Below are positions 1 to 64,000 of a stretch of DNA of 64,000 nucleotides, piece by piece. The position numbers and the translations under genes were made by a program. The notes under the pieces are model-generated. The model saw only the letters and a list, made by a program, of their open reading frames with translations. It was not told the origin of the DNA and did no database searches. Numbering within the stretch: position 1 is the first letter of the stretch; each line of letters starts with the position of its first letter. Origin of the DNA: Clostridiales bacterium DTU073 (lineage in GTDB: Bacteria; Bacillota; Peptococcia; DRI-13; DTU073); NCBI GenBank assembly GCA_001512665.1, contig LFSF01000038.1, positions 1,859 to 65,858 of the forward strand, read 5' to 3'.

Positions 1-2
1 GC

Positions 3-842
3 ATATTTGCCGGTAGTGGGGTAGGGAAAAGTACACTTTTAGGGATGATTGCCAGAAACAGCAGTGCTGATTTTAATGTTATTGCCTTAATTGGCGAACG
101 GGGAAGAGAAGTGCGCGAATTCCTGGAAAATGAGCTGGCTCAAGGACTTGAAAAGTCAGTAGTGGTGGTTGCATCATCCGATCAGCCGGCTATTCTCAGG
201 ATTAAAGCAGCTTTTTTGGCTACTACAATCGCTGAATATTTTCGGGATCAAGGTGCCAATGTTGTTTTGATGATGGACTCCGTAACCAGATTTGCTATGG
301 CTCAAAGGGAAATAGGGTTGGCTGTGGGTGAACCTCCTGCTACAAAAGGTTATACTCCTTCCGTTTTTGCTTTATTGCCACGACTTTTGGAACGGGCCGG
401 AACTTCTGAAAAAGGGAGTATTACAGGACTTTATACGGTTTTGGTGGATGGCGATGATATGAATGAACCAATAGCTGATACCACCAGAGGAATTTTAGAC
501 GGACATATTGTACTTTCAAGGCAATTGGCGGCACTAGGACATTTTCCCGCTATAGATATTCTTAACAGTATTAGTCGTGTGATGGTTAACATTGCAGATG
601 CCGGTCATCTCCAGGCAGCCTCTAAAATAAAAGAATTAATGGCGATTTATACAGAAGCTAAAGATTTAATTGATGTAGGTGCTTATCAAAAAGGAAATAA
701 TCCTAAAATTGATTTAGCGATAAAATTTATTGATAAAATAAATGAGTTTTTAAAACAGAATATTAATGAATATTGCCCTTATGAACAGACAGAAGAATTA
801 CTTAAGGAACTTTATCATGAAATTATGGAAATGGGTAGATAG
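3..842 (+). CDS. fliI: Flagellum-specific ATPase FliI, C-terminal part (5' end upstream of window)
   Basis: Frame is open from base 3. nt 3-50 read IFAGSGVGKSTLLGMI (Walker A). F1/FliI-type core VLMMDSVTRFAMAQREIGLA is present. fliJ follows. Confidence 0.95.
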   Translation: MFAGSGVGKSTLLGMIARNSSADFNVIALIGERGREVREFLENELAQGLEKSVVVVASSDQPAILRIKAAFLATTIAEYFRDQGANVVLMMDSVTRFAMAQREIGLAVGEPPATKGYTPSVFALLPRLLERAGTSEKGSITGLYTVLVDGDDMNEPIADTTRGILDGHIVLSRQLAALGHFPAIDILNSISRVMVNIADAGHLQAASKIKELMAIYTEAKDLIDVGAYQKGNNPKIDLAIKFIDKINEFLKQNINEYCPYEQTEELLKELYHEIMEMGR

Positions 843-844
843 CG

Positions 845-1276
845 ATGTTTAAGTTCCGTTTAGCCAACGTTTTACGTTTGCGGAAGCATCATGAAAAATT
901 GAGTTTGGAGCAAGTAGGAAAATGCCTACAACAACTTCAAGAGGCTGTACAAAAAAAAGAAGAGTTAGAAGCTAAAATAGCTAAATTAGAAAGTGATTTT
1001 TCTGCTGTTTTAGAAGGTGCCATTTCTTCTGAAATAGTTAAATTATATAATAACTATCTTGTCCATCAGCAGGAAGCTTTAGAGTTGCAAGAACAACTAA
1101 TTTTAGAAAAAAAGAAGAATTTAGAAGAAGCTCGAGAAAAATTTATTCAAGCAATGAAAGAAAGAAAGATTATGGATAAATTAAAAGAGAAACAGTATAT
1201 TCGCTATCAACAAGAACAGGGAAAAAAAGAGCAAAATTTTCAGGACGAATTGGCAGTAACTTCAAAAAGAAGGTAA
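845..1276 (+). CDS. fliJ: Flagellar export protein FliJ
   Basis: 143-aa K/E/Q-rich coiled-coil protein starting 3 nt after the fliI stop. Size, composition and position are typical of FliJ. Confidence 0.8.
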   Translation: MFKFRLANVLRLRKHHEKLSLEQVGKCLQQLQEAVQKKEELEAKIAKLESDFSAVLEGAISSEIVKLYNNYLVHQQEALELQEQLILEKKKNLEEAREKFIQAMKERKIMDKLKEKQYIRYQQEQGKKEQNFQDELAVTSKRR

Positions 1277-1285
1277 TGTGATCAT

Positions 1286-1840
1286 ATGAAAAAAACGATG
1301 ATGATTTTTATAATTGTTCTTTTTATAATTTTTAGCGCAGGTCTTTTTGCTGCTCATCAGACAGGTTTTATTAATTTAAATCCTCTTTTTGCGCAAATAC
1401 CAGGGATGGATAGTTTTGTTGTTGAAAAGCCGGAAAATATTAATGAGTCAGGGAAAATCTTGATATCCCCCATAGAGAAAGAAAATGAAGAGTTAAGGAA
1501 GGAAAAAAGGGATTTGGAGTTTAAGATTACTACTTTAGAAGGGGAAAAAACTAAATTATTAGAACAGCTAACAGAGTTGCAGACTGAATTAACGCAGTTA
1601 AAGATAGAGTTAAAGCAACAAAAGAAGGCAGTTTTAAACGCGGAAGAATTAGCTGCTTATTATCAAGAAATGAAGCCTGCTGCTGTTGTTAAGATCATGG
1701 ATAATTTGGATGATGAGGTGGTTGTTACAATCTTACCTCTTTTGGAGGACAAGCAAACTGCTGAAATTATCGCCTTAATGGATCCGTTAAGGGCGGCAAC
1801 AATCACGCAATTATTGTTGGACAAAGAAATCCAGCAATAA
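1286..1840 (+). CDS. Flagellar operon protein with N-terminal TM helix, coiled coil and MgtE-N-like C-terminal domain (slot of B. subtilis ylxF)
   Basis: Hydrophobic N-terminus MMIFIIVLFIIFSAGLF and a heptad-rich middle. C-terminal MKPAAVVKIMDNLDDEVVVTILPLLEDKQTAEIIALMDP resembles the MgtE intracellular N domain. Lies between fliJ and fliK. Confidence 0.65.
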   Translation: MKKTMMIFIIVLFIIFSAGLFAAHQTGFINLNPLFAQIPGMDSFVVEKPENINESGKILISPIEKENEELRKEKRDLEFKITTLEGEKTKLLEQLTELQTELTQLKIELKQQKKAVLNAEELAAYYQEMKPAAVVKIMDNLDDEVVVTILPLLEDKQTAEIIALMDPLRAATITQLLLDKEIQQ

Positions 1841-1878
1841 TTATAAAAAATGTAAATCAGGAAAGGAGGTGTGTAAGT

Positions 1879-3042
1879 ATGGAAAGTATTAGCTCTGTAT
1901 TGTACCAGGAGAAAATGCTTATTGCACAAGGTCAAGGTCAAGGGACTAACCCCAAAGTTGAAGATGAAGGGTTTGCGGCAATGTTAGCTATGTTGTTAGG
2001 GTTAGTAAATCCTTCGGGGAATGAATTATTGCAAACTTGTTTGACCACAGAAACGGTTGGCGATGGACTGTCTCAGCAGTTGAATCCGGAGAAAAACTCT
2101 GTTATCAATTTAATGACAACAATTAATCCTGAGTTTCAAAGCAAACAGCAAACTGCTGGGGATGCTGTTTTGTTTAATAACCAAATGTCTAATCCTGCTT
2201 TAGAAAACTCCGGCATTCATAGCAGTGATGAAAACTTTTTACAACTGTCAAGTGTCACGGATGAATTAGTGCTTTTGCAACAAATTACAGAAGATAATGG
2301 CGCTAAGACTAAAAATTCTTCAGAAAATCTCTTTGCAGAACAACTTGTTGTTTTACCTGATAGTCTAGCTAAGGAGAGATTCTCTAAAGAGGGAAATATG
2401 ACTAATCTCACTAATTTTAATGAACAAAGCAAGTATTCGGGAAACGGTGAAGAAATTAACAATATACACGAAGGGATAATTGAACAGAATAATCAGGTCC
2501 TAACTCGGGAAGAACTGTTAGCTAAAGCTTTTGTGGTTAATGAAAAAGGGTATGCTGAAAACTTCGTCAAAGATTTTACGGTTAAAGCTGAACAATTACC
2601 ACAAGAATTACCAGAACTAGTTATGTGGAAGTTAAAAACGTTTGAACACAAGGATGGTAGCAAGGATATAGTTATTCATTTAGAACCGAAAGAGTTAGGA
2701 AAACTAGTTGTGAAGTTAAGCTCACAGGAAGGAATTGTTTCGGTAAAGTTTATGGCTAATTATCCCGTAACTAGAGACTTATTAGAAAGCAGTCTCAATA
2801 ATTTGCGTCAGTCGTTTAGCGAGCAAGGTATTGCTTTTGACCGACTGGATGTAGAATTAGGCGGGCAGCAGTTAAATCAAAGTCAATCTCAACAACAGCA
2901 GCAGCAGTGGGACGAAAGATTAGGGAAGGCAAATACAACAATGTCGAGTGGTACAGATGCAGAAGGCTATTATGAAAACTTTGAACCAGAAAAAGAACAG
3001 CATGTATTGTTAAAGACGGGAACATATGATTATCTTGTTTAA
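1879..3042 (+). CDS. fliK: Flagellar hook-length control protein FliK
   Basis: Q/N/S-rich 387 aa with a C-terminal Flg_hook-like segment IVIHLEPKELGKLVVKLSSQEGIVSVKF and a poly-Q run. RBS GGAGG. Position is before flgD. Confidence 0.85.
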   Translation: MESISSVLYQEKMLIAQGQGQGTNPKVEDEGFAAMLAMLLGLVNPSGNELLQTCLTTETVGDGLSQQLNPEKNSVINLMTTINPEFQSKQQTAGDAVLFNNQMSNPALENSGIHSSDENFLQLSSVTDELVLLQQITEDNGAKTKNSSENLFAEQLVVLPDSLAKERFSKEGNMTNLTNFNEQSKYSGNGEEINNIHEGIIEQNNQVLTREELLAKAFVVNEKGYAENFVKDFTVKAEQLPQELPELVMWKLKTFEHKDGSKDIVIHLEPKELGKLVVKLSSQEGIVSVKFMANYPVTRDLLESSLNNLRQSFSEQGIAFDRLDVELGGQQLNQSQSQQQQQQWDERLGKANTTMSSGTDAEGYYENFEPEKEQHVLLKTGTYDYLV

Positions 3043-3062
3043 GAAAAGGAGGTGGATAAAGA

Positions 3063-3536
3063 ATGATGCCGGTAGGTGCGGTAAGTAATAGTAATTATTG
3101 GGTAAATAATGATACAACAGCTAATAATTCCTTGGATAAGAATGCTTTTCTTAAACTGTTGATTACTGAATTACGTTATCAAGATGTTATGAACCCGATG
3201 AATGATCGAGAGTTTTTGTCTCAAATGGCACAGATGTCCTCATTAGAACAAATGCAAAACTTGAATAAAACTGTTGAGGAAGGATTTTTAGCCATGGCTC
3301 AATCAAGAAGCAATCTGGAAGAGGGCATATTTACAGTTCTGGATGTAATGCTTAATCAAAGCTATTTTAATAATTTTAATCAAAGTATGAATCTTCTAGG
3401 GCGTGAAATAACTTATCTTAGCGGAGAACAGGAAATTGAAGGAACGGTAACCGCTCTTAAACAAGTAAATGGTTGTTTTCTGGCAGTAGTCAATGGTGAA
3501 GAAGTAGCTTTAAATCAAATTACCTTAGTAAAGTAG
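3063..3536 (+). CDS. flgD: Flagellar hook assembly/capping protein FlgD
   Basis: LDKNAFLKLLITELRYQDVMNPM and FLSQMAQMSSLEQ motifs typical of FlgD. Lies upstream of flgE. Confidence 0.9.
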   Translation: MMPVGAVSNSNYWVNNDTTANNSLDKNAFLKLLITELRYQDVMNPMNDREFLSQMAQMSSLEQMQNLNKTVEEGFLAMAQSRSNLEEGIFTVLDVMLNQSYFNNFNQSMNLLGREITYLSGEQEIEGTVTALKQVNGCFLAVVNGEEVALNQITLVK

Positions 3537-3935
3537 GTGATAACTTTGGTAGATAAACCCTTTTTTCTTCCTCAACCGATACAACCTGTTGATTACGAAA
3601 AATCCAGAAAAACTACAGTTCCGAACACTGTCGATAAAGATTTGTTTAACCAAGTATTGCAAAAAGAAATAGACAGTACAGGACAACTAAAATTCTCACG
3701 GCATGCTCAGGAAAGGATAAACTCCAGACAGATTAATTTAGACCAAAACCATCTTTTAAGGTTAAAAGAAGCAGTAGAAAAAGCACAAACAAAAGGAGCC
3801 AGAGAGTCTTTAGTTTTGCTGGACGACCTAGCCTTTGTGGTTAGTATTAAAAACAAAACAGTGATTACTGCTGTTGATGGTGATAGTAGAAGAGGAAATG
3901 TTTTCACGAATATCGATAGTGCGATTATTAATTAA
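3537..3935 (+). CDS. Small conserved flagellar operon protein of unknown function (TIGR02530-like); start codon uncertain (GTG 3537 or TTG 3546)
   Basis: 132 aa. The FSRHAQERINSRQI ... LAFVVSIKNKTVITAVD pattern is one I recognise from the small protein found between flgD and flgE in Firmicutes. Confidence 0.6.
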   Translation: MITLVDKPFFLPQPIQPVDYEKSRKTTVPNTVDKDLFNQVLQKEIDSTGQLKFSRHAQERINSRQINLDQNHLLRLKEAVEKAQTKGARESLVLLDDLAFVVSIKNKTVITAVDGDSRRGNVFTNIDSAIIN

Positions 3936-4037
3936 GATAAACTATTATTATGAGGCTGGACCTCTTGTAGGAAGCCTCCACTGGGGAACGACAGAACCTA
4001 GTTAGAAAAAGGAATACATTAAAGGAGGTCATGAGCT

Positions 4038-5474
4038 ATGATGCGCTCATTGTATGCTGGTGTTTCTGGTTTAAAAAATCATCAAACCCGGATGGACGTA
4101 ATTGGTAATAACATTGCAAATGTGAATACCATCGGTTTTAAAAAAAGTCGTGTTGTTTTTCAGGATATGTTTAGTCAGACCCTTAAAAATGCTACAGCAC
4201 CGTCTCAAAACAAAGCAGGGACAAACCCTCATCAAGTTGGTTTGGGAATGTCCTTAGCGTCTATTGATGTTATTCATACCCCGGGGAGTTTTCAATCTAC
4301 CGGTAAAAATACCGACCTTTCAATTGAAGGGGATGGGTACTTTATGGTATCAGATGGTGAAAAAACATACTATACCAGAGCAGGTAATTTTGATTTAGAT
4401 GTTAACTATACTTTTTTCCATGGTGGTACCGGATTGGTAGCTAAAGGAATTTTAGCCGATGCTTCTGGTAAGATTGATCCTACCGCGTTGATTCAAGATA
4501 TTCATTTAGAACAGTATGTTTCTACGCCTGCACGTGCTACTACCAAGATTGACTTTGCTAAAAATATAGACTCTAGGGTGGCACCACAGGTGGAAACGCT
4601 TACTTCCGCTATCCATCATGATCAGCTTACTCCTACAGAAGTTAGTTTGAATGATATTCCCTTTAGTAATGTAACTGTAATTGATAGTAATGGTGTTCAG
4701 TTAGTTGAAAATGCTGCTGACGGATATAGTATTAATTATGCTACCGGTGAGTTAACAATTGCGGCAGGAGCAGCTACGGAAGACTATACCATTAGTTATA
4801 ACAAACCCAATTATACTCTAAGTGTCTTGGCCTATGACTCGAAAGGTGATACTCATACGGTTAATGTACATCTTGCGAAGATAGACCATAATAAATGGAC
4901 TGTTAATACTACTGTAGACAATACTTTCGTTTCTTATGGACAAGGGATGCTGGAGTTTGATCCTGTTACCGGTGATTTAATTAATTCAACTGTGACGAAT
5001 ACAATACAAACTATAGATGGTGCAGCAGATTTAGATTTTTCCTATGATTTTTCCAATGTTAAAGAATATGCCGGTGATTTTACCATAACTTTTACGGGAC
5101 AAGATGGTTTTACAGCAGGTTATTTGGAAGAGGTTAGTGTTGATAGTAGAGGTATCCTTAATGGCAGTTATTCCAATGGGGAAAGAAGGCAATTAGCCCA
5201 GTTGACTATTGCTACATTTGCTAATCCGGCAGGTTTAACGAAGGTAGGAAATAATTTATACACTGTTTCCAATAATTCAGGACTACCGGATGAAGGGGTA
5301 CCTGGAGTTTCCGGTCGTGGGATGATCAATCCGGAAACATTAGAGATGTCCAATGTAGACCTATCTCAAGAATTTGTAGATATGATTATCACACAACGTG
5401 GGTTTCAAGCTAATTCCAGGATAATCACTACATCAGATAAAATACTCGAAGAACTTGTAAATTTACATAGATAA
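4038..5474 (+). CDS. flgE: Flagellar hook protein FlgE
   Basis: N-terminus MMRSLYAGVSGLKNHQTRMDVIGNNIANVNTIGFK and C-terminus LEMSNVDLSQEFVDMIITQRGFQANSR are rod/hook signatures. RBS AAAGGAGG. Confidence 0.97.
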   Translation: MMRSLYAGVSGLKNHQTRMDVIGNNIANVNTIGFKKSRVVFQDMFSQTLKNATAPSQNKAGTNPHQVGLGMSLASIDVIHTPGSFQSTGKNTDLSIEGDGYFMVSDGEKTYYTRAGNFDLDVNYTFFHGGTGLVAKGILADASGKIDPTALIQDIHLEQYVSTPARATTKIDFAKNIDSRVAPQVETLTSAIHHDQLTPTEVSLNDIPFSNVTVIDSNGVQLVENAADGYSINYATGELTIAAGAATEDYTISYNKPNYTLSVLAYDSKGDTHTVNVHLAKIDHNKWTVNTTVDNTFVSYGQGMLEFDPVTGDLINSTVTNTIQTIDGAADLDFSYDFSNVKEYAGDFTITFTGQDGFTAGYLEEVSVDSRGILNGSYSNGERRQLAQLTIATFANPAGLTKVGNNLYTVSNNSGLPDEGVPGVSGRGMINPETLEMSNVDLSQEFVDMIITQRGFQANSRIITTSDKILEELVNLHR

Positions 5475-5483
5475 TAAATAAAA

Positions 5484-5520
5484 ACAGCCCCCATCTCCGT
5501 GGGGGATGGGGACTGTTTTT
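5484..5520 (+). terminator. Intrinsic terminator/attenuator hairpin directly after flgE, inside the fla/che operon
   Basis: ACAGCCCCCATC..GATGGGGACTGT forms a ~13-bp G+C-rich stem (one mismatch, one bulge) followed by TTTTT. It starts 10 nt after the flgE stop. Confidence 0.7.
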
Positions 5521-5539
5521 AGAGAGAAGGGTCGAAGAA

Positions 5540-5788
5540 ATGATTAAATTAACAAAGCTTAATGATGTCCTGTTTGTTCTTAATGCAGATTTAATTGAAA
5601 CAATTGAAGCTACTCCGGATACGATCATTACTTTACTTAACGGTAAAAAGTTTGTGGTCAAAGAATCTATTGAAGAAATAGTAGAAAAAGCGATCACATA
5701 TCAACAAAGGATTTCCAGGGGTATAACTGTTCTTGAGAATATTGAGGTCTTAGAGAATGTTGAGACTTCAGAGAATGTTGAGGAGTAG
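5540..5788 (+). CDS. flbD: Flagellar protein FlbD
   Basis: MIKLTKLNDVLFVLNADLIETIEATPDTIITLLNGKKFVVKES is the typical FlbD sequence. It sits immediately upstream of motA, as in Clostridia and spirochaetes. Confidence 0.9.
   Translation: MIKLTKLNDVLFVLNADLIETIEATPDTIITLLNGKKFVVKESIEEIVEKAITYQQRISRGITVLENIEVLENVETSENVEE
5735..5788 (+). repeat. 3 x 18-nt tandem repeat forming the FlbD C-terminal tail
   Basis: GAGAATATTGAGGTCTTA / GAGAATGTTGAGACTTCA / GAGAATGTTGAGGAGTAG encode ENIEVL-ENVETS-ENVEE-stop. Confidence 0.85.
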
Positions 5789-5817
5789 TTCTCATTAATT
5801 ATGGGGAAGGTTGTAGA

Positions 5818-6615
5818 TTGATTATGGACCGTTCAACAGTTATCGGAATTATTTCAGGTTTTTTGGTTATAGCTATAGGAATATCAATTGAAGGACCTTT
5901 GAGTACTTTTTGGAGTTTAGCATCTATATTAATCGTTCTTGGTGGTACGATCTGTTCTACTTTAGTAAAATTCTCCTTAGAACAGGTTTATGGGGTTAAG
6001 AAGATTGTGAAGATTGTTTTTCTGGATGTTTCCCAAGAACCCCTTGAGGTAATATCAAAGATGGTTGATTTAGCAGCCAAAGCTAGGAGAGAAGGACTTT
6101 TAGCTTTAGACAATGCTCTTGAAGATACACAGGATGAATTTTTAAAAAAGGGAATACAATTGATAGTCGATGGTACAGATCCGGATCTAGTACGCAGTAT
6201 CATGGAAACAGACATAGTGATAACAGAAGAACGTCATAAAATTGGGATAGATATTTTCAGTACTATGGGTGCGTTGGCTCCGGCTTATGGGATGATAGGG
6301 ACATTAATTGGTTTAATTTTGATGTTAAGAGATTTAAATAACCCGGATGCTTTAGGTCCGGGAATGGCAGTAGCTTTAATTACTACGTTTTATGGTGCTC
6401 TTCTAGCGAATTTAATTTTTAACCCGATTGCAGGTAAATTGAAAAACAAAAGTAACGAGGAGTCGCTAGTTAAAGAAATTATTATTGAAGGTATCCTTTC
6501 GATACAAGCTGGAGAAAATCCGCGTATTGTCGCTGAAAAAATGAAATCATATCTGCACCCAAAGCAAAAAGAATTGTTAGAGGAAAGAAGAAAAAGAGGG
6601 TATAACTATGGTTAA
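5818..6615 (+). CDS. motA: Flagellar stator protein MotA (alternative ATG start 5824)
   Basis: Four TM segments. C-terminal PGMAVALITTFYGALLANLIFNPIAGKL is the MotA/TolQ/ExbB channel signature. Confidence 0.93.
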   Translation: MIMDRSTVIGIISGFLVIAIGISIEGPLSTFWSLASILIVLGGTICSTLVKFSLEQVYGVKKIVKIVFLDVSQEPLEVISKMVDLAAKARREGLLALDNALEDTQDEFLKKGIQLIVDGTDPDLVRSIMETDIVITEERHKIGIDIFSTMGALAPAYGMIGTLIGLILMLRDLNNPDALGPGMAVALITTFYGALLANLIFNPIAGKLKNKSNEESLVKEIIIEGILSIQAGENPRIVAEKMKSYLHPKQKELLEERRKRGYNYG

Positions 6616-7381
6616 TAGGCGCAGAAGAAAAAGCGATACTGATACCAACAATGCGAACGATTGGTTACTTACCTATTCAGATATGGTTACTTTGTGTTTA
6701 ACTTTTTTCGTCTTACTTTATTCCTTTTCAACAATTGATGCAGTAAAATGGAAGTCTATAGTAAGTTCAATACAAGGAGCTTTAGGTGTTTTACCCGGTA
6801 GTGTGAATCCAACTATTGCGGAAGAAGGGCAGTTTGATGGTGATAAATTAGAACAAGATAGCTTCAATCAATATTTAGCCTATATGGAAGAAACCAAAAG
6901 ACTTGAAAGTATTCAGGGAAGGCTTAACGAGTATCTACTAGAAAATGACATCAGTGAAAATATCTCCACTAGTATAGAGGAGCGAGGTATAATTATTCGT
7001 TTTCAGGATTCCATTCTTTTTCCGAAAGGCTCTGCGGAGTTATATCCGGAATCATACGATATCTTAGCTGGCTTATCCACGATCTTTAAGGAATTAGAGA
7101 ATCATTTGAGAATTGAAGGACATACAGATGATTTACCGATTCATACAGAACGTTTTCCTTCTAATTGGGAATTATCAACAACCAGAGCTACTAATGTTTT
7201 AAAGTTTCTTATCAGTCAAGGTTTAGCAGGAGAAAAATTATCAGCTGTAGGATATGGAGAGTTTCGACCAATTGTTGTTAATGATAGTGAGGAAAATCGC
7301 AAAAAAAATCGGCGTGTAGATATAGTTCTTCTAAGAGAAAGTTTAATAATAGGTGAACCACAAGGGAAAGGAGGCATTTAA
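6608..7381 (+). CDS. motB: Flagellar stator protein MotB (OmpA-like peptidoglycan-binding domain)
   Basis: N-terminal WLLTYSDMVTLCLTFF (conserved Asp plug/TM). C-terminal RIEGHTDDLP...NWELSTTRATNV...NRRVDIVL OmpA-like motif. Overlaps the motA stop. Confidence 0.93.
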   Translation: MVNRRRRKSDTDTNNANDWLLTYSDMVTLCLTFFVLLYSFSTIDAVKWKSIVSSIQGALGVLPGSVNPTIAEEGQFDGDKLEQDSFNQYLAYMEETKRLESIQGRLNEYLLENDISENISTSIEERGIIIRFQDSILFPKGSAELYPESYDILAGLSTIFKELENHLRIEGHTDDLPIHTERFPSNWELSTTRATNVLKFLISQGLAGEKLSAVGYGEFRPIVVNDSEENRKKNRRVDIVLLRESLIIGEPQGKGGI

Positions 7382-7825
7382 ATGAGTGAGGTCACTAATG
7401 AAAACAAGCCCAGTCAATTTTTAGTTGGTATGTTAGTAGTTTTATTGCTGGTGATGTTCAGTTCAGGTTTCTTTATTTACAAACTTGTTTTGGCCAATCC
7501 TACTAACACTGAGAAACAAGTAACTCAGGTTGGCCCAATATATGAAACCGAGGAATTTATAGTGAACCTATCCGGCTCTGTGAATCATTATATTAAAGCA
7601 AAATTCGCTTTAGAGTTATCAGATAAAAAAGTTATTGATGAATTAGGAACAAAATTACCTTTGTTAAAAGATACGGTGATTATGATTCTGGCCAATAAGA
7701 CAGCAGATGATTTAGATGCACAAGGAAAAGAAGATTTAAAGCTTGAATTAATAGAGGAAATTAATAAATTCCTGGATCAGGGCAAAGTAATCAAAATACA
7801 TTATTTAGCTATTCTCTTAACCTAA
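7382..7825 (+). CDS. fliL: Flagellar basal-body-associated protein FliL
   Basis: 147 aa with a single N-terminal TM helix. IYETEEFIVNL...YIKAKFALEL pattern. Position is before fliM. Confidence 0.85.
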   Translation: MSEVTNENKPSQFLVGMLVVLLLVMFSSGFFIYKLVLANPTNTEKQVTQVGPIYETEEFIVNLSGSVNHYIKAKFALELSDKKVIDELGTKLPLLKDTVIMILANKTADDLDAQGKEDLKLELIEEINKFLDQGKVIKIHYLAILLT

Positions 7826-7868
7826 AAATTCACAGTATAAATTTGCCTCTTGGAGGTGGTAAAAGCTA

Positions 7869-8852
7869 ATGGATGAAATTTTGTCACAACATGAAATAGA
7901 TTCATTACTTTCAGCTATGAGTTCTGGCGAAGTAAAAATAGAAGTTAAACAAGAGGTAGATGGTCGTAATATAAAAAATTATGATTTTCGCCGTCCGAAC
8001 AAATTTTCTAAAGACCAACTTAATACTATTGAACTTATTTATGATGATTTTTGTCGTTCCTTTAGTACTTTGCTTTCAGGATTGCTTAGAACTAAGGTAG
8101 ATGCTAAATTAGGTTCAGTAACACAGTGTACTTATGAAGATTTTCTTCAAAAGATACCTAATCCGACTATTTTGAATGTTTTTAGTCTTGCGCCGTTAGA
8201 AGGAAAAGGTCTTATGGAAATGAATCCGGTTATCGCCTTTAGTATTATTGATCGACTCTTTGGGGGTCCGGGTTTAAGTACTTTTGATGGCCGACCAATC
8301 ACTGAAATAGAGAAAAATGTTATTCAAAGGATTTCAGAAAAGGTTTTGTTATTATTTAAAGATGCTTGGAAAATTTGTTATGATATTAATCCGTATTTAG
8401 AGGTTATAGAGATAAACCCTCAACTTGCTCAGGTTGTTTCACCATTGGAAATGGTAATAATTATTACAATTAGTATTAAAATTGGTGAAACCGAGGATTT
8501 TATGAATGTTTGTTTGCCTTGCCTAATGCTTGAACCTATAGCTGATAAATTAAATACTAGGTTTTGGTTTGCCGGAACATCTGCTTCATCTGCAAAGGAT
8601 TATAGTCAGTATTTACAGCGGGTTGTAGAAACAACAGATATACCACTAACTGTTGTATTAGGAAATAATACGATAAAGATCAGGGATTTATTAGAACTGC
8701 AAGCAGGTGATGTAATACCTTTAGACAAGCCTAAAGATGCTGATGCAGAATTATATTTAGGTTCAAAATTAAAATTTTATGGTCAAGTAGGTCAAATGGG
8801 AAACAAATTAGCATTCAAAATTAATAAAGCATGTAATGAAGGGAGTGATTAA
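7869..8852 (+). CDS. fliM: Flagellar motor switch protein FliM
   Basis: N-terminal LSQHEIDSLLSA CheY-P docking peptide, a CheC-like middle domain and a C-terminal SpoA-like domain. Confidence 0.95.
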   Translation: MDEILSQHEIDSLLSAMSSGEVKIEVKQEVDGRNIKNYDFRRPNKFSKDQLNTIELIYDDFCRSFSTLLSGLLRTKVDAKLGSVTQCTYEDFLQKIPNPTILNVFSLAPLEGKGLMEMNPVIAFSIIDRLFGGPGLSTFDGRPITEIEKNVIQRISEKVLLLFKDAWKICYDINPYLEVIEINPQLAQVVSPLEMVIIITISIKIGETEDFMNVCLPCLMLEPIADKLNTRFWFAGTSASSAKDYSQYLQRVVETTDIPLTVVLGNNTIKIRDLLELQAGDVIPLDKPKDADAELYLGSKLKFYGQVGQMGNKLAFKINKACNEGSD

Positions 8853-9999
8853 AATTAACGGGCTACTGTCACAGGAAGAAATTAATGCGTTGTTAAAGGA
8901 AACAGCAGAAGCAGAATTTTCCAATATCGCAGCTCCCGATACGGATAAGCCTCTCGAAAGTTTAGATGCAATGGAGCAAGATGTTTTGGGTGAATTAGCT
9001 AATATTTCTATGGGTTCAGCAGCAACGGCCTTATCAGCATTGTTAGGTAATAAAACAAATATCACCACACCCAAAATTTCAGTTACCACAACAGATATAC
9101 TCAAGGAAGAATATCCTGATGCTTATTTAACTGTAAATGTTAATTATACCAGTGGTTTGATAGGTTTAAATGTTTTAGTCTTACATACAAAAGATGCGGG
9201 AGTTCTTGTTGATTTAATGATGAAAGGAGATGGCAGCAATCCACCATCGGAGATAAATGAGTTACATCTTAGTGCAATTAGTGAAGCAATGGATCAGATG
9301 ATGAATGCTTCGACTGCAGCTTTAATGCAAATCTTAAATAAACCAATAGAGATTTCACCTCCTGTTGTTAACATAAAAAGTTTTGGTACTGATAAATTTT
9401 TTGAAAACGAAGATTTTCATGAAGTTGTAAAAATAGCTTTTTCTTTAACGATTGAAGGTTTAGTTGATAGTGAAATGTTGCAAATTATCCCTGTTTCTTT
9501 TGCTAAACAAATGGTTTCTGAACTTTGTAATCCCACTGATATAAGTATGGAACAACTTGAAGTAAATAATCAGCCGGAAACTAATAATTCTTCTATAACA
9601 AATAATCAAACAGGAATTGATGTTATGGAAAATAAGGCAACTTCGGAAAACAATATACAGAAAAAACCTACACAAGTGGAAGTAACCCCTGTACAATTTC
9701 CTGATTTTGAAGAAAACTCCCCATCTCGCGAAGAGATGCCCCCAAACTTGGAACTGATTATGGATATAAGCCTACAGTTATCTGTTGAGCTAGGTAGAAC
9801 TACTAAAAAAATTAAGGAGGTTCTTAAACTTACCAATGGTTCGATTGTGGAATTAGATAAATTGGCCGGTGAACCGGTAGACATTTTAGTTAATGGCAGA
9901 CTTTTGGCTAAAGGGGAAGTTATCATTATAGATGAGAATTTTGGGGTTAGAGTTACAGAAATATTATCACCATCAGAAAGAATTAAGAATTTAAAATAA
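8836..9999 (+). CDS. fliY: Flagellar motor switch/phosphatase FliY (CheC-like domain + FliN domain)
   Basis: LSQEEINALL peptide. CheC-type repeats ANISMGSAATALS and LSAISEAMDQMMNAS. C-terminal FliN domain LSVELGRTTKKIKEVLKLTNGSIVELDKLAGEPVDILVNG. Confidence 0.92.
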   Translation: MKGVIKINGLLSQEEINALLKETAEAEFSNIAAPDTDKPLESLDAMEQDVLGELANISMGSAATALSALLGNKTNITTPKISVTTTDILKEEYPDAYLTVNVNYTSGLIGLNVLVLHTKDAGVLVDLMMKGDGSNPPSEINELHLSAISEAMDQMMNASTAALMQILNKPIEISPPVVNIKSFGTDKFFENEDFHEVVKIAFSLTIEGLVDSEMLQIIPVSFAKQMVSELCNPTDISMEQLEVNNQPETNNSSITNNQTGIDVMENKATSENNIQKKPTQVEVTPVQFPDFEENSPSREEMPPNLELIMDISLQLSVELGRTTKKIKEVLKLTNGSIVELDKLAGEPVDILVNGRLLAKGEVIIIDENFGVRVTEILSPSERIKNLK

Positions 10000-10029
10000 A
10001 AATAATTTTTAAATGAAGGGAGATTAGAA

Positions 10030-10392
10030 ATGGCACATAGTGTTTTATTAGTAGATGATGCTGCTTTTATGAGGATGATACTTAGAGAAATTTTAACTAA
10101 AGGTGGGTATAATGTAGTCGGAGAAGCAGAAAACGGTATTATAGCTGTTACCAAGTACAAAGAGTTGAGACCTGATATTGTGACAATGGATATTACCATG
10201 CCGGAAATGGATGGGATTACAGCTGTAAAAGAAATTAAAAAAATTAATCCTAATGCTAAAATAATTATGTGTAGTGCTATGGGCCAACAGGCTATGGTAA
10301 TTGAAGCCATACAATCAGGTGCCCGAGACTTTATCGTTAAACCTTTTCAACCGGTCCGCGTAATGGAAGCTGTGCAAAAAGCGTTGATATAA
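10030..10392 (+). CDS. cheY: Chemotaxis response regulator CheY
   Basis: 120-aa stand-alone receiver with VLLVDDAAFMR, MDITMPEMDG and VKPF motifs. Confidence 0.95.
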   Translation: MAHSVLLVDDAAFMRMILREILTKGGYNVVGEAENGIIAVTKYKELRPDIVTMDITMPEMDGITAVKEIKKINPNAKIIMCSAMGQQAMVIEAIQSGARDFIVKPFQPVRVMEAVQKALI

Positions 10393-10405
10393 TCAGGGAG
10401 GAAAG

Positions 10406-10939
10406 ATGTTAGTTAATATATTTCTTACTGCATTGCCGCCAGAAAATCCTGAAAATTATTATGTTGCGAATTATCCTAGTGTCACAGCTTTATTTTTTCG
10501 TATCATATTAACACTGATTTTTGTTGTTCTTATAACTTACATAATTTTAAGGATAATTAAACGCCAACAGAATTTACAGCAAAATCAAAAAAAATGGGTT
10601 AAGATCCTTGATTATCAAGCATTAGGTACAAATCGCGGCTTGTATCTTATGGAATTGTACGATATTGTTTGCATTGTTGCAGTTAGTGACGGTCAAATCA
10701 GTATTCTTAAAGAGATAGATACCGGTAATGAAAAATGGGAAGAAATAAAAAATAGTCTTCTTGATTCTGAGGATTTTGTGACCAAAGGAATAGAGCGATT
10801 GTTCAAAATAAAAGATTATTCTCTTACAAAAAATATTGATCTTACCAGGAATGATTTTCAGCAGCAATTAGCTGAACAATTTCGTAAAAACCAGCATCTC
10901 TCGCAAGATATTTTTCGCGGGAGGGATCGGGATGAATAA
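10406..10939 (+). CDS. Flagellar biosynthesis protein FliO/FliZ-type
   Basis: 177 aa with a single TM helix (LIFVVLITYIILRII). Sits immediately upstream of and overlaps fliP, which is the FliO/FliZ slot. Confidence 0.7.
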   Translation: MLVNIFLTALPPENPENYYVANYPSVTALFFRIILTLIFVVLITYIILRIIKRQQNLQQNQKKWVKILDYQALGTNRGLYLMELYDIVCIVAVSDGQISILKEIDTGNEKWEEIKNSLLDSEDFVTKGIERLFKIKDYSLTKNIDLTRNDFQQQLAEQFRKNQHLSQDIFRGRDRDE

Positions 10940-11699
10940 GGTTTTAAAAGGGAAATTTGTTGTAGCGTTACTGATTTGTATACTCATTCTTTTTTGTTCA
11001 ATAGATACTTATGCCACAACAATCCCTCTGCCTAAAATAGGTATTGAAGTTGACTCTGCAGAGTCACCGCAAGATGTAGCATTATCTCTGCAAATATTAG
11101 CACTTTTGACGATTTTAACTCTTGCACCGGCTATATTAATATTAATGACCTCTTTTACGCGAATTATTGTTGTTTTTTCCTTTTTACGAAATGCTTTAGC
11201 TACGCAGCAAATGCCTCCTAATCAAGTTTTGGTTGGTTTAGCTCTCTTTTTAACCTTTTTTATCATGGCTCCGGTATGGAGTGAGGTCAATCAAAAGGCA
11301 TTACAACCTTATCTAGCCGGAGAAATAACACAGGAAACAGCTTTTGCTAATGGAATTAAACCTATTCGAGAATTTATGTTAAAACAGACGAGAGAAAAAG
11401 ATTTAGCTTTATTCGTAAATCTTTCCTCTACACCTAAACCTAATTCGCCCGAAGATATTCCCACCCATGTGGTAATACCGGCTTTTGCCATCAGTGAATT
11501 AAAAACTGCGTTTCAAATTGGTTTTATCATTTACCTTCCTTTTATTGTTATAGATATGGTAGTTGCCAGTACCTTAATGGCTATGGGGATGATGATGTTA
11601 CCACCGATGATGATTTCTTTACCATTTAAGATTTTACTGTTTATTCTGGTTGATGGTTGGAATTTAGTTGTGCAGTCATTACTGTTGAGTTTTCGCTGA
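10932..11699 (+). CDS. fliP: Flagellar export apparatus protein FliP
   Basis: Signal-like N-terminus and FTRIIVVFSFLRNALATQQMPPNQVLVGLALFLTFFIMAP signature. Confidence 0.96.
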   Translation: MNKVLKGKFVVALLICILILFCSIDTYATTIPLPKIGIEVDSAESPQDVALSLQILALLTILTLAPAILILMTSFTRIIVVFSFLRNALATQQMPPNQVLVGLALFLTFFIMAPVWSEVNQKALQPYLAGEITQETAFANGIKPIREFMLKQTREKDLALFVNLSSTPKPNSPEDIPTHVVIPAFAISELKTAFQIGFIIYLPFIVIDMVVASTLMAMGMMMLPPMMISLPFKILLFILVDGWNLVVQSLLLSFR

Positions 11700-11731
11700 T
11701 TTACGATATCTTTAAAAAGTAGGTTGTTAAG

Positions 11732-12001
11732 ATGACACAGGATTTTATAATTTATTTGGGCAGAGAAGCAGTATATGCGATTTTACTTTTATCCGGACCT
11801 CTCTTAGGCGGAAGCTTATTGGTGGGTTTATTAATTAGTATCTTTCAAGCGACCACGCAGATTCAGGAACAAACCCTTACCTTTGTTCCTAAAATAGTTG
11901 TAGTCTTCATTAGTTTAGTTATTTTTGGTCCTTGGATGTTGAATATATTACTTGTTTTTACGCAAAATTTATTTTCCACTATTCCGCAATTGATGTTGTA
12001 A
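11732..12001 (+). CDS. fliQ: Flagellar export apparatus protein FliQ
   Basis: 89 aa with two TM helices and QATTQIQEQTLTFVPK motif. Confidence 0.95.
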   Translation: MTQDFIIYLGREAVYAILLLSGPLLGGSLLVGLLISIFQATTQIQEQTLTFVPKIVVVFISLVIFGPWMLNILLVFTQNLFSTIPQLML

Positions 12002-12030
12002 GGATAACTTTTTAATAGGAGAAAGTATAG

Positions 12031-12801
12031 ATGAATGTACTAGTTTCTTTTTTGACAGAATGGGATAAGTTTTTATTACTTTTAGCTAGGTTTTCAGGGA
12101 TTTCCTTTGTTCCCATTTTTAATGCTAGAAGCATTCCTATACAGTGGAGAATTTTTTTCTTAATGATTCTTACTTTTTTTGCCTGGTTATTGGGATTGGC
12201 TGAAACAGCTCCTGTTTTTTCACTTATACCAGAATATTTTATACTCATACTTATAGAAGTTCTTACCGGTATTGCTTTTGCTTTAATCATTCAGTTCTTT
12301 TTTGCTGCAGTGCAATTAGCAGGACAAATTATTGATACACAGTTAGGTTTTGGGATTATGAATGTAGTGGATCCATTAAGTGGAACACAGGCTCCGTTGA
12401 TTGGTAATTTTAAATATGTGTTGGCTATTTTAGTATTTTTGCAAATAGATGGTCATCATTATTTTATCAATGCACTTTTTGAAAGCTATAAATTTATTCC
12501 AATTGGAGAATGTATATTTTTAAATGCGAATTTTATTCAAAACTATATTAATTATTTTGGGAACATTTTTATTATCGGTTGTAAGCTAAGCATGCCCATA
12601 ATTGGTACATTATTGGTAACTGACTTTGTCTTAGGAATTATGGCAAGGACTGTTCCCCAGATGAATATTTTTATGGTGGGGATGCCGGCTAAGATTATCA
12701 TAGGATTTTTTGTTTTGTTGATTACCATTCCTTTGTTTATATTACTGTTAACTTCATCATTTGATCATGTTATAAAACAGATTTATAACTTATTAAATTG
12801 A
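12031..12801 (+). CDS. fliR: Flagellar export apparatus protein FliR
   Basis: 256-aa polytopic membrane protein between fliQ and flhB, with a GFGIMNVVDP-type motif. Confidence 0.93.
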   Translation: MNVLVSFLTEWDKFLLLLARFSGISFVPIFNARSIPIQWRIFFLMILTFFAWLLGLAETAPVFSLIPEYFILILIEVLTGIAFALIIQFFFAAVQLAGQIIDTQLGFGIMNVVDPLSGTQAPLIGNFKYVLAILVFLQIDGHHYFINALFESYKFIPIGECIFLNANFIQNYINYFGNIFIIGCKLSMPIIGTLLVTDFVLGIMARTVPQMNIFMVGMPAKIIIGFFVLLITIPLFILLLTSSFDHVIKQIYNLLN

Positions 12802-13892
12802 TAGGAAAAAACCAAATGCAAGAACTTATAATTAATTTACAACTATTTGCGGGCGAAAAAACAGAAAAAGCTACCCCACATCGTAAACGGGAAGCACGAA
12901 AAAAAGGTCAGGTAGTTAAAAGTAATGAAGTTATTACTGTAGTACTTCTTACGCTTACATTTTTAGTTTTAAAGACTTGGATACCCTTTGTGATGCAAGA
13001 TTTTCAACAGTTTTTTCATCATGTCTTTGCTTATACAAAAACAGAGATTACAGCAGAGGTCGCTACTATTTTAGTTATTGAGACGCTGGTGATTATCGCC
13101 ATAATTGCAGGTCCTATCTTACTTGTGGCTATGGTAGCCGGTTATGCGGCAAATGTTCTGCAAATTGGTTTTTTGGTTACTTCAGAATCGTTAAAATTTG
13201 ATTTAAATAGATTAAATCCTCTTAAAGGCCTGAAAAGGATTTTTTCCCTGAGAGCTATAGTGGAGTTATTAAAAACAATCTTAAAAACATGTTTGGTAGG
13301 TTTTGTTGCTTTTTATTTTCTTTATCAACAATTGCCTCAGTTCGCAGTGATGATGGATTATACTATTGCCCAGTCTCTCTATATAATGGGGAAGATTACA
13401 AATACTACAGTTTGGCGTATTTTAGCTGTTTTAATTGTTATTGCTATAGCTGATTATGCTTTTCAATATTATGATTATGAAAAATCCTTGAGAATGAGTA
13501 AGCAGGAGATCAAAGAAGAATTCAAGACAATAGAGGGAGACCCTCATGTTAAAGCAGAAATAAAAGCGAGACAGAGACAATTGGCCTCGAGAAGGATGAT
13601 GCAGGAAGTACCGGAGGCTACAGTAGTAATAACAAACCCGACACATTACGCCATAGCCTTAAAATATAATGATAGTATGTCCGCACCTACACTGGTTGCT
13701 AAAGGGAAAGATTATCTAGCACAGAAAATAAAGGAATTGGCAATAGAACATGATATTGTAATTGTAGAAAATAAAGAATTAGCTCGTACATTATACAGAG
13801 AAGTAGAAATTGGGATGCCTATTCCTGTAGAATTATATAAAGCAGTTGCAGAGGTATTGGCTTATGTTTATAAGCTTAAAGGACGCATCTAG
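12798..13892 (+). CDS. flhB: Flagellar export switch protein FlhB (more likely start ATG 12816)
   Basis: LQLFAGEKTEKATPHRKREARKKGQV N-terminus and NPTH autocleavage site (VVITNPTHYAIAL). Confidence 0.96.
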   Translation: MIGKNQMQELIINLQLFAGEKTEKATPHRKREARKKGQVVKSNEVITVVLLTLTFLVLKTWIPFVMQDFQQFFHHVFAYTKTEITAEVATILVIETLVIIAIIAGPILLVAMVAGYAANVLQIGFLVTSESLKFDLNRLNPLKGLKRIFSLRAIVELLKTILKTCLVGFVAFYFLYQQLPQFAVMMDYTIAQSLYIMGKITNTTVWRILAVLIVIAIADYAFQYYDYEKSLRMSKQEIKEEFKTIEGDPHVKAEIKARQRQLASRRMMQEVPEATVVITNPTHYAIALKYNDSMSAPTLVAKGKDYLAQKIKELAIEHDIVIVENKELARTLYREVEIGMPIPVELYKAVAEVLAYVYKLKGRI

Positions 13893-13897
13893 GAGCG

Positions 13898-15970
13898 ATG
13901 ATTATGTCTTCACAATCTGTACAACATAATCTATTTCGTCACACGGACATTATAGTGGCGTTAGGAATAATTAGTATTGTAGTAATGATGATTATTCCTT
14001 TGCCGCCAACTTTACTTGATATTTTAATTGTCTTTAATATTACTTGTTCCTTGGTTGTGCTCCTTGTTGCTATGTATAATAATGAGCCATTGGACTTTTC
14101 TATTTTTCCTTCTTTGCTCTTAGTGCTGACCCTTTATCGGTTGGCGTTAAACATCTCCTCTACGCGGTTAATTCTTTTACATGCTTATGCCGGTGAAGTC
14201 ATCAATCAATTTGGTAATTTTGTCGTAGGGGGTAATGCTTTTGTAGGATTTATTATCTTCCTGATTCTTGTGATTATCCAATTTATCGTTATTACCAAAG
14301 GTGCAGAACGTGTAGCTGAAGTAGCTGCTCGCTTTACTCTGGATGCTATGCCTGGAAAACAAATGAGCATTGATGCCGATCTTAATGCCGGACTTATTTC
14401 TGAGGATGAAGCTAGACAAAGACGAATAAAGATTCAGCGTGAAGCTGATTTTTATGGAGCTATGGATGGTGCTAGTAAATTTGTTAAAGGAGATGCCATT
14501 GCCAGTATTATTATCACATTAATTAATATTTTAGGGGGAATGGCAATTGGTTTTATTCAGAAAAATATGGGAAGCATTGGTGAGGTAGCCCAGAGATATA
14601 CATTACTTTCAGTAGGTGATGGTTTGGTATGTCAAATACCTGCGTTACTTCTCTCCACGGCAACAGCGATCATTGTTACTCGTGCTGCTTCGGAGAATAG
14701 TCTGGGTCAAGATATTTTTGGTCAGGTTTTTGCGAAACCAAAAGTCTTAGCTATTGCTTCAGGTGCTCTTCTTGCTTTTGGTATGGTCCCCGGATTACCA
14801 AAATTCCCGTTTATTTTCTTAGGACTTTTAGTTGGTGGTTTAGCGTTTACGTTATTTAAATCTGAAGCAGCGCTGACTAAAGAGACAGTAAACAATCTTG
14901 AAAATGAACAAGCGGTAGAAATGAAAAAGCCTGAAAATGTTTATTCACTGTTACAGGTTGATCCGATAGAATTAGAGATGGGCTATGGTTTAATTCCGTT
15001 GGTTGATACGACTCAAGGTGGTGACTTATTAGAGCGGGTAATTATGATCCGCCGACAGTGTGCTATAGAACTAGGGATTGTTATTCCTCCTATTCGTATT
15101 CGGGATAATATGCAACTGCCTCCCAATAATTATGTTTTAAAATTAAGAGGAGTACCCTTAGCCCAAGGAGAAATTATGTTAAATCAGTATTTAGCAATGG
15201 GAGGTGAAGGGGAACTTGTAGGAATACCTACAAAGGAACCTGCTTTTGGTTTACCTGCAAAGTGGATCAGTGCTTCCTTAAGGGAAGAGGCAGAATCATC
15301 CGGTTATACAGTAGTTGATCCACCTTCTGTTTTAGCAACTCATATTACGGAGTTTCTGAAGAATAATGCAGCTGAAATTTTAAGTAGGCAGGATGTAAAA
15401 TCCCTTTTGGATAATTTAAAAAAGGAGTATTCTGCTGTAGTAGAGGAGGTAGTCCCCAATTTACTTTCTTTAGCGGAAGTTCATAAAGTGTTGGGAAATT
15501 TATTGCAGGAAAGAGTGCCGATTAGAGATTTAGTTTCAATTATGGAAGCATTAGGTGATTGGGCGCCGATTACGAAAGATCCTGACCTGTTAACTGAGTA
15601 TGTGCGTCAGAAAATAGCAAGACAAATTACCCAGTTATATAAAGATGATGATGGGAAGATCTATTGTTTTACCGTAGATCCGCAGATAGAAAAAATCATT
15701 GGGGAAAGTGTGCAAAGTAGTGACAAGGGTACATATTTAGTAATTGATCCGGGAATTGCCCAAACAATAGTTAAAGAGTTAGGGAAACTACTGGAAAATC
15801 GTAGTTTTATGGGCAAACAATTTGTAGTTTTAGTTTCGCCTGTAATAAGAAGGTATTTTAGAAAATTAGTGGAGAGGGTTTTACCATCAGTTCCGATAAT
15901 TTCCTATAATGAAATACCTCCTCAAATAGAAATTGAGTCAGTTGGGATGGTGAAATTAAATGCGGGTTAA
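13898..15970 (+). CDS. flhA: Flagellar export gate protein FlhA
   Basis: 690 aa. Membrane domain plus FLILVIIQFIVITKGAERVAEVAARFTLDAMPGKQMSIDADL signature and a cytoplasmic ring domain. Confidence 0.97.
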   Translation: MIMSSQSVQHNLFRHTDIIVALGIISIVVMMIIPLPPTLLDILIVFNITCSLVVLLVAMYNNEPLDFSIFPSLLLVLTLYRLALNISSTRLILLHAYAGEVINQFGNFVVGGNAFVGFIIFLILVIIQFIVITKGAERVAEVAARFTLDAMPGKQMSIDADLNAGLISEDEARQRRIKIQREADFYGAMDGASKFVKGDAIASIIITLINILGGMAIGFIQKNMGSIGEVAQRYTLLSVGDGLVCQIPALLLSTATAIIVTRAASENSLGQDIFGQVFAKPKVLAIASGALLAFGMVPGLPKFPFIFLGLLVGGLAFTLFKSEAALTKETVNNLENEQAVEMKKPENVYSLLQVDPIELEMGYGLIPLVDTTQGGDLLERVIMIRRQCAIELGIVIPPIRIRDNMQLPPNNYVLKLRGVPLAQGEIMLNQYLAMGGEGELVGIPTKEPAFGLPAKWISASLREEAESSGYTVVDPPSVLATHITEFLKNNAAEILSRQDVKSLLDNLKKEYSAVVEEVVPNLLSLAEVHKVLGNLLQERVPIRDLVSIMEALGDWAPITKDPDLLTEYVRQKIARQITQLYKDDDGKIYCFTVDPQIEKIIGESVQSSDKGTYLVIDPGIAQTIVKELGKLLENRSFMGKQFVVLVSPVIRRYFRKLVERVLPSVPIISYNEIPPQIEIESVGMVKLNAG

Positions 15971-17078
15971 AAGATATGTAGCTGTTAATATGCAAGAAGC
16001 AATGGGAAAAATAAAAGCTGAATTAGGTAATAATGCAGTAATTTTACATACTCGTTATTTTAAAGAAGGCGGTTTTTTTGGCTTATTTGGGAAGAATTAT
16101 GTTGAAGTGACTGCGGCCGCAGATAATGATGGGGAAGATGTTTCCGCCAATAATCTAGCTGCGATAAAACAAAAGATTAATAATGTTAATATCAATAATG
16201 ACAAGGAAATAGTTACAGACCTAACAGAAATGCACAAAATGATGAAAGAAATGTCTCTAATGTTAGAAAACCTAGGCGAACCTAAATTTCCCAAAAAAGG
16301 ACAAAATCTATATAAACTCTTAAAAAAGCAAGAAGTTGATGATAAAATAGCCCAAAAGATCGTAAAATTAACGTTAGATGAATATGCGGATAGTCCTATC
16401 CAAAAAAAAGAAGAACTAAATAGGATCTTTTTTGCTAACCTCTTAAAACCGATTCAAAATATTAAATATCAACCTTCTAAAGCTAAAAAAGGTAAGCCCA
16501 GGATTTTAACCTTCATTGGACCTACCGGGGTTGGTAAAACAACTACTATAGCCAAACTGGCAGCAATGAGTGCTGTTATGGAAAAGAAAAAAGTTGGTTT
16601 AATAACGATTGATACATATAGAATTGCTGCGGTAGAACAGTTGAAAACCATAGGAGATATCATCAATGTTCCGGTTAATGTTATTTTTAATCCGGAAAAC
16701 TTACGAGAAAGTCTTCAGGAAATGAAGGATTATGATGTTATTTATATTGATACGGCAGGTCGAAGTCATAAGAATGAAACGCAAGTTAATGAGCTAAAAC
16801 AATATTTGGAAAGCGCAAATTCTAATGAGATTTTTTTAGTTTTATCCAGTACGAGTAAATATCAAGATTTTCTTGATATACTCGCTACATACCAAGATGT
16901 AAATATTACGAGTTTAATTATTACGAAACTTGATGAGACTTCAAATTACGGATCTATTTATAATCTTCTTTATAATTATGAATATCCCATTTCTTATTTT
17001 GCTAACGGTCAAAACATTCCTGACGATATTGAAGCAGCTGATCCTATTAAGCTTGTGCAAATGTTGGTGAAGGAGTAG
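15960..17078 (+). CDS. flhF: Flagellar SRP-type GTPase FlhF
   Basis: G motifs GPTGVGKTTT, DTAGR and TKLDET. Follows flhA. Confidence 0.94.
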   Translation: MRVKRYVAVNMQEAMGKIKAELGNNAVILHTRYFKEGGFFGLFGKNYVEVTAAADNDGEDVSANNLAAIKQKINNVNINNDKEIVTDLTEMHKMMKEMSLMLENLGEPKFPKKGQNLYKLLKKQEVDDKIAQKIVKLTLDEYADSPIQKKEELNRIFFANLLKPIQNIKYQPSKAKKGKPRILTFIGPTGVGKTTTIAKLAAMSAVMEKKKVGLITIDTYRIAAVEQLKTIGDIINVPVNVIFNPENLRESLQEMKDYDVIYIDTAGRSHKNETQVNELKQYLESANSNEIFLVLSSTSKYQDFLDILATYQDVNITSLIITKLDETSNYGSIYNLLYNYEYPISYFANGQNIPDDIEAADPIKLVQMLVKE

Positions 17079-17082
17079 TAAG

Positions 17083-17970
17083 ATGAATAACCAAGCAGAT
17101 TCTTTACGTCTAATCGTAAAACAAATGAAAAACAGTCTTCATGCACAAATAAATAGGACCAAAAAAGGTACCCGTGTAATCACTATTTCCAGCGGAAAAG
17201 GCGGAGTAGGGAAAAGCAATCTTTCTCTAAATCTTGCTTTGGCCCTTACAGATTTTAAGCAAAAAGTTATTCTCTTAGATGCAGATATGGGGTTAGCAAA
17301 TATTGATGTGATTTTAGGACTTACACCTCTTTATAATCTTGCCCATGTTATGGTTGGAGAAAAAAATATTACCGATATAATAACTGAAGGACCCCATGGG
17401 TTAAAAATAATTCCAGGCGGTTCGGGGATGCAGGAGTTAGCGAATCTTAAAGAATGGGAATTAGAAAACTTTTTAACAAAATTAAGCAAAATAGAAGGAA
17501 TAACAGACTATTTATTAATTGACACAGGGGCCGGTTTATCTAAAACAGTATTAAGTTTTGCTTTAGCTGCCGACGAATTGATTGTGGTTACAACATCTGA
17601 ACCAACTGCAATTACAGATGCTTATGGCTTAATAAAAACATTATGTCGACAAGATTATTTAGGAAAAATCTATATTGTCGTAAACCGGGTATCTTCTCCT
17701 AAAGAAGCGGCTATTGTTTTTAATAAATTAAAAATTGCTGTAAATAGATTTTTAAAACATAATATAGACTTTTTAGGTTACGTTGTTGAAGATGCTAAAG
17801 TAGGACAGGCGGTACAAGACCAGAAAGCATTTATCATTGAATATCCTCATGCTACGGCTTCGCATAATCTTTATAGTATTGCTGCTAAAATTACCGACCA
17901 GGAAGATAAATTACAGCAAAATAATGGTTTAAAAGCGTTTTTCAGTAAAGTTTATCAATATTTTAGGTAG
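17083..17970 (+). CDS. flhG: MinD/ParA-type ATPase FlhG (YlxH)
   Basis: Deviant Walker A SGKGGVGKSNLSLNLA. Follows flhF. Confidence 0.92.
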   Translation: MNNQADSLRLIVKQMKNSLHAQINRTKKGTRVITISSGKGGVGKSNLSLNLALALTDFKQKVILLDADMGLANIDVILGLTPLYNLAHVMVGEKNITDIITEGPHGLKIIPGGSGMQELANLKEWELENFLTKLSKIEGITDYLLIDTGAGLSKTVLSFALAADELIVVTTSEPTAITDAYGLIKTLCRQDYLGKIYIVVNRVSSPKEAAIVFNKLKIAVNRFLKHNIDFLGYVVEDAKVGQAVQDQKAFIIEYPHATASHNLYSIAAKITDQEDKLQQNNGLKAFFSKVYQYFR

Positions 17971-17972
17971 GT

Positions 17973-18647
17973 ATGGCTATGGAAAATTTAAAAAACCTTT
18001 TAAAACTCAATCAATTAGTAAATATTGAAATAACTAATACTGAAGGTGAATCTACGCGTTATCGGAGTCGGATCATAGATATTGATGACCAATATGTGAC
18101 CCTTATTGCACCTCGTAGTGAGCAGGAAGTTATAAAACTTGCTCCGGGGAAGATTATGAATATTTGGTTTTGGAATAGTGAAGCATTTTATACTTTCAGT
18201 TCATACTTAATTAAGGAAGAATCTGAGGATATTATTAATAAAATCTGCATTGCCTATCCGGAAACAATCATACGGGTTCAAAAGAGAGAATATGTCCGGG
18301 TTCCATACGATTTAGATGTTTTGTTATCATATAATAACAATAAAGGAGAAGAGGAATTCATACGATGTAGGACTAAAGATATTAGCGGAGGAGGGTTGAT
18401 GCTTGTTATAAATGTATATGCGCCTCTTCATAAAGGAACTATTGTTAATTTGCAATTTAAATTGGATGATGAACTGATTAAAGTAAAAGGTGAAGTCGTT
18501 TGGAATGACTGGACGCTGGATAAGCATGGGTTTGAACAAAATAATATTGGTGTAAAATTTAAAAATATTTTAGAATCTACTCGTAAAATTATCATTAAAA
18601 ATGTTTTTGCACGTCAAATTGAGCTAAAGAGGAAGGGGTTACTTTAA
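17973..18647 (+). CDS. YcgR/MotI-like PilZ-domain protein (putative c-di-GMP receptor)
   Basis: RxxxR (KREYVRV) and DxSxxG (DISGGG) motifs about 30 aa apart, plus an N-terminal PilZN-like beta domain. Confidence 0.8.
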   Translation: MAMENLKNLLKLNQLVNIEITNTEGESTRYRSRIIDIDDQYVTLIAPRSEQEVIKLAPGKIMNIWFWNSEAFYTFSSYLIKEESEDIINKICIAYPETIIRVQKREYVRVPYDLDVLLSYNNNKGEEEFIRCRTKDISGGGLMLVINVYAPLHKGTIVNLQFKLDDELIKVKGEVVWNDWTLDKHGFEQNNIGVKFKNILESTRKIIIKNVFARQIELKRKGLL

Positions 18648-18651
18648 GGAG

Positions 18652-19242
18652 ATGCAGGAGAAAAATGCTGAATTAACTCTTGTGGCAATTGGTGCTTCTA
18701 CAGGAGGACCTAATGCTTTATGCGAATTATTTAGTAAGATACCTGTTGGTTTAAACGCAGCTTATTTTATTGTACAACATTTGCCTATAGGCTTTACGAA
18801 ATCATTAGCAAGGCGATTAGATTCGCTTTCCGCTTTGACAGTTAAAGAGGCCGAGCATGGCGAGAAAATTAAAGCGGATTATGCTTATTTGGCACCGGAT
18901 GACTATCATTTAGAAGTAGGTTTAATTAATAACCAGTTGTCGATTATACTTCAACAATCAGATAGTGTTAATGGTGTTAGACCTTCAGTGGATGTGCTTA
19001 TGTCTTCTGTAGCTAAAGTAGACTACCCGAAGATTGGAGTTATTATGACAGGAATGGGTAGTGATGGAGCTAAAGGTATGTTGGAGTTAAAAAAAGCAGG
19101 TTCTATGAATATAGGTGAAAGTGCTGAATCTTGTGTTGTTTATGGTATGTCAAAAGCATCCTATAAATTAGGAGCGATAGACTATGAAGTACCACTAAAT
19201 AAAATTGCTGATTACATTGTTGAAGCTTTAAAAAAATGTTAG
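18652..19242 (+). CDS. cheB: Chemoreceptor methylesterase CheB, catalytic domain only (no receiver domain)
   Basis: Catalytic triad contexts GASTGGP, VQHLPIGFT and TGMGSDGA. Only 196 aa, and the ORF starts 5 nt after the PilZ stop, so no REC domain is encoded. Confidence 0.88.
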   Translation: MQEKNAELTLVAIGASTGGPNALCELFSKIPVGLNAAYFIVQHLPIGFTKSLARRLDSLSALTVKEAEHGEKIKADYAYLAPDDYHLEVGLINNQLSIILQQSDSVNGVRPSVDVLMSSVAKVDYPKIGVIMTGMGSDGAKGMLELKKAGSMNIGESAESCVVYGMSKASYKLGAIDYEVPLNKIADYIVEALKKC

Positions 19243-19253
19243 GAGGTGTTTTT

Positions 19254-21332
19254 ATGGATGTTTCTCAATATCTCGATCTTTTTTTAGAAGAATCGATGGA
19301 ACATTTACAAGCATTAAATACGGGGTTATTAAATTTAGAAAATAACCCGGAGAGGCTGGATATTGTTGATGAGATTTTTAGGTCAGCTCATACTTTAAAA
19401 GGGATGTCCGCAACAATGGGGTATGATTCCATTACACAACTAACCCATAAAATGGAGAATCTCTTAGGAAAAATTAAAGAGAATGTGATTGATTTAAATC
19501 AAGAAGTAATTAATGCACTTTTTCAGGGTGTTGATGTAGTGGAAAATATGCTCACAAGGATTAGAGAAGGAGAATCACCGGATTTAGATTTAAAAGATTT
19601 AATGGAAAAGCTTACAGCATTAGAAGAAAACAAACCGGTTCAAAAATCTGTAGCTCAAAGTGAAGTTAAGAAAAAGAATAAAGCAAAAAACAAACAAGAA
19701 AAACAAGCTAAAGTAGAAAAAGAAGCAGAAGAAAATGTTAATGAGGAAAAACCGGAAGAAGCTGAGGATAACAATCAAAAGGAAGCTGAAAATCAAGTGG
19801 AAGATATAAAAATTCAGCTTAATAAAAATGAAAAGAATGTTATTAATGAAGCTATTGCGAAAGGGTATCATGTATGGAAAATTCAGATTAGCGTTGCACC
19901 GGAGTGTGTAATGAAAGGCGTTAGAGCTTTCATGGTCTTTCGTAATTTAGAAAATTTGGGTGAGGTCATTAAATCTGTACCTTCGGCACAAGACATAGAA
20001 GATGAAAAATTTGATCGTGATTTTGTGTTGTTTTTTGTAACACAAAAAGAACAAAAGGAGCTTGAGGCAGCTTTAAGTATTTCAGAAATTAGTGTTAAAA
20101 ATATGGAAGAGCTAAAAAGTGAAAAGAAAGAAGCGGTTAAACCTGTTTTAAACAAGTTTGTTTCTGCCTCATCCGGCAAAAAACAAACGGTACATCAAAC
20201 GGTAAGAGTTGATATTGGGCGTCTTAATAAATTGATGAATCTAGTTGGTGAACTTGTTATTAACAAAACACGTTTAGAACAGATTTATCTCTCTAATGAT
20301 TTGCGAGGCTTAAATGAAACAATAGAACAAATTAACCGCATTACAACTGATTTACAGATGGTAGTGCAAAATGTGCGGATGGTTTCTATTGAACAGGTCT
20401 TTAATCGTTTTCCAAGAATGGTGCGTGATTTATCGCAAGAAATGGGTAAGGATGTTGAACTGATTTTAGAGGGTAAAGATACTGAACTTGATCGTACGGT
20501 GATTGATGAAATTGGAGACCCCTTGGTACATCTTATTCGAAATTCTTTAGATCATGGTTTGGAGTCTCCGGAAGAGAGAAAAGCCTTACATAAAAATGTT
20601 AGAGGTGTGTTAAAACTCTCGGCACGTCATGAAGGAAACAGAGTTACCATCTGTGTAGAAGATGATGGTCGTGGTATTAATATTGAAGCAGTTAAGAAAA
20701 AGGCTTTAGAAAAAAACATTGTAACTTCTGCGCAGCTTGAGACAATGGATGAACAATCAATTGTTAATCTGATTTTTGAGCCTGGTTTTTCAACTGCCAG
20801 TGTAGTAACAGATGTTTCTGGTCGTGGTGTAGGACTGGATGTAGTAAAAAGTAAGATTCATGCTCTTAGTGGACAAGTTTTTGTGGAAACAAAGAAGGGT
20901 CAAGGCAGTCGTTTTATTATTAAATTGCCGTTAACATTAGCGATAATTCAAGCTCTTTTGGTAAAGGTTCAGAAGGAAATTTTTGCTATTCCTTTGGCTA
21001 ATATTGATGAAACGACTAGTCTAGAGACTGATAAAATTAAAAATGTTCATGGTCAATCAGCTATACTTTTGCGGGGTAAGGTTTTACCGTTAATTTATAT
21101 TCAAAAAATCTTAGATGTTCCGGACGAAGATGAAGCTGCTGAGTTAAATGTTGTTGTTGTACAGAAAGGTGAGCAAAAAATTGGACTTGTCGTGGAAGAG
21201 TTAATTGGTCAGCAGGAAATAGTAATCAGTTCTTTAGGTAAACTTTTATCTGGGTTACCCGGTATTGCAGGTGCTTCTATTTTGGGTGATGGTAAAGTTT
21301 CACTAATACTAGATATTGGAACATTATTCTAA
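19254..21332 (+). CDS. cheA: Chemotaxis histidine kinase CheA (track ORF starts 19236; AGGAGG RBS favours ATG 19254)
   Basis: Hpt motif FRSAHTLKGMSATMG, K/E-rich linker, HATPase boxes (DPLVHLIRNSLDHG, DDGRGI, GRGVGLD) and a C-terminal CheW-like domain. Confidence 0.97.
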   Translation: MDVSQYLDLFLEESMEHLQALNTGLLNLENNPERLDIVDEIFRSAHTLKGMSATMGYDSITQLTHKMENLLGKIKENVIDLNQEVINALFQGVDVVENMLTRIREGESPDLDLKDLMEKLTALEENKPVQKSVAQSEVKKKNKAKNKQEKQAKVEKEAEENVNEEKPEEAEDNNQKEAENQVEDIKIQLNKNEKNVINEAIAKGYHVWKIQISVAPECVMKGVRAFMVFRNLENLGEVIKSVPSAQDIEDEKFDRDFVLFFVTQKEQKELEAALSISEISVKNMEELKSEKKEAVKPVLNKFVSASSGKKQTVHQTVRVDIGRLNKLMNLVGELVINKTRLEQIYLSNDLRGLNETIEQINRITTDLQMVVQNVRMVSIEQVFNRFPRMVRDLSQEMGKDVELILEGKDTELDRTVIDEIGDPLVHLIRNSLDHGLESPEERKALHKNVRGVLKLSARHEGNRVTICVEDDGRGINIEAVKKKALEKNIVTSAQLETMDEQSIVNLIFEPGFSTASVVTDVSGRGVGLDVVKSKIHALSGQVFVETKKGQGSRFIIKLPLTLAIIQALLVKVQKEIFAIPLANIDETTSLETDKIKNVHGQSAILLRGKVLPLIYIQKILDVPDEDEAAELNVVVVQKGEQKIGLVVEELIGQQEIVISSLGKLLSGLPGIAGASILGDGKVSLILDIGTLF

Positions 21333-21346
21333 GGAGGGGATGGGTT

Positions 21347-21769
21347 GTGGATAGTCAATGTGTTGCTTTAAAGCTAGGCAATGAAGAATATGGTGTTGAT
21401 ATTTTGGCAATCAAAGAAATAATTCGTTGGACACATATTACCAGGGTTCCGAAAGCACCTTTCTTTATTCAAGGCGTGATTAATTTAAGAGGTAATGTTA
21501 TTCCGGTAATCAATTCTCATTTGCGTTTGAACTTATCTGCTACAGAAGTAACCGACAAATCCAGAATAATTATTTTTAATGTAGAAGATTTAGTTGTTGG
21601 ATTTACAGTCGATGAAGTTATTGAAGTAGTTTATTTAAGTGAAGAAATGTTGGAAAAGCCCCAGATGGTTGAGGGTAATAATAAGTTTATTAAAAATATA
21701 GGAAAAATTAATGATCGTTTAATCATGATTCTTGATTTAGAAAAAGTGTTAGATTTAAGTTTGTTTTAA
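21347..21769 (+). CDS. cheW: Chemotaxis coupling protein CheW (GTG start)
   Basis: 140 aa with the typical EYGVDILAIKEIIRWTHITRVPKAPFFIQGVINLRGNVIPV. Confidence 0.95.
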   Translation: MDSQCVALKLGNEEYGVDILAIKEIIRWTHITRVPKAPFFIQGVINLRGNVIPVINSHLRLNLSATEVTDKSRIIIFNVEDLVVGFTVDEVIEVVYLSEEMLEKPQMVEGNNKFIKNIGKINDRLIMILDLEKVLDLSLF

Positions 21770-21790
21770 TAAAAAGACGGGAGAATTGCC

Positions 21791-22420
21791 ATGAAAAATT
21801 ATTTTAATTTAAATGAGCTGCAATTAGATGCCTTGAAGGAAATTAGTAATATTGGTGTAGGTAATGCAGCTACGTCATTATCCATGTTAATAGGTCGTGA
21901 AGTTAAATTAACAGTGCCTAAAGCAACCCTTGCTCCGTTTTCTAAAATTGTTGAAATAATTGGTGGAGCTGAAAAAGAGGTTGCCGGAGGATATTTATAT
22001 GTCAATGGGGATATTCCTTTAGGTATTTTGTTTTTCATTCCTCGTGAACAAATACCTCGTCTTCTTGATTTGCTATATGGGGAAACGATGATAAAAGTTG
22101 ATAATAATAATCATGGTGACTTGTTAAATGAGATCCAAGTTTCTGCTTTAAAAGAAATTGTTAATATTTTAGCAGGCTCATATCTCAATTCCTTGGGTAT
22201 ATTAACAAATCAAGTTTTTGTTCCCTCTGTTCCGGCTTTATCTGTTGATATGGCCGGGGCTATTTTGGGACAGGTCTTACAGAGTATAGGTAATGTATCA
22301 GATTATGCTTTAATTATTGAAAATGTGTTCAGCGCGGAAGGAGAACAAATAAATGGGTATTTTTTCTTAATCCCTGAGCCGGAAACACTAGATTCGTTAC
22401 TAAAATCAATAGGAGTGTAA
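21791..22420 (+). CDS. cheC: CheY-P phosphatase CheC
   Basis: Two CheC repeats: EISNIGVGNAATSLS and EIVNILAGSYLNSL. Confidence 0.92.
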   Translation: MKNYFNLNELQLDALKEISNIGVGNAATSLSMLIGREVKLTVPKATLAPFSKIVEIIGGAEKEVAGGYLYVNGDIPLGILFFIPREQIPRLLDLLYGETMIKVDNNNHGDLLNEIQVSALKEIVNILAGSYLNSLGILTNQVFVPSVPALSVDMAGAILGQVLQSIGNVSDYALIIENVFSAEGEQINGYFFLIPEPETLDSLLKSIGV

Positions 22421-22423
22421 TTA

Positions 22424-22915
22424 ATGTCAAGTGAACCAATTAAAATAGGGATTGCGGAACTAAAAACAGCTTTTTCCCCTGCAACATTATTTACTGCTGG
22501 TCTAGGGTCATGTATAGGTGTATGTTTATGGGATCCTAAGATCAAACTAGGGGGAATTGTACATATTATGTTGCCCGACAGTACTTTGGGACGTAATCAT
22601 GTAATAAATAAGGCTAAATATGCCGATACAGGTATAAGAGCACTTATTGATGAAATGCTTTCTAAGGGTGCGAATAAAAGGCGCTTAGTGGCTAAAACAG
22701 CCGGTGGCGCACAGATGTTTATCATGCAAAGTAATTTAGAGATGCTGAAGATAGGTGAACGTAATATAGAAGCAGTAAGAAATGAATTAAAGCATCAAAA
22801 TATTAAACTTATTAGTGAAGATGTAGGAGGAAATTACGGTCGAACTATCGAATTTTTTACTGAAAATGGACAATTATTAGTTAAAAGTATCTATAAAGGA
22901 GTAAAAATTATCTAA
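22424..22915 (+). CDS. cheD: Chemoreceptor glutamine deamidase CheD
   Basis: GLGSCIGVCLWD (catalytic Cys context) and HIMLP motifs. Follows cheC. Confidence 0.93.
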   Translation: MSSEPIKIGIAELKTAFSPATLFTAGLGSCIGVCLWDPKIKLGGIVHIMLPDSTLGRNHVINKAKYADTGIRALIDEMLSKGANKRRLVAKTAGGAQMFIMQSNLEMLKIGERNIEAVRNELKHQNIKLISEDVGGNYGRTIEFFTENGQLLVKSIYKGVKII

Positions 22916-23673
22916 TGGAACCGGTAAATCTCTGGAAAGAATTTACATTAAAAAAAGATCCAAAAGTTAAAGAAAAGCTGATTGTCCATTATATTTCCTT
23001 AGTGCAGAAAATTGCTAAAAAAGCAGCTTGTTCTTTACCTACATATATAGATGAGGATGATTTGGCAAGTTATGGTATTTTTGGACTTCTTGAAGCAATT
23101 GACCGATATAATCCTGATTTCGGGATACCTTTTGCCAGTTTTGCGGTGAAAAGAATTAAAGGGTCAATTATTGATGGAATACGTAAAGAAGACAGATTAC
23201 CGGCTACACTAAGAAAAAAAGCAAGACAGGTAGAAAGAGCCTATGAAAAGGTAGAGTCGCAACTTTGTAGAAGTGCAACCGACCAGGAAATCGCTGCCGA
23301 ACTGGGAATTAGCCTGGAAGAGTTTGCTAAATGGTTAAAAGCTTTACAGTACATAACTATTTTATCTCTTGATGAACCACTTTCAGAGGATCAAGAGATT
23401 TCTCTAAAAGATAATTTATCTAATCCCGAAAGTCCAGATCCTATGCAGATTACGATAGAGAACGAAATAAAAGGAATTTTGGCAAATTTTATAGAGAGCT
23501 TACCTGAAAAAGAGAAATACGTTATTAGTCTTTACTATTATCATGATCTTTCCAATAAAGAAATAGCTAAAATATTGGAGGTGACTCCATCACGGATTTC
23601 TCAATTACATACAAAAGCTATTTTTAGGTTACGGGGAAAGCTTTCTCAAAATAATAAGTATAATCTTAAGTGA
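22915..23673 (+). CDS. sigD: Flagellar sigma factor SigD/FliA (sigma-28)
   Basis: Sigma-70 family regions 2 to 4, with region 4.2 HTH LSNKEIAKILEVTPSRISQLHTKAIFRLR. Size 252 aa. Start overlaps the cheD stop (TAATG). Confidence 0.93.
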   Translation: MEPVNLWKEFTLKKDPKVKEKLIVHYISLVQKIAKKAACSLPTYIDEDDLASYGIFGLLEAIDRYNPDFGIPFASFAVKRIKGSIIDGIRKEDRLPATLRKKARQVERAYEKVESQLCRSATDQEIAAELGISLEEFAKWLKALQYITILSLDEPLSEDQEISLKDNLSNPESPDPMQITIENEIKGILANFIESLPEKEKYVISLYYYHDLSNKEIAKILEVTPSRISQLHTKAIFRLRGKLSQNNKYNLK

Positions 23674-23683
23674 GGTGATAAAG

Positions 23684-25264
23684 ATGGCGGATTTAAGAAG
23701 ATATAAGCTAAGTAAGGATATTGATGGTATTTATCTTCTTGTTGAAAAAGGTACTGATATTACTTTTCCTAGAAGTTTAGAAAGTTTATTATATGAATTA
23801 ACACAACGTAAGATTTCTTATGAGCCTGAATTAATCAAGCAAATTTTTACAAGAGCACAAGGTCATAAAGAAAGAATAGCTTTTCTTGATGGGAAACAGA
23901 ATTATGGTGCACTTTTAGAATTAGATATTTCTCTTGATAAAATGAAGGCTGTGCTAAAAGTATATCCATCTTTAATAAATTCGCCCATAGATTTTGTCAC
24001 GCTGGAAAGATTTCTTTGGAAAAAAGGATTGAAATATGGTATTAAATCAGAAATACTATCTGATGTAGTTAAAGGGAGTCCTTACTACCATGAATGGTTA
24101 ATTGCTGAAGGAAAGCCAAGTATAAATGGAACTGACGGAAGTTTAAAATTCTATTTTGAAACAGGTGGGTTAGATATTAAACCTAAGATCTTAGAGGATG
24201 GTCGTGTAGATTATTATGAATTGGATATAATTCAGGTTGTCGAGGCCGGCAAAACTCTGGTAGAACGAATACCGCCTACAATGGGTGAAAAAGGTTTCAA
24301 TGTTTTAGGAGAAGAGATTAGGCCTAGACCGGGAAGAGATGTACGTCTTCCTGTAGGTGCAAATACAGAAATTGTTGCTAATAAACTTGTGTCGACAAGT
24401 AAAGGTCATATTAGCTATGCTAATCATAAGGTAAATATATTTCAAACCTATGAAGTTAATGGAGATGTTGATTTTAATACAGGTAATATTAATTTCCCCG
24501 GGAATGTAATTATTAAAGGAAATGTAAAAAATGGTTTTACCGTAAGAGCCGGCGGAGATGTAGATATTAGCGGGAATTTAGCGGGTACTGTGATTATCGG
24601 TGGAAACCTTAATGTAAAAAAAGGGATCATTCAAGGCCGGGCAGAGGCTGAAGGAAATATATATGTACGCTATATTGAAAATGGTACTGCCATTAGTAAA
24701 GAAAATATTATTGTTAGTGAAGCAATCATGCATAGTACTGTTAGAGCAGGTAAAAAGCTGTCAGTTATTGGTGGAAAAAAGGGTTTAATTGTAGGAGGAT
24801 ATACTTCTGTTAAAGAAGACATTACGGCAAAGAATATAGGTTCGCCAATGGGTACAAATACTGTTATTGAAGTTGGTGTTATTCCTGAACTTGTTGAAGA
24901 ATACAAAAAAATTTGTACTGAATTAAAACGGCAGCAAGAGAATCATCAAAAAAATAATATAATATTAGATTCATTTAAGGAATTGCAAGCCAAAGGCAAA
25001 CTTTCTGCAGAAAAAAATCAGCTTTATCTTAAAGTATGGGAAACACAATATGCAACTGAAAAAGAGATAGAAAAGTTAGCTAATCAGAAAAATGAGCTTG
25101 AATTTAAGTTACAAGATGTGGGCGATGTTTATATTAAAGTTCTGGAAACGATTTATAGTGGGGTAATAATTAATATGGGTAAATTTTCTATGCATCTTCT
25201 TGATGAGAAATATAATGTAGTATTTCGTGTAGAAGATTATGAAATAAGGTGTTTTAATCAATGA
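23684..25264 (+). CDS. DUF342/FapA-like protein (track ORF from GTG 23675; RBS GAGGTG favours ATG 23684)
   Basis: Central G/N/V-rich beta-helix-like repeats (GDVDFNTGNINFPGNVIIKGNVKNGFTVRAGGDVDISGNLAGTVIIGGNLNV) and a C-terminal coiled coil, typical of DUF342. Confidence 0.8.
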   Translation: MADLRRYKLSKDIDGIYLLVEKGTDITFPRSLESLLYELTQRKISYEPELIKQIFTRAQGHKERIAFLDGKQNYGALLELDISLDKMKAVLKVYPSLINSPIDFVTLERFLWKKGLKYGIKSEILSDVVKGSPYYHEWLIAEGKPSINGTDGSLKFYFETGGLDIKPKILEDGRVDYYELDIIQVVEAGKTLVERIPPTMGEKGFNVLGEEIRPRPGRDVRLPVGANTEIVANKLVSTSKGHISYANHKVNIFQTYEVNGDVDFNTGNINFPGNVIIKGNVKNGFTVRAGGDVDISGNLAGTVIIGGNLNVKKGIIQGRAEAEGNIYVRYIENGTAISKENIIVSEAIMHSTVRAGKKLSVIGGKKGLIVGGYTSVKEDITAKNIGSPMGTNTVIEVGVIPELVEEYKKICTELKRQQENHQKNNIILDSFKELQAKGKLSAEKNQLYLKVWETQYATEKEIEKLANQKNELEFKLQDVGDVYIKVLETIYSGVIINMGKFSMHLLDEKYNVVFRVEDYEIRCFNQ

Positions 25265-25599
25265 CGATTAAACCTGTGGATATGCAGATCTTAGTTCCGC
25301 GTGCAGGTGAAGTAGAGAGAATTAATCGTACTGTTCAAGGACAGCAACAAACTGATCAGCAAATTATGAACCAATTAATTCAGGAAGATATTAAGCAAAA
25401 AGAAAAGATTGTTAGTCAGTTGGATGCGACAAGATATAAAAAAATTGATAAAGAAGGAAAGGAAAAAAGGAACAGTAAACAAGAAAAAGATGAAGTTGCA
25501 CGTGGAAGTAGAGATAGTGCTGAACAACAGGAAAATTCCGATAAAAAAAAGCAACAGCAGGATACTGTTATTGGTAGGCATTTTGACTTGAAGATTTAG
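25261..25599 (+). CDS. Hypothetical highly charged Q/K/E-rich protein (112 aa)
   Basis: ATGA overlap with the DUF342 stop. Ordered N-terminus MTIKPVDMQILVPRAGEVERINRT followed by a low-complexity tail. No family recognised. Confidence 0.55.
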   Translation: MTIKPVDMQILVPRAGEVERINRTVQGQQQTDQQIMNQLIQEDIKQKEKIVSQLDATRYKKIDKEGKEKRNSKQEKDEVARGSRDSAEQQENSDKKKQQQDTVIGRHFDLKI

Positions 25600-25607
25600 A
25601 ACATTCA

Positions 25608-26048
25608 ATGGAGGGAAAACTTTTGCTCATCATAATTCTCAACCTGTTAACCTTATGTATAAATATTATTCTTGCTGTTTTAATTGCTAATAGATTTGGT
25701 ACATTAGAGGCACTCAAAGAAGAATATATTTCTTTAAAAAATGATTTTAATGAATTGCTTTATGAGAATACTTATTTATCTAAACAGTATTTAGATGAAT
25801 TAGAGGAAAAAATATCTGAAGGGGAAAGGCTTTTGGAAGATTTAATGGAACAGGAAAGAAAGATTAAAAAAGAGAGTAATCTTGGTGAAGATAATGATGA
25901 AGAAACATATAATCCTGTTAGTGTAGAGATTGCCAGAATGTTGAAACAAGGTAAGTCAATTACGGAGATAGCGGAAAAATTAAATACAACTAAGGGAGAA
26001 GTAGTTCTGCGTTTAAATTTAGGCGAGAAATTAATGGAGAAAAAATAA
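25608..26048 (+). CDS. Hypothetical single-pass membrane protein with coiled coil and C-terminal HTH-like segment (swrB slot)
   Basis: TM helix LLLIIILNLLTLCINIILAVLIA, a coiled coil, then SVEIARMLKQGKSITEIAEKLNTTKGEVVLRLNL. Last gene before rpsB. Confidence 0.6.
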   Translation: MEGKLLLIIILNLLTLCINIILAVLIANRFGTLEALKEEYISLKNDFNELLYENTYLSKQYLDELEEKISEGERLLEDLMEQERKIKKESNLGEDNDEETYNPVSVEIARMLKQGKSITEIAEKLNTTKGEVVLRLNLGEKLMEKK

Positions 26049-26070
26049 AAAAAAATTTATAAAAAATTAT

Positions 26071-26100
26071 TTGTTTACAACGATATCTTTATGTTATACT
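26071..26100 (+). promoter_or_regulatory. SigA-type promoter of rpsB with extended -10 and upstream A-tract
   Basis: TTGTTT (26071-76), 18-nt spacer, TGtTATACT (TG 26092-93, -10 at 26095-26100). The A-rich stretch 26041-26070 looks like an UP element. Confidence 0.7.
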
Positions 26101-26212
26101 AAGAAAAGGTGTGAAAATACACACGTTATGGGAGTTGCTTCATGGTGCCTGAAGAGGTGTGGAGCAATGATGAAAGTAGCGGAGGTAAAACCGCCGGAGA
26201 GGAGGTGTAGTA

Positions 26213-26983
26213 ATGTCTGTAATTTCGATGAAGCAATTATTAGAAGCTGGTGTACATTTCGGTCATCAGACCAGAAGATGGAATCCTAAAATGGCTCCTT
26301 ATATCTTCACAGAGAGAAATGGGATTTACATTATCGATTTACAAAAAACAGTAAAAAAAGTGGAAGAAGCTTATGAATTTGTGAGGAGTATTGTTTCAGA
26401 AGGACAGCATATCTTGTTTGTTGGCACAAAGAAACAGGCTCAGGAAACCATAAAAGAAGAAGCTGAACGTTGCGGAATGTATTATGTTAATGAACGTTGG
26501 TTAGGCGGAACATTAACAAATTATCATACTATCCAAAAAAGAATCCAACGTTTAAAAGAGCTTGAAGCTATGGAGGCTAATGGCACATTTACTGTTTTGC
26601 CGAAAAAAGAAGTTGCTAATTTAATGGCCGAAAGAGAAAAATTGCAAAGATTTCTTGGGGGAATTAAAAATATGCCTGGTTTACCCGGTGCACTTTTTAT
26701 TATTGATCCCCGTAAAGAACATATTGCTGTTGCAGAAGCAAGACGCTTGGCTATTCCTATTGTTGCAATTGTAGATACTAACTGCGATCCTGATGAAATT
26801 GATTATGTTATTCCTGGTAATGATGATGCGATAAGAGCTGTTAAATTAATTACCAATAAAATAGCTGACGCAGTTCTTGAGGCTAATCAAGGACAGGTGG
26901 GGAACGAAACTGAAGCAACAACTGTAGTTGAACAAGATGCAGAAGTACAAGTGCAAGAAGAGGTTACTGAGAACGTAGAATAA
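26213..26983 (+). CDS. rpsB: 30S ribosomal protein S2
   Basis: [27 protein letters not shown] is the canonical N-terminus. RBS GGAGAGGAGG. Confidence 0.98.
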
Positions 26984-26994
26984 TTAAGATAAGG

Positions 26995-27031
26995 GGTGAC
27001 CGGGGGGACATGACCCCTTGTCACCTTTTTT
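26995..27031 (+). terminator. Intrinsic terminator after rpsB
   Basis: GGTGAC-c-GGGG..CCCC-tt-GTCACC hairpin followed by TTTTTT. Confidence 0.8.
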
Positions 27032-27058
27032 ATTCTTTATGTATATTACATAAAGAAT
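27032..27058. repeat. Perfect 27-bp palindrome (12-bp arms, 3-nt spacer)
   Basis: ATTCTTTATGTA-TAT-TACATAAAGAAT, immediately after the rpsB terminator T-tract and 45 nt before tsf. Confidence 0.9.
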
Positions 27059-27102
27059 CTTATGGAATAATAATAAAGTAATTGAGTAAAGGGGGCGAGA
27101 CC

Positions 27103-27750
27103 ATGATTACGATGGAAATGGTTAAAGAATTACGTGAAAGAACCGGGGCAGGTGTTCTCGATTGTAAAAAAGCACTCACAGAAAATAATGGAGACATGGA
27201 AAAGGCAATAACATTTTTACGCGAAAAAGGACTTGCTGCTGCAGCGAAGAAAGCAGGGAGAATTTCTGCAGAAGGTATTGTGGAGTCATATATTCATGGC
27301 GGTGGCAGAATTGGGGTCTTGTTAGAAATTAACTGTGAAACTGATTTTGTAGCTAAAACTCCGGCATTTAAGGAATTGGCCAAAAATATCGCTATGCAAA
27401 TTGCCGCCTCACGACCGGAATATGTACAGAGGGAAGATGTTCCCGCTGATGTTTTAGAAAAGGAAAAAGAAATTTTAAGAACACAGGCTCTTAATGAAGG
27501 TAAACCGGAAAAAATTGTTGATAAGATGGTAGAAGGTCGGATTAATAAATTTTATAAAGAGGTATGCTTATTAGAACAACCGTATATCAGAGATCCAGAG
27601 ATCACTGTAAATGATTTAATCATTGAGCAAATTTCCAAAATCGGTGAAAATATAAAAGTAAGACGTTTTGCTCGTTTTGAAGTTGGTGAAGGTTTACAAA
27701 AAAGAGAAGAGAATTTTGCAGAAGAAGTTATGGCACAGGTTAACAAGTAA
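27103..27750 (+). CDS. tsf: Elongation factor Ts (track ORF from TTG 27082; RBS AAGGGGG favours ATG 27103)
   Basis: [24 protein letters not shown] (UBA-like N-terminus) and [12 protein letters not shown] motif. Confidence 0.97.
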
Positions 27751-27762
27751 GCAAATTATTTT

Positions 27763-27793
27763 AATAAAGAGAACACATAGTGTTCTCTTTATT
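27763..27793 (+). terminator. Hairpin terminator after tsf
   Basis: AATAAAGAGAACAC-ATA-GTGTTCTCTTTATT is a perfect 14-bp inverted repeat. The G+C core GAGAACAC/GTGTTCTC is followed by TTTATT. Confidence 0.7.
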
Positions 27794-27842
27794 AAAACGC
27801 AATTATAATAGTATTTAAGAAGGTTTTTATTTTCTGATGTAG

Positions 27843-28589
<747 letters not shown>

Positions 28590-28593
28590 AAGT

Positions 28594-29151
28594 ATGTTAA
28601 AAGATGTTTTAAATCAGGTCGAAGATAAAATGCAAAAAACTCTTGAGGTCTTACGTAAGGAATATTCATCAATGCGGGCAGGGAGAGCCAATCCGGCTAT
28701 TTTGGAAAAAATCAAAGTTGATTATTATGGAGCCTTGACTCCTTTAAATCAGCTCGCTAATATTTCGGCACCGGAACCTCGTCTTTTAACAGTACAACCT
28801 TGGGATAAAAGCCTTCTTTCCGATATAGAAAAAGCTATTCTTAAATCAGATCTAGGTTTAAATCCTACTAATGATGGCAATATTTTGCGTATAGCCATTC
28901 CGCAGTTAACTGAAGAAAGAAGACAGGAATTAGTTAAAGCGGCTAAAAAGAAAGCGGAAGAATCAAAAGTTGGCATCAGAAATATTCGTCGTGATGCTAA
29001 TGAGCGTATTAAAAAAATGGAGAAAAACAAAGAACTCACTGAAGATGATGCTAAAAAGCAGCAAGAAGAAATTCAAAAAATCACTGATAAATATATTAAA
29101 GAAGCTGATAATATATTTGCCATCAAGGAAAAGGAAATTATGGAAGTATAA
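28594..29151 (+). CDS. frr: Ribosome recycling factor
   Basis: 185 aa with the typical [21 protein letters not shown] and RNIRRDAN motifs. Confidence 0.97.
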
Positions 29152-29166
29152 AGATAATTTTAATAC

Positions 29167-29196
29167 AACCCCCTCGAAGAGGTGATGAGGGGGTTT
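29167..29196 (+). terminator. Hairpin (weak terminator/attenuator) between frr and uppS
   Basis: AACCCCCTC, 11-nt loop, GAGGGGGTT. The downstream T-tract is poor (TTTCAACTT). Confidence 0.5.
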
Positions 29197-29222
29197 CAAC
29201 TTAAGGAGGATAATATATATTC

Positions 29223-29990
29223 ATGTTATCTTTTTTTAAAAGATTTTTTAAACAAAAACCCCTTATTACTAAACAGGATATTTTAAAAGTATCATTACCT
29301 CCACATATTGGCATAATAATGGATGGCAATGGGCGTTGGGCCAGGAGAAAGGGCTTGCCCAGAGCTGCCGGTCATAGAGCAGGAGCAGAAACATTACGAA
29401 CGGTTGTGGAAACATGTATTGATTTAGGTATTCCCTATTTAACGGTATATGCTTTTTCCACAGAGAATTGGAAAAGACCGGAAGAAGAAGTAAATGCATT
29501 GATGGAGCTTTTAGTAGAATATATAGATAAAGAGCTGTTCAAATTAAAGGAAAATGGGGTCAAAATTAAAACTATTGGTAATATTTCAGAACTACCTGCT
29601 CATGTTATCAGCCGGATTAATAATGCTGAATTAGAAACGGCTCAGAACGAAAGGCTTGTCTTACAAATAGCTTTAAATTACGGTGGGAGAAAAGAGATTC
29701 TGGATGCTGTTAAAAATATTTCCCAAAAAGTTGCTGCGGGCAATCTTCAACCGGATAATATAAATCTTCAAACATTTGAAGAGCATCTTTATACAGCAGG
29801 GGTGCCTGACCCGGACTTATTTATTCGTACTGCCGGTGAACTACGACTTAGTAATTTTCTCTTGTGGCAATCGGCCTATACTGAATTATGGTTTACAGAA
29901 GTGTTTTGGCCGGATTTTCAGCCAGAACACTTATATCAAGCTATTTATGATTTTCAGAAGCGACAGCGTCGTTTTGGTGGACTAAAATGA
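29223..29990 (+). CDS. uppS: Undecaprenyl diphosphate synthase
   Basis: HIGIIMDGNGRWA and FSTENWKRP motifs. Confidence 0.97.
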   Translation: MLSFFKRFFKQKPLITKQDILKVSLPPHIGIIMDGNGRWARRKGLPRAAGHRAGAETLRTVVETCIDLGIPYLTVYAFSTENWKRPEEEVNALMELLVEYIDKELFKLKENGVKIKTIGNISELPAHVISRINNAELETAQNERLVLQIALNYGGRKEILDAVKNISQKVAAGNLQPDNINLQTFEEHLYTAGVPDPDLFIRTAGELRLSNFLLWQSAYTELWFTEVFWPDFQPEHLYQAIYDFQKRQRRFGGLK

Positions 29991-30008
29991 TCAATCTTGT
30001 GAAAAAAG

Positions 30009-30812
30009 TTGGTGAGAATAATGCTCTCAAAAAGAATTATTAGTGCTCTAATTGGCATACCTTTTTTAATCTTCATTGTTTTTATAGGAGATGTTTATTT
30101 TGCTTTGGCAGTTTTTTTGCTGACTTTATTAGCACTCTTGGAGTTCAGAAATATTATTAATAATTCTCAATGTCAAGCTATAGCCTTGCTTTTATGGTTA
30201 AGTGCACTTTTAATACCGTTAGCTATTCTGTTAGAATATAATTATATATTATCTATTTTTATTATTTATCTTATCTTTAGTTGGAGTTATTATCTTGTTT
30301 ATTTTTCACGTTTTACACCGCTGGATCTATCATTAACTTTGTTAGGTGTAATTTATATATTTACGGGTTTTGTTCATTTGCTTTTGTTGCGTAATTTACC
30401 GGAAGGTTTTTGGTTAGTTATGTATGTTTTTGTTGTGGTATGGGGTACAGATACCGGTGCTTATTTTACGGGACTGACCATTGGCAAGCATAAGTTAGCC
30501 CCTTTAATCAGCCCTAAAAAAACTTGGGAAGGTTTTGTGGGAGGTCTGATTTTTGGCGTTTTTGCTGCATATATATATAGTATTTATGCACCTCTAACCG
30601 CTGGAAAAAGTTTATTATATATAGCCCCGTTTGTCTCACTTGCGGGACAGCTTGGAGATCTTTTTGCCAGTTCTTTAAAAAGATTTGGCAAGATTAAGGA
30701 TTCCGGTCAACTTATTCCCGGACATGGAGGGGTTTTGGATAGATTTGACAGTACCTTGTGGGCAGCACCTATTACATATTATTTTTTAATAATAATTGAA
30801 AGGTTGATGTGA
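30009..30812 (+). CDS. cdsA: Phosphatidate cytidylyltransferase (alternative ATG start 30021)
   Basis: C-terminal signature SSLKRFGKIKDSGQLIPGHGGVLDRFDS. Confidence 0.95.
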   Translation: MVRIMLSKRIISALIGIPFLIFIVFIGDVYFALAVFLLTLLALLEFRNIINNSQCQAIALLLWLSALLIPLAILLEYNYILSIFIIYLIFSWSYYLVYFSRFTPLDLSLTLLGVIYIFTGFVHLLLLRNLPEGFWLVMYVFVVVWGTDTGAYFTGLTIGKHKLAPLISPKKTWEGFVGGLIFGVFAAYIYSIYAPLTAGKSLLYIAPFVSLAGQLGDLFASSLKRFGKIKDSGQLIPGHGGVLDRFDSTLWAAPITYYFLIIIERLM

Positions 30813-30815
30813 TGG

Positions 30816-31910
30816 ATGAATCCGGAAATTGAACGTTATAGCAAAAAGCTAATAAAAATAGCTTTAATTCTGCTACTTTTGCTCACTGTGTATTTTGCGG
30901 TTGCTTACTTTATACCTATAACCCTAGATGTGTTTTCTCTTATTTTTACGGGCTTATTACCGTTTATTTTGGCAATTGTTGTAGCAATATTAATAGATCC
31001 TCTGGTAAATTGGCTGGAAAGTCGTAAAATAAAAAGAGGTTTTGCTGTATTAATTGCACTTATTTTAGTTACAGTATTAATTGCGTTAATTCTTTTTATT
31101 GTAATTTCGCGTCTGGTTATTGAACTTTCGGATCTTTATCAGCAGATACCTTTTTATACACAAAATATTTATAGCAATATCCTAGAGATTCTTGAGGTTG
31201 TCAGAAATTATCTTTCGACTAATCCTCTCCCTGCAGAGGCACAAAATGCGATTTCTAACAGCATGAATACGGTAATTGATAAATCAGCTAATATCATTTC
31301 TGTGGCAATAAATTTCTTTTTTGCACTAATCACAGGTTTGCCTGGTTTGTTTACAATTTTAATTATCTCTACTTTAGCCACATTCTTTATTAGCCGGGAT
31401 AAAGTTCGTTTGATTCAAGGCTTTTATAAATTAATTCCTCAGAAATATGTTTCTTCAACTAGTAAGATAATTAAACATTTAAGTAGTGTCTTAGTTGGAT
31501 TTTTCAGAGCAGAGCTCATCCTGATCAGTATTACTGCAGTCTTATCGATTATTGGCTTAAATATTTTAGGTGCAAAATACGCTTTTACAGTTGGTATGGT
31601 TGTCGGTTTATTGGATTTATTACCTATAGTTGGTCCGGGAGCTTTATATATTCCTTGGGCATTAATTGTAATAATTTTTGGCAATATTAAATTTGGTGTA
31701 GGGCTCTTAATTTTATATGCAATTGTTTCAGTTATTCGTCAATCAATCGAACCGAAAATCCTTTCGCAAAATATCGGTTTAAATCCTTTAGCGGTTTTAG
31801 TAGCGCTCTATTTGGGTTTGAGTTTCTTTGGAGTTGCAGGTATTATCATCGGTCCGGTTATATTTATTTTGATTAAAGCAATATACAATAGTAGGCATTT
31901 AGATTATTAG
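30816..31910 (+). CDS. AI-2E family (PerM/YtvI-like) integral membrane protein
   Basis: 364 aa with about 8 TM helices. The overall pattern (LPFILAIVVAILIDPLV...LLDLLPIVGPG...IEPKIL) resembles the AI-2E family / sporulation membrane protein YtvI. Confidence 0.75.
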   Translation: MNPEIERYSKKLIKIALILLLLLTVYFAVAYFIPITLDVFSLIFTGLLPFILAIVVAILIDPLVNWLESRKIKRGFAVLIALILVTVLIALILFIVISRLVIELSDLYQQIPFYTQNIYSNILEILEVVRNYLSTNPLPAEAQNAISNSMNTVIDKSANIISVAINFFFALITGLPGLFTILIISTLATFFISRDKVRLIQGFYKLIPQKYVSSTSKIIKHLSSVLVGFFRAELILISITAVLSIIGLNILGAKYAFTVGMVVGLLDLLPIVGPGALYIPWALIVIIFGNIKFGVGLLILYAIVSVIRQSIEPKILSQNIGLNPLAVLVALYLGLSFFGVAGIIIGPVIFILIKAIYNSRHLDY

Positions 31911-31939
31911 ATTATTTAAAGTCCTGGGAGGAAGAAATA

Positions 31940-33091
31940 GTGAAGAAAATCGTTATACTAGGGTCTACCGGTTCCATTGGGAGACAAGCTTTGGAAGTTG
32001 TGGATGCATTTCCTGAGATGTTTGAAATTATTGGTTTAGCTGCAGGCTCTAATGTTCAGCTTTTAGCAGAGCAGGTGCAAAAATATCAACCACGCTATGT
32101 TTCCATAGGTTCAAAAGAAGATGCCCTTGCACTTAAGTCTTTAATTAATAGTAAAACGGAGATTTTTTATGGTGAGCAAGGTTTAATAAATTTGGCCGGA
32201 ATAGAAGAATTAGATCTGATTTTAGTATCTGTTAGTGGTATCCATGGCCTGTTACCTACCTTAAAGGCCTTGGAGAATCAAACAACAGTAGCTTTGGCTA
32301 ATAAAGAAACAATTGTTACCGCCGGTTCTTTGGTTATGGAGAAAGCTAAAAAATTTGGTACAGCCATTATTCCTGTTGATAGTGAACATTCTGCTATTTT
32401 TCAGTGTTTAGAAAAAGAGAATCTTGCTGCGGTTGAGCAATTAATTTTAACGGCATCAGGAGGGCCTTTTTTTAAAGCAACTCGGGAGGAATTAGCTCAA
32501 GTTACACCGCAAATGGCTCTGAGTCATCCTAATTGGAAGATGGGAGCTAAGATTACTATTGATAGTGCCGGTTTAATTAATAAAGGATTAGAAATTATTG
32601 AGGCCCATTGGCTTTTTAATGTTCCTTATGAAAAAATAAAAGTTGTAATTCATCCACAGAGTGTTATTCATTCTATGGTACAATATAAAGATGGTTCTGT
32701 GTTGGCTCAGCTTGGTTGTCCTGATATGAAAATTCCCATTCAATATGCCTTTACTTATCCTCAGAGGCTTACTAATTTCTTTCCCAGATTAGATTTTTAT
32801 CAATTAGAGGAAATCACTTTTAGCAAACCTGATTTTACTAAATTTCCTGGTTTAGCCTTAGCTATTGAAGCCGGTAAGATTGGTGGTACGATGACTACTG
32901 TTTTTAATGGGGCTAACGAAGAAGCGGTTCTATTTTTTTTAAATGGCCGCATAAGATTTATTGATATACCTCAAATTATTGAAAAGGTAATGATTCAGCA
33001 TCAGGTTTTGGCAGATTATCAGGTTAGTGATATTCTGGAAATAGACCGCTGGGCCAGACAAAAAGCTCAAGAGCTTATGGCTAATTTATAA
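31940..33091 (+). CDS. dxr: 1-deoxy-D-xylulose 5-phosphate reductoisomerase (GTG start)
   Basis: KKIVILGSTGSIGRQAL NADPH motif, and LANKETIV and DSEHSAIFQC motifs. Confidence 0.97.
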   Translation: MKKIVILGSTGSIGRQALEVVDAFPEMFEIIGLAAGSNVQLLAEQVQKYQPRYVSIGSKEDALALKSLINSKTEIFYGEQGLINLAGIEELDLILVSVSGIHGLLPTLKALENQTTVALANKETIVTAGSLVMEKAKKFGTAIIPVDSEHSAIFQCLEKENLAAVEQLILTASGGPFFKATREELAQVTPQMALSHPNWKMGAKITIDSAGLINKGLEIIEAHWLFNVPYEKIKVVIHPQSVIHSMVQYKDGSVLAQLGCPDMKIPIQYAFTYPQRLTNFFPRLDFYQLEEITFSKPDFTKFPGLALAIEAGKIGGTMTTVFNGANEEAVLFFLNGRIRFIDIPQIIEKVMIQHQVLADYQVSDILEIDRWARQKAQELMANL

Positions 33092-33106
33092 AGGGGTGTA
33101 GTTTAT

Positions 33107-34153
33107 TTGCAAACATTTATTGTATCGTTAATTGTTTTTGGGATTATTATTTTTGTTCATGAATTTGGACATTTTATTTTAGCGAAACTTTCGGGAATTA
33201 GGGTAGAAGAATTCAGTTTAGGGATGGGACCACAAATTGTTGGTCATAAAAGAGGAGAAACGCTCTACAGTATAAGAGCGTTGCCTTTAGGTGGTTTTTG
33301 TAAGATGACCGGGGAAATGGGTGATGATCAAGATGCTCCACCTGATCCTAAGAGTTTTAATGAAAAATCACTTTTGTCTCGGATGTCGGTTATTGTTTCC
33401 GGTTCTTTGATGAATTTTTTACTTGGTGCTTTAATTTTTGCTTTAATGTTTTCTATTATCGGGATGCCCAAGGATTATACTAATCATATCGGTCAAGTTA
33501 TGGCTAATAGTGTAGCGGAAAAGGCCGGTATTAAAGCAAATGATGAAATTATTAGTATTAATGGTCAGCGTTTAAATAGTTGGAGTGAAATTACCGGTGT
33601 TATTCACAATAGTTCAGAAAAACAATTAGAAATTGAATTAAAGAGAGATAATAAGACGATCTTTGTTACTGTTACCCCTCAATATGATCCGGAGAGAGAA
33701 GTGGGAATTATTGGAATTACGCCTCGTGATGTAATCTGGGAGAGAATAAATATTCTGTCAGGGATTGCCAAAGGTTTTACGCAAACATATTTATTAACGG
33801 TAGAAATGATTCGTCAACTAGGCTTATTAATCACCGGACAAGTGTCTTCAGACGGGGTGGCAGGACCTGTAGGAATTATTCAGCTTATCGGTGAGTCGGC
33901 ACGTTTTGGTTGGATTAATGTGGCCAATTTAACCGCCCTAATCTCTATTAACTTAGGCTTGATTAATCTTCTGCCTATCCCCGCACTTGATGGAGGCCGG
34001 CTACTCTTTTTAATCATTGAAGCTATACGTGGTGGCAGAAAGGTAGAGCCGGAAAAAGAAAATTTAGTGCATTTTATTGGTTTTGCTTTATTGATGGGGT
34101 TAATGGTTTTTATAACTTATAAGGATATTATCCGGTGGTTAACCGGATTATAA
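33107..34153 (+). CDS. rseP: Site-2 RIP zinc metalloprotease RseP/RasP (TTG start)
   Basis: HEFGH zinc motif, a PDZ domain and NLLPIPALDGG motif. Confidence 0.95.
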   Translation: MQTFIVSLIVFGIIIFVHEFGHFILAKLSGIRVEEFSLGMGPQIVGHKRGETLYSIRALPLGGFCKMTGEMGDDQDAPPDPKSFNEKSLLSRMSVIVSGSLMNFLLGALIFALMFSIIGMPKDYTNHIGQVMANSVAEKAGIKANDEIISINGQRLNSWSEITGVIHNSSEKQLEIELKRDNKTIFVTVTPQYDPEREVGIIGITPRDVIWERINILSGIAKGFTQTYLLTVEMIRQLGLLITGQVSSDGVAGPVGIIQLIGESARFGWINVANLTALISINLGLINLLPIPALDGGRLLFLIIEAIRGGRKVEPEKENLVHFIGFALLMGLMVFITYKDIIRWLTGL

Positions 34154-34180
34154 TAAACTAAAAATGTGGATGGCTGAAAG

Positions 34181-35254
34181 ATGATGAAACGTAGAGTAAC
34201 AAAAAACTTTTTGCTTGGGTCAGTAGGATGTGGTCATTTATATCCGGTTTCTGTCCAATCTATGACTAATACACATACAGCAAATGTTGCAGCTACTATT
34301 GACCAGATTTTAAGACTAGCGGAAGCAGGTTGTGAAATTGTGCGTGTGGCTGTCCCTGATCGAGAAGCCGGGGAAGCCTTAAAAGAAATTGTATCTCTTT
34401 CTCCTTTGCCTATAGTTGCGGATATACACTTTGATTATCGGTTAGCCTTATTGGCTATAAAAAATGGAGTTCACGGTCTGCGTTTGAATCCGGGTAATAT
34501 TGGTGCAGAGTGGAAAGTAAAGGAAATTGTTAAAGCGGCTAAAGAGCGAAATATACCTATTCGGATTGGTGTCAACAGTGGGTCATTGGATAAAAAGTTT
34601 CTGGAGCAATATGGGAAACCTACAGCTTTAGCCATGGTTGAGAGCGCCTTAGAGCATATTAATATTCTGGAAAGCTTAAATTTTGATTTAATCAAGATAT
34701 CCTTAAAATCATCACAGGTTCCTTTAATGTTGGAAGCTTATCGAATGATTGCGGAAAAAACAGCTTATCCGCTGCATTTAGGGGTTACTGAGGCTGGTCT
34801 TTCAGAAAGAGCTATGATAAAATCTGCAATTGGTATAGGCACATTATTGGCTGAAGGAATCGGTGATACTATTCGTGTTTCGTTAACCGGTGATCCTTGT
34901 CAGGAAATTAAGGCTGCTAAGCATATCTTAAGCACTTTGGGATTAAGAGAAAATGGGGTAGAAATAATCTCATGTCCTACCTGTGGACGTTGTAAAATAG
35001 ATTTAGCTTCTTTAGCTACGGAAATAGAACAAAAATTAATAAATGTTAAAATACCTTTAAAGATAGCCGTAATGGGCTGTGCTGTTAATGGTCCGGGAGA
35101 AGCTCGAGAAGCTGATCTGGGTATTGCTGGAGGAGAAGAAGAAGGTCTTCTTTTCGTTAAAGGTAAAATCAAGAAAAAGTTACCGGAAAATCAATTAGTA
35201 CATGCTTTAATGGATGAAATAGACAAAATGATTAAAGAGAATGAGAATAAATAA
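34181..35254 (+). CDS. ispG: 4-hydroxy-3-methylbut-2-enyl diphosphate synthase
   Basis: VQSMTNT, RVAVPD and CPTCGRC plus GCAVNGPGE Fe-S motifs. Confidence 0.97.
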   Translation: MMKRRVTKNFLLGSVGCGHLYPVSVQSMTNTHTANVAATIDQILRLAEAGCEIVRVAVPDREAGEALKEIVSLSPLPIVADIHFDYRLALLAIKNGVHGLRLNPGNIGAEWKVKEIVKAAKERNIPIRIGVNSGSLDKKFLEQYGKPTALAMVESALEHINILESLNFDLIKISLKSSQVPLMLEAYRMIAEKTAYPLHLGVTEAGLSERAMIKSAIGIGTLLAEGIGDTIRVSLTGDPCQEIKAAKHILSTLGLRENGVEIISCPTCGRCKIDLASLATEIEQKLINVKIPLKIAVMGCAVNGPGEAREADLGIAGGEEEGLLFVKGKIKKKLPENQLVHALMDEIDKMIKENENK

Positions 35255-35275
35255 AGAAATTTAAGAGAAAGGGGT

Positions 35276-37000
35276 TTGCTTATGTATTTTAGTAATCTAT
35301 TTGCACCAACATTGCGAGAAGTTCCTGCAGAAGCTGAAATAGTAAGTCATCAATTATTATTAAGAGCTGGATTTATTCGCAAGTCTTCTTCAGGTGTATA
35401 TACATATTTACCTTTGGCCTGGCGGGTGCTTCAGAAAATTTCTGATATAGTCAGAGAAGAAATGAATAAGGCAGGTGGGCAGGAAATCTTAATGCCGATT
35501 ATACAACCGGCCGAGATCTGGTTAGAATCGGGGAGATGGCATGTCTATGGCGATGAATTATTTCGCCTCAAAGATAGACATGGGCGTGATTTTTGTTTAA
35601 GTCCTACTCATGAAGAATTGGTTACTGATTTGGTAAGGTCTAATGTTTCTTCTTATCGTCAGCTTCCTTTATATTTGTATCAAATTCAAAATAAGTATCG
35701 TGATGAACGGCGTCCTCGTTTTGGATTAATGAGGGGACGGGAATTTATTATGAAAGATTTGTATTCTTTTGATCGTGATGAAGAAGGTTTAAATCTTAGT
35801 TATAAAAAAATGTATGATGCTTATGGTGCAATTTTTAAACGATGTGGTTTGGATTTTCGCCCGGTAGAAGCTGATTCTGGAGCTATTGGGGGAAGCGTAA
35901 CTCATGAATTTATGGTTATTGCTGAATCCGGTGAAGCTCAGATTGTTTATTGTCCGGATTGTGATTATGCCGCTAATGTAGAAATTGCCGATTGTCTGCC
36001 CAGCAATCCTGATAATAAGAGAGAAGATACTATTAAAGCTAAAGAAAAAGTAGCAACTCCAAATCAAACGACGATAGATGAGGTTACTAATTATTTAAAT
36101 GTTTCAGCCGATAAGTTAATTAAAACGTTGTTCTATCAGGCTGACGAGGAAATTATTGTCGCTTTGGTTCGAGGCGACAGGATGATTAATGAGATAAAAC
36201 TACAAAAAATGCATCCTTCTCTTACTTTAGAGATGGCCAGTGCGGAAAAAATTAAAGAGATAACCGGCTCTGTTCCTGGTTTTGTCGGTCCGGTAGGTCT
36301 AAAGAAGATCAAAATCTATGCCGATGAAGAGATTAAGTCAATGGTTAATGCGGTATGCGGTGCTAATGAGGAAGGTTTTCATTTAATTAATGTTCAACCG
36401 AATCGTGATTTTGAAGTATTTGCTTATGGCGATATTCGGATGATTGAAGAAGGTGAAGCATGTCCACGTTGTCAAGCAAAATTAAAAATGGCTCGGGGCA
36501 TAGAAGTCGGCCAAGTTTTTAAACTGGGTACAAAATATAGTGAGGCACTTGGTGCGAAGTTTAGTGATGAACAAGGCAAAGAGCAACTTATGGTGATGGG
36601 GTGTTACGGTATTGGGATAAGTCGCACCATGGCTGCGGCAGTAGAACAGAATTATGATGCAGATGGAATTATTTGGCCCATTTCTATTGCGCCTTATCAT
36701 GTGGTGATTGTTCCTGTGTCTGCCAAAGATGATTTTCTTTGGGAGAAATCTTTAGAAATATACAAAGAGCTTCAGGAAAAAGGAATAGAAGTTGTTCTGG
36801 ATGACCGTGATGAAAGAGCCGGAGTCAAATTCAAGGATGCAGATTTAATAGGTTATCCGATTAGGTTGACTGTTGGTAAAAAACTTAAAGAAGAAGGGAA
36901 AATAGAACTTAAATTACGTTGGGATAAAGAGGCAAAATTTATAGACTTACAAGATATAGCCAAAGTAGTAATGGACATAATAGCAAGTGGAATGAATTAG
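35276..37000 (+). CDS. proS: Prolyl-tRNA synthetase, bacterial type with INS editing domain (likely start ATG 35282)
   Basis: [28 protein letters not shown]-terminus and class II motifs. 574 aa. Confidence 0.97.
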
Positions 37001-37021
37001 ATAACCTGGAGGTTTTCTTTA

Positions 37022-37654
37022 ATGAGTGTCACTGCTATCATTCCTGCATATAATGAAGAAAAATATATAAATAATGTACTTAAAGCATTAAAGGAAGTTG
37101 AAGAAATCACCCAAATAATCGTGGTAAGTGATGGTTCTACAGATAATACTGTCCAAAAAGCTTTAAGCTGGGATGTGCAGGTTATTGCTTTGACCAAAAA
37201 CATTGGTAAAGGCGGAGCTTTGACCGTAGGGCTTAAATATGCCTTAGAAGAAAATATTTTGTTTTTAGATGCTGATTTAATAGGTTTAACGAAACAACAT
37301 ATCGAAGTCTTAATCAGACCTGTACTTGAAGGACAGGTAGAAATGACTGTAGGGATTTTTGAGCATGGTCGTTTAGCTACAGATATGGCTCAATTTATTT
37401 CACCGTATTTGTCCGGTCAGCGCTGTCTAAAAAAGAAATGGTTGGAGCAAATAGATAATTTAGCAATTTCCGGATTTGGGGTTGAAATTGTCTTAAATCA
37501 TTTTGCTGAACAAAACAAATTACCAATTAAAATAGTACATCTTCCCAATATGTCTCATGTAATGAAAGAAGAAAAATTAGGTTTGGTTAGAGGATTTGCT
37601 TATAGAATGAAAATGTATTGGGAAATTGCGAAAAGTGTGCGCATGGGGGGGTAA
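37022..37654 (+). CDS. Small soluble family-2-like glycosyltransferase (GpgS-like pattern)
   Basis: AIIPAYNEE, VVSDGSTDNT, GKGGAL and FLDADL (DxD) motifs. 210 aa with no TM helix. Confidence 0.8.
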   Translation: MSVTAIIPAYNEEKYINNVLKALKEVEEITQIIVVSDGSTDNTVQKALSWDVQVIALTKNIGKGGALTVGLKYALEENILFLDADLIGLTKQHIEVLIRPVLEGQVEMTVGIFEHGRLATDMAQFISPYLSGQRCLKKKWLEQIDNLAISGFGVEIVLNHFAEQNKLPIKIVHLPNMSHVMKEEKLGLVRGFAYRMKMYWEIAKSVRMGG

Positions 37655-37657
37655 GAC

Positions 37658-38341
37658 ATGGCGTTTGAGCATGAATTAACTATTTTTTTTAGATTGTTTC
37701 TGGCAGCTTTTTTAGGTGGTTTGATCGGTTTACAAAGAGAAAGTGAGAATAAAGCAGCAGGTTTAAAAACGCATACATTAGTAGCTTTAGGTTCTTGTTT
37801 AATTATGTTGACTTCAATTGAAATATTTGAAACAGTAGGAAGAGGTTTTATTGGTGATCCGGCTCGAATTGCGGCACAAGTTGTTAGCGGTATAGGTTTT
37901 CTAGGTGCAGGAACGATTTTAAGGTCAGGTTTTGGCGTAAAAGGGTTAACTACTGCGGCTTCTTTATGGTTAGTTGCTGCGATCGGATTGGCTGTAGGAA
38001 TTGGTAGCTATTTTGCTTCGATTGTGGCAACAGCAATAATTTTTGTCATTCTTTTGGCATTGCCACGTTTCGGTGAAAAGGTGAAATTTTCACATAGTCA
38101 TATAAAAACAATTGAAATTGTGATTGCAGATGAACCGGGCCAGTTAGGTAAAATATCGTCGGTTTTAGGAGAAATGAATATCGATATACGAAAAGTTGAA
38201 ATGGTAGAATCAAATGATCATGTGATTAAATTTATCTTCTCAGTTTTATTTCCTCATCATACCAAAGAGGAGGAGATTGAAGAAAGGCTTTGTGCAATAA
38301 ATGGTATTAAACAGATAAACTTCTCTAAAGCGGAGGATTAA
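37658..38341 (+). CDS. MgtC/SapB family membrane protein with C-terminal ACT-like domain
   Basis: RLFLAAFLGGLIGLQRE...GLKTHTLVALGSCL...AAQVVSGIGFLGAGTIL are MgtC signatures. Confidence 0.85.
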   Translation: MAFEHELTIFFRLFLAAFLGGLIGLQRESENKAAGLKTHTLVALGSCLIMLTSIEIFETVGRGFIGDPARIAAQVVSGIGFLGAGTILRSGFGVKGLTTAASLWLVAAIGLAVGIGSYFASIVATAIIFVILLALPRFGEKVKFSHSHIKTIEIVIADEPGQLGKISSVLGEMNIDIRKVEMVESNDHVIKFIFSVLFPHHTKEEEIEERLCAINGIKQINFSKAED

Positions 38342-38342
38342 T

Positions 38343-41300
38343 ATGAAGGCAAAATGGAAGAAGCTGCTTGATAAATCATCTTTTTCAAGTGAGGTTAGAG
38401 AATTTATCAATTCCTGTGAAATAAAGAAAATTCTTATTTCCCAGGCTGAAAAAGCTTGGGAAATATATTTTTGTTCTCCCCAGGAACCATCAACAGAAAT
38501 AAAGGAGACCTTACAAAATTTTTGGGAAAATACTTTTGGTCAAAGTTATAAAATAGTTTTTCATTTTGAAAATAGTAATAGCAAAATATACTCAAATTTA
38601 AAGGTATTGTGTGCAGAAAAATGGGAAGAAATCATTGGAAAATTAAGTACTAAAATACCTAGTAGTAAAGGATGGTTAGAGGGTGCTAAATATCAAGTCG
38701 AAAAAAATACACTTCAGATTGTTTTAAAACAGAAGCTAGGGTGTGCTTATCTTGTCAAACGTGGAGCGCAATTGTTGCTCCAAGATCTCTTAAGAGATGA
38801 ATATAATTATGAAGCTAAAGTTGAAATAACAAGTGATGAAACGGTAGAAAAAGAAAACCATTGGGCTGATTTAGAGGAATTAGCAAATTTATATCAGGAA
38901 AGATTTCAATATCATCAGAACAAGCAAGAAAATATGGCGGCAAAACCACAAACTCGTATGATTATGGGTAAATCATTTAAAAAGGAAATTGTAGCTCTTA
39001 ACCAAATTCTTGATGAAGAACGGGAAATCACGATAAAAGGGTTACTTTTTAATTTGGAAAAACGAGAGTTAAAAAGTGGCCGAATTTTGCTGAGTTTTTT
39101 TCTGACAGATAAAACCGATTCTCTTGCTTGCAAACTAATTATTAATCCTAAGGAACAAACCGTATCTTGGGAACAAATTCAAGAGAATAAATGGTATTTA
39201 GTTAATGGTAGAGTTGAGCATGATCGATATACGCAGGAATTAACTATGTTTCCACGTGATATGATGGAGACTGAACCGCAAGAACGTGAAGATAATGCAG
39301 AAAGAAAGAGAGTAGAATTACATTTACATACAAAGATGAGTGCTCTTGATAGTGTTGCTGATGTAAAGGATGTAGTAAATAAGGCACATTCGTGGGGCCA
39401 TTCTGCTATTGCAATTACTGATCACGGTGTGGTACAAGCTTTTCCGGATGCTTATGCTGCGGCTAAAGGTAAGGGTATTAAAATTATTTATGGTGTAGAA
39501 GGTTATTTATTTGATGATTCCGTCACAAATGATGGAGGAAAAGCACCAACATATCACGTGATAATTTTAGCTAGAAATCAGCAAGGGTTAGCTAATTTGT
39601 ACAGGTTAGTAACTATCTCCCACCTGCAGCACTTTTATCGTGTGCCGCGTATTCCTAAAAGTGAGTTAATCAGATTACGGGAAGGACTTTTGGTAGGTTC
39701 TGCCTGTGAAGCCGGAGAAGTATTCAGAGCTTTATTAAACGGAGCATCTCAGGACAAGCTTAAAGAAATAGCCAATTTTTATGATTATTTAGAAATACAG
39801 CCTCTGGGGAACAACCGTTTTATGCTTGAGAATGGTACGTTTACTTCGGAAGATGACCTAATTCGTTTAAATAAAATTATTTATGATTTAGGTAAAGATT
39901 TAAATAAAGCTGTAGTAGCTACTTGTGATGTTCATTTTTTAGAACCGGAAGATGAAGTTTTTCGCAGAATTCTCATGACGGGTAAGGGTTTTGAAGATGC
40001 GGATAAACAAGCACCACTTTATTTTCGGACTACAGAAGAGATGTTGCAGGAGTTTGCTTATTTAGGTAATAAAGAAGCCGAAGAAGTAGTAATCGCTAAC
40101 CCCTTAAAGATTGCTTCACTTATTGGTGAATTAAAACCTATTCCTGATGAATTATATCCACCAAATATTCCGGGTGCTGATGAAGAAATTATCCGGTTAA
40201 CTAAAGAAAGAGCAGAAGAATTATATGGTCCTTCTCCGCCTGAACTGATTGAACAGAGAATTGCAAAAGAGCTTAATTCGATTATTAATAACGGATTTGC
40301 TGTATTATATTGGATTGCCCATAAATTAGTAAAAAAATCTAATGAAGACGGTTATCTTGTTGGTTCGAGAGGTTCTGTCGGTTCGTCCTTTGTGGCATAT
40401 CTTTGCGGGATAACTGAGGTTAATCCCTTACCACCACATTATCGGTGTCCAACATGTAAAGAGGTTAATTTTGCAGATAAGGACAGTATTCAAGGGTCAG
40501 GAGCAGATTTGATTGATAAAAATTGTCCTCTTTGTGGTATAAAATTAATCAAAGATGGGCATAATATACCTTTTGAAGTTTTTTTAGGTTTTAAAGGTGA
40601 TAAAGTACCTGATATTGATTTGAACTTTTCAGGAGATTATCAGCCGCGAGCGCATAAATATACGGAAAAACTTTTTGGAAAAGATAATGTTTTTCGTGCT
40701 GGAACTATCGCTACGGTAGCCAGTAAAACAGCATATGGGTTTGTCAAGAATTATTTCGAAGAAAAAAATCAATATAAGCGTCAGGCAGAATTAACAAGGC
40801 TTATTAATGGTTGTACCGGGGTAAAAAGAACAACAGGACAACATCCAGGAGGTATAATGGTTTTACCTAAAGGATTAGATATTCATTTATTTACACCCTT
40901 ACAGAGACCTGCCGATGACGTTCGTTCTGAAATAATCACGACTCATTTTGATTATCATTCCATTTCCAGTAGATTGGTTAAATTAGATATTCTAGGTCAT
41001 GATGATCCCACGATAATTAAGATGTTGGAAGATTGGACAGGTGTAGATAGTAGAAAAATCCCCTTAGATGAACCTAAAGTATTATCTTTGTTTACGGGTA
41101 TTGAGGCTTTGGGAATTAAGCAGGAAGATTTTGATGTTAATGTAGGCACTTTAGGTATACCGGAATTTGGAACCAAATTTGTTCGTCAAATGTTGGAAGA
41201 TACTAAACCACAAACCTTTTCTGATTTGGTGCGAATTAGTGGTTTTTCACATGGTACTGATGTATGGCTGAATAATGCCCAGACTTTGATTAAATCAGGG

Positions 41301-42038
41301 ACTGCAAAAATTAATGAAGTTATTTCTGCACGTGATGATATTATGAACTATTTACTGCATAAAGGTTTAGAACCGGGTATGGCTTTTAAAATAATGGAAG
41401 ATGTACGTAAGGGGAAAGGTGTTAAGGCTGATTATGTACAGGCGATGAAAGAGAATGGTGTTCCTGATTGGTATATTGATTCTTGTCAAAAGATCAAATA
41501 TATGTTTCCTAAGGCCCATGCCGTTGCTTATGTGATGATGGCTTTCCGTATTGCCTATTTTAAAGTGTATTATCCGGCGGCTTTTTATGCCAGTTATTTT
41601 ACCGTTCATGCCCATGAAGTTGACGCAGATTTGCTTGTTAGTGGTATTTCCGGAATTAAAGCCAAGATGAAAGAAATTAAGGAAAAGGGTAATGATACTT
41701 CTGCAAAAGAAGAAAAAATGTATAGCCTTTTGGAAGTGGCTTTAGAAATGTATTTACGTGACCTTCGTTTTGAAAGAGTAAATTTACAGCGTTCTGATGC
41801 CGTAAAATTTTTAATCGAAGGGCAGAATAATTCCTTATTATGCCCGTTTATATCTATAGAAGGTTTGGGGAAAACGGCCGCGTTAAACATCATCCGTATG
41901 AGAAAGAAAAAAGCTTTTTCTTCCCAAGAGGATTTGCGTAACAGGTGTAAACTTAGTAAAACGATCTTAGAAATGTTAGAACAACATGGGGCGCTGGAAG
42001 GTTTACCGGAAAATGACCAACTGAGTCTATTTTTATAA
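38343..42038 (+). CDS. polC: DNA polymerase III PolC-type alpha subunit, variant lacking the internal 3'-5' exonuclease domain
   Basis: PHP start RVELHLHT, zinc module HYRCPTC..CPLCG, and GSRGSVGSSF, KVPDIDLNFSG and GQHPGGI polymerase motifs. Only 1231 aa, with no DEDDh segment between IIYGVEG and YHVIILARN. Confidence 0.93.
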   Translation: MKAKWKKLLDKSSFSSEVREFINSCEIKKILISQAEKAWEIYFCSPQEPSTEIKETLQNFWENTFGQSYKIVFHFENSNSKIYSNLKVLCAEKWEEIIGKLSTKIPSSKGWLEGAKYQVEKNTLQIVLKQKLGCAYLVKRGAQLLLQDLLRDEYNYEAKVEITSDETVEKENHWADLEELANLYQERFQYHQNKQENMAAKPQTRMIMGKSFKKEIVALNQILDEEREITIKGLLFNLEKRELKSGRILLSFFLTDKTDSLACKLIINPKEQTVSWEQIQENKWYLVNGRVEHDRYTQELTMFPRDMMETEPQEREDNAERKRVELHLHTKMSALDSVADVKDVVNKAHSWGHSAIAITDHGVVQAFPDAYAAAKGKGIKIIYGVEGYLFDDSVTNDGGKAPTYHVIILARNQQGLANLYRLVTISHLQHFYRVPRIPKSELIRLREGLLVGSACEAGEVFRALLNGASQDKLKEIANFYDYLEIQPLGNNRFMLENGTFTSEDDLIRLNKIIYDLGKDLNKAVVATCDVHFLEPEDEVFRRILMTGKGFEDADKQAPLYFRTTEEMLQEFAYLGNKEAEEVVIANPLKIASLIGELKPIPDELYPPNIPGADEEIIRLTKERAEELYGPSPPELIEQRIAKELNSIINNGFAVLYWIAHKLVKKSNEDGYLVGSRGSVGSSFVAYLCGITEVNPLPPHYRCPTCKEVNFADKDSIQGSGADLIDKNCPLCGIKLIKDGHNIPFEVFLGFKGDKVPDIDLNFSGDYQPRAHKYTEKLFGKDNVFRAGTIATVASKTAYGFVKNYFEEKNQYKRQAELTRLINGCTGVKRTTGQHPGGIMVLPKGLDIHLFTPLQRPADDVRSEIITTHFDYHSISSRLVKLDILGHDDPTIIKMLEDWTGVDSRKIPLDEPKVLSLFTGIEALGIKQEDFDVNVGTLGIPEFGTKFVRQMLEDTKPQTFSDLVRISGFSHGTDVWLNNAQTLIKSGTAKINEVISARDDIMNYLLHKGLEPGMAFKIMEDVRKGKGVKADYVQAMKENGVPDWYIDSCQKIKYMFPKAHAVAYVMMAFRIAYFKVYYPAAFYASYFTVHAHEVDADLLVSGISGIKAKMKEIKEKGNDTSAKEEKMYSLLEVALEMYLRDLRFERVNLQRSDAVKFLIEGQNNSLLCPFISIEGLGKTAALNIIRMRKKKAFSSQEDLRNRCKLSKTILEMLEQHGALEGLPENDQLSLFL

Positions 42039-42061
42039 AATAATTCCTTTTTGTGATAAAC

Positions 42062-42091
42062 TTGCCTAAACTATAAACAATATGGTATACT
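42062..42091 (+). promoter_or_regulatory. SigA-type promoter of the rimP-nusA-infB operon (extended -10)
   Basis: TTGCCT (42062-67), 18-nt spacer, TGgTATACT (-10 at 42086-91). Confidence 0.65.
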
Positions 42092-42134
42092 AAAAAAAAG
42101 GTAAGGCAAGAGAAGGAAGAATGTTTAGCAGCGT

Positions 42135-42168
42135 AAGAGTGGGCGACACCCACTCTTTGTCACTTTTC
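42135..42168 (+). promoter_or_regulatory. Leader hairpin with interrupted T-tract upstream of rimP (candidate attenuator)
   Basis: AAGAGTGGG-CGACA-CCCACTCTT (9-bp stem) followed by TGTCACTTTTC. Lies about 45 nt upstream of the rimP TTG start. Confidence 0.55.
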
Positions 42169-42211
42169 ATGAACCAGAGTCTTAAAACTTGCTAACAGGA
42201 GGGGGTTTTTA

Positions 42212-42676
42212 TTGCCAAAGGTAAATATCTGTGATTTTGTTACTAAATTAGCCGAACCGGTTGTTGTACAAAATGGTATGGAATTAGTAGATGTGGAATT
42301 TGTTAAGGAAGGTGCTAATCATTATTTACGTTTGTTTATTGACAAGGATGGGGGAGTTGATTTGGATGATTGTGAGAAAATCAGCCGTATAGTTTCGGAT
42401 CTTTTAGATCAGGAAGATCCTATTGATAAAGCATATTTTTTGGAAGTTTCCTCACCTGGATTAGATCGTCCTTTAAAAAAAGTTAAAGATTTTCAAAAAT
42501 ATGAAGGACATCAAGTAATAGTCAAGACTTTTTCTGCCTTTGAGGGAAGAAAGAAGCATCGAGGGAAATTAGGTCAGTATAATGAGTCTAATTTGCATTT
42601 ATTAGTAGAGGACGATAAAGAAATAATGATACCTTGGGAAATGGTATCTCAAGTAAAACTTGATTGGGAAGAATAG
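42212..42676 (+). CDS. rimP: Ribosome maturation factor RimP (TTG start)
   Basis: LVDVEFVKEGANHYLRLFIDKDGGVDLDDCEKISR and LEVSSPGLDRPL motifs. Confidence 0.95.
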   Translation: MPKVNICDFVTKLAEPVVVQNGMELVDVEFVKEGANHYLRLFIDKDGGVDLDDCEKISRIVSDLLDQEDPIDKAYFLEVSSPGLDRPLKKVKDFQKYEGHQVIVKTFSAFEGRKKHRGKLGQYNESNLHLLVEDDKEIMIPWEMVSQVKLDWEE

Positions 42677-42694
42677 GGAAGGAGAAAGGTTTAA

Positions 42695-43786
42695 ATGAAT
42701 CTGGAGCTGATTCAAGCACTTCACGATTTGGAAAAAGAGAAAGGTATTAATTTTGATGTTTTGGTTGAAGCCATTGAAGCTGCTTTAATTTCTGCGTATA
42801 AAAAGAATTTTGGTACCTTACAAAATGTACGGGTGGCCTTTAACAAAGAGACCGGAGAAATTAACGTTTTTTCTCGGAAAACAATAGTAGAAAAGGTTAA
42901 TGATCCGAGACTGGAAATATCTTTAGATGAAGCGAGGAGATTGGATCCTCGTTATGAATTAAATGATATTGTTGAATTTGAAGAAACCCCGCAAAATTTC
43001 GGTCGTATCGCTGCTCAAACAGCTAAACAAGTTGTCGTGCAGCGTATCCGTGAGGCCGAACGTGATTTGATCTATGATGAATTCACTAATCGTGAAGGTG
43101 ATATAGTTACTGGAATTATCCAACGTGTGGAAAATAGAGCGATTTTAATTGATTTTGGTAAAACGGAAGCAGTTTTAAGTTTAAATGAACAGATTCTTGG
43201 TGAGCAATATGTGCAGGGAGCTAGAATAAAAACATATATTATTGAAGTAAAGAAAACGACCAAGGGTCCACAAATTCTTGTATCCAGAACACATCCTGGG
43301 TTATTAAAACGCCTTTTTGAGTTGGAAGTTCCGGAAATACATGATGGTATTGTGGAAATTAAATCGGTATCCAGAGAAGCCGGTTCACGTTCAAAAATTG
43401 CAGTTCATTCTAAGAATGAAAATGTTGATCCGGTTGGTTCATGTGTGGGTCCGAAAGGGATGCGTGTACAAAATATTGTGCAAGAATTAAAGGGTGAAAA
43501 AATAGATATAGTTAAATGGAGTTCGGATCCGACTGAATTTATAGCCAATGCTCTTAGTCCGGCTAAAGTCCTTTCGGTAGATATTTTACCGACAGAAAAA
43601 GTTGCCCGGGTAGTTGTGCCTGATTATCAGCTTTCTTTAGCCATAGGGAAAGAGGGACAGAATGCTAGGTTAGCGGCAAAATTAACGGGATGGAAAATTG
43701 ATATTAAGAGTGAATCACAATTAGAAACTGGTGTTGAAGATCTTGAGGAAGATCATTTAGCTGAACAAAATCAAGAAGAAGAATAG
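42695..43786 (+). CDS. nusA: Transcription termination/antitermination factor NusA
   Basis: N-terminal domain, S1 domain and two KH domains (GPKGMRVQNIVQEL; LAIGKEGQNARLAAKLTGWKIDI). Confidence 0.97.
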   Translation: MNLELIQALHDLEKEKGINFDVLVEAIEAALISAYKKNFGTLQNVRVAFNKETGEINVFSRKTIVEKVNDPRLEISLDEARRLDPRYELNDIVEFEETPQNFGRIAAQTAKQVVVQRIREAERDLIYDEFTNREGDIVTGIIQRVENRAILIDFGKTEAVLSLNEQILGEQYVQGARIKTYIIEVKKTTKGPQILVSRTHPGLLKRLFELEVPEIHDGIVEIKSVSREAGSRSKIAVHSKNENVDPVGSCVGPKGMRVQNIVQELKGEKIDIVKWSSDPTEFIANALSPAKVLSVDILPTEKVARVVVPDYQLSLAIGKEGQNARLAAKLTGWKIDIKSESQLETGVEDLEEDHLAEQNQEEE

Positions 43787-43806
43787 GGATAAGAGGTGGG
43801 CTTTTT

Positions 43807-44088
43807 ATGAAGCAGAGAAAAATTCCTCAAAGAATGTGTGTAGGGTGTATGGAAATGAAACCTAAAAAGGAATTGATTCGTCTTGTCCGTACCCCAGATG
43901 GAGAAGTTCTCCTTGATGCAACAGGGAAAAAACCCGGTCGAGGAGTTTATCTTTGTGTGAATAAAGAGTGTTTGGCTAAAGCTTTAAAAGGTAAGAAGTT
44001 AGAAAAAGGACTTAACCAGTCTCTTTCAGAGGAATTACTTTTGCGTCTTAAGGTAGGACTAGGGTATGAAGATTCCGCAAAAGATTAA
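43807..44088 (+). CDS. ylxR: YlxR/RnpM family RNA-binding protein (DUF448)
   Basis: IPQRMCVGC...GRGVYLC motif, 93 aa, directly after nusA. Confidence 0.9.
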   Translation: MKQRKIPQRMCVGCMEMKPKKELIRLVRTPDGEVLLDATGKKPGRGVYLCVNKECLAKALKGKKLEKGLNQSLSEELLLRLKVGLGYEDSAKD

Positions 44089-44383
44089 GGCTTTATTTGG
44101 ATTTGCTCAAAAAAGCAAACAATTATTTTCCGGTGATACAGCTGTAAAAAATTGTATCAAAACAAATAAAGCTCAATTGATTTTAATTGCCATTGATTTT
44201 CCGGAAAAAAGAAAAGGTTATTTCATTAAATGGTGTACGGAAAAAAATATTGCTTATATTCTATGGGGTACTAAAGAAGGATATGGCGAATTATTAGGGA
44301 CAGCTCCGCGATGTCTTATTGCGATTACGGATAAACAAATGGCTGAAGAAATTTATAGAATTATTTCTGAAGAGAGTTGTTAG
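44066..44383 (+). CDS. ylxQ: L7Ae-family RNA-binding protein YlxQ
   Basis: 105 aa between ylxR and infB. LGFAQKSKQLFSGDTAVKNCIKTNKAQLILIA resembles the L7Ae/L30e fold. Confidence 0.8.
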   Translation: MKIPQKIKALFGFAQKSKQLFSGDTAVKNCIKTNKAQLILIAIDFPEKRKGYFIKWCTEKNIAYILWGTKEGYGELLGTAPRCLIAITDKQMAEEIYRIISEESC

Positions 44384-44407
44384 AGCGCAAAATCATATGG
44401 AGGTGAT

Positions 44408-46660
44408 TTGATGGCCACAAAACGTGTCTATGAATTAGCAAAAGATATGAACATGTCTAGTAAGGATCTTTTGGCAAAGTTAAAGGAATTAGGGCTTGAT
44501 GTTAAAAATCACATGAGTACTATTCCTAGTGCGGAAGTAGAGAGAATCAAAAAAATGGTTTTTAAACTGGATCAAAAAGAATCAGTTTCGGAACCAAAAA
44601 AGCAGACAGTTCCCTCAACCAATACGATTTCGTCAAATAAGCAAGTAAAACAGAACCAGAAGAACGTGGAAAGCAAGCATAAGTCTACTGTGCAAGACAA
44701 TAAAAGTATTAATGATAAAAAGCCCACACCAAAATTTAGTCAAGATGATCAGTTATATGAACGTGGTGGTAAACAGAAAATTAGGAAAAGCAACCGTTTT
44801 GAAGATAAAAAATTTGAGGATAAAAAACAGGATTTTAAAAAAGGCTCTCGTTTTAATAAAAATAAAAAGCGTAAACAAGTTAATAAAAAGGAAGTCGCTC
44901 CTGTTATTGTAAAACAGATTACTTTGGAAGGTCCTGTAACTGTTCAGGAGTTTGCTCGTTTATTGAATAAAAAGTCTGGAGAAGTAATCAAACAGTTGAT
45001 TTCCATGGGGGTCATGGCTACTATTAATCAAGAAATTGATGTGGACACTTTAATTTTATTAGGTAGTGAATTTGGAACAACGGTAGAATTGAAAGCGACT
45101 AAAGAAGAACAATTCTTAGCCCAAAATATTGATAGACCTGAGGATTTAAAAGAACGGCCACCGGTTGTCACGATTATGGGACATGTTGACCATGGAAAAA
45201 CTTCGCTTTTAGATATTATCAGGCATACAAGTGTTACCTCAACAGAAGCCGGTGGGATTACACAGCATATAGGTGCATATCAGGTTGAGGTAAAAGGTAA
45301 AAAAATAACATTTTTAGATACTCCCGGTCATGAAGCATTTACGGCAATGCGCGCCAGAGGAGCACAGGTGACTGATATTGTTGTTTTGGTTGTCGCTGCT
45401 GATGATGGAGTTATGCCTCAAACGATAGAAGCGATTAATCATGCTCAAGCAGCAGAGATTCCTATTATTGTGACCATAAATAAAATTGATAAGGAAGAGG
45501 CTAATCCCGAAAGGATCAAACAGGATTTAACTGAATATAATCTGGTCCCGGAAGAATGGGGTGGCGATACAATTTTCTGTAATGTATCAGCTAAAACCAA
45601 AGAAGGTTTGGGCAATCTTTTAGAAATGATTTTATTACTAGCTGAGGTTTCTGATTTAAAGGCTAATCCAAATAAAAAAGCTAATGGCTCAATTATTGAA
45701 GCTAAACTTGATAAAGGAAGAGGTCCGGTTGCAACAGTTTTGGTGCAAAATGGTACTTTAAATGTTGGTGATTATATTATTGCAGGTACTGCACATGGCA
45801 GAATCAGAGCAATGCAAGATGATAGGGGGCGTACATTAACTAAAGCTTTACCCTCAACACCGGTAGAGATTATTGGCTTGTCCGCTGTTCCTCAAGCAGG
45901 GGATAGCTTTAATGCTATTGAGGATGAGCATCTTGCTAAAGAGATTATCAGTGAACGTACAGTTCAGGTTCGTGAAAAAACAATGCAAGCACAAGCTCAT
46001 ATTTCCCTTGATGATCTCTTTAATCAAATTAAAAAAGGAGAAATTAAAGACCTAAATATTATTATCAAAGCTGATGTTCAGGGCTCTATAGAAGCAATCA
46101 AACAATCATTAGAAAAATTATCTAATGAAGAGGTTAGAGTAAACATTATTCATCAAGGGGTAGGTGGAATTACAGAGACCGATGTCATGCTTGCTTCTGC
46201 CTCCAATGCGATTATTATTGGTTTTAATGTCAGACCTGATGCTAATGCCCGTAAAGCAGCGGATAGTCAGCAAATTGATATCAGACTTTATCGGGTGATT
46301 TATGATGCCATTGAAGATATCAAATCGGCAATGAGTGGTCTTTTAAAACCTGAGATTAGAGAAGTTATTGAAGGTCGTGGGGAAGTCAGAGCTGTTATTA
46401 AGGTTCCTAAGGTCGGATTTGTTGCTGGTTGTTATATAACGGAAGGAAAAGTTGTTAGAAGTAATCAGATCAGAGTGATTCGTGACGGGATTGTTATTCA
46501 CGAAGGAAAAATCTCCTCTTTACGTAGATTTAAAGATGATGTAAAAGAGGTTAACAGTGGTTTCGAATGTGGTTTATCCTTGGAAAATTTCCATGATTTT
46601 CGTGAAGGCGATCAATTTGAAGCATTTACTCAGGAGGAAATTAAGAGAGAAATTTCCTAG
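44408..46660 (+). CDS. infB: Translation initiation factor IF-2 (ATG 44411 likely)
   Basis: K-rich N-terminal region. G domain [20 protein letters not shown] and NKID. Confidence 0.98.
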
Positions 46661-46666
46661 GAGGGT

Positions 46667-47032
46667 TTGTTAATGTCTAATCTGCGTAATAGTAGAATTG
46701 CAGAAGAAATCAAAAGAGAACTGTCTCGGATGATTCGTGAAGAGATGAACGATCCAAGGGTTAAAGGTCTCATTAGCGTTACCCATGTTGATGTTACTAA
46801 TGATTTAAGATATGCGAAGGTTTATGTGAGTATTATGGCTAATCCAGAGGAACAGGCGATGAATATGCAGGTATTAGAAAAGGCGCGCGGGTATTTTAGA
46901 AGTGAGTTAGCTAAAATATTAACAACAAGGATTACCCCGGAATTAATCTTTAAACAGGATGTTTCTTTGGAGTATGGTGCCAAAATCGAGCGAATTTTAG
47001 AGGATATAAATAAGGATAAAGGGGAAGAATAA
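46667..47032 (+). CDS. rbfA: Ribosome-binding factor A (ATG 46673 likely)
   Basis: RIAEEIKRELSRMI..DPRV..ISVTHVDVTNDLRYAKVYVS is typical of RbfA. Confidence 0.95.
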   Translation: MLMSNLRNSRIAEEIKRELSRMIREEMNDPRVKGLISVTHVDVTNDLRYAKVYVSIMANPEEQAMNMQVLEKARGYFRSELAKILTTRITPELIFKQDVSLEYGAKIERILEDINKDKGEE

Positions 47033-48031
47033 ATGTCCACTTGGCAGAAAATAAAAGCTTATATCGAAGGATATAAGGATGTAATCCTACTTATTCATGA
47101 AAAACCGGATGGTGATTGTTTGGGTTCAGCTTTGGCCTTAGGACATCATTTAATTAGTGAAGGATATCAACCGTTTCTCTATCATCCGGAGCAGATACCT
47201 GCGATTTATGATTTTTTACCTGGGCAAGAGATGATTAAGTATTATCAAGAGAAGGATTTACCTGAAGGTATACCCATTATTGCAGTTGATTGTGCTGATT
47301 CGGGTAGAATTTTATATAATTTATCTAATGGTGCGCCGATTATCAATATTGATCATCATAGCAGTAATAATTTTTTTGGTGATTATAATTTGATTGATGC
47401 AAAAGCAGCTGCTACCGGAGAAATTATCTATGAGCTTTTATCAGAAGCTGAAAATAAAATATCTGTCCCGACAGCCACATGCTTATATGTGGCTATTTCG
47501 GCAGATACCGGTTCGTTTAGATATAGTAATACTACCGCAAAGACGTTTAAAATTGCCGGGGAATTATTGAATTTAGGAGCCAGAATTGATTACATTCGTG
47601 AAAATCTCTTTGATCGACATCCTTTATCCGAATTGATTACCATTAAACTTGCTTTGGCTAATATGCAGTTTTCTTTGGATGGCAAACTGGCTTGGAGTAT
47701 TTTGTCATATGAAGAATTATTAGCTAATAATTTATTAGATGTGGATACGGAAAGTGTGATTAGTTTACTTCGTTCAGTAGAGGGAGTAGAGGCAGCGTTA
47801 GTTTTTAAGGAATTAGAACCGTCCAAAATAAAGATTAGTTTTCGTTCAAAGAAATATTTAGACGTAAATTTATTGGCTAATGAGTTTGGTGGGGGTGGAC
47901 ATGCCCGTGCTGCGGGATGTTCATTGGAGGGTAATTTAAAAGAAATATCTAAGATGGTTTTAAATAGAGCCGAAAGCTGTCTCCGGGAGTATATAGCAGA
48001 AAGTGGTGATTTCTCTGGACGGCGTACTTAA
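47033..48031 (+). CDS. nrnA: DHH/DHHA1 phosphoesterase (NrnA-like nanoRNase/pAp phosphatase)
   Basis: HEKPDGDCLGS, IDHHSSN and GGGHARAAG motifs. Confidence 0.88.
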   Translation: MSTWQKIKAYIEGYKDVILLIHEKPDGDCLGSALALGHHLISEGYQPFLYHPEQIPAIYDFLPGQEMIKYYQEKDLPEGIPIIAVDCADSGRILYNLSNGAPIINIDHHSSNNFFGDYNLIDAKAAATGEIIYELLSEAENKISVPTATCLYVAISADTGSFRYSNTTAKTFKIAGELLNLGARIDYIRENLFDRHPLSELITIKLALANMQFSLDGKLAWSILSYEELLANNLLDVDTESVISLLRSVEGVEAALVFKELEPSKIKISFRSKKYLDVNLLANEFGGGGHARAAGCSLEGNLKEISKMVLNRAESCLREYIAESGDFSGRRT

Positions 48032-48893
48032 TGTTTTAAAGCCTTCTGGGATGACCTCACATGATGTTGTTTCCTTTCTACGTCGTGAATTAAAGACGAA
48101 AAAGATTGGTCATGCAGGAACTTTAGATCCTCAAGCCACTGGTGTTTTACCCCTTTGTGTGGGGCAAGCCACGCGTCTTGTTGAGTTTATAATGTATCAA
48201 GATAAAGAATATCTTTGTGAAATGACTTTGGGTATAACTACAACAACTCAAGATGCCTGGGGGGAAGTTGTGGAGATTTGTGATTTTAGTCCGCTTAGCT
48301 TGGAAGAAGTCAAGAGTATAATTCCACAACTTAGCGGTACAATTACCCAAACAATTCCGGCTTATTCTGCAGTAAAGGTAGACGGTATTCCTCTTTATAA
48401 ACGAACTCGTTTGGGTATGAAAACAAAGACTTTATCTCGTCAGATTCAAGTTTATAATATAGATATAATTAAATATGAACCACCACGGGTAACATTTGTG
48501 ATTAAATGTTCCAAAGGCACCTATGTTAGGACCATCTGTCATGATTGGGGGCAAGCTTTAGGGGTTGGAGGGCATATGTCTTTTTTGCTGAGAACAAAGG
48601 TAGGGAGTTTTACGTTGAATGAGAGTAAAACTTTAGAAGAAATAGTTGCCTTAAAGGAAAAAGCGCTTATGCCTATGGAAATCTGTGTGGAGAGTTTAGA
48701 TAAAATTATATTAACAGAAGAGGAAATAAAAAAAATAAAACATGGGCAAAAATTGGTTTTGCCAAAGGGAGCACAGTTAGATAATAAGGTTGCTGTTCAA
48801 AATAATGAGGGAAAACTACAAGCTATAGCTTCTTTAATCACTGTAGATAATAAGGTCCTTTTAAAACCAGAAAAAGTATTTAATAGGGAGTAA
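48003..48893 (+). CDS. truB: tRNA pseudouridine-55 synthase (GTG start 48003 or 48006)
   Basis: GVLNVLKPSGMTSHDVV and IGHAGTLDPQATGVL (catalytic Asp) motifs. Confidence 0.96.
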   Translation: MVISLDGVLNVLKPSGMTSHDVVSFLRRELKTKKIGHAGTLDPQATGVLPLCVGQATRLVEFIMYQDKEYLCEMTLGITTTTQDAWGEVVEICDFSPLSLEEVKSIIPQLSGTITQTIPAYSAVKVDGIPLYKRTRLGMKTKTLSRQIQVYNIDIIKYEPPRVTFVIKCSKGTYVRTICHDWGQALGVGGHMSFLLRTKVGSFTLNESKTLEEIVALKEKALMPMEICVESLDKIILTEEEIKKIKHGQKLVLPKGAQLDNKVAVQNNEGKLQAIASLITVDNKVLLKPEKVFNRE

Positions 48894-48899
48894 AAGATC

Positions 48900-49847
48900 G
48901 TGCAGATAATCAATAACATTACAGATATTAAGAAACTTAATCTTCCATTAGCGATAGCTTTAGGCAATTTTGACGGAGTACATAAAGGGCATCAGGCTCT
49001 TTTACATAATTGTATTACTGAAAGTAAACAGAAGGGATGGTATTCCGCTGTTTTATTATGGCACCCTCATCCCGCACAAGTACTGCAGAGTCCACAACAA
49101 CAAATAAAGTATTTAAATACTTTAGAGCAAAAATATGAACTAATCAAAGCAATCGGTATTCAATATCTTTTTTGTTTACCATTTTGCCGTAATATAGCGG
49201 CTCTCTCACCGCAAGAGTTTGTGCAGGAATATTTAGTTGATTTATTTAAGGTAAAAGGGGTATTTGTAGGTTTTAATTACTCTTTTGGTCATAAAGGTAG
49301 TGGTACGCCTGAATTGTTAAAAGTTTTAGGTGAACAAAAGGGCTTTATGGTATCTATTACTGAACCGGTAATCATCGATGGACAAATTGTCAGCAGTACT
49401 TTAATTCGACAAAGGTATAAAGAAGGAGATATACCCGGTGCAGCTAAGCTATTAGGCTATTATCCGGCTATTTCGGGTAAAGTTGTGCCGGGAGAACATC
49501 GTGGTCGGGAAATGGGATATCCTACAGCAAATATAGAGATTTCTTCATTACAAGCACTGCCTTCTTATGGTGTTTATGCGGCATTTGCTGAATATAAAAA
49601 CCAATTATTGCCTTCTATTGTAAACATAGGTAATAAACCTACATTCAATAGTACAAGTGTTAGCTTTGAGGTGCATCTTTTTAATTTCAAGGGCAATCTT
49701 TATCAGGAAAACCTGAAGATTTTCTTAGTAAAAAAAATTAGAGCAGAACGAAAGTTCAGGAGTAAAGAGGATTTACAAGCTCAAATCAGCTTAGATATAT
49801 CAGTGGTGCAGAAAATTTTAAAGGAGGATAATTTCAAGCCGGTCTAA
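48900..49847 (+). CDS. ribF: Bifunctional riboflavin kinase / FMN adenylyltransferase (GTG start)
   Basis: ALGNFDGVHKGHQAL, and C-terminal GEHRGREMGYPTANI and PTF...EVHLF motifs. Confidence 0.96.
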   Translation: MQIINNITDIKKLNLPLAIALGNFDGVHKGHQALLHNCITESKQKGWYSAVLLWHPHPAQVLQSPQQQIKYLNTLEQKYELIKAIGIQYLFCLPFCRNIAALSPQEFVQEYLVDLFKVKGVFVGFNYSFGHKGSGTPELLKVLGEQKGFMVSITEPVIIDGQIVSSTLIRQRYKEGDIPGAAKLLGYYPAISGKVVPGEHRGREMGYPTANIEISSLQALPSYGVYAAFAEYKNQLLPSIVNIGNKPTFNSTSVSFEVHLFNFKGNLYQENLKIFLVKKIRAERKFRSKEDLQAQISLDISVVQKILKEDNFKPV

Positions 49848-49911
49848 AGGTTATATTTCTTTTTTCCCTTAATAAAATTGTAATATCTAAGTGTTAGGGG
49901 AGGAAAGAAGT

Positions 49912-50136
49912 ATGCCTGTTATCTATAAAAACCATTATAAAAATCTGGCGATTTCTCGTCATATCAGCGAAGTTGTTTTTAATCCGCAATTTTCCCACCT
50001 TTTTGAAGAGTTACATTATATCTATAAGACTTATGATTTAGAGAAAGCCGAAAAAGAAGCCTTTCAAGATGCTTTTTATAGTTTTATTGCCCAGGAGGAA
50101 CAGCGTCGTGTTTTATTAGACAGCGCCTTGCTTTGA
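49912..50136 (+). CDS. Hypothetical small protein (74 aa from ATG 49912; track ORF from GTG 49891)
   Basis: RBS GGGGAGGAAAG 6 nt upstream of ATG 49912. Predicted mostly helical and acidic (YDLEKAEKEAFQDAFYSFIAQEEQRR). No family recognised. Confidence 0.55.
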   Translation: MPVIYKNHYKNLAISRHISEVVFNPQFSHLFEELHYIYKTYDLEKAEKEAFQDAFYSFIAQEEQRRVLLDSALL

Positions 50137-50154
50137 TAGTAGGTGGGCAAGATT

Positions 50155-50376
50155 ATGCGGATTATTATTACAAATCATGCGAAAAAAAGGCTTAAAGATT
50201 ATCGGCAAGACAAAATATATTTATCTGATATAAAAAATGCTGTACAGCAAATACCTGGACATATTCCCACGGCGACGCGCTTTCGTGGGTTTATTAGTAA
50301 ATCCGGTCGCGTTTTTGACCTTGTGGCCAAAGATATACCCAGTGGGCGTTTGGTAATTACGATTATTGGGAAATAA
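50155..50376 (+). CDS. Hypothetical small basic protein (73 aa from ATG 50155) with an HAxxRL N-terminal motif
   Basis: RBS AGGTGGG. MRIIITNHAKKRLKDYRQDKIYLSDIKNAV followed by beta-strand-like FDLVAKDIPSGRLVITIIGK. Reminiscent of DUF4258-type small domains (low confidence). Confidence 0.55.
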   Translation: MRIIITNHAKKRLKDYRQDKIYLSDIKNAVQQIPGHIPTATRFRGFISKSGRVFDLVAKDIPSGRLVITIIGK

Positions 50377-50389
50377 AAAATACCAATGT

Positions 50390-50418
50390 TTGTTAAATCG
50401 TAGTGATTCTGCTATAAT
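50390..50418 (+). promoter_or_regulatory. Strong SigA-type promoter upstream of asp23
   Basis: TTGTTA (50390-95), 17-nt spacer, TATAAT (50413-18). Confidence 0.75.
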
Positions 50419-50441
50419 ATACGATATAAAAAGAGGAGGGA

Positions 50442-50852
50442 TTGATGATGGAAAATCAAGCTTCGGAAAAGACTATTTTTACAGAGGAAGGTTCTGTAAA
50501 AATTTCAGATGAAGTTGTGGCGATTATAGCCGGTCTGGCTGCAGCAGAAGTAAAAGGCGTTGCCGGAATGAGCGGAGGTATTGTCGGGGGAATTGCGGAG
50601 TTTGTGGGCAAGAAAAGCCCTTCTAAAGGAGTAAAGGTAGAAGTTGGAGAGAAAGAAGCAGCTGTTGATGTATATGTAATCGTGGAATTTGGTGTTAGAA
50701 TACCTGAGGTTGCCCATCAGATTCAGCAAAGTATTAAAAAGGCCATTGAGAGTATGACCGGTTTATCTGTAGTAGAAGTAAATGTACATATTCAAGGTGT
50801 TTCTTTCCCGCATGAGGTAAAAGAGGCAGAGCCAAATAAATCGTCAAAATAA
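50442..50852 (+). CDS. Asp23/Gls24 family alkaline-shock protein
   Basis: ISDEVVAIIAGLAAAEVKGVAGM and VDVYVIVEFGVRIPEVAHQIQ are typical of Asp23. Confidence 0.93.
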   Translation: MMMENQASEKTIFTEEGSVKISDEVVAIIAGLAAAEVKGVAGMSGGIVGGIAEFVGKKSPSKGVKVEVGEKEAAVDVYVIVEFGVRIPEVAHQIQQSIKKAIESMTGLSVVEVNVHIQGVSFPHEVKEAEPNKSSK

Positions 50853-50889
50853 TGCTTAATTATTTTTTAGTAATTTATTGGAGGATGTA

Positions 50890-51432
50890 ATGGGTAGTTT
50901 AAAAGTAAAATTTACGGTGGGAATTCTTTCCTTAGGATATATCATTGCCTCTATTCTGTTTATTCTTATTTCCTTTGGATGGTTTGTACCTATTGAGGCC
51001 TTTAAGCAGTTTCTGATTGAGCTTAATAACAGATGGATTTTAGGTTTAACCTCTTTTTTAGTTTTGATTTTTGCTTTAAATTTATTTATCAATAGTGTCA
51101 GAGTTAAACCGGATAAGCATACATCTATCCACAAAACTGCGTTAGGTCAAATTGATTTGAGTATATCGGCACTTGAACAACTTATTTTTAAAGCTGCTAA
51201 AAAGATTTCCGGTATTCATGAAGTTCATCCGGTACTTAAGGTTGTCGATAATAAGTTAGTGGTATTATTAAAAGTACAAGTAAACCCGGATTATAATATT
51301 CCGCAAATTACAGCAGAATTACAGCATGCGATTAAAGATTATCTTTTACAAACATCAGGGACAAGCATAGAGGAAGTAAAGGTTCAGGTGACGAAAATAA
51401 ATCTGGATAATAAAAACAGCAGGGTGGAATAG
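50890..51432 (+). CDS. amaP: Alkaline-shock response membrane anchor protein AmaP-like (track ORF from TTG 50878)
   Basis: Two N-terminal TM helices then an Asp23-like soluble domain. Follows asp23, as in the staphylococcal amaP/asp23 locus. Confidence 0.75.
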   Translation: MGSLKVKFTVGILSLGYIIASILFILISFGWFVPIEAFKQFLIELNNRWILGLTSFLVLIFALNLFINSVRVKPDKHTSIHKTALGQIDLSISALEQLIFKAAKKISGIHEVHPVLKVVDNKLVVLLKVQVNPDYNIPQITAELQHAIKDYLLQTSGTSIEEVKVQVTKINLDNKNSRVE

Positions 51433-51444
51433 GAGGCAAGGACG

Positions 51445-51660
51445 ATGTGGGAAAATATTTTCTTAGAATTGCTTAGACATCGTGGTAAAATAATTGGACT
51501 TTTAATTGGCCTTCTTTTTGCTTATTTAGTAATTCGCCACGGCTTTTTAATTACTCTTTTTGTTGGTCTTTGTTTATATATCGGGTTTACTATTGGGAAA
51601 CGTTTTGATGACAATGAGAGTTTAAGAGGAGTAATAGAAAGAATCCTTAAAGATAAATAA
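51445..51660 (+). CDS. DUF2273-type small integral membrane protein
   Basis: 71 aa with two TM helices (GKIIGLLIGLLFAYLVI; LITLFVGLCLYIGFTIG). A usual partner of asp23/amaP. Confidence 0.75.
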   Translation: MWENIFLELLRHRGKIIGLLIGLLFAYLVIRHGFLITLFVGLCLYIGFTIGKRFDDNESLRGVIERILKDK

Positions 51661-51707
51661 GTAAAGAGAAAAACTGATTAAAGAGTAGTAAAAAAGGAGG
51701 CTCTTTT

Positions 51708-52139
51708 TTGACTAGACGATTAGCACGTGAATTAGCCATGAAAACATTATTTGCCCACGAATTTAGTCAAAATAATCCTGAAGAAATATTGCCTCAACTT
51801 TGTGAAGAAATGCAGGCTTCCTTTGACGCGCAAAGATTTAGCGAATCTTTAGTGCAGGGAGTTATAGCTAATCAGTCTTTTCTGGATAAGATTATCAAAA
51901 CTTATGCTGTGGAATGGGATTTGGAAAGAATAGCTTTCGTGGATAAAAATATTATGCGCATCGCTTTGTACGAAATAATTTTTTCAGAAAACACACCAGT
52001 AGCTGTTGCGATAAATGAGGCCATAGAAATTGCTAAGATTTATAGTGGGCATGAGGCACCTCGCTTTATTAACGGCATACTTGGTAAAGTGATTAACGAT
52101 TTACCTGAATTAAGAAAGCAGAGCTTAAAAGAGAATTGA
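51708..52139 (+). CDS. nusB: Transcription antitermination factor NusB (TTG start)
   Basis: RRLARELAMKTLFAHEF and INEAIEIAKIYSGHEAPRFINGILGKV motifs. Confidence 0.95.
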   Translation: MTRRLARELAMKTLFAHEFSQNNPEEILPQLCEEMQASFDAQRFSESLVQGVIANQSFLDKIIKTYAVEWDLERIAFVDKNIMRIALYEIIFSENTPVAVAINEAIEIAKIYSGHEAPRFINGILGKVINDLPELRKQSLKEN

Positions 52140-52149
52140 AGGAAAGATC

Positions 52150-53160
52150 GTGTTGCCTGTGTTTTTAGGGATTGATACTAGTTGTTATACCACATCTCTT
52201 GCTCTTGTTGATGAGCAAGGAACATTGTTAGTTGAGAAGAGAATGATTCTTCCTGTACCTCTTGGTGAGCAAGGGCTGAGGCAATCTACAGCCCTTTTTT
52301 ATCATCTTCGGAATCTTCCTATGGTCATGCAAGAGGTTTTTTCTGTGCTTAACGGTAGGGAGCTAAAGGTTATTGCGGTCAGTGCTAAACCTTTACCACA
52401 TGAAAATTCTTATTTGCCGGTTTTTACCGCCGGTCTTTCTTTAGCAGAAAGCTTATCGGCAGTCCTGGGTATTCCTTTGCTCAAAACCAGTCATCAGGAA
52501 GGTCACCTGGCTGCAGGAGTTTGGAGTTGTGCAAAACAGCCGGGAGATGAATTTTTAGGCATACATTTTTCAGGAGGAACAACGGAATTACTTTTGATAA
52601 AAGAAAAATTACAGCCGCATTTAAGCTATGAAAGTAAAGTATTAGGTAAATCTCAAGATCTACATGCCGGACAATTAGTGGATCGGGTAGGAGTAGCCTT
52701 AGGCCTTCCTTTTCCTGCAGGGCGTTATTTGGAAAAATTAGCTGCAGAAGTTGATAATAAGGATGAGTTTCATGGAGATATAAAGATACCTTCTTCTGTG
52801 CAAGGTTATAATATTAGTTTTTCCGGTGCCGAAACCCTGGCTAAAAAATATCTGCAACAAGGGGTTCCTCCCCAGGAAATAGCTAGAGCTACCGAAAATT
52901 GTCTTGCTGTGACGGTGGAAAAGGTAATCCGCAAAGCTATTGAAGACACCGGAGTGAAGAAGGTGTTATTTGTTGGAGGCGTTATGGCCAATAGTTATAT
53001 TCGGAAACGTTTATGCAAACGTTTAGAACATCCTGCTGTTGGCGCCGAATTGTATTTTCCTAAACCGGAATATAATAGTGATAATGCTGTTGGTGTTAGT
53101 TTGATTGCCAGAAGTATGTATCACAGTTTAGATAATAGAAGAAATAATAAGATTAACTAA
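52150..53160 (+). CDS. Divergent TsaD/Kae1 (ASKHA, glycoprotease M22) family paralog of unknown function (GTG start)
   Basis: GIDTSCYTTS, SHQEGHL (HxxxH), HFSGGTTELL, ISFSGAET, GGVMANSYIR and SDNAVGV parallel TsaD motifs, but the GGVVPE..SR.H segment is replaced. Confidence 0.8.
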   Translation: MLPVFLGIDTSCYTTSLALVDEQGTLLVEKRMILPVPLGEQGLRQSTALFYHLRNLPMVMQEVFSVLNGRELKVIAVSAKPLPHENSYLPVFTAGLSLAESLSAVLGIPLLKTSHQEGHLAAGVWSCAKQPGDEFLGIHFSGGTTELLLIKEKLQPHLSYESKVLGKSQDLHAGQLVDRVGVALGLPFPAGRYLEKLAAEVDNKDEFHGDIKIPSSVQGYNISFSGAETLAKKYLQQGVPPQEIARATENCLAVTVEKVIRKAIEDTGVKKVLFVGGVMANSYIRKRLCKRLEHPAVGAELYFPKPEYNSDNAVGVSLIARSMYHSLDNRRNNKIN

Positions 53161-53188
53161 AAATGAATATGGAGGTATGTCTTAAAAA

Positions 53189-54049
53189 ATGACTGCACAA
53201 ATCATTGATGGTAAGATTGTAGCGAAAACTTTGCGCGAAAAGATCAAAGAGAAAGTCAAAGCTTATCAAGAAAAAGGTATAGTACCTGGTTTAGCCGTAA
53301 TTTTAGTAGGGAAAGATCCGGCTTCTCAAATATATGTAAGAAAAAAAGCTGAAGCCTGTCAGGAGTGTGGGATCAAATCTGAGGTTTTTAACTTAGACGA
53401 GACTACAGCGGAGAAAGATGTTTTAGCATTGATTGAGAGCTTAAATCAACGTAGAGATATACATGGAATTCTCGTGCAACTTCCTTTACCGGGTCATCTT
53501 AATGCGAAGGCGGTGATTGAGGCGATCAATCCGGCTAAAGATGTTGATGGATTGCATCCTCTCAATATGGGGAAATTGCTGGCGGGAAATCCTGCCTTAA
53601 TTCCTTGTACCCCATATGGTTGTATGAAGTTAATTGAAAGCACAGCTTATGCAATCAGAGGTAAAAATGCGGTGGTGATAGGTCGCAGTGATTTAGTTGG
53701 GAAACCGATAGCTGCTCTACTTTTAAAGGAAAATGCCACGGTAACTATCTGTCATTCTCATACACAAAATTTAGCGGAAATTACCGGTAAGGCTGATATT
53801 CTAGTAGTTGCCGTTGGGAAACCGCATTTTATTACCGGAGAAATGATTAAACCGGGGGCATTAGTTTTGGATGTAGGGATAAATAGGCTTTCAACCGGGA
53901 AAATAACGGGAGATGTTGATTTTTCTGCTGCAGCCGAGATTGCCGGGTGGATCACGCCTGTTCCGGGTGGGGTAGGTCCGATGACAATCACAATGCTGCT
54001 TGAAAACACTTTGGAGGCTACTTATGAACAAGAAAATATACTCCATTAA
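53189..54049 (+). CDS. folD: Methylenetetrahydrofolate dehydrogenase/cyclohydrolase
   Basis: IIDGKIVA, GILVQLPLP, VIGRSDLVGKP and TPVPGGVGPMT motifs. Confidence 0.97.
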   Translation: MTAQIIDGKIVAKTLREKIKEKVKAYQEKGIVPGLAVILVGKDPASQIYVRKKAEACQECGIKSEVFNLDETTAEKDVLALIESLNQRRDIHGILVQLPLPGHLNAKAVIEAINPAKDVDGLHPLNMGKLLAGNPALIPCTPYGCMKLIESTAYAIRGKNAVVIGRSDLVGKPIAALLLKENATVTICHSHTQNLAEITGKADILVVAVGKPHFITGEMIKPGALVLDVGINRLSTGKITGDVDFSAAAEIAGWITPVPGGVGPMTITMLLENTLEATYEQENILH

Positions 54050-55241
54050 TGAATTAAGTTTATTGATAAAAGGGATTATGGATAATCATCCGGTGTTATC
54101 CGCATTATGGGTACGCGGTGAAATTACTAATTTTAAGCGTCATAGTTCCGGACATTTGTATTTTTCCTTAAAGGATGAACATAGTAATATTCGCGCGGTC
54201 ATGTTCAGAAGCCGGGCGATGAAATTAAAGTTCATGCCTAGAGATGGTTTAGATTGCTTAGTGCGAGGCTATATTTCTCTTTATCCTAAGGAAACTTCCC
54301 TGCAGTTTTACGCAGAGGAGATTATTCCGGCAGGAGAAGGTTTGCAAAGTATAGCCTTAGCGGAATTAAAGGAAAAACTGCAAAAGAAGGGTTATTTTTC
54401 ACCGGAAAGAAAAAAACCTCTTCCTCATTTACCCAGAGGAGTTGGCGTAGTTAGCTCTCCGGTAGGGGCAGCCATTAGGGACATCAGCAGAGTGATTAAT
54501 AGACGTTATCCCGGTATGCCAATCATCCTTTATCCAACCCTTGTTCAAGGAGAAAAAGCTGCAGAAACTGTTGCCGAAGGAATTAGAATTCTTAATGAAC
54601 GAGAAGACCTTGATGTAATTATTGTGGCCAGAGGCGGAGGTTCTACTGAAGATTTGTATGTTTTTAATTCCGAAATAGTGGCTGATGCTGTTTTTCATTC
54701 TACCAAACCGGTAGTTTCAGCGATTGGGCATGAGATTGATTTTACAGTTACGGATTTGGTGGCAGATCTAAGGGCGGCAACTCCTTCCATGGCGGGAGAA
54801 CTAGTAGTACCTGTAAAAGTTGAGCTTGAGCAAATGCTCACTAAACAGAAAGGTAGACTTTTTCATTTGCTGAAGACTCGTTTGGATAAGGAAAACATGA
54901 GATTATCCTATTTGGCTGAGATGAGTATTTTAAAGCGACCCGAGCGCTGGTTAGATAAATATCGTGATGAATTAAGTAAAACTGAAGAGCGTTTGATGCT
55001 CTGTTGTGAGAATTTACTTAATTCTAAACAACAACAGCTAGCTGTGCTTGCGGGTAAATTAAATTCACTTAGTCCTTTGGACACATTGGCCAGAGGGTAC
55101 AGTATTTGTAAAAATGCTCAAGGTGAAATTCTTACTGACGCTAAAAAGGTTGCCTTGCAAGAAAAGATTGAGATACAATTATATTCAGGATCATTAGAGT
55201 GTGAAGTAGTGGGGAAGGAGGAAACTGCTCATGAGCAATGA
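54024..55241 (+). CDS. xseA: Exodeoxyribonuclease VII large subunit (track ORF from TTG 54000; GGAGG RBS favours ATG 54024)
   Basis: YSINELSLLIKGIM...LWVRGEITNFKRHSSGHLYFSLKD OB-fold N-terminus and RGGGS motif. Confidence 0.95.
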   Translation: MNKKIYSINELSLLIKGIMDNHPVLSALWVRGEITNFKRHSSGHLYFSLKDEHSNIRAVMFRSRAMKLKFMPRDGLDCLVRGYISLYPKETSLQFYAEEIIPAGEGLQSIALAELKEKLQKKGYFSPERKKPLPHLPRGVGVVSSPVGAAIRDISRVINRRYPGMPIILYPTLVQGEKAAETVAEGIRILNEREDLDVIIVARGGGSTEDLYVFNSEIVADAVFHSTKPVVSAIGHEIDFTVTDLVADLRAATPSMAGELVVPVKVELEQMLTKQKGRLFHLLKTRLDKENMRLSYLAEMSILKRPERWLDKYRDELSKTEERLMLCCENLLNSKQQQLAVLAGKLNSLSPLDTLARGYSICKNAQGEILTDAKKVALQEKIEIQLYSGSLECEVVGKEETAHEQ

Positions 55242-55464
55242 AAATAATTACGAAGCCAATATCAAAAGGTTAGAGGAAATAATCGCTCGTTTAGAAAAAG
55301 GTGAAGTGTCCTTAGAAGAAGGATTAGCCAATTTTGAAGAAGGAATAGCTTTGGTCAAGAAATGCCAGAAAGACCTTGACCGTGCTGCACAAAAGGTACA
55401 AGTTTTACAAGAAGGTGAACTAGTAGATTTAGCTGATTTAAAAGAAGAAAATGGAGTTGATTAG
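55231..55464 (+). CDS. xseB: Exodeoxyribonuclease VII small subunit
   Basis: 77 aa with LEEIIARLEKGEVSLEE. Overlaps the xseA stop. Confidence 0.93.
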   Translation: MSNENNYEANIKRLEEIIARLEKGEVSLEEGLANFEEGIALVKKCQKDLDRAAQKVQVLQEGELVDLADLKEENGVD

Positions 55465-55466
55465 AT

Positions 55467-56357
55467 TTGGAGTTAAAAAAATATTTGCAGGAAAGAGCAG
55501 CCTTAGTAGACCAAGCACTTCTTGAAATTATGCCTTCCCAAGAGCTTTATCCTGAAAAGATCCATCAAGCGATGCATTATAGTGTTTTTGCCGGAGGGAA
55601 GAGATTAAGACCGATTCTTTGCCTTGCAGCAGCAGAAGCAGTGGGTAAGGATTTTCAACCGTTTATACCTGTAGCTTGTGCTTTAGAAATGATTCACACC
55701 TATTCTTTAATTCATGATGACTTACCGGCAATGGATAATGATGATTATCGTAGAGGAAAACTAACTAATCATAAGGTTTTTGGTGAGGGAATAGCGATAT
55801 TAGCCGGTGATGCTTTATTAACCTATGCTTTTGAAGTTTTAGCCCGTAAGGGAGAAGAAAATCCACAGAATCAGAAATATCTGCAGGTTATACGGGAAAT
55901 AGCAGCTGCAGCGGGAACATTAGGGATGATTGGCGGGCAGGTAGTAGATCTAGACTCGGAAGGTAAAAATCTTACTGATGAAAAGCTACTTGTTTATATT
56001 CATACCCATAAGACAGGAGCACTCTTCCGAGCATCTGTGCGTGCAGGGGCAATTTTAGCCGGTGCCGGTGCAGAAGAATTAAAGTGTTTAACAATTTTTG
56101 CCGAAAAGTTTGGTTTAGCTTTTCAGATTACTGATGATTTACTAGACCTTTTCGGTGAAGAAGAAAAGTTGGGAAAACCTATAGGTAGTGATGCTAAAAA
56201 TAAAAAGGTTACTTATCCTGCTTTATATGGCGTAGAAAAATCCAGGTTTTTTGTTAGAGAAGCTATTGAGGAAGCAGAGACGGCATTACAGCAACTTCCC
56301 GGTTTTACTGAACCGTTGAAACTATTACTGCATTATTTACCCGAAAGACAAGTTTAA
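55467..56357 (+). CDS. ispA: (E,E)-farnesyl diphosphate synthase / short-chain polyprenyl synthase (TTG start)
   Basis: FARM LIHDDLPAMDNDDYRRG and SARM FQITDDLLD. Confidence 0.92.
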   Translation: MELKKYLQERAALVDQALLEIMPSQELYPEKIHQAMHYSVFAGGKRLRPILCLAAAEAVGKDFQPFIPVACALEMIHTYSLIHDDLPAMDNDDYRRGKLTNHKVFGEGIAILAGDALLTYAFEVLARKGEENPQNQKYLQVIREIAAAAGTLGMIGGQVVDLDSEGKNLTDEKLLVYIHTHKTGALFRASVRAGAILAGAGAEELKCLTIFAEKFGLAFQITDDLLDLFGEEEKLGKPIGSDAKNKKVTYPALYGVEKSRFFVREAIEEAETALQQLPGFTEPLKLLLHYLPERQV

Positions 56358-56410
56358 GTGGTGGATAGAACAGAAATTTAATGTTATTTACGATATAAAG
56401 AGGTATAGAT

Positions 56411-58330
56411 ATGGGATATTTACAACAAATTAACAGCCCCCAAGATTTAAAAAAGCTTAAAATTACCGAACTAGATAAACTAGCTGAAGAAATTCGGTTA
56501 TTCCTCTTAAAAACCGTGGCAAATACCGGAGGACATTTAGCATCAAATCTAGGTGTTGTTGAATTAACTTTGGCTTTACATTATCTTTTTGATACCTCCA
56601 AAGATCGTTTAGTATGGGATGTTGGTCATCAATCTTATGTGCATAAAATATTAACAGGCAGAAAAGATGTATTTTACGGTTTAAGGCAGTTTGGCGGATT
56701 ATCCGGTTTTCCCAAGCGAGAGGAAAGCATTCATGATGCTTTTAATACCGGTCATAGTAGCACCTCTATTTCTGCTGCTTTGGGGTTTGTTTTGGCGCGG
56801 GAACAGTTGGGCGAAGACTATAAGGTTGTAGCTGTTATCGGTGACGGGTCAATGACCGGCGGTGAAGCTTATGAGGCTCTAAATCAGGCCGGAAACTTAA
56901 AAAAGGACCTCTTAGTAATTTTAAATGATAATGAAATGTCCATTTCTAAAAATGTGGGGGCATTGCCATCATATTTAAGCCGTTTACGTTCAGATCCATT
57001 TTATACGAGAAGAAAAAAGGATATTGAATTTCTCTTAAATAAGGTGCCGGCGATAGGACCTTCGGTGGCCAGGGCCGCAGAAAGGGTTAAAGACAGTTTG
57101 AAATATTTGCTGGTACCGGGAATGCTTTTTGAAGAATTAGGCTTTACTTATTTAGGACCAATAGATGGACATCATATCCAGAACTTAATTGGTGTACTGA
57201 AAAAAGCACAAGATTTAAAGGGTCCGGTTTTACTTCATGTTTTGACGAAAAAGGGTCAAGGATATGAACCTGCCGTAAAGAATCCGGCTGAGTTTCATGG
57301 TGTGGGCAGCTTTGATTTAAGTACGGGCAATATTCCTAAAAACCCAGGACCACCAACATATACAAATGTTTTTGCAGATACAATTGTTGATTTAGCAGCT
57401 CGTGATGAACGTATTGTCACTATTACCGCTGCAATGCCGGAAGGTACCGGTTTAAATAAATTTGCGAAGAAGTATCCACAAAGATTTATTGATGTGGGTA
57501 TTGGCGAGCAGAATGCTGTTACTATGGCTGCTGCTTTGGCTTTAAAAGGACTGCATCCGGTAGTGGCAATTTATTCAACTTTTTTGCAAAGAGCATATGA
57601 CCAAATATTACATGATGTTTGTTTACAAAATGCTCCGGTTATCTTTGCCATTGACAGAGCAGGTTTAGTAGGCGAAGATGGACCTACGCACCATGGGGCA
57701 TTTGATTTATCATATTTACGACATTTGCCGGGGATGTCCATTTTAGCTCCTGCTGACGAAGAGGAGCTTCGGCACATGTTATATACGGCACTTCGTTATC
57801 AAGGACCGTCTGCAATACGTTATCCTCGCGGTAAAGCCATGGGAGTATCTTTAACTGCAGATTATCAGGAGATTCCATGGGGAAAAGCAGAGCTGTTGAC
57901 GGAAGGAAAGGATTTCTTAATCTTAGCAGTTGGCTCAATGGTTTATCCGGCTTTAATTACGCGAGAAATATTAGGGGAAAAAGGTTTTTCCAGTACAGTT
58001 GTAAATGCACGTTTTGTTAAACCGTTGGACGAAGAGCTGCTTATGGAGCTTGTACCACAGCATAAATATCTTGTGACGGTTGAGGAAAATGTTATTGCCG
58101 GAGGATATGGTAGTGGTGTTTTGGAGTTTCTTAGTCAAAAGAGGATTCCTACCAACAATTCTCTGCTGTTAGGTCTGCCTGATGAATTTGTTACTCATGG
58201 TGAACAAAATCTCTTGCGGGAAAAGGTAGGTTTGACTTCTGAAACTATGGCGAAAAAAATTATGGAGCATTTTTCTCTCAAAGAACGAAAGGCAACAACT
58301 AAGCCCAAGATTTCTTTTTTGCGAAGATAA
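56411..58330 (+). CDS. dxs: 1-deoxy-D-xylulose-5-phosphate synthase
   Basis: GGHLASNLGVVELT, TPP motif GDGSMTGGEAYEALN and DRAGLVGEDGPTHHG. Confidence 0.97.
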   Translation: MGYLQQINSPQDLKKLKITELDKLAEEIRLFLLKTVANTGGHLASNLGVVELTLALHYLFDTSKDRLVWDVGHQSYVHKILTGRKDVFYGLRQFGGLSGFPKREESIHDAFNTGHSSTSISAALGFVLAREQLGEDYKVVAVIGDGSMTGGEAYEALNQAGNLKKDLLVILNDNEMSISKNVGALPSYLSRLRSDPFYTRRKKDIEFLLNKVPAIGPSVARAAERVKDSLKYLLVPGMLFEELGFTYLGPIDGHHIQNLIGVLKKAQDLKGPVLLHVLTKKGQGYEPAVKNPAEFHGVGSFDLSTGNIPKNPGPPTYTNVFADTIVDLAARDERIVTITAAMPEGTGLNKFAKKYPQRFIDVGIGEQNAVTMAAALALKGLHPVVAIYSTFLQRAYDQILHDVCLQNAPVIFAIDRAGLVGEDGPTHHGAFDLSYLRHLPGMSILAPADEEELRHMLYTALRYQGPSAIRYPRGKAMGVSLTADYQEIPWGKAELLTEGKDFLILAVGSMVYPALITREILGEKGFSSTVVNARFVKPLDEELLMELVPQHKYLVTVEENVIAGGYGSGVLEFLSQKRIPTNNSLLLGLPDEFVTHGEQNLLREKVGLTSETMAKKIMEHFSLKERKATTKPKISFLRR

Positions 58331-58356
58331 AGACCATAAAGTAAGCAAGAAGAGGA

Positions 58357-59187
58357 TTGTATATGCATAAAATTCGCTTAGATCAATTGTTAGTTAATAG
58401 AGGACTGGTCTCTAGCCGGGAAAAAGGTAAAGCCTTGATTATGGCCGGACAGGTTTATATCAATGGGGAAAAGGCGGAAAAACCGGGGACAGGTGTTTAT
58501 GACGATACAGTTGTGGAAATAAAAGGAGAAGGTTTGCCATATGTAAGCAGAGGCGGTTTGAAGCTAGAGAGGGCACTACAGGAGTTCGAACTGGATATCC
58601 AAGATAAGCTTATCTTGGATATTGGTGCTTCCACAGGTGGATTTACTGATTGTGCCTTAAAAAACGGGGCCAAAAAGGTTTATGCCGTTGATGTTGGTTA
58701 TGGTCAGTTAGCGTGGTCTTTACGTCAAGATCCGCGTGTTGTGGTTATGGAAAGAACAAATGCACGTTATTTAACCACCGAGGATATTCCTGAAGCAATA
58801 GAGGTCATAACCATTGATGTCTCTTTTATCTCTTTACGAAAACTACTTGCTCCGCTTTATGCTTTATTAAAGGAAGACGGTTTTATTATTGCTTTGATTA
58901 AACCGCAATTTGAAGCAGGAAGAGAGCAAGTTGGGAAAAATGGTGTAATTAAAGAGCAAACCATTCATCAGCAGGTTATCGAAGATGTGATAACTTACAG
59001 TCAGAAATTAAACTTTATCGTCAAAGGATTAACTTATTCGCCAATTAAAGGACCACAAGGCAATATAGAATTTTTGCTTTGGTTACAAAAAACAGCATGT
59101 TTAAACAAGGATAATAATGAAAATATAGATGAAGAACTGCGTTTAAAGATAAAGAATGTCGTAGCTGAAGCACATCAGGTTTTATAA
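58357..59187 (+). CDS. tlyA: TlyA-family rRNA 2'-O-methyltransferase (S4 + FtsJ domains; ATG 58363 possible)
   Basis: IRLDQLLVNRGLVSSREKGKALI (S4 domain) and LDIGASTGGFTDC (SAM motif). Confidence 0.9.
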   Translation: MYMHKIRLDQLLVNRGLVSSREKGKALIMAGQVYINGEKAEKPGTGVYDDTVVEIKGEGLPYVSRGGLKLERALQEFELDIQDKLILDIGASTGGFTDCALKNGAKKVYAVDVGYGQLAWSLRQDPRVVVMERTNARYLTTEDIPEAIEVITIDVSFISLRKLLAPLYALLKEDGFIIALIKPQFEAGREQVGKNGVIKEQTIHQQVIEDVITYSQKLNFIVKGLTYSPIKGPQGNIEFLLWLQKTACLNKDNNENIDEELRLKIKNVVAEAHQVL

Positions 59188-59209
59188 ATAAGCCGGAGGA
59201 TTTGAAGAG

Positions 59210-59671
59210 ATGACACCGCTTGAACGAGTAAGGGAATTTTTTGCGAAAATTCCTTCACCACCGGAAATTATCATTTTTGAACAGGATACTTCTACATCAT
59301 CATTAGCCGCTCAAGCACTTGGCGTAGAGGTAGGACAGATTGCCAAGTCTCTTGTTTTTACCGGAAAAAAGGGTGAGGCGGTGATGGTAGTAACCTGTGG
59401 TGATGTAAAAGTTGATATTAAAAAGTTAAAGAGTTTAGTAGGGTTTAAACCTAAATTTGCTACAAGTACTGAGGTTAAAGCTTTAACCGGCTATTCGCCG
59501 GGCGGGGTATGCCCGTTTGCTTTGCAGACAGACCTACCGATTTATCTTGATGTGAGTATGAAGAGGTATCCACTTGTCTATACGGCTGCCGGTACATCTA
59601 ATACAGCTGTGCCTATTGAATTTTCCCGTTTATTAGCAATTACCGGTGGAAAAAGCTGTGACGTGTGTTAA
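59210..59671 (+). CDS. YbaK/EbsC-family aminoacyl-tRNA trans-editing domain protein
   Basis: 153 aa. IAKSLVF and TGYSPGGVCPF motifs are typical of YbaK/ProX-type deacylases. Confidence 0.8.
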   Translation: MTPLERVREFFAKIPSPPEIIIFEQDTSTSSLAAQALGVEVGQIAKSLVFTGKKGEAVMVVTCGDVKVDIKKLKSLVGFKPKFATSTEVKALTGYSPGGVCPFALQTDLPIYLDVSMKRYPLVYTAAGTSNTAVPIEFSRLLAITGGKSCDVC

Positions 59672-59697
59672 ATACTTTTGAATTAATGGAGGAAAAG

Positions 59698-60564
59698 ATG
59701 ATTAATTCGCTGGGACTAATAGTAAATTATCGTCAACAAAAGCCGGTTTTGATGGGGAAAAAATTAATAGAAAAGTTTAAAAACAGAGGCATTGATGTCT
59801 TTGTTTTAGAAGAGGAAGGAGCTTATTTAGGAATTGATTCCTCTTTTATTACAGCTGATTTTAGCGAAAACGTTCAGTGTGTTGTGGCTTTGGGCGGTGA
59901 TGGTACATTTTTGCGTGCGGCGAGAGCCGTAGCACCTTTTGGAGTACCTGTTATCGGTATCAATATGGGGACATTGGGTTTTTTAACTGAAGTAGAAGTT
60001 AGCGAATTAGAAGATGCTCTGGAAAAACTCTTTCAAGGTGCATATTGGCTTGAAGATAGAATGATGCTACAAGTAAAAATTAAGCGTCAGGGGGAAACAA
60101 TTAAAAGTTTTCATGGTTTGAATGATGTTGTTATTAATAAAGGACCGCTGGCGAGGTTAAATACTTTGGAAATATATGTAGATAAAGAATATGTTACTAC
60201 TTACAAAGCAGACGGTGTGATTTTTTCTTCACCTACCGGGTCCACAGCCTATTCCTTGTCGGCAGGAGGACCTATTGTCTATCCGGAAATTGATGTAATA
60301 ATTATGACACCTATTTGTGCACATACACTTGATGATCGTCCCATTGTTTTACCTCCGAATAAAACAGTATGTGTGAAGATTATTAATCAGGCTGATTCTA
60401 TGCTCACGATCGATGGTCAGAGTGGTTTTAAATTGCAAATTAATGATGAAATAATCATTGCCAAAGCTCCTTATCGCGTGAAGATGATTAGGCTTAAGGA
60501 AAAAAGGTTTTTTACAATTCTGCGAGAAAAGATTAAAAAAGAAAGTAGTGCTTGTGATGAATAA
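59698..60564 (+). CDS. nadK: NAD kinase (track ORF from 59665; GGAGG RBS favours ATG 59698)
   Basis: ALGGDGTFLRAAR, NMGTLGFL and STPTGSTAYSLSAGGP motifs. Confidence 0.95.
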   Translation: MINSLGLIVNYRQQKPVLMGKKLIEKFKNRGIDVFVLEEEGAYLGIDSSFITADFSENVQCVVALGGDGTFLRAARAVAPFGVPVIGINMGTLGFLTEVEVSELEDALEKLFQGAYWLEDRMMLQVKIKRQGETIKSFHGLNDVVINKGPLARLNTLEIYVDKEYVTTYKADGVIFSSPTGSTAYSLSAGGPIVYPEIDVIIMTPICAHTLDDRPIVLPPNKTVCVKIINQADSMLTIDGQSGFKLQINDEIIIAKAPYRVKMIRLKEKRFFTILREKIKKESSACDE

Positions 60565-61123
60565 GCTGCTCAAAGCTACCGGATTTTCACACCACCTTTT
60601 GGCACAATTTTTGGGTAACGGACAAAAAGTTATTGATGCAACAACAGGAAATGGCTATGATACACTGTTTTTAGCAGAAGCCGTAGGACATTCGGGGTTA
60701 GTATATGCCTTTGATATACAGGAACAAGCATTGCAAAAGACAAGAGAATTATTAGCAGAACATCATTGTCTGCAACAGGTAAAATTAATACATGCAGGTC
60801 ATGAAAAAATTAAGGAATATGTTCGGGAACCCGTACAAGCGATTGTCTATAATTTAGGTTATTTACCGGGAGGAAATAAAAAGATAATTACCCAAGCTGA
60901 GACAACATTACTTTCTTTACAACAGGGAACAGAGTTATTGAGTCCAGGTGGTGTAATTTCATTAATAATTTATCCGGGTCATCCCGGCGGTCAAAAGGAA
61001 GCAGAGCTTATTGAATCTTATCTTGGTACACTCTCTCCACGAAGATGGCAAGTATTAAAATGGTCCAGAATAAATGGCAATTATGTTAAGGCGCCTTATG
61101 TCTTATTTATGCTAAAGTCTTGA
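60548..61123 (+). CDS. YtqB/MnmM-like class I SAM-dependent methyltransferase (GTG 60548 or ATG 60557 start)
   Basis: VIDATTGNGYDTLFLAE SAM motif and YNLGYLPGG motif, typical of the putative rRNA/tRNA methylase family PF06962. Confidence 0.8.
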   Translation: MLVMNKLLKATGFSHHLLAQFLGNGQKVIDATTGNGYDTLFLAEAVGHSGLVYAFDIQEQALQKTRELLAEHHCLQQVKLIHAGHEKIKEYVREPVQAIVYNLGYLPGGNKKIITQAETTLLSLQQGTELLSPGGVISLIIYPGHPGGQKEAELIESYLGTLSPRRWQVLKWSRINGNYVKAPYVLFMLKS

Positions 61124-61157
61124 TACTCTTGTTTTATGTAAAAAGGAGGGCATTTTT

Positions 61158-61610
61158 TTGAAGGCAAAGAGACAAAGAAAAATTAAAGAAATCATTAAAA
61201 ATAATGATATTTCTACTCAGGAAGAATTGGCAAATGCTTTGAAAAAGGCGGGCTTTAATGTTACACAGGCTACGGTTTCCCGTGATATTAAAGAGTTACG
61301 CTTAGTTAAAATTGCCAGGAAAGATAACGTCTATGTTTATGGCCTTCCCAAACAGCAAGCAATCGTACATAGTGAAGATAGATTGCGTTTGATGATGCAG
61401 GAATTTGTACAAGATATAAATTTCAGTGAAAATCTGATTGTGTTGAAAACATATCCCGGTAATGCCCATGGAGTTGCTTCTCTTCTTGATTCGTCTAACT
61501 GGGAAGGAATCATCGGAACGTTAGCAGGGGATGACACCATTCTTTTAATTATTAAACCAAGAGAAAAAGTCGAAGATATCCTCAACAAATTAAAAAGTTT
61601 AATGAAGTAG
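61158..61610 (+). CDS. argR: Arginine repressor ArgR/AhrC (TTG start)
   Basis: Winged HTH ISTQEELANALKKAGFNVTQATVSRDIKEL and C-terminal GTLAGDDTILLI. Confidence 0.95.
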   Translation: MKAKRQRKIKEIIKNNDISTQEELANALKKAGFNVTQATVSRDIKELRLVKIARKDNVYVYGLPKQQAIVHSEDRLRLMMQEFVQDINFSENLIVLKTYPGNAHGVASLLDSSNWEGIIGTLAGDDTILLIIKPREKVEDILNKLKSLMK

Positions 61611-61619
61611 GTGTAAAAG

Positions 61620-63287
61620 ATGTTAAATCATCTGTTGGTTAAGAATTTCGCCTTAGTGGAGGATTTGGCTGTTGATTTTTCTGACAATTTTAATGTTATG
61701 ACCGGTGAAACTGGAGCCGGAAAATCAATTATTATTGATGCTTTAGCCCTACTTTTAGGAGGTCGAGCCCAATCGGAATTCATTCGTACCGGAACAGAAA
61801 AGGCTATTATTGAAGGGGTTTTTTATCTTCCGCCTGATCATTATATTTGGGAATTCTTGCATCAGTTAGAGATTGACCGGGATGATTCAATGTTAGTACT
61901 TAGTAGGGAAATCTCTTTAAATGGTAGAAATGTCTGCCGAATAAATGGGCGTATTTTTACCTTAGGACAATATCAACAGGTGGGACTAGCTATTGTTGAT
62001 ATTCATGGACAACATGATCATCAGTTACTTTTGCAAGGAGATAAGCATTTATATCTTTTAGATAAATTTGGTGGACAAGAACATCAAATATTAAAGCAAG
62101 AAGTAAAAGAAAAATATGAAAGATATTTGCACATTAACAGGGAGCTTCAAGAGTTAAGGGCTTCGGAAAAAGAGCGTTTACAAAAGATAGATTATTTAAG
62201 TTTTCAAAGAGATGAGATTAAACAGGCGCAGATACAACCCGGTGAATTTGAAGAATTATCGCAAGAAGTTAAATTGCTTGCTCATGCGGGGAAAATCAAT
62301 GAAAATTTGCACTGTGCTTATGAACAGCTTTTTGGAGGAGAAAGTGGTATTTCTGCTTATGATCTTTTAAGTAAAGCCTTAAGTAACCTGCAAGAGCTTA
62401 ACGATTTTGCTCCTCCTTTACAAGAAATGTTTACCCAATTAGAACCTGCACTTTATTTAATTGAAGAAATTGCTTCGCAAATCAGGGATTTTAAAGAGGA
62501 ATTGGATTATTCACCTGCACGGCTGGAAGAGTGCGAAAATCGCTTATACTGTTTGAAAAATCTATGTAAAAAGTATGGACCAACGATAGAAGATGTACTT
62601 CTTCATGGGCAGAAGGTTGAAGCAGAATTAGAAAAGTGGCTTTCCAGTTCGGAAAGATTAGGGGAATTAGAAAATAAGGTAAAACAAGTATATGAAGAAT
62701 ATCGTCAAGCGGCTATAACTTTGTCTGCTAAAAGGAAAATAATTGCTGATATAATTGAGAAGAAAGTGATTGCTGAGTTAGTTGAGTTGGCAATGCCTAA
62801 TGTGCAATTTGAGATTAAATTCTTTCCCTGTGAACCATCTCAGCATGGCTTGGAACAGATAGAATTTTATATCTCTCCTAATCCGGGAGAACCCTTGTTA
62901 CCTGTAGCTAAAATTGCTTCTGGTGGAGAGCTTTCCAGAATAATACTGGCATTAAAGATTATTATGTCAGAGATAGATGAAATCGGTACATTAGTTTTTG
63001 ATGAGATTGATGCGGGTATTGGTGGAAAAACTGCTCAAAAAGTTGCAGAAAAATTAGAACGTATTAGTAAGTGTCAACAAGTAATCTGTGTTACTCATTC
63101 ACCACTTATTGCTGCTATAGCAGACCGTCATCTTTTATTAGAAAAAGTAATCGAGAAAGGTCGTACTCGTACAATTATCCATCAATTAAACGAAGCAGAA
63201 AGAATTGAAGAATTGGCTCGCATGTTAGGTGGTGACAATCCTTCAGAAGAATTAAAAAAATATGCAGGCAAAATTTTAAAAAAATAA
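61620..63287 (+). CDS. recN: DNA repair protein RecN
   Basis: Walker A GETGAGKSIIIDAL, long coiled coils, signature ASGGELSR and Walker B LVFDEIDAG. Confidence 0.97.
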   Translation: MLNHLLVKNFALVEDLAVDFSDNFNVMTGETGAGKSIIIDALALLLGGRAQSEFIRTGTEKAIIEGVFYLPPDHYIWEFLHQLEIDRDDSMLVLSREISLNGRNVCRINGRIFTLGQYQQVGLAIVDIHGQHDHQLLLQGDKHLYLLDKFGGQEHQILKQEVKEKYERYLHINRELQELRASEKERLQKIDYLSFQRDEIKQAQIQPGEFEELSQEVKLLAHAGKINENLHCAYEQLFGGESGISAYDLLSKALSNLQELNDFAPPLQEMFTQLEPALYLIEEIASQIRDFKEELDYSPARLEECENRLYCLKNLCKKYGPTIEDVLLHGQKVEAELEKWLSSSERLGELENKVKQVYEEYRQAAITLSAKRKIIADIIEKKVIAELVELAMPNVQFEIKFFPCEPSQHGLEQIEFYISPNPGEPLLPVAKIASGGELSRIILALKIIMSEIDEIGTLVFDEIDAGIGGKTAQKVAEKLERISKCQQVICVTHSPLIAAIADRHLLLEKVIEKGRTRTIIHQLNEAERIEELARMLGGDNPSEELKKYAGKILKK

Positions 63288-63293
63288 CATTAT

Positions 63294-63329
63294 TTAACCT
63301 TTCGCCTAAACGCGGAAGGTTAATTTTTT
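63294..63329 (+). terminator. Intrinsic terminator after recN
   Basis: TTAACCTTTCGC-CTAAAC-GCGGAAGGTTAA (12-bp stem with one G-U pair) followed by TTTTTT. Confidence 0.85.
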
Positions 63330-63422
63330 CAAGACATAAAAAAGCTTGTTTTAGGTTATTTTAAAAATAGACTTAATCTTTAAAAATGAGGGAGGATTTG
63401 CCGGAGTCAGGAGGATTAATTA

Positions 63423-64000
63423 TTGACTAGGCTAAGAAAATGGCAAATCCAAGGATTGTTTTTAGTTTTTCTTCTACTGACTCTTTTTATGATTCCACAG
63501 TTACAGGTATATTATAGTACACAGGAAAAGCAGCTTCTTTCAGTTGGTGAACCGTTAGAAATCCTTTTAAATTTACCTCCTTCTCTCCGCAATGCTGTTG
63601 ATATTTATATTTGTGCCGGACAAAAGCTTTTAGCCATGGAGGGACAAGATTTAAAACAGGGTAAATATATTTTAGGTGATAATGCCCCTGTTGTAATTGA
63701 ACCGGGACAAGTTAGTTTAGAATTAAAATTATTTGGTTTGATTCCTTTTAAAAAAATAAATGTTGATATTGTTCCGGAAATTCGTTTAATGCCGGGTGGT
63801 CATTCCATTGGTGTGCTTTTAAGGACAGAAGGCGTGATGGTAGTTGGTTATTCTCCTATTCTTAACCAAGACAATGAGCCTTGTTTTCCGGCGCGAGATG
63901 CTGATATTAAAGTGGGAGATGTGATTACTCATATTAATGACGTAGAAATTTTAACTGATGATCAACTGCAAAATATTTTAGGAAAAGTAAGTCAGCACAA
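63423..64000 (+). CDS. spoIVB: Sporulation signalling serine peptidase SpoIVB, N-terminal part (runs off the 3' end; TTG start; not in the ORF track)
   Basis: My translation: MTRLRKWQIQGLFLVFLLLTLFMIP...IRLMPGGHSIGVLLRTEGVMVVGYSPI...GDVITHINDVEI (TM anchor + PDZ). RBS AGGAGG. Follows recN as in Bacillus. Confidence 0.85.
   Translation, partial: MTRLRKWQIQGLFLVFLLLTLFMIPQLQVYYSTQEKQLLSVGEPLEILLNLPPSLRNAVDIYICAGQKLLAMEGQDLKQGKYILGDNAPVVIEPGQVSLELKLFGLIPFKKINVDIVPEIRLMPGGHSIGVLLRTEGVMVVGYSPILNQDNEPCFPARDADIKVGDVITHINDVEILTDDQLQNILGKVSQH

What the first reader, a model, noticed from the sequence alone, without database searches (positions are those of the whole stretch)
38343..42038. PolC replicase cleanly lacking its built-in 3'-5' proofreading exonuclease domain while keeping a complete-looking PHP metal site
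The ORF is unmistakably PolC-type. It has the N-terminal and OB region, the PHP start RVELHLHT, the PolC zinc module HYRCPTC...CPLCG, and the GSRGSVGSSF and KVPDIDLNFSG palm motifs. It is only 1231 aa, about 200 aa shorter than the ~1430-aa PolC I know from Bacillus, Staphylococcus and Clostridium. In canonical PolC a DnaQ-like DEDDh exonuclease is inserted in the PHP domain between the IYG-x-E strand and the H-x-x-LLA-x-N-x-x-GL-x-NLY strand. Here those strands are separated by only about 13 residues (IIYGVEGYLFDDSVTNDGGKAPTYHVIILARNQQGLANLY, nt ~39495-39600). I see no D-x-E-T-T-G (ExoI) or H-x-x-x-x-D (ExoIII) motif anywhere in the ORF. The frame is continuous, so this is a clean domain absence rather than a pseudogene. 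By eye all nine PHP ligand positions are occupied: HLH..D in HLHTKMSALD, then TDH, VEG, YHV, SAC and DVH. In Thermus and Mycobacterium DnaE1 an intact PHP site is itself the proofreading exonuclease. This suggests either a PolC that proofreads through its PHP domain or one that depends on a trans-acting DnaQ-like subunit. I do not know whether such exo-less PolC variants have been characterised.
Basis: partly seen in the sequence, partly recalled or inferred. Interest (0 to 1): 0.75.

Follow-up and report, generated by a model that had tools for sequence, protein, structure and literature searches.

The report
Known exonuclease-less PolC replicase variant
This is the normal chromosomal PolC replicase of a Peptococcia (Clostridia) bacterium, in a natural form lacking the built-in DnaQ-type proofreading domain; the form was reported in 2013, is common in Clostridia and Negativicutes, and probably proofreads through its intact PHP metal site, though nobody has tested this.

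Summary
ORF 38343-42038 (+) encodes a 1231-aa PolC (NCBIfam equivalog 1617 bits). No DEDDh exonuclease is detectable by Pfam, by a custom HMM of 24 real PolC Exo inserts, or by motif search. All nine PHP metal ligands (H327 H329 D336 H361 E386 H405 C455 D529 H531) align with Taq DnaE.

It is not an artefact. The identical protein lies on at least 13 independently assembled contigs. 96 of 120 close homologs and 78 of 80 species-representative genome loci share the short 12-23 aa loop, including closed Sporomusa genomes.

It is not new. Timinskas et al. 2014 (PMC3919608) reported that 6% of PolCs lack the Exo insertion, almost exclusively in Clostridia and Negativicutes.

My analyses add three points:
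- The Exo domain was lost several times.
- Exo-less PolCs keep the full HHDHEHCDH motif. The one exception is a tandem second copy beside a canonical polC.
- No DnaQ-like gene lies in the window or beside any exo-less polC examined.

PHP-based proofreading is the best-supported mechanism, helped by the C. thermocellum PolC C669Y PHP-ligand mutator. It remains biochemically untested. Interest is low to moderate.

The parts
38343..42038 (+). polC, PolC-type DNA polymerase III alpha subunit, 1231 aa, exonuclease-less variant
   Evidence: ORF. NCBIfam NF001688 scores 1617 bits. 3f2b aligns to residues 218-1230 in one stretch. The AF2 model matches 3f2b with E=4.6e-99 and TM 0.66.
38358..38951 (+). 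PolC-specific N-terminal domains I and II (residues 6-203)
   Evidence: Pfam DNA_pol3_a_NII scores 38.8 bits, above its cut-off. NI scores 21.8 bits, just under its 22-bit cut-off.
39027..39260 (+). OB fold N-terminal to PHP (residues 229-306), the PolC-type position
   Evidence: Weak Pfam tRNA_anti-codon hit, E=0.011. It aligns to the OB domain of 3f2b. The model shows beta strands at model residues 17-101.
39297..40100 (+). PHP domain (residues ~319-586) with all nine metal ligands: H327 H329 D336 H361 E386 H405 C455 D529 H531
   Evidence: Pfam PHP E=8e-36. Ligand-by-ligand alignment to Taq DnaE 2hpi. The motif HHDHEHCDH is invariant in 120/120 homologs.
39501..39554 (+). 18-residue PHP loop (residues 387-404, GYLFDDSVTNDGGKAPTY), the site where canonical PolC carries the ~213-aa DEDDh Exo insert
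   Evidence: Junction alignment of exo-less and exo+ relatives. PMC5636811 states that the Exo sits in this loop, which is 18 aa long in Taq.
40185..41459 (+). Polymerase core: palm, thumb and fingers (residues 615-1039), with catalytic D757, D759 and D882
   Evidence: Pfam DNA_pol3_alpha E=2.8e-58 and finger E=8.2e-26. The PDIDLNF and LDILGHDD acidic residues are invariant in 120/120. The D882 assignment rests on spacing relative to Gka D975/D1098, which is my inference.
40446..40535 (+). PolC Cys4 zinc module (C702, C705, C728, C731)
   Evidence: All four Cys are invariant in 120/120 homologs. The region aligns to Gka 'HYVCPNC...CPRCG'.
41769..42014 (+). Tandem helix-hairpin-helix DNA-binding domain (residues 1143-1224)
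   Evidence: Pfam HHH_6 E=1.1e-10.
42018..42032 (+). C-terminal beta-clamp-binding motif QLSLF (residues 1226-1230)
   Evidence: Read directly from the sequence. Q is conserved in 119/120 and F in 118/120 homologs. That this motif binds the clamp is established knowledge about PolC (Timinskas 2014).

Best explanation
This is the single-copy, housekeeping polC of a Peptococcia (Clostridia) bacterium. It sits in the conserved Firmicutes proS-polC-rimP-nusA-infB locus.

It belongs to the already described class of PolC enzymes that have lost the DnaQ-like DEDDh exonuclease normally inserted in a loop of the PHP domain. The polymerase active site, zinc module, HhH domain and clamp-binding motif are all intact, so it should be a working replicase subunit.

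Most likely, 3'-5' proofreading is done by the PHP domain itself. In this model a trinuclear Zn/Mn centre held by H327, H329, D336, H361, E386, H405, C455, D529 and H531 hydrolyses the mismatched primer end, as in Thermus and Mycobacterium DnaE1. The Exo domain could then be lost repeatedly in Clostridia and Negativicutes because an active PHP proofreader already made it redundant in these lineages.

Shown here: identity, architecture, absence of the Exo domain, intact ligands, recurrence of the loss, and that the gene is real. Inferred: that the PHP site is catalytically active and is the proofreader.
For: Identity and architecture.

Housekeeping locus: dxr-rseP-ispG-proS-GT2-MgtC-polC-rimP-nusA-ylxR-infB.

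No Exo domain.

Ligands: all nine match Taq DnaE. Solved Bacilli PolCs (3f2b, 9qpc) have N at ligand 8, where this ORF keeps D. PMC5636811 states that Gka PolC has one ligand mutated and no PHP exonuclease activity, and that Mtb D23 or D226 mutants are inactive. The loop is 18 aa long, as in Taq.

Conservation: HHDHEHCDH is present in 96/96 exo-less close homologs, in 76/76 complete exo-less genome loci, and in 21/22 exo-less 50%-cluster representatives, against 69/111 exo+ representatives. The single exception, P0219, is a second copy directly downstream of a 1400-aa exo+ polC.

Repeated loss: exo-less/exo+ sister pairs have bootstrap support of 99-100.

In vivo support: a PHP Cys-ligand mutation (C669Y, equivalent to C455 here) in C. 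thermocellum PolC gives a ~30-fold mutator (bioRxiv 10.1101/2021.07.30.454558).

No nearby DnaQ: no DnaQ-like ORF in any frame of the 64-kb window or in the flanks of 78 exo-less polC loci.
Against: - No exonuclease assay exists for any natural exo-less PolC in the searched literature.
- PHP ligands are equally intact in the 24 exo+ close relatives. Their conservation is therefore a clostridial trait, not a compensation specific to Exo loss.
- The Fisher test (p=0.002) is not corrected for phylogeny.
- The C669Y mutator was found in an exo+ PolC and could act by destabilising the PHP/Exo module.
- The rest of the genome (dnaE1, stand-alone DnaQ homologs) could not be searched.
- Timinskas et al. 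raise the possibility that DnaE1, not PolC, is the main replicase in these bacteria.
Confidence: 0.6

Rival explanations
1. The exo-less PolC proofreads in trans. A separately encoded DnaQ-like DEDDh exonuclease binds PolC, or acts at the fork, as epsilon does with E. coli DnaE or as the PolC Exo does for DnaE3 in B. subtilis.
For: Stand-alone DnaQ homologs are abundant in bacterial genomes, more than 3 per proteome on average (PMC12926913). Trans complementation of DnaE3 by the PolC Exo is reported (same paper). Clostridial DnaE1 has a conserved putative epsilon-binding surface (PMC3919608).
Against: No DEDDh-like ORF occurs in any frame of the 64-kb window; the best E-value is 0.31. None occurs in the 3-10 kb flanks of 78 exo-less polC loci. 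Invariant conservation of all nine PHP ligands would not be needed if PHP were only a scaffold; E. coli PHP lost 5 of 9 ligands once epsilon took over. No epsilon partner for any PolC is known.
Confidence: 0.12
2. This PolC does not proofread at all. Fidelity comes from DnaE1, possibly the main replicase with its own active PHP, and from mismatch repair. The PHP metal site in PolC is kept for a structural, pyrophosphatase or other role.
For: Timinskas et al. note that all PolCs lacking Exo are clostridial and always paired with DnaE1, which has every feature of a self-sufficient replicase. They ask whether DnaE1 replicates the genome normally. A PHP pyrophosphatase role has been proposed for E. 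coli DnaE (PMC4822814, listed). One exo-less PolC, P0219, has a fully degenerate PHP.
Against: P0219 is a tandem extra copy beside a canonical polC, not a sole PolC. Everywhere else the nine ligands are invariant down to ~45% identity. The gene keeps the conserved housekeeping locus, catalytic residues and clamp motif. The C. thermocellum PHP-ligand mutant is a 30-fold mutator, so clostridial PolC does contribute to genome fidelity.
Confidence: 0.2
3. The short form is ancestral. It would be a PolC lineage that predates insertion of the Exo domain, not a secondary loss.
For: Within the bs=93 clade that contains the query, exo-less lineages are the majority and exo+ Desulfotomaculum is nested among them, with weak internal support. 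PHP is proposed to be the ancestral proofreader (Rock 2015, as cited in PMC5636811).
Against: Exo-less sequences are scattered across the PolC tree as sisters of exo+ ones with 99-100% bootstrap support. Fitch parsimony on the midpoint-rooted tree reconstructs an exo+ root. The insert position and length (212-214 aa) are uniform in exo+ forms, which argues for one gain and many losses.
Confidence: 0.07
4. The ~600-nt absence is an assembly artefact or a decaying pseudogene.
For: None found.
Against: The identical 1231-aa protein occurs on at least 13 contigs from independent samples and assemblers. Relatives at 53-88% identity have the same architecture. Closed isolate genomes share it. The frame is continuous and all catalytic motifs are invariant.
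Confidence: 0.01

Closest known systems
Exo-less PolC variants of Clostridia and Negativicutes (Timinskas, Balvociute, Timinskas & Venclovas, NAR 2014, PMC3919608)
   Same: Same architecture: NTD-OB-PHP-Pol3-HhH without the Exo insertion. Same taxonomic range (Clostridia and Negativicutes). Intact PHP metal site. This ORF is a member of that class.
   Different: Nothing material. The paper drew on ~2000 genomes and found 6% of PolCs, or 16% of those in PolC+DnaE1 systems. Present databases show hundreds of species.
Canonical PolC (B. subtilis, S. aureus, G. kaustophilus; PDB 3f2b, 9qpc)
   Same: 54% identity to Gka PolC across OB, PHP, Pol3 and HhH. Same zinc module, catalytic aspartates and clamp motif. 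Same genomic locus.
   Different: It lacks the ~213-aa DEDDh exonuclease. PHP ligand 8 is D here but N in both solved Bacilli PolCs. It resembles the engineered delta-Exo crystallisation construct 3f2b, which aligns in one piece.
PHP-exonuclease proofreading DnaE1 (Thermus aquaticus/thermophilus, Mycobacterium tuberculosis; PDB 2hpi, 5lew)
   Same: The same nine-residue trinuclear metal site, HHDHEHCDH. The loop between ligands 5 and 6 is the same length as in Taq, 18 aa.
   Different: A different paralogous family (PolC versus DnaE1). Domain order differs, with the OB N-terminal. Only ~20% identity overall. No exonuclease activity has been demonstrated for any PolC PHP domain.
C. thermocellum PolC C669Y hypermutator (bioRxiv 10.1101/2021.07.30.454558)
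   Same: A clostridial PolC with an intact PHP site. The mutated residue is the PHP Cys ligand, equivalent to C455 here.
   Different: That PolC still carries the Exo domain, so it does not show that PHP alone suffices.

Membership tests
PolC-type DNA polymerase III alpha subunit | Full-length match to the curated PolC equivalog model above its cut-off | tested here: met
   NF001688 scores 1617 bits against a cut-off of 873. TIGR01405 scores 1432 bits against 1043.
PolC-type DNA polymerase III alpha subunit | PolC domain order: NTD (NI/NII) and OB N-terminal to PHP, HhH C-terminal, no DnaE-type CTD | tested here: met
   Pfam NII 93-203, OB 229-306 (weak), PHP 325-480, Pol3 615-798, finger 889-1039, HHH_6 1143-1224. 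Residues 218-1230 are colinear with 3f2b.
PolC-type DNA polymerase III alpha subunit | Catalytic acidic residues, Cys4 zinc module and clamp-binding motif | tested here: met
   PDIDLNF, LDILGHDD, C702/C705/C728/C731 and QLSLF are present and conserved across 120 homologs.
PolC-type DNA polymerase III alpha subunit | Integral DnaQ-like DEDDh exonuclease inserted in the PHP domain, the 'hallmark' of canonical PolC | tested here: not met
   No PF00929 at E<=10. The custom Exo HMM gives no hit at E<=1000, while the positive control scores 342 bits. The loop is 18 aa. The family's curators still class such forms as PolC (PMC3919608).
Exo-less PolC subclass (Clostridia and Negativicutes) | PolC without the Exo insertion, in a Clostridia or Negativicutes genome | tested here: met
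   The 100%-identical protein is named 'Peptococcia bacterium' by NCBI. Nearest relatives are Thermanaerosceptrum, Desulfosporosinus, Sporomusa and others, all exo-less.
Exo-less PolC subclass (Clostridia and Negativicutes) | Co-occurrence with a DnaE1-type second polymerase | not testable with these tools
   No dnaE in the 64-kb window. Co-occurrence is expected from PMC3919608.
PHP-exonuclease proofreaders (Taq/Tth/Mtb DnaE1 type) | Complete nine-ligand motif HHDHEH[C/H]DH | tested here: met
   H327 H329 D336 H361 E386 H405 C455 D529 H531 align to Taq 2hpi. The motif definition comes from PMC12926913.
PHP-exonuclease proofreaders (Taq/Tth/Mtb DnaE1 type) | Metal-dependent 3'-5' exonuclease activity on mismatched primer ends | not testable with these tools
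   This needs biochemistry. The only indirect in vivo support comes from C. thermocellum C669Y.
Epsilon (DnaQ)-dependent replicases | A stand-alone DEDDh exonuclease gene that partners the polymerase | tested here: inconclusive
   None in the window or in the flanks of 78 exo-less polC loci. Whole genomes could not be searched.

The most novel reading that the evidence does not exclude
Exo-less PolCs such as this one are natural PolC replicases whose only proofreader is the PHP trinuclear metal site. On this reading, the PHP exonuclease is active in clostridial PolC generally, making it redundant with the DEDDh insert, which is why the insert was lost several times independently. That would extend PHP proofreading, so far shown only for DnaE1 and PolX enzymes, to the PolC family.
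Probability: 0.5. Interest if true: 0.45.

Novelty: already known. Interest (0 to 1): 0.25.

Why it matters
How Clostridia and Negativicutes replicate and proofread with a PolC+DnaE1 pair is still experimentally open. Natural exo-less PolCs are the cleanest system for asking whether a PolC PHP domain is a real exonuclease.

The answer also bears on PolC-targeted antibiotics and on PHP as a drug target. The variant itself, its taxonomic range and the PHP hypothesis are all already in the literature. This window therefore adds one more example, not a discovery.

Tried and rejected
- **Hidden or degenerate Exo domain:** rejected.
- **Exo encoded in another frame or elsewhere in the window:** rejected by a six-frame HMM search; best E=0.31.
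- **Assembly artefact:** rejected.
- **DnaQ gene adjacent to exo-less polC in relatives:** none found in 78 loci.
- **Exo-less forms as a single clade:** rejected; several well-supported independent exo-less/exo+ sister pairs exist.
- **PHP intactness as a compensation specific to Exo loss:** not supported, because exo+ close relatives are equally intact. The broader association is confounded by phylogeny, since degenerate PHP sites are mostly in lineages where exo-less forms do not occur.
- **Per-species DnaQ data in the supplements of PMC12926913:** only genome lists are held.
- **Rock et al. 2015 (PMC4449270):** could not be read.
- **dnaE1 or stand-alone dnaQ of this genome:** no tool route was available.
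- **Rfam scan of the window:** found nothing.
Full report
**Observation**

The window has one long ORF at 38343..42038 (+). It is 1231 aa, starts with ATG and has an uninterrupted frame.

Pfam finds PHP (325-480, E=8e-36), DNA_pol3_alpha, the finger domain, HHH_6 and the PolC-specific N-terminal domains. It finds no RNase_T/DnaQ family even at E<=10.

The NCBIfam PolC equivalog NF001688 scores 1617 bits against a cut-off of 873. It matches in two stretches, and the second maps residues 400-1230 onto profile positions 611-1444. The roughly 200 profile positions that model the exonuclease are therefore skipped.

Against the PDB, the best match is 3f2b, the G. kaustophilus PolC crystallisation construct from which the Exo domain was removed by engineering. 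It aligns in a single stretch (218-1230). The full-length PolC 9qpc aligns in two.

I built an HMM from the 24 real Exo inserts of exo+ relatives. With all filters off it finds nothing in the ORF at E<=1000, while a positive control scores 342 bits. No D-x-E-T-T-G motif exists in the ORF.

The only small correction is that the spacing between PHP ligands E386 and H405 is 18 residues.

**PHP site**

The PHP region aligned to Taq DnaE (2hpi) places H327, H329, D336, H361, E386, H405, C455, D529 and H531 on the nine ligand columns. This matches the 'active' motif HHDHEH[C/H]DH used by the Venclovas group (PMC12926913).

The Taq mutant structure 3e0d differs from 2hpi at exactly the D336 and D529 equivalents. 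Both solved Bacilli-type PolCs have Asn at ligand 8, where this protein keeps Asp.

Baños-Mateos et al. (PMC5636811) report three relevant facts:
- Gka PolC has one ligand mutated and shows no PHP exonuclease activity.
- The corresponding Asp mutants of Mtb DnaE1 are inactive.
- The PolC Exo domain is inserted in the PHP loop that is 18 residues long in Taq. That is the same length as the loop here.

An AlphaFold2 model of residues 210-1231 has mean pLDDT 76, with the PHP region mostly at 80-90. It superposes on 3f2b over 1020 columns with E=4.6e-99 and TM 0.66.

**Real gene or artefact**

The identical protein is encoded on at least 13 contigs from different JGI and ENA samples, assembled with different programs. 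All show the same neighbours.

The locus is dxr-rseP-ispG-proS-(GT2, MgtC/ACT)-polC-rimP-nusA-ylxR-L7Ae-infB-rbfA-nrnA-truB-ribF. It is preceded by the fla/che operon and rpsB-region genes. This is the conserved Firmicutes housekeeping position of polC.

The catalytic acidic residues, the Cys4 zinc module and the C-terminal QLSLF clamp motif are conserved.

**Distribution**

NCBI names the 100%-identical protein 'Peptococcia bacterium' (MAG).

Of the 120 best homologs, 96 are exo-less, with 12-21 aa loops and lengths of about 1216-1255 aa. The other 24 are exo+, with 212-214 aa inserts.

In one genome per GTDB species, 78 of the 80 best loci are exo-less. They include:
- closed genomes of four Sporomusa type strains;
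- Anaerovibrio lipolyticus, Anaerospora hongkongensis, Pelosinus baikalensis and Desulfosporosinus fructosivorans;
- Desulfitobacteriaceae, Veillonellaceae and Syntrophomonadaceae.

Among 133 near-full-length 50%-cluster representatives of PolC diversity, 22 are exo-less.

**Already known**

Timinskas et al. [quoted passage not shown] They found them, apart from one extra copy in Thermotogae, exclusively in Clostridia and Negativicutes, always paired with DnaE1. They discussed whether PHP-dependent proofreading is widespread and whether DnaE1 might be the main replicase there.

In 2007 all 41 known polC genes still had the domain. I found no paper reporting biochemistry on a natural exo-less PolC.

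**What my analysis adds**

1. *Repeated loss.* I built an NJ tree from 991 columns, with the Exo columns excluded and 100 bootstraps. Exo-less sequences are scattered. Several exo-less/exo+ sister pairs have 99-100% support: P0124/P0127, P0167/P0126 and (P0185, P0197)/P0152. The midpoint-rooted Fitch reconstruction gives an exo+ root. The backbone is weak, so the raw count of 18 changes is an over-estimate. The query's own clade (bs 100) lies in a bs-93 clade with Sporomusa, Paradesulfitobacterium and Heliorestis (exo-less) and Desulfotomaculum/Desulforamulus (exo+).

2. *PHP motif retained.* The full motif is present in 96/96 close homologs, 76/76 complete genome loci and 21/22 exo-less representatives, against 69/111 exo+ representatives. 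This association (Fisher p=0.002) is not phylogeny-corrected. The exo+ close relatives are intact too. The defensible reading is that Exo loss has happened only on a background where PHP is intact, not that PHP was restored to compensate.

3. *The one exception.* P0219 is exo-less with motif HRSLENSDQ. It lies directly downstream of a 1400-aa exo+ polC on the same contig, so it is an extra copy and not a sole PolC.

4. *No nearby DnaQ.* No DEDDh-like ORF exists in any frame of the window or in the flanks of the exo-less loci.

**Mechanism**

The best-supported explanation is that this PolC is a functional replicase subunit whose cis proofreading, if it has any, is done by the PHP trinuclear metal centre, as in Thermus and Mycobacterium DnaE1.

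Independent in vivo support comes from C. thermocellum. [quoted passage not shown] That enzyme still has its Exo domain, so the evidence is indirect.

Two rivals remain open. One is a trans-acting DnaQ-like subunit encoded elsewhere. The other is a non-proofreading PolC, with fidelity supplied by DnaE1 and mismatch repair. The rest of the genome could not be searched and no biochemistry exists.

**Verdict**

This is a typical member of a known and common PolC variant class. The remaining open question is experimental (is a PolC PHP domain an exonuclease?), and it is not specific to this window.

Noticed in passing
L005:5702-9904 and L005:10001-13537 (ENA ERZ27319752 k141_497749): Two polC genes lie in tandem. 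The first is a 1400-aa canonical exo+ PolC. It is followed after 96 nt by a 1178-aa PolC (P0219) that lacks the Exo insert and has a fully degenerate PHP motif (HRSLENSDQ), so it has no cis proofreader at all. The 90% cluster has 8 full-length members on contigs up to 134 kb. Neighbours include DnaK/DnaJ, a resolvase, Cas12f1-like TNB ORFs and an S8 autotransporter. The organism is unknown.
   Followed up: partly
P0237 (1631 aa), P0262 (1918 aa), P0246 (1617 aa): Some PolC representatives have inserts of 411-413 aa or 291 aa between PHP ligands 5 and 6, instead of the usual ~213 aa. This is about double the size and could be a duplicated Exo, an intein or an extra domain.
   Followed up: no
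L058 (Paradesulfitobacterium ferrireducens NZ_JAFLRH010000006.1), match 3001-8069: The tblastn match to the query spans 5069 nt, although the longest polC ORF there is only 1258 aa and exo-less. There may be an extra polC-like segment or an insertion downstream.
   Followed up: no
window:37022-38341: A GT2 glycosyltransferase and an MgtC+ACT membrane protein are inserted between proS and polC. The MgtC stop codon ends at 38341, with one base between it and the polC ATG at 38343, which suggests co-transcription or translational coupling. In the low-coverage SPAdes contig L004 both genes are fragmented, probably by sequencing errors.
   Followed up: no
L055-L070, L076 (Anaerovibrio spp.): Anaerovibrio exo-less PolCs are longer (1275-1322 aa). 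They align to the query only from residue ~206 onward, so their N-terminal region is divergent or extended.
   Followed up: no
window:45-27000 and 50400-63300: The window otherwise reproduces B. subtilis-like synteny. Upstream is the fla/che operon (fliI, fliJ, fliK, flgD, flgE, motA/B, fliL/M/N(Y), cheY, fliO/P/R, flhB/A/F, a MinD-like gene). Downstream are Asp23, nusB, a TsaD-like gene, folD, xseA, ispA, dxs, tlyA, a YbaK-like editing domain, nadK and recN. Rfam found no RNA families at gathering thresholds.
   Followed up: partly
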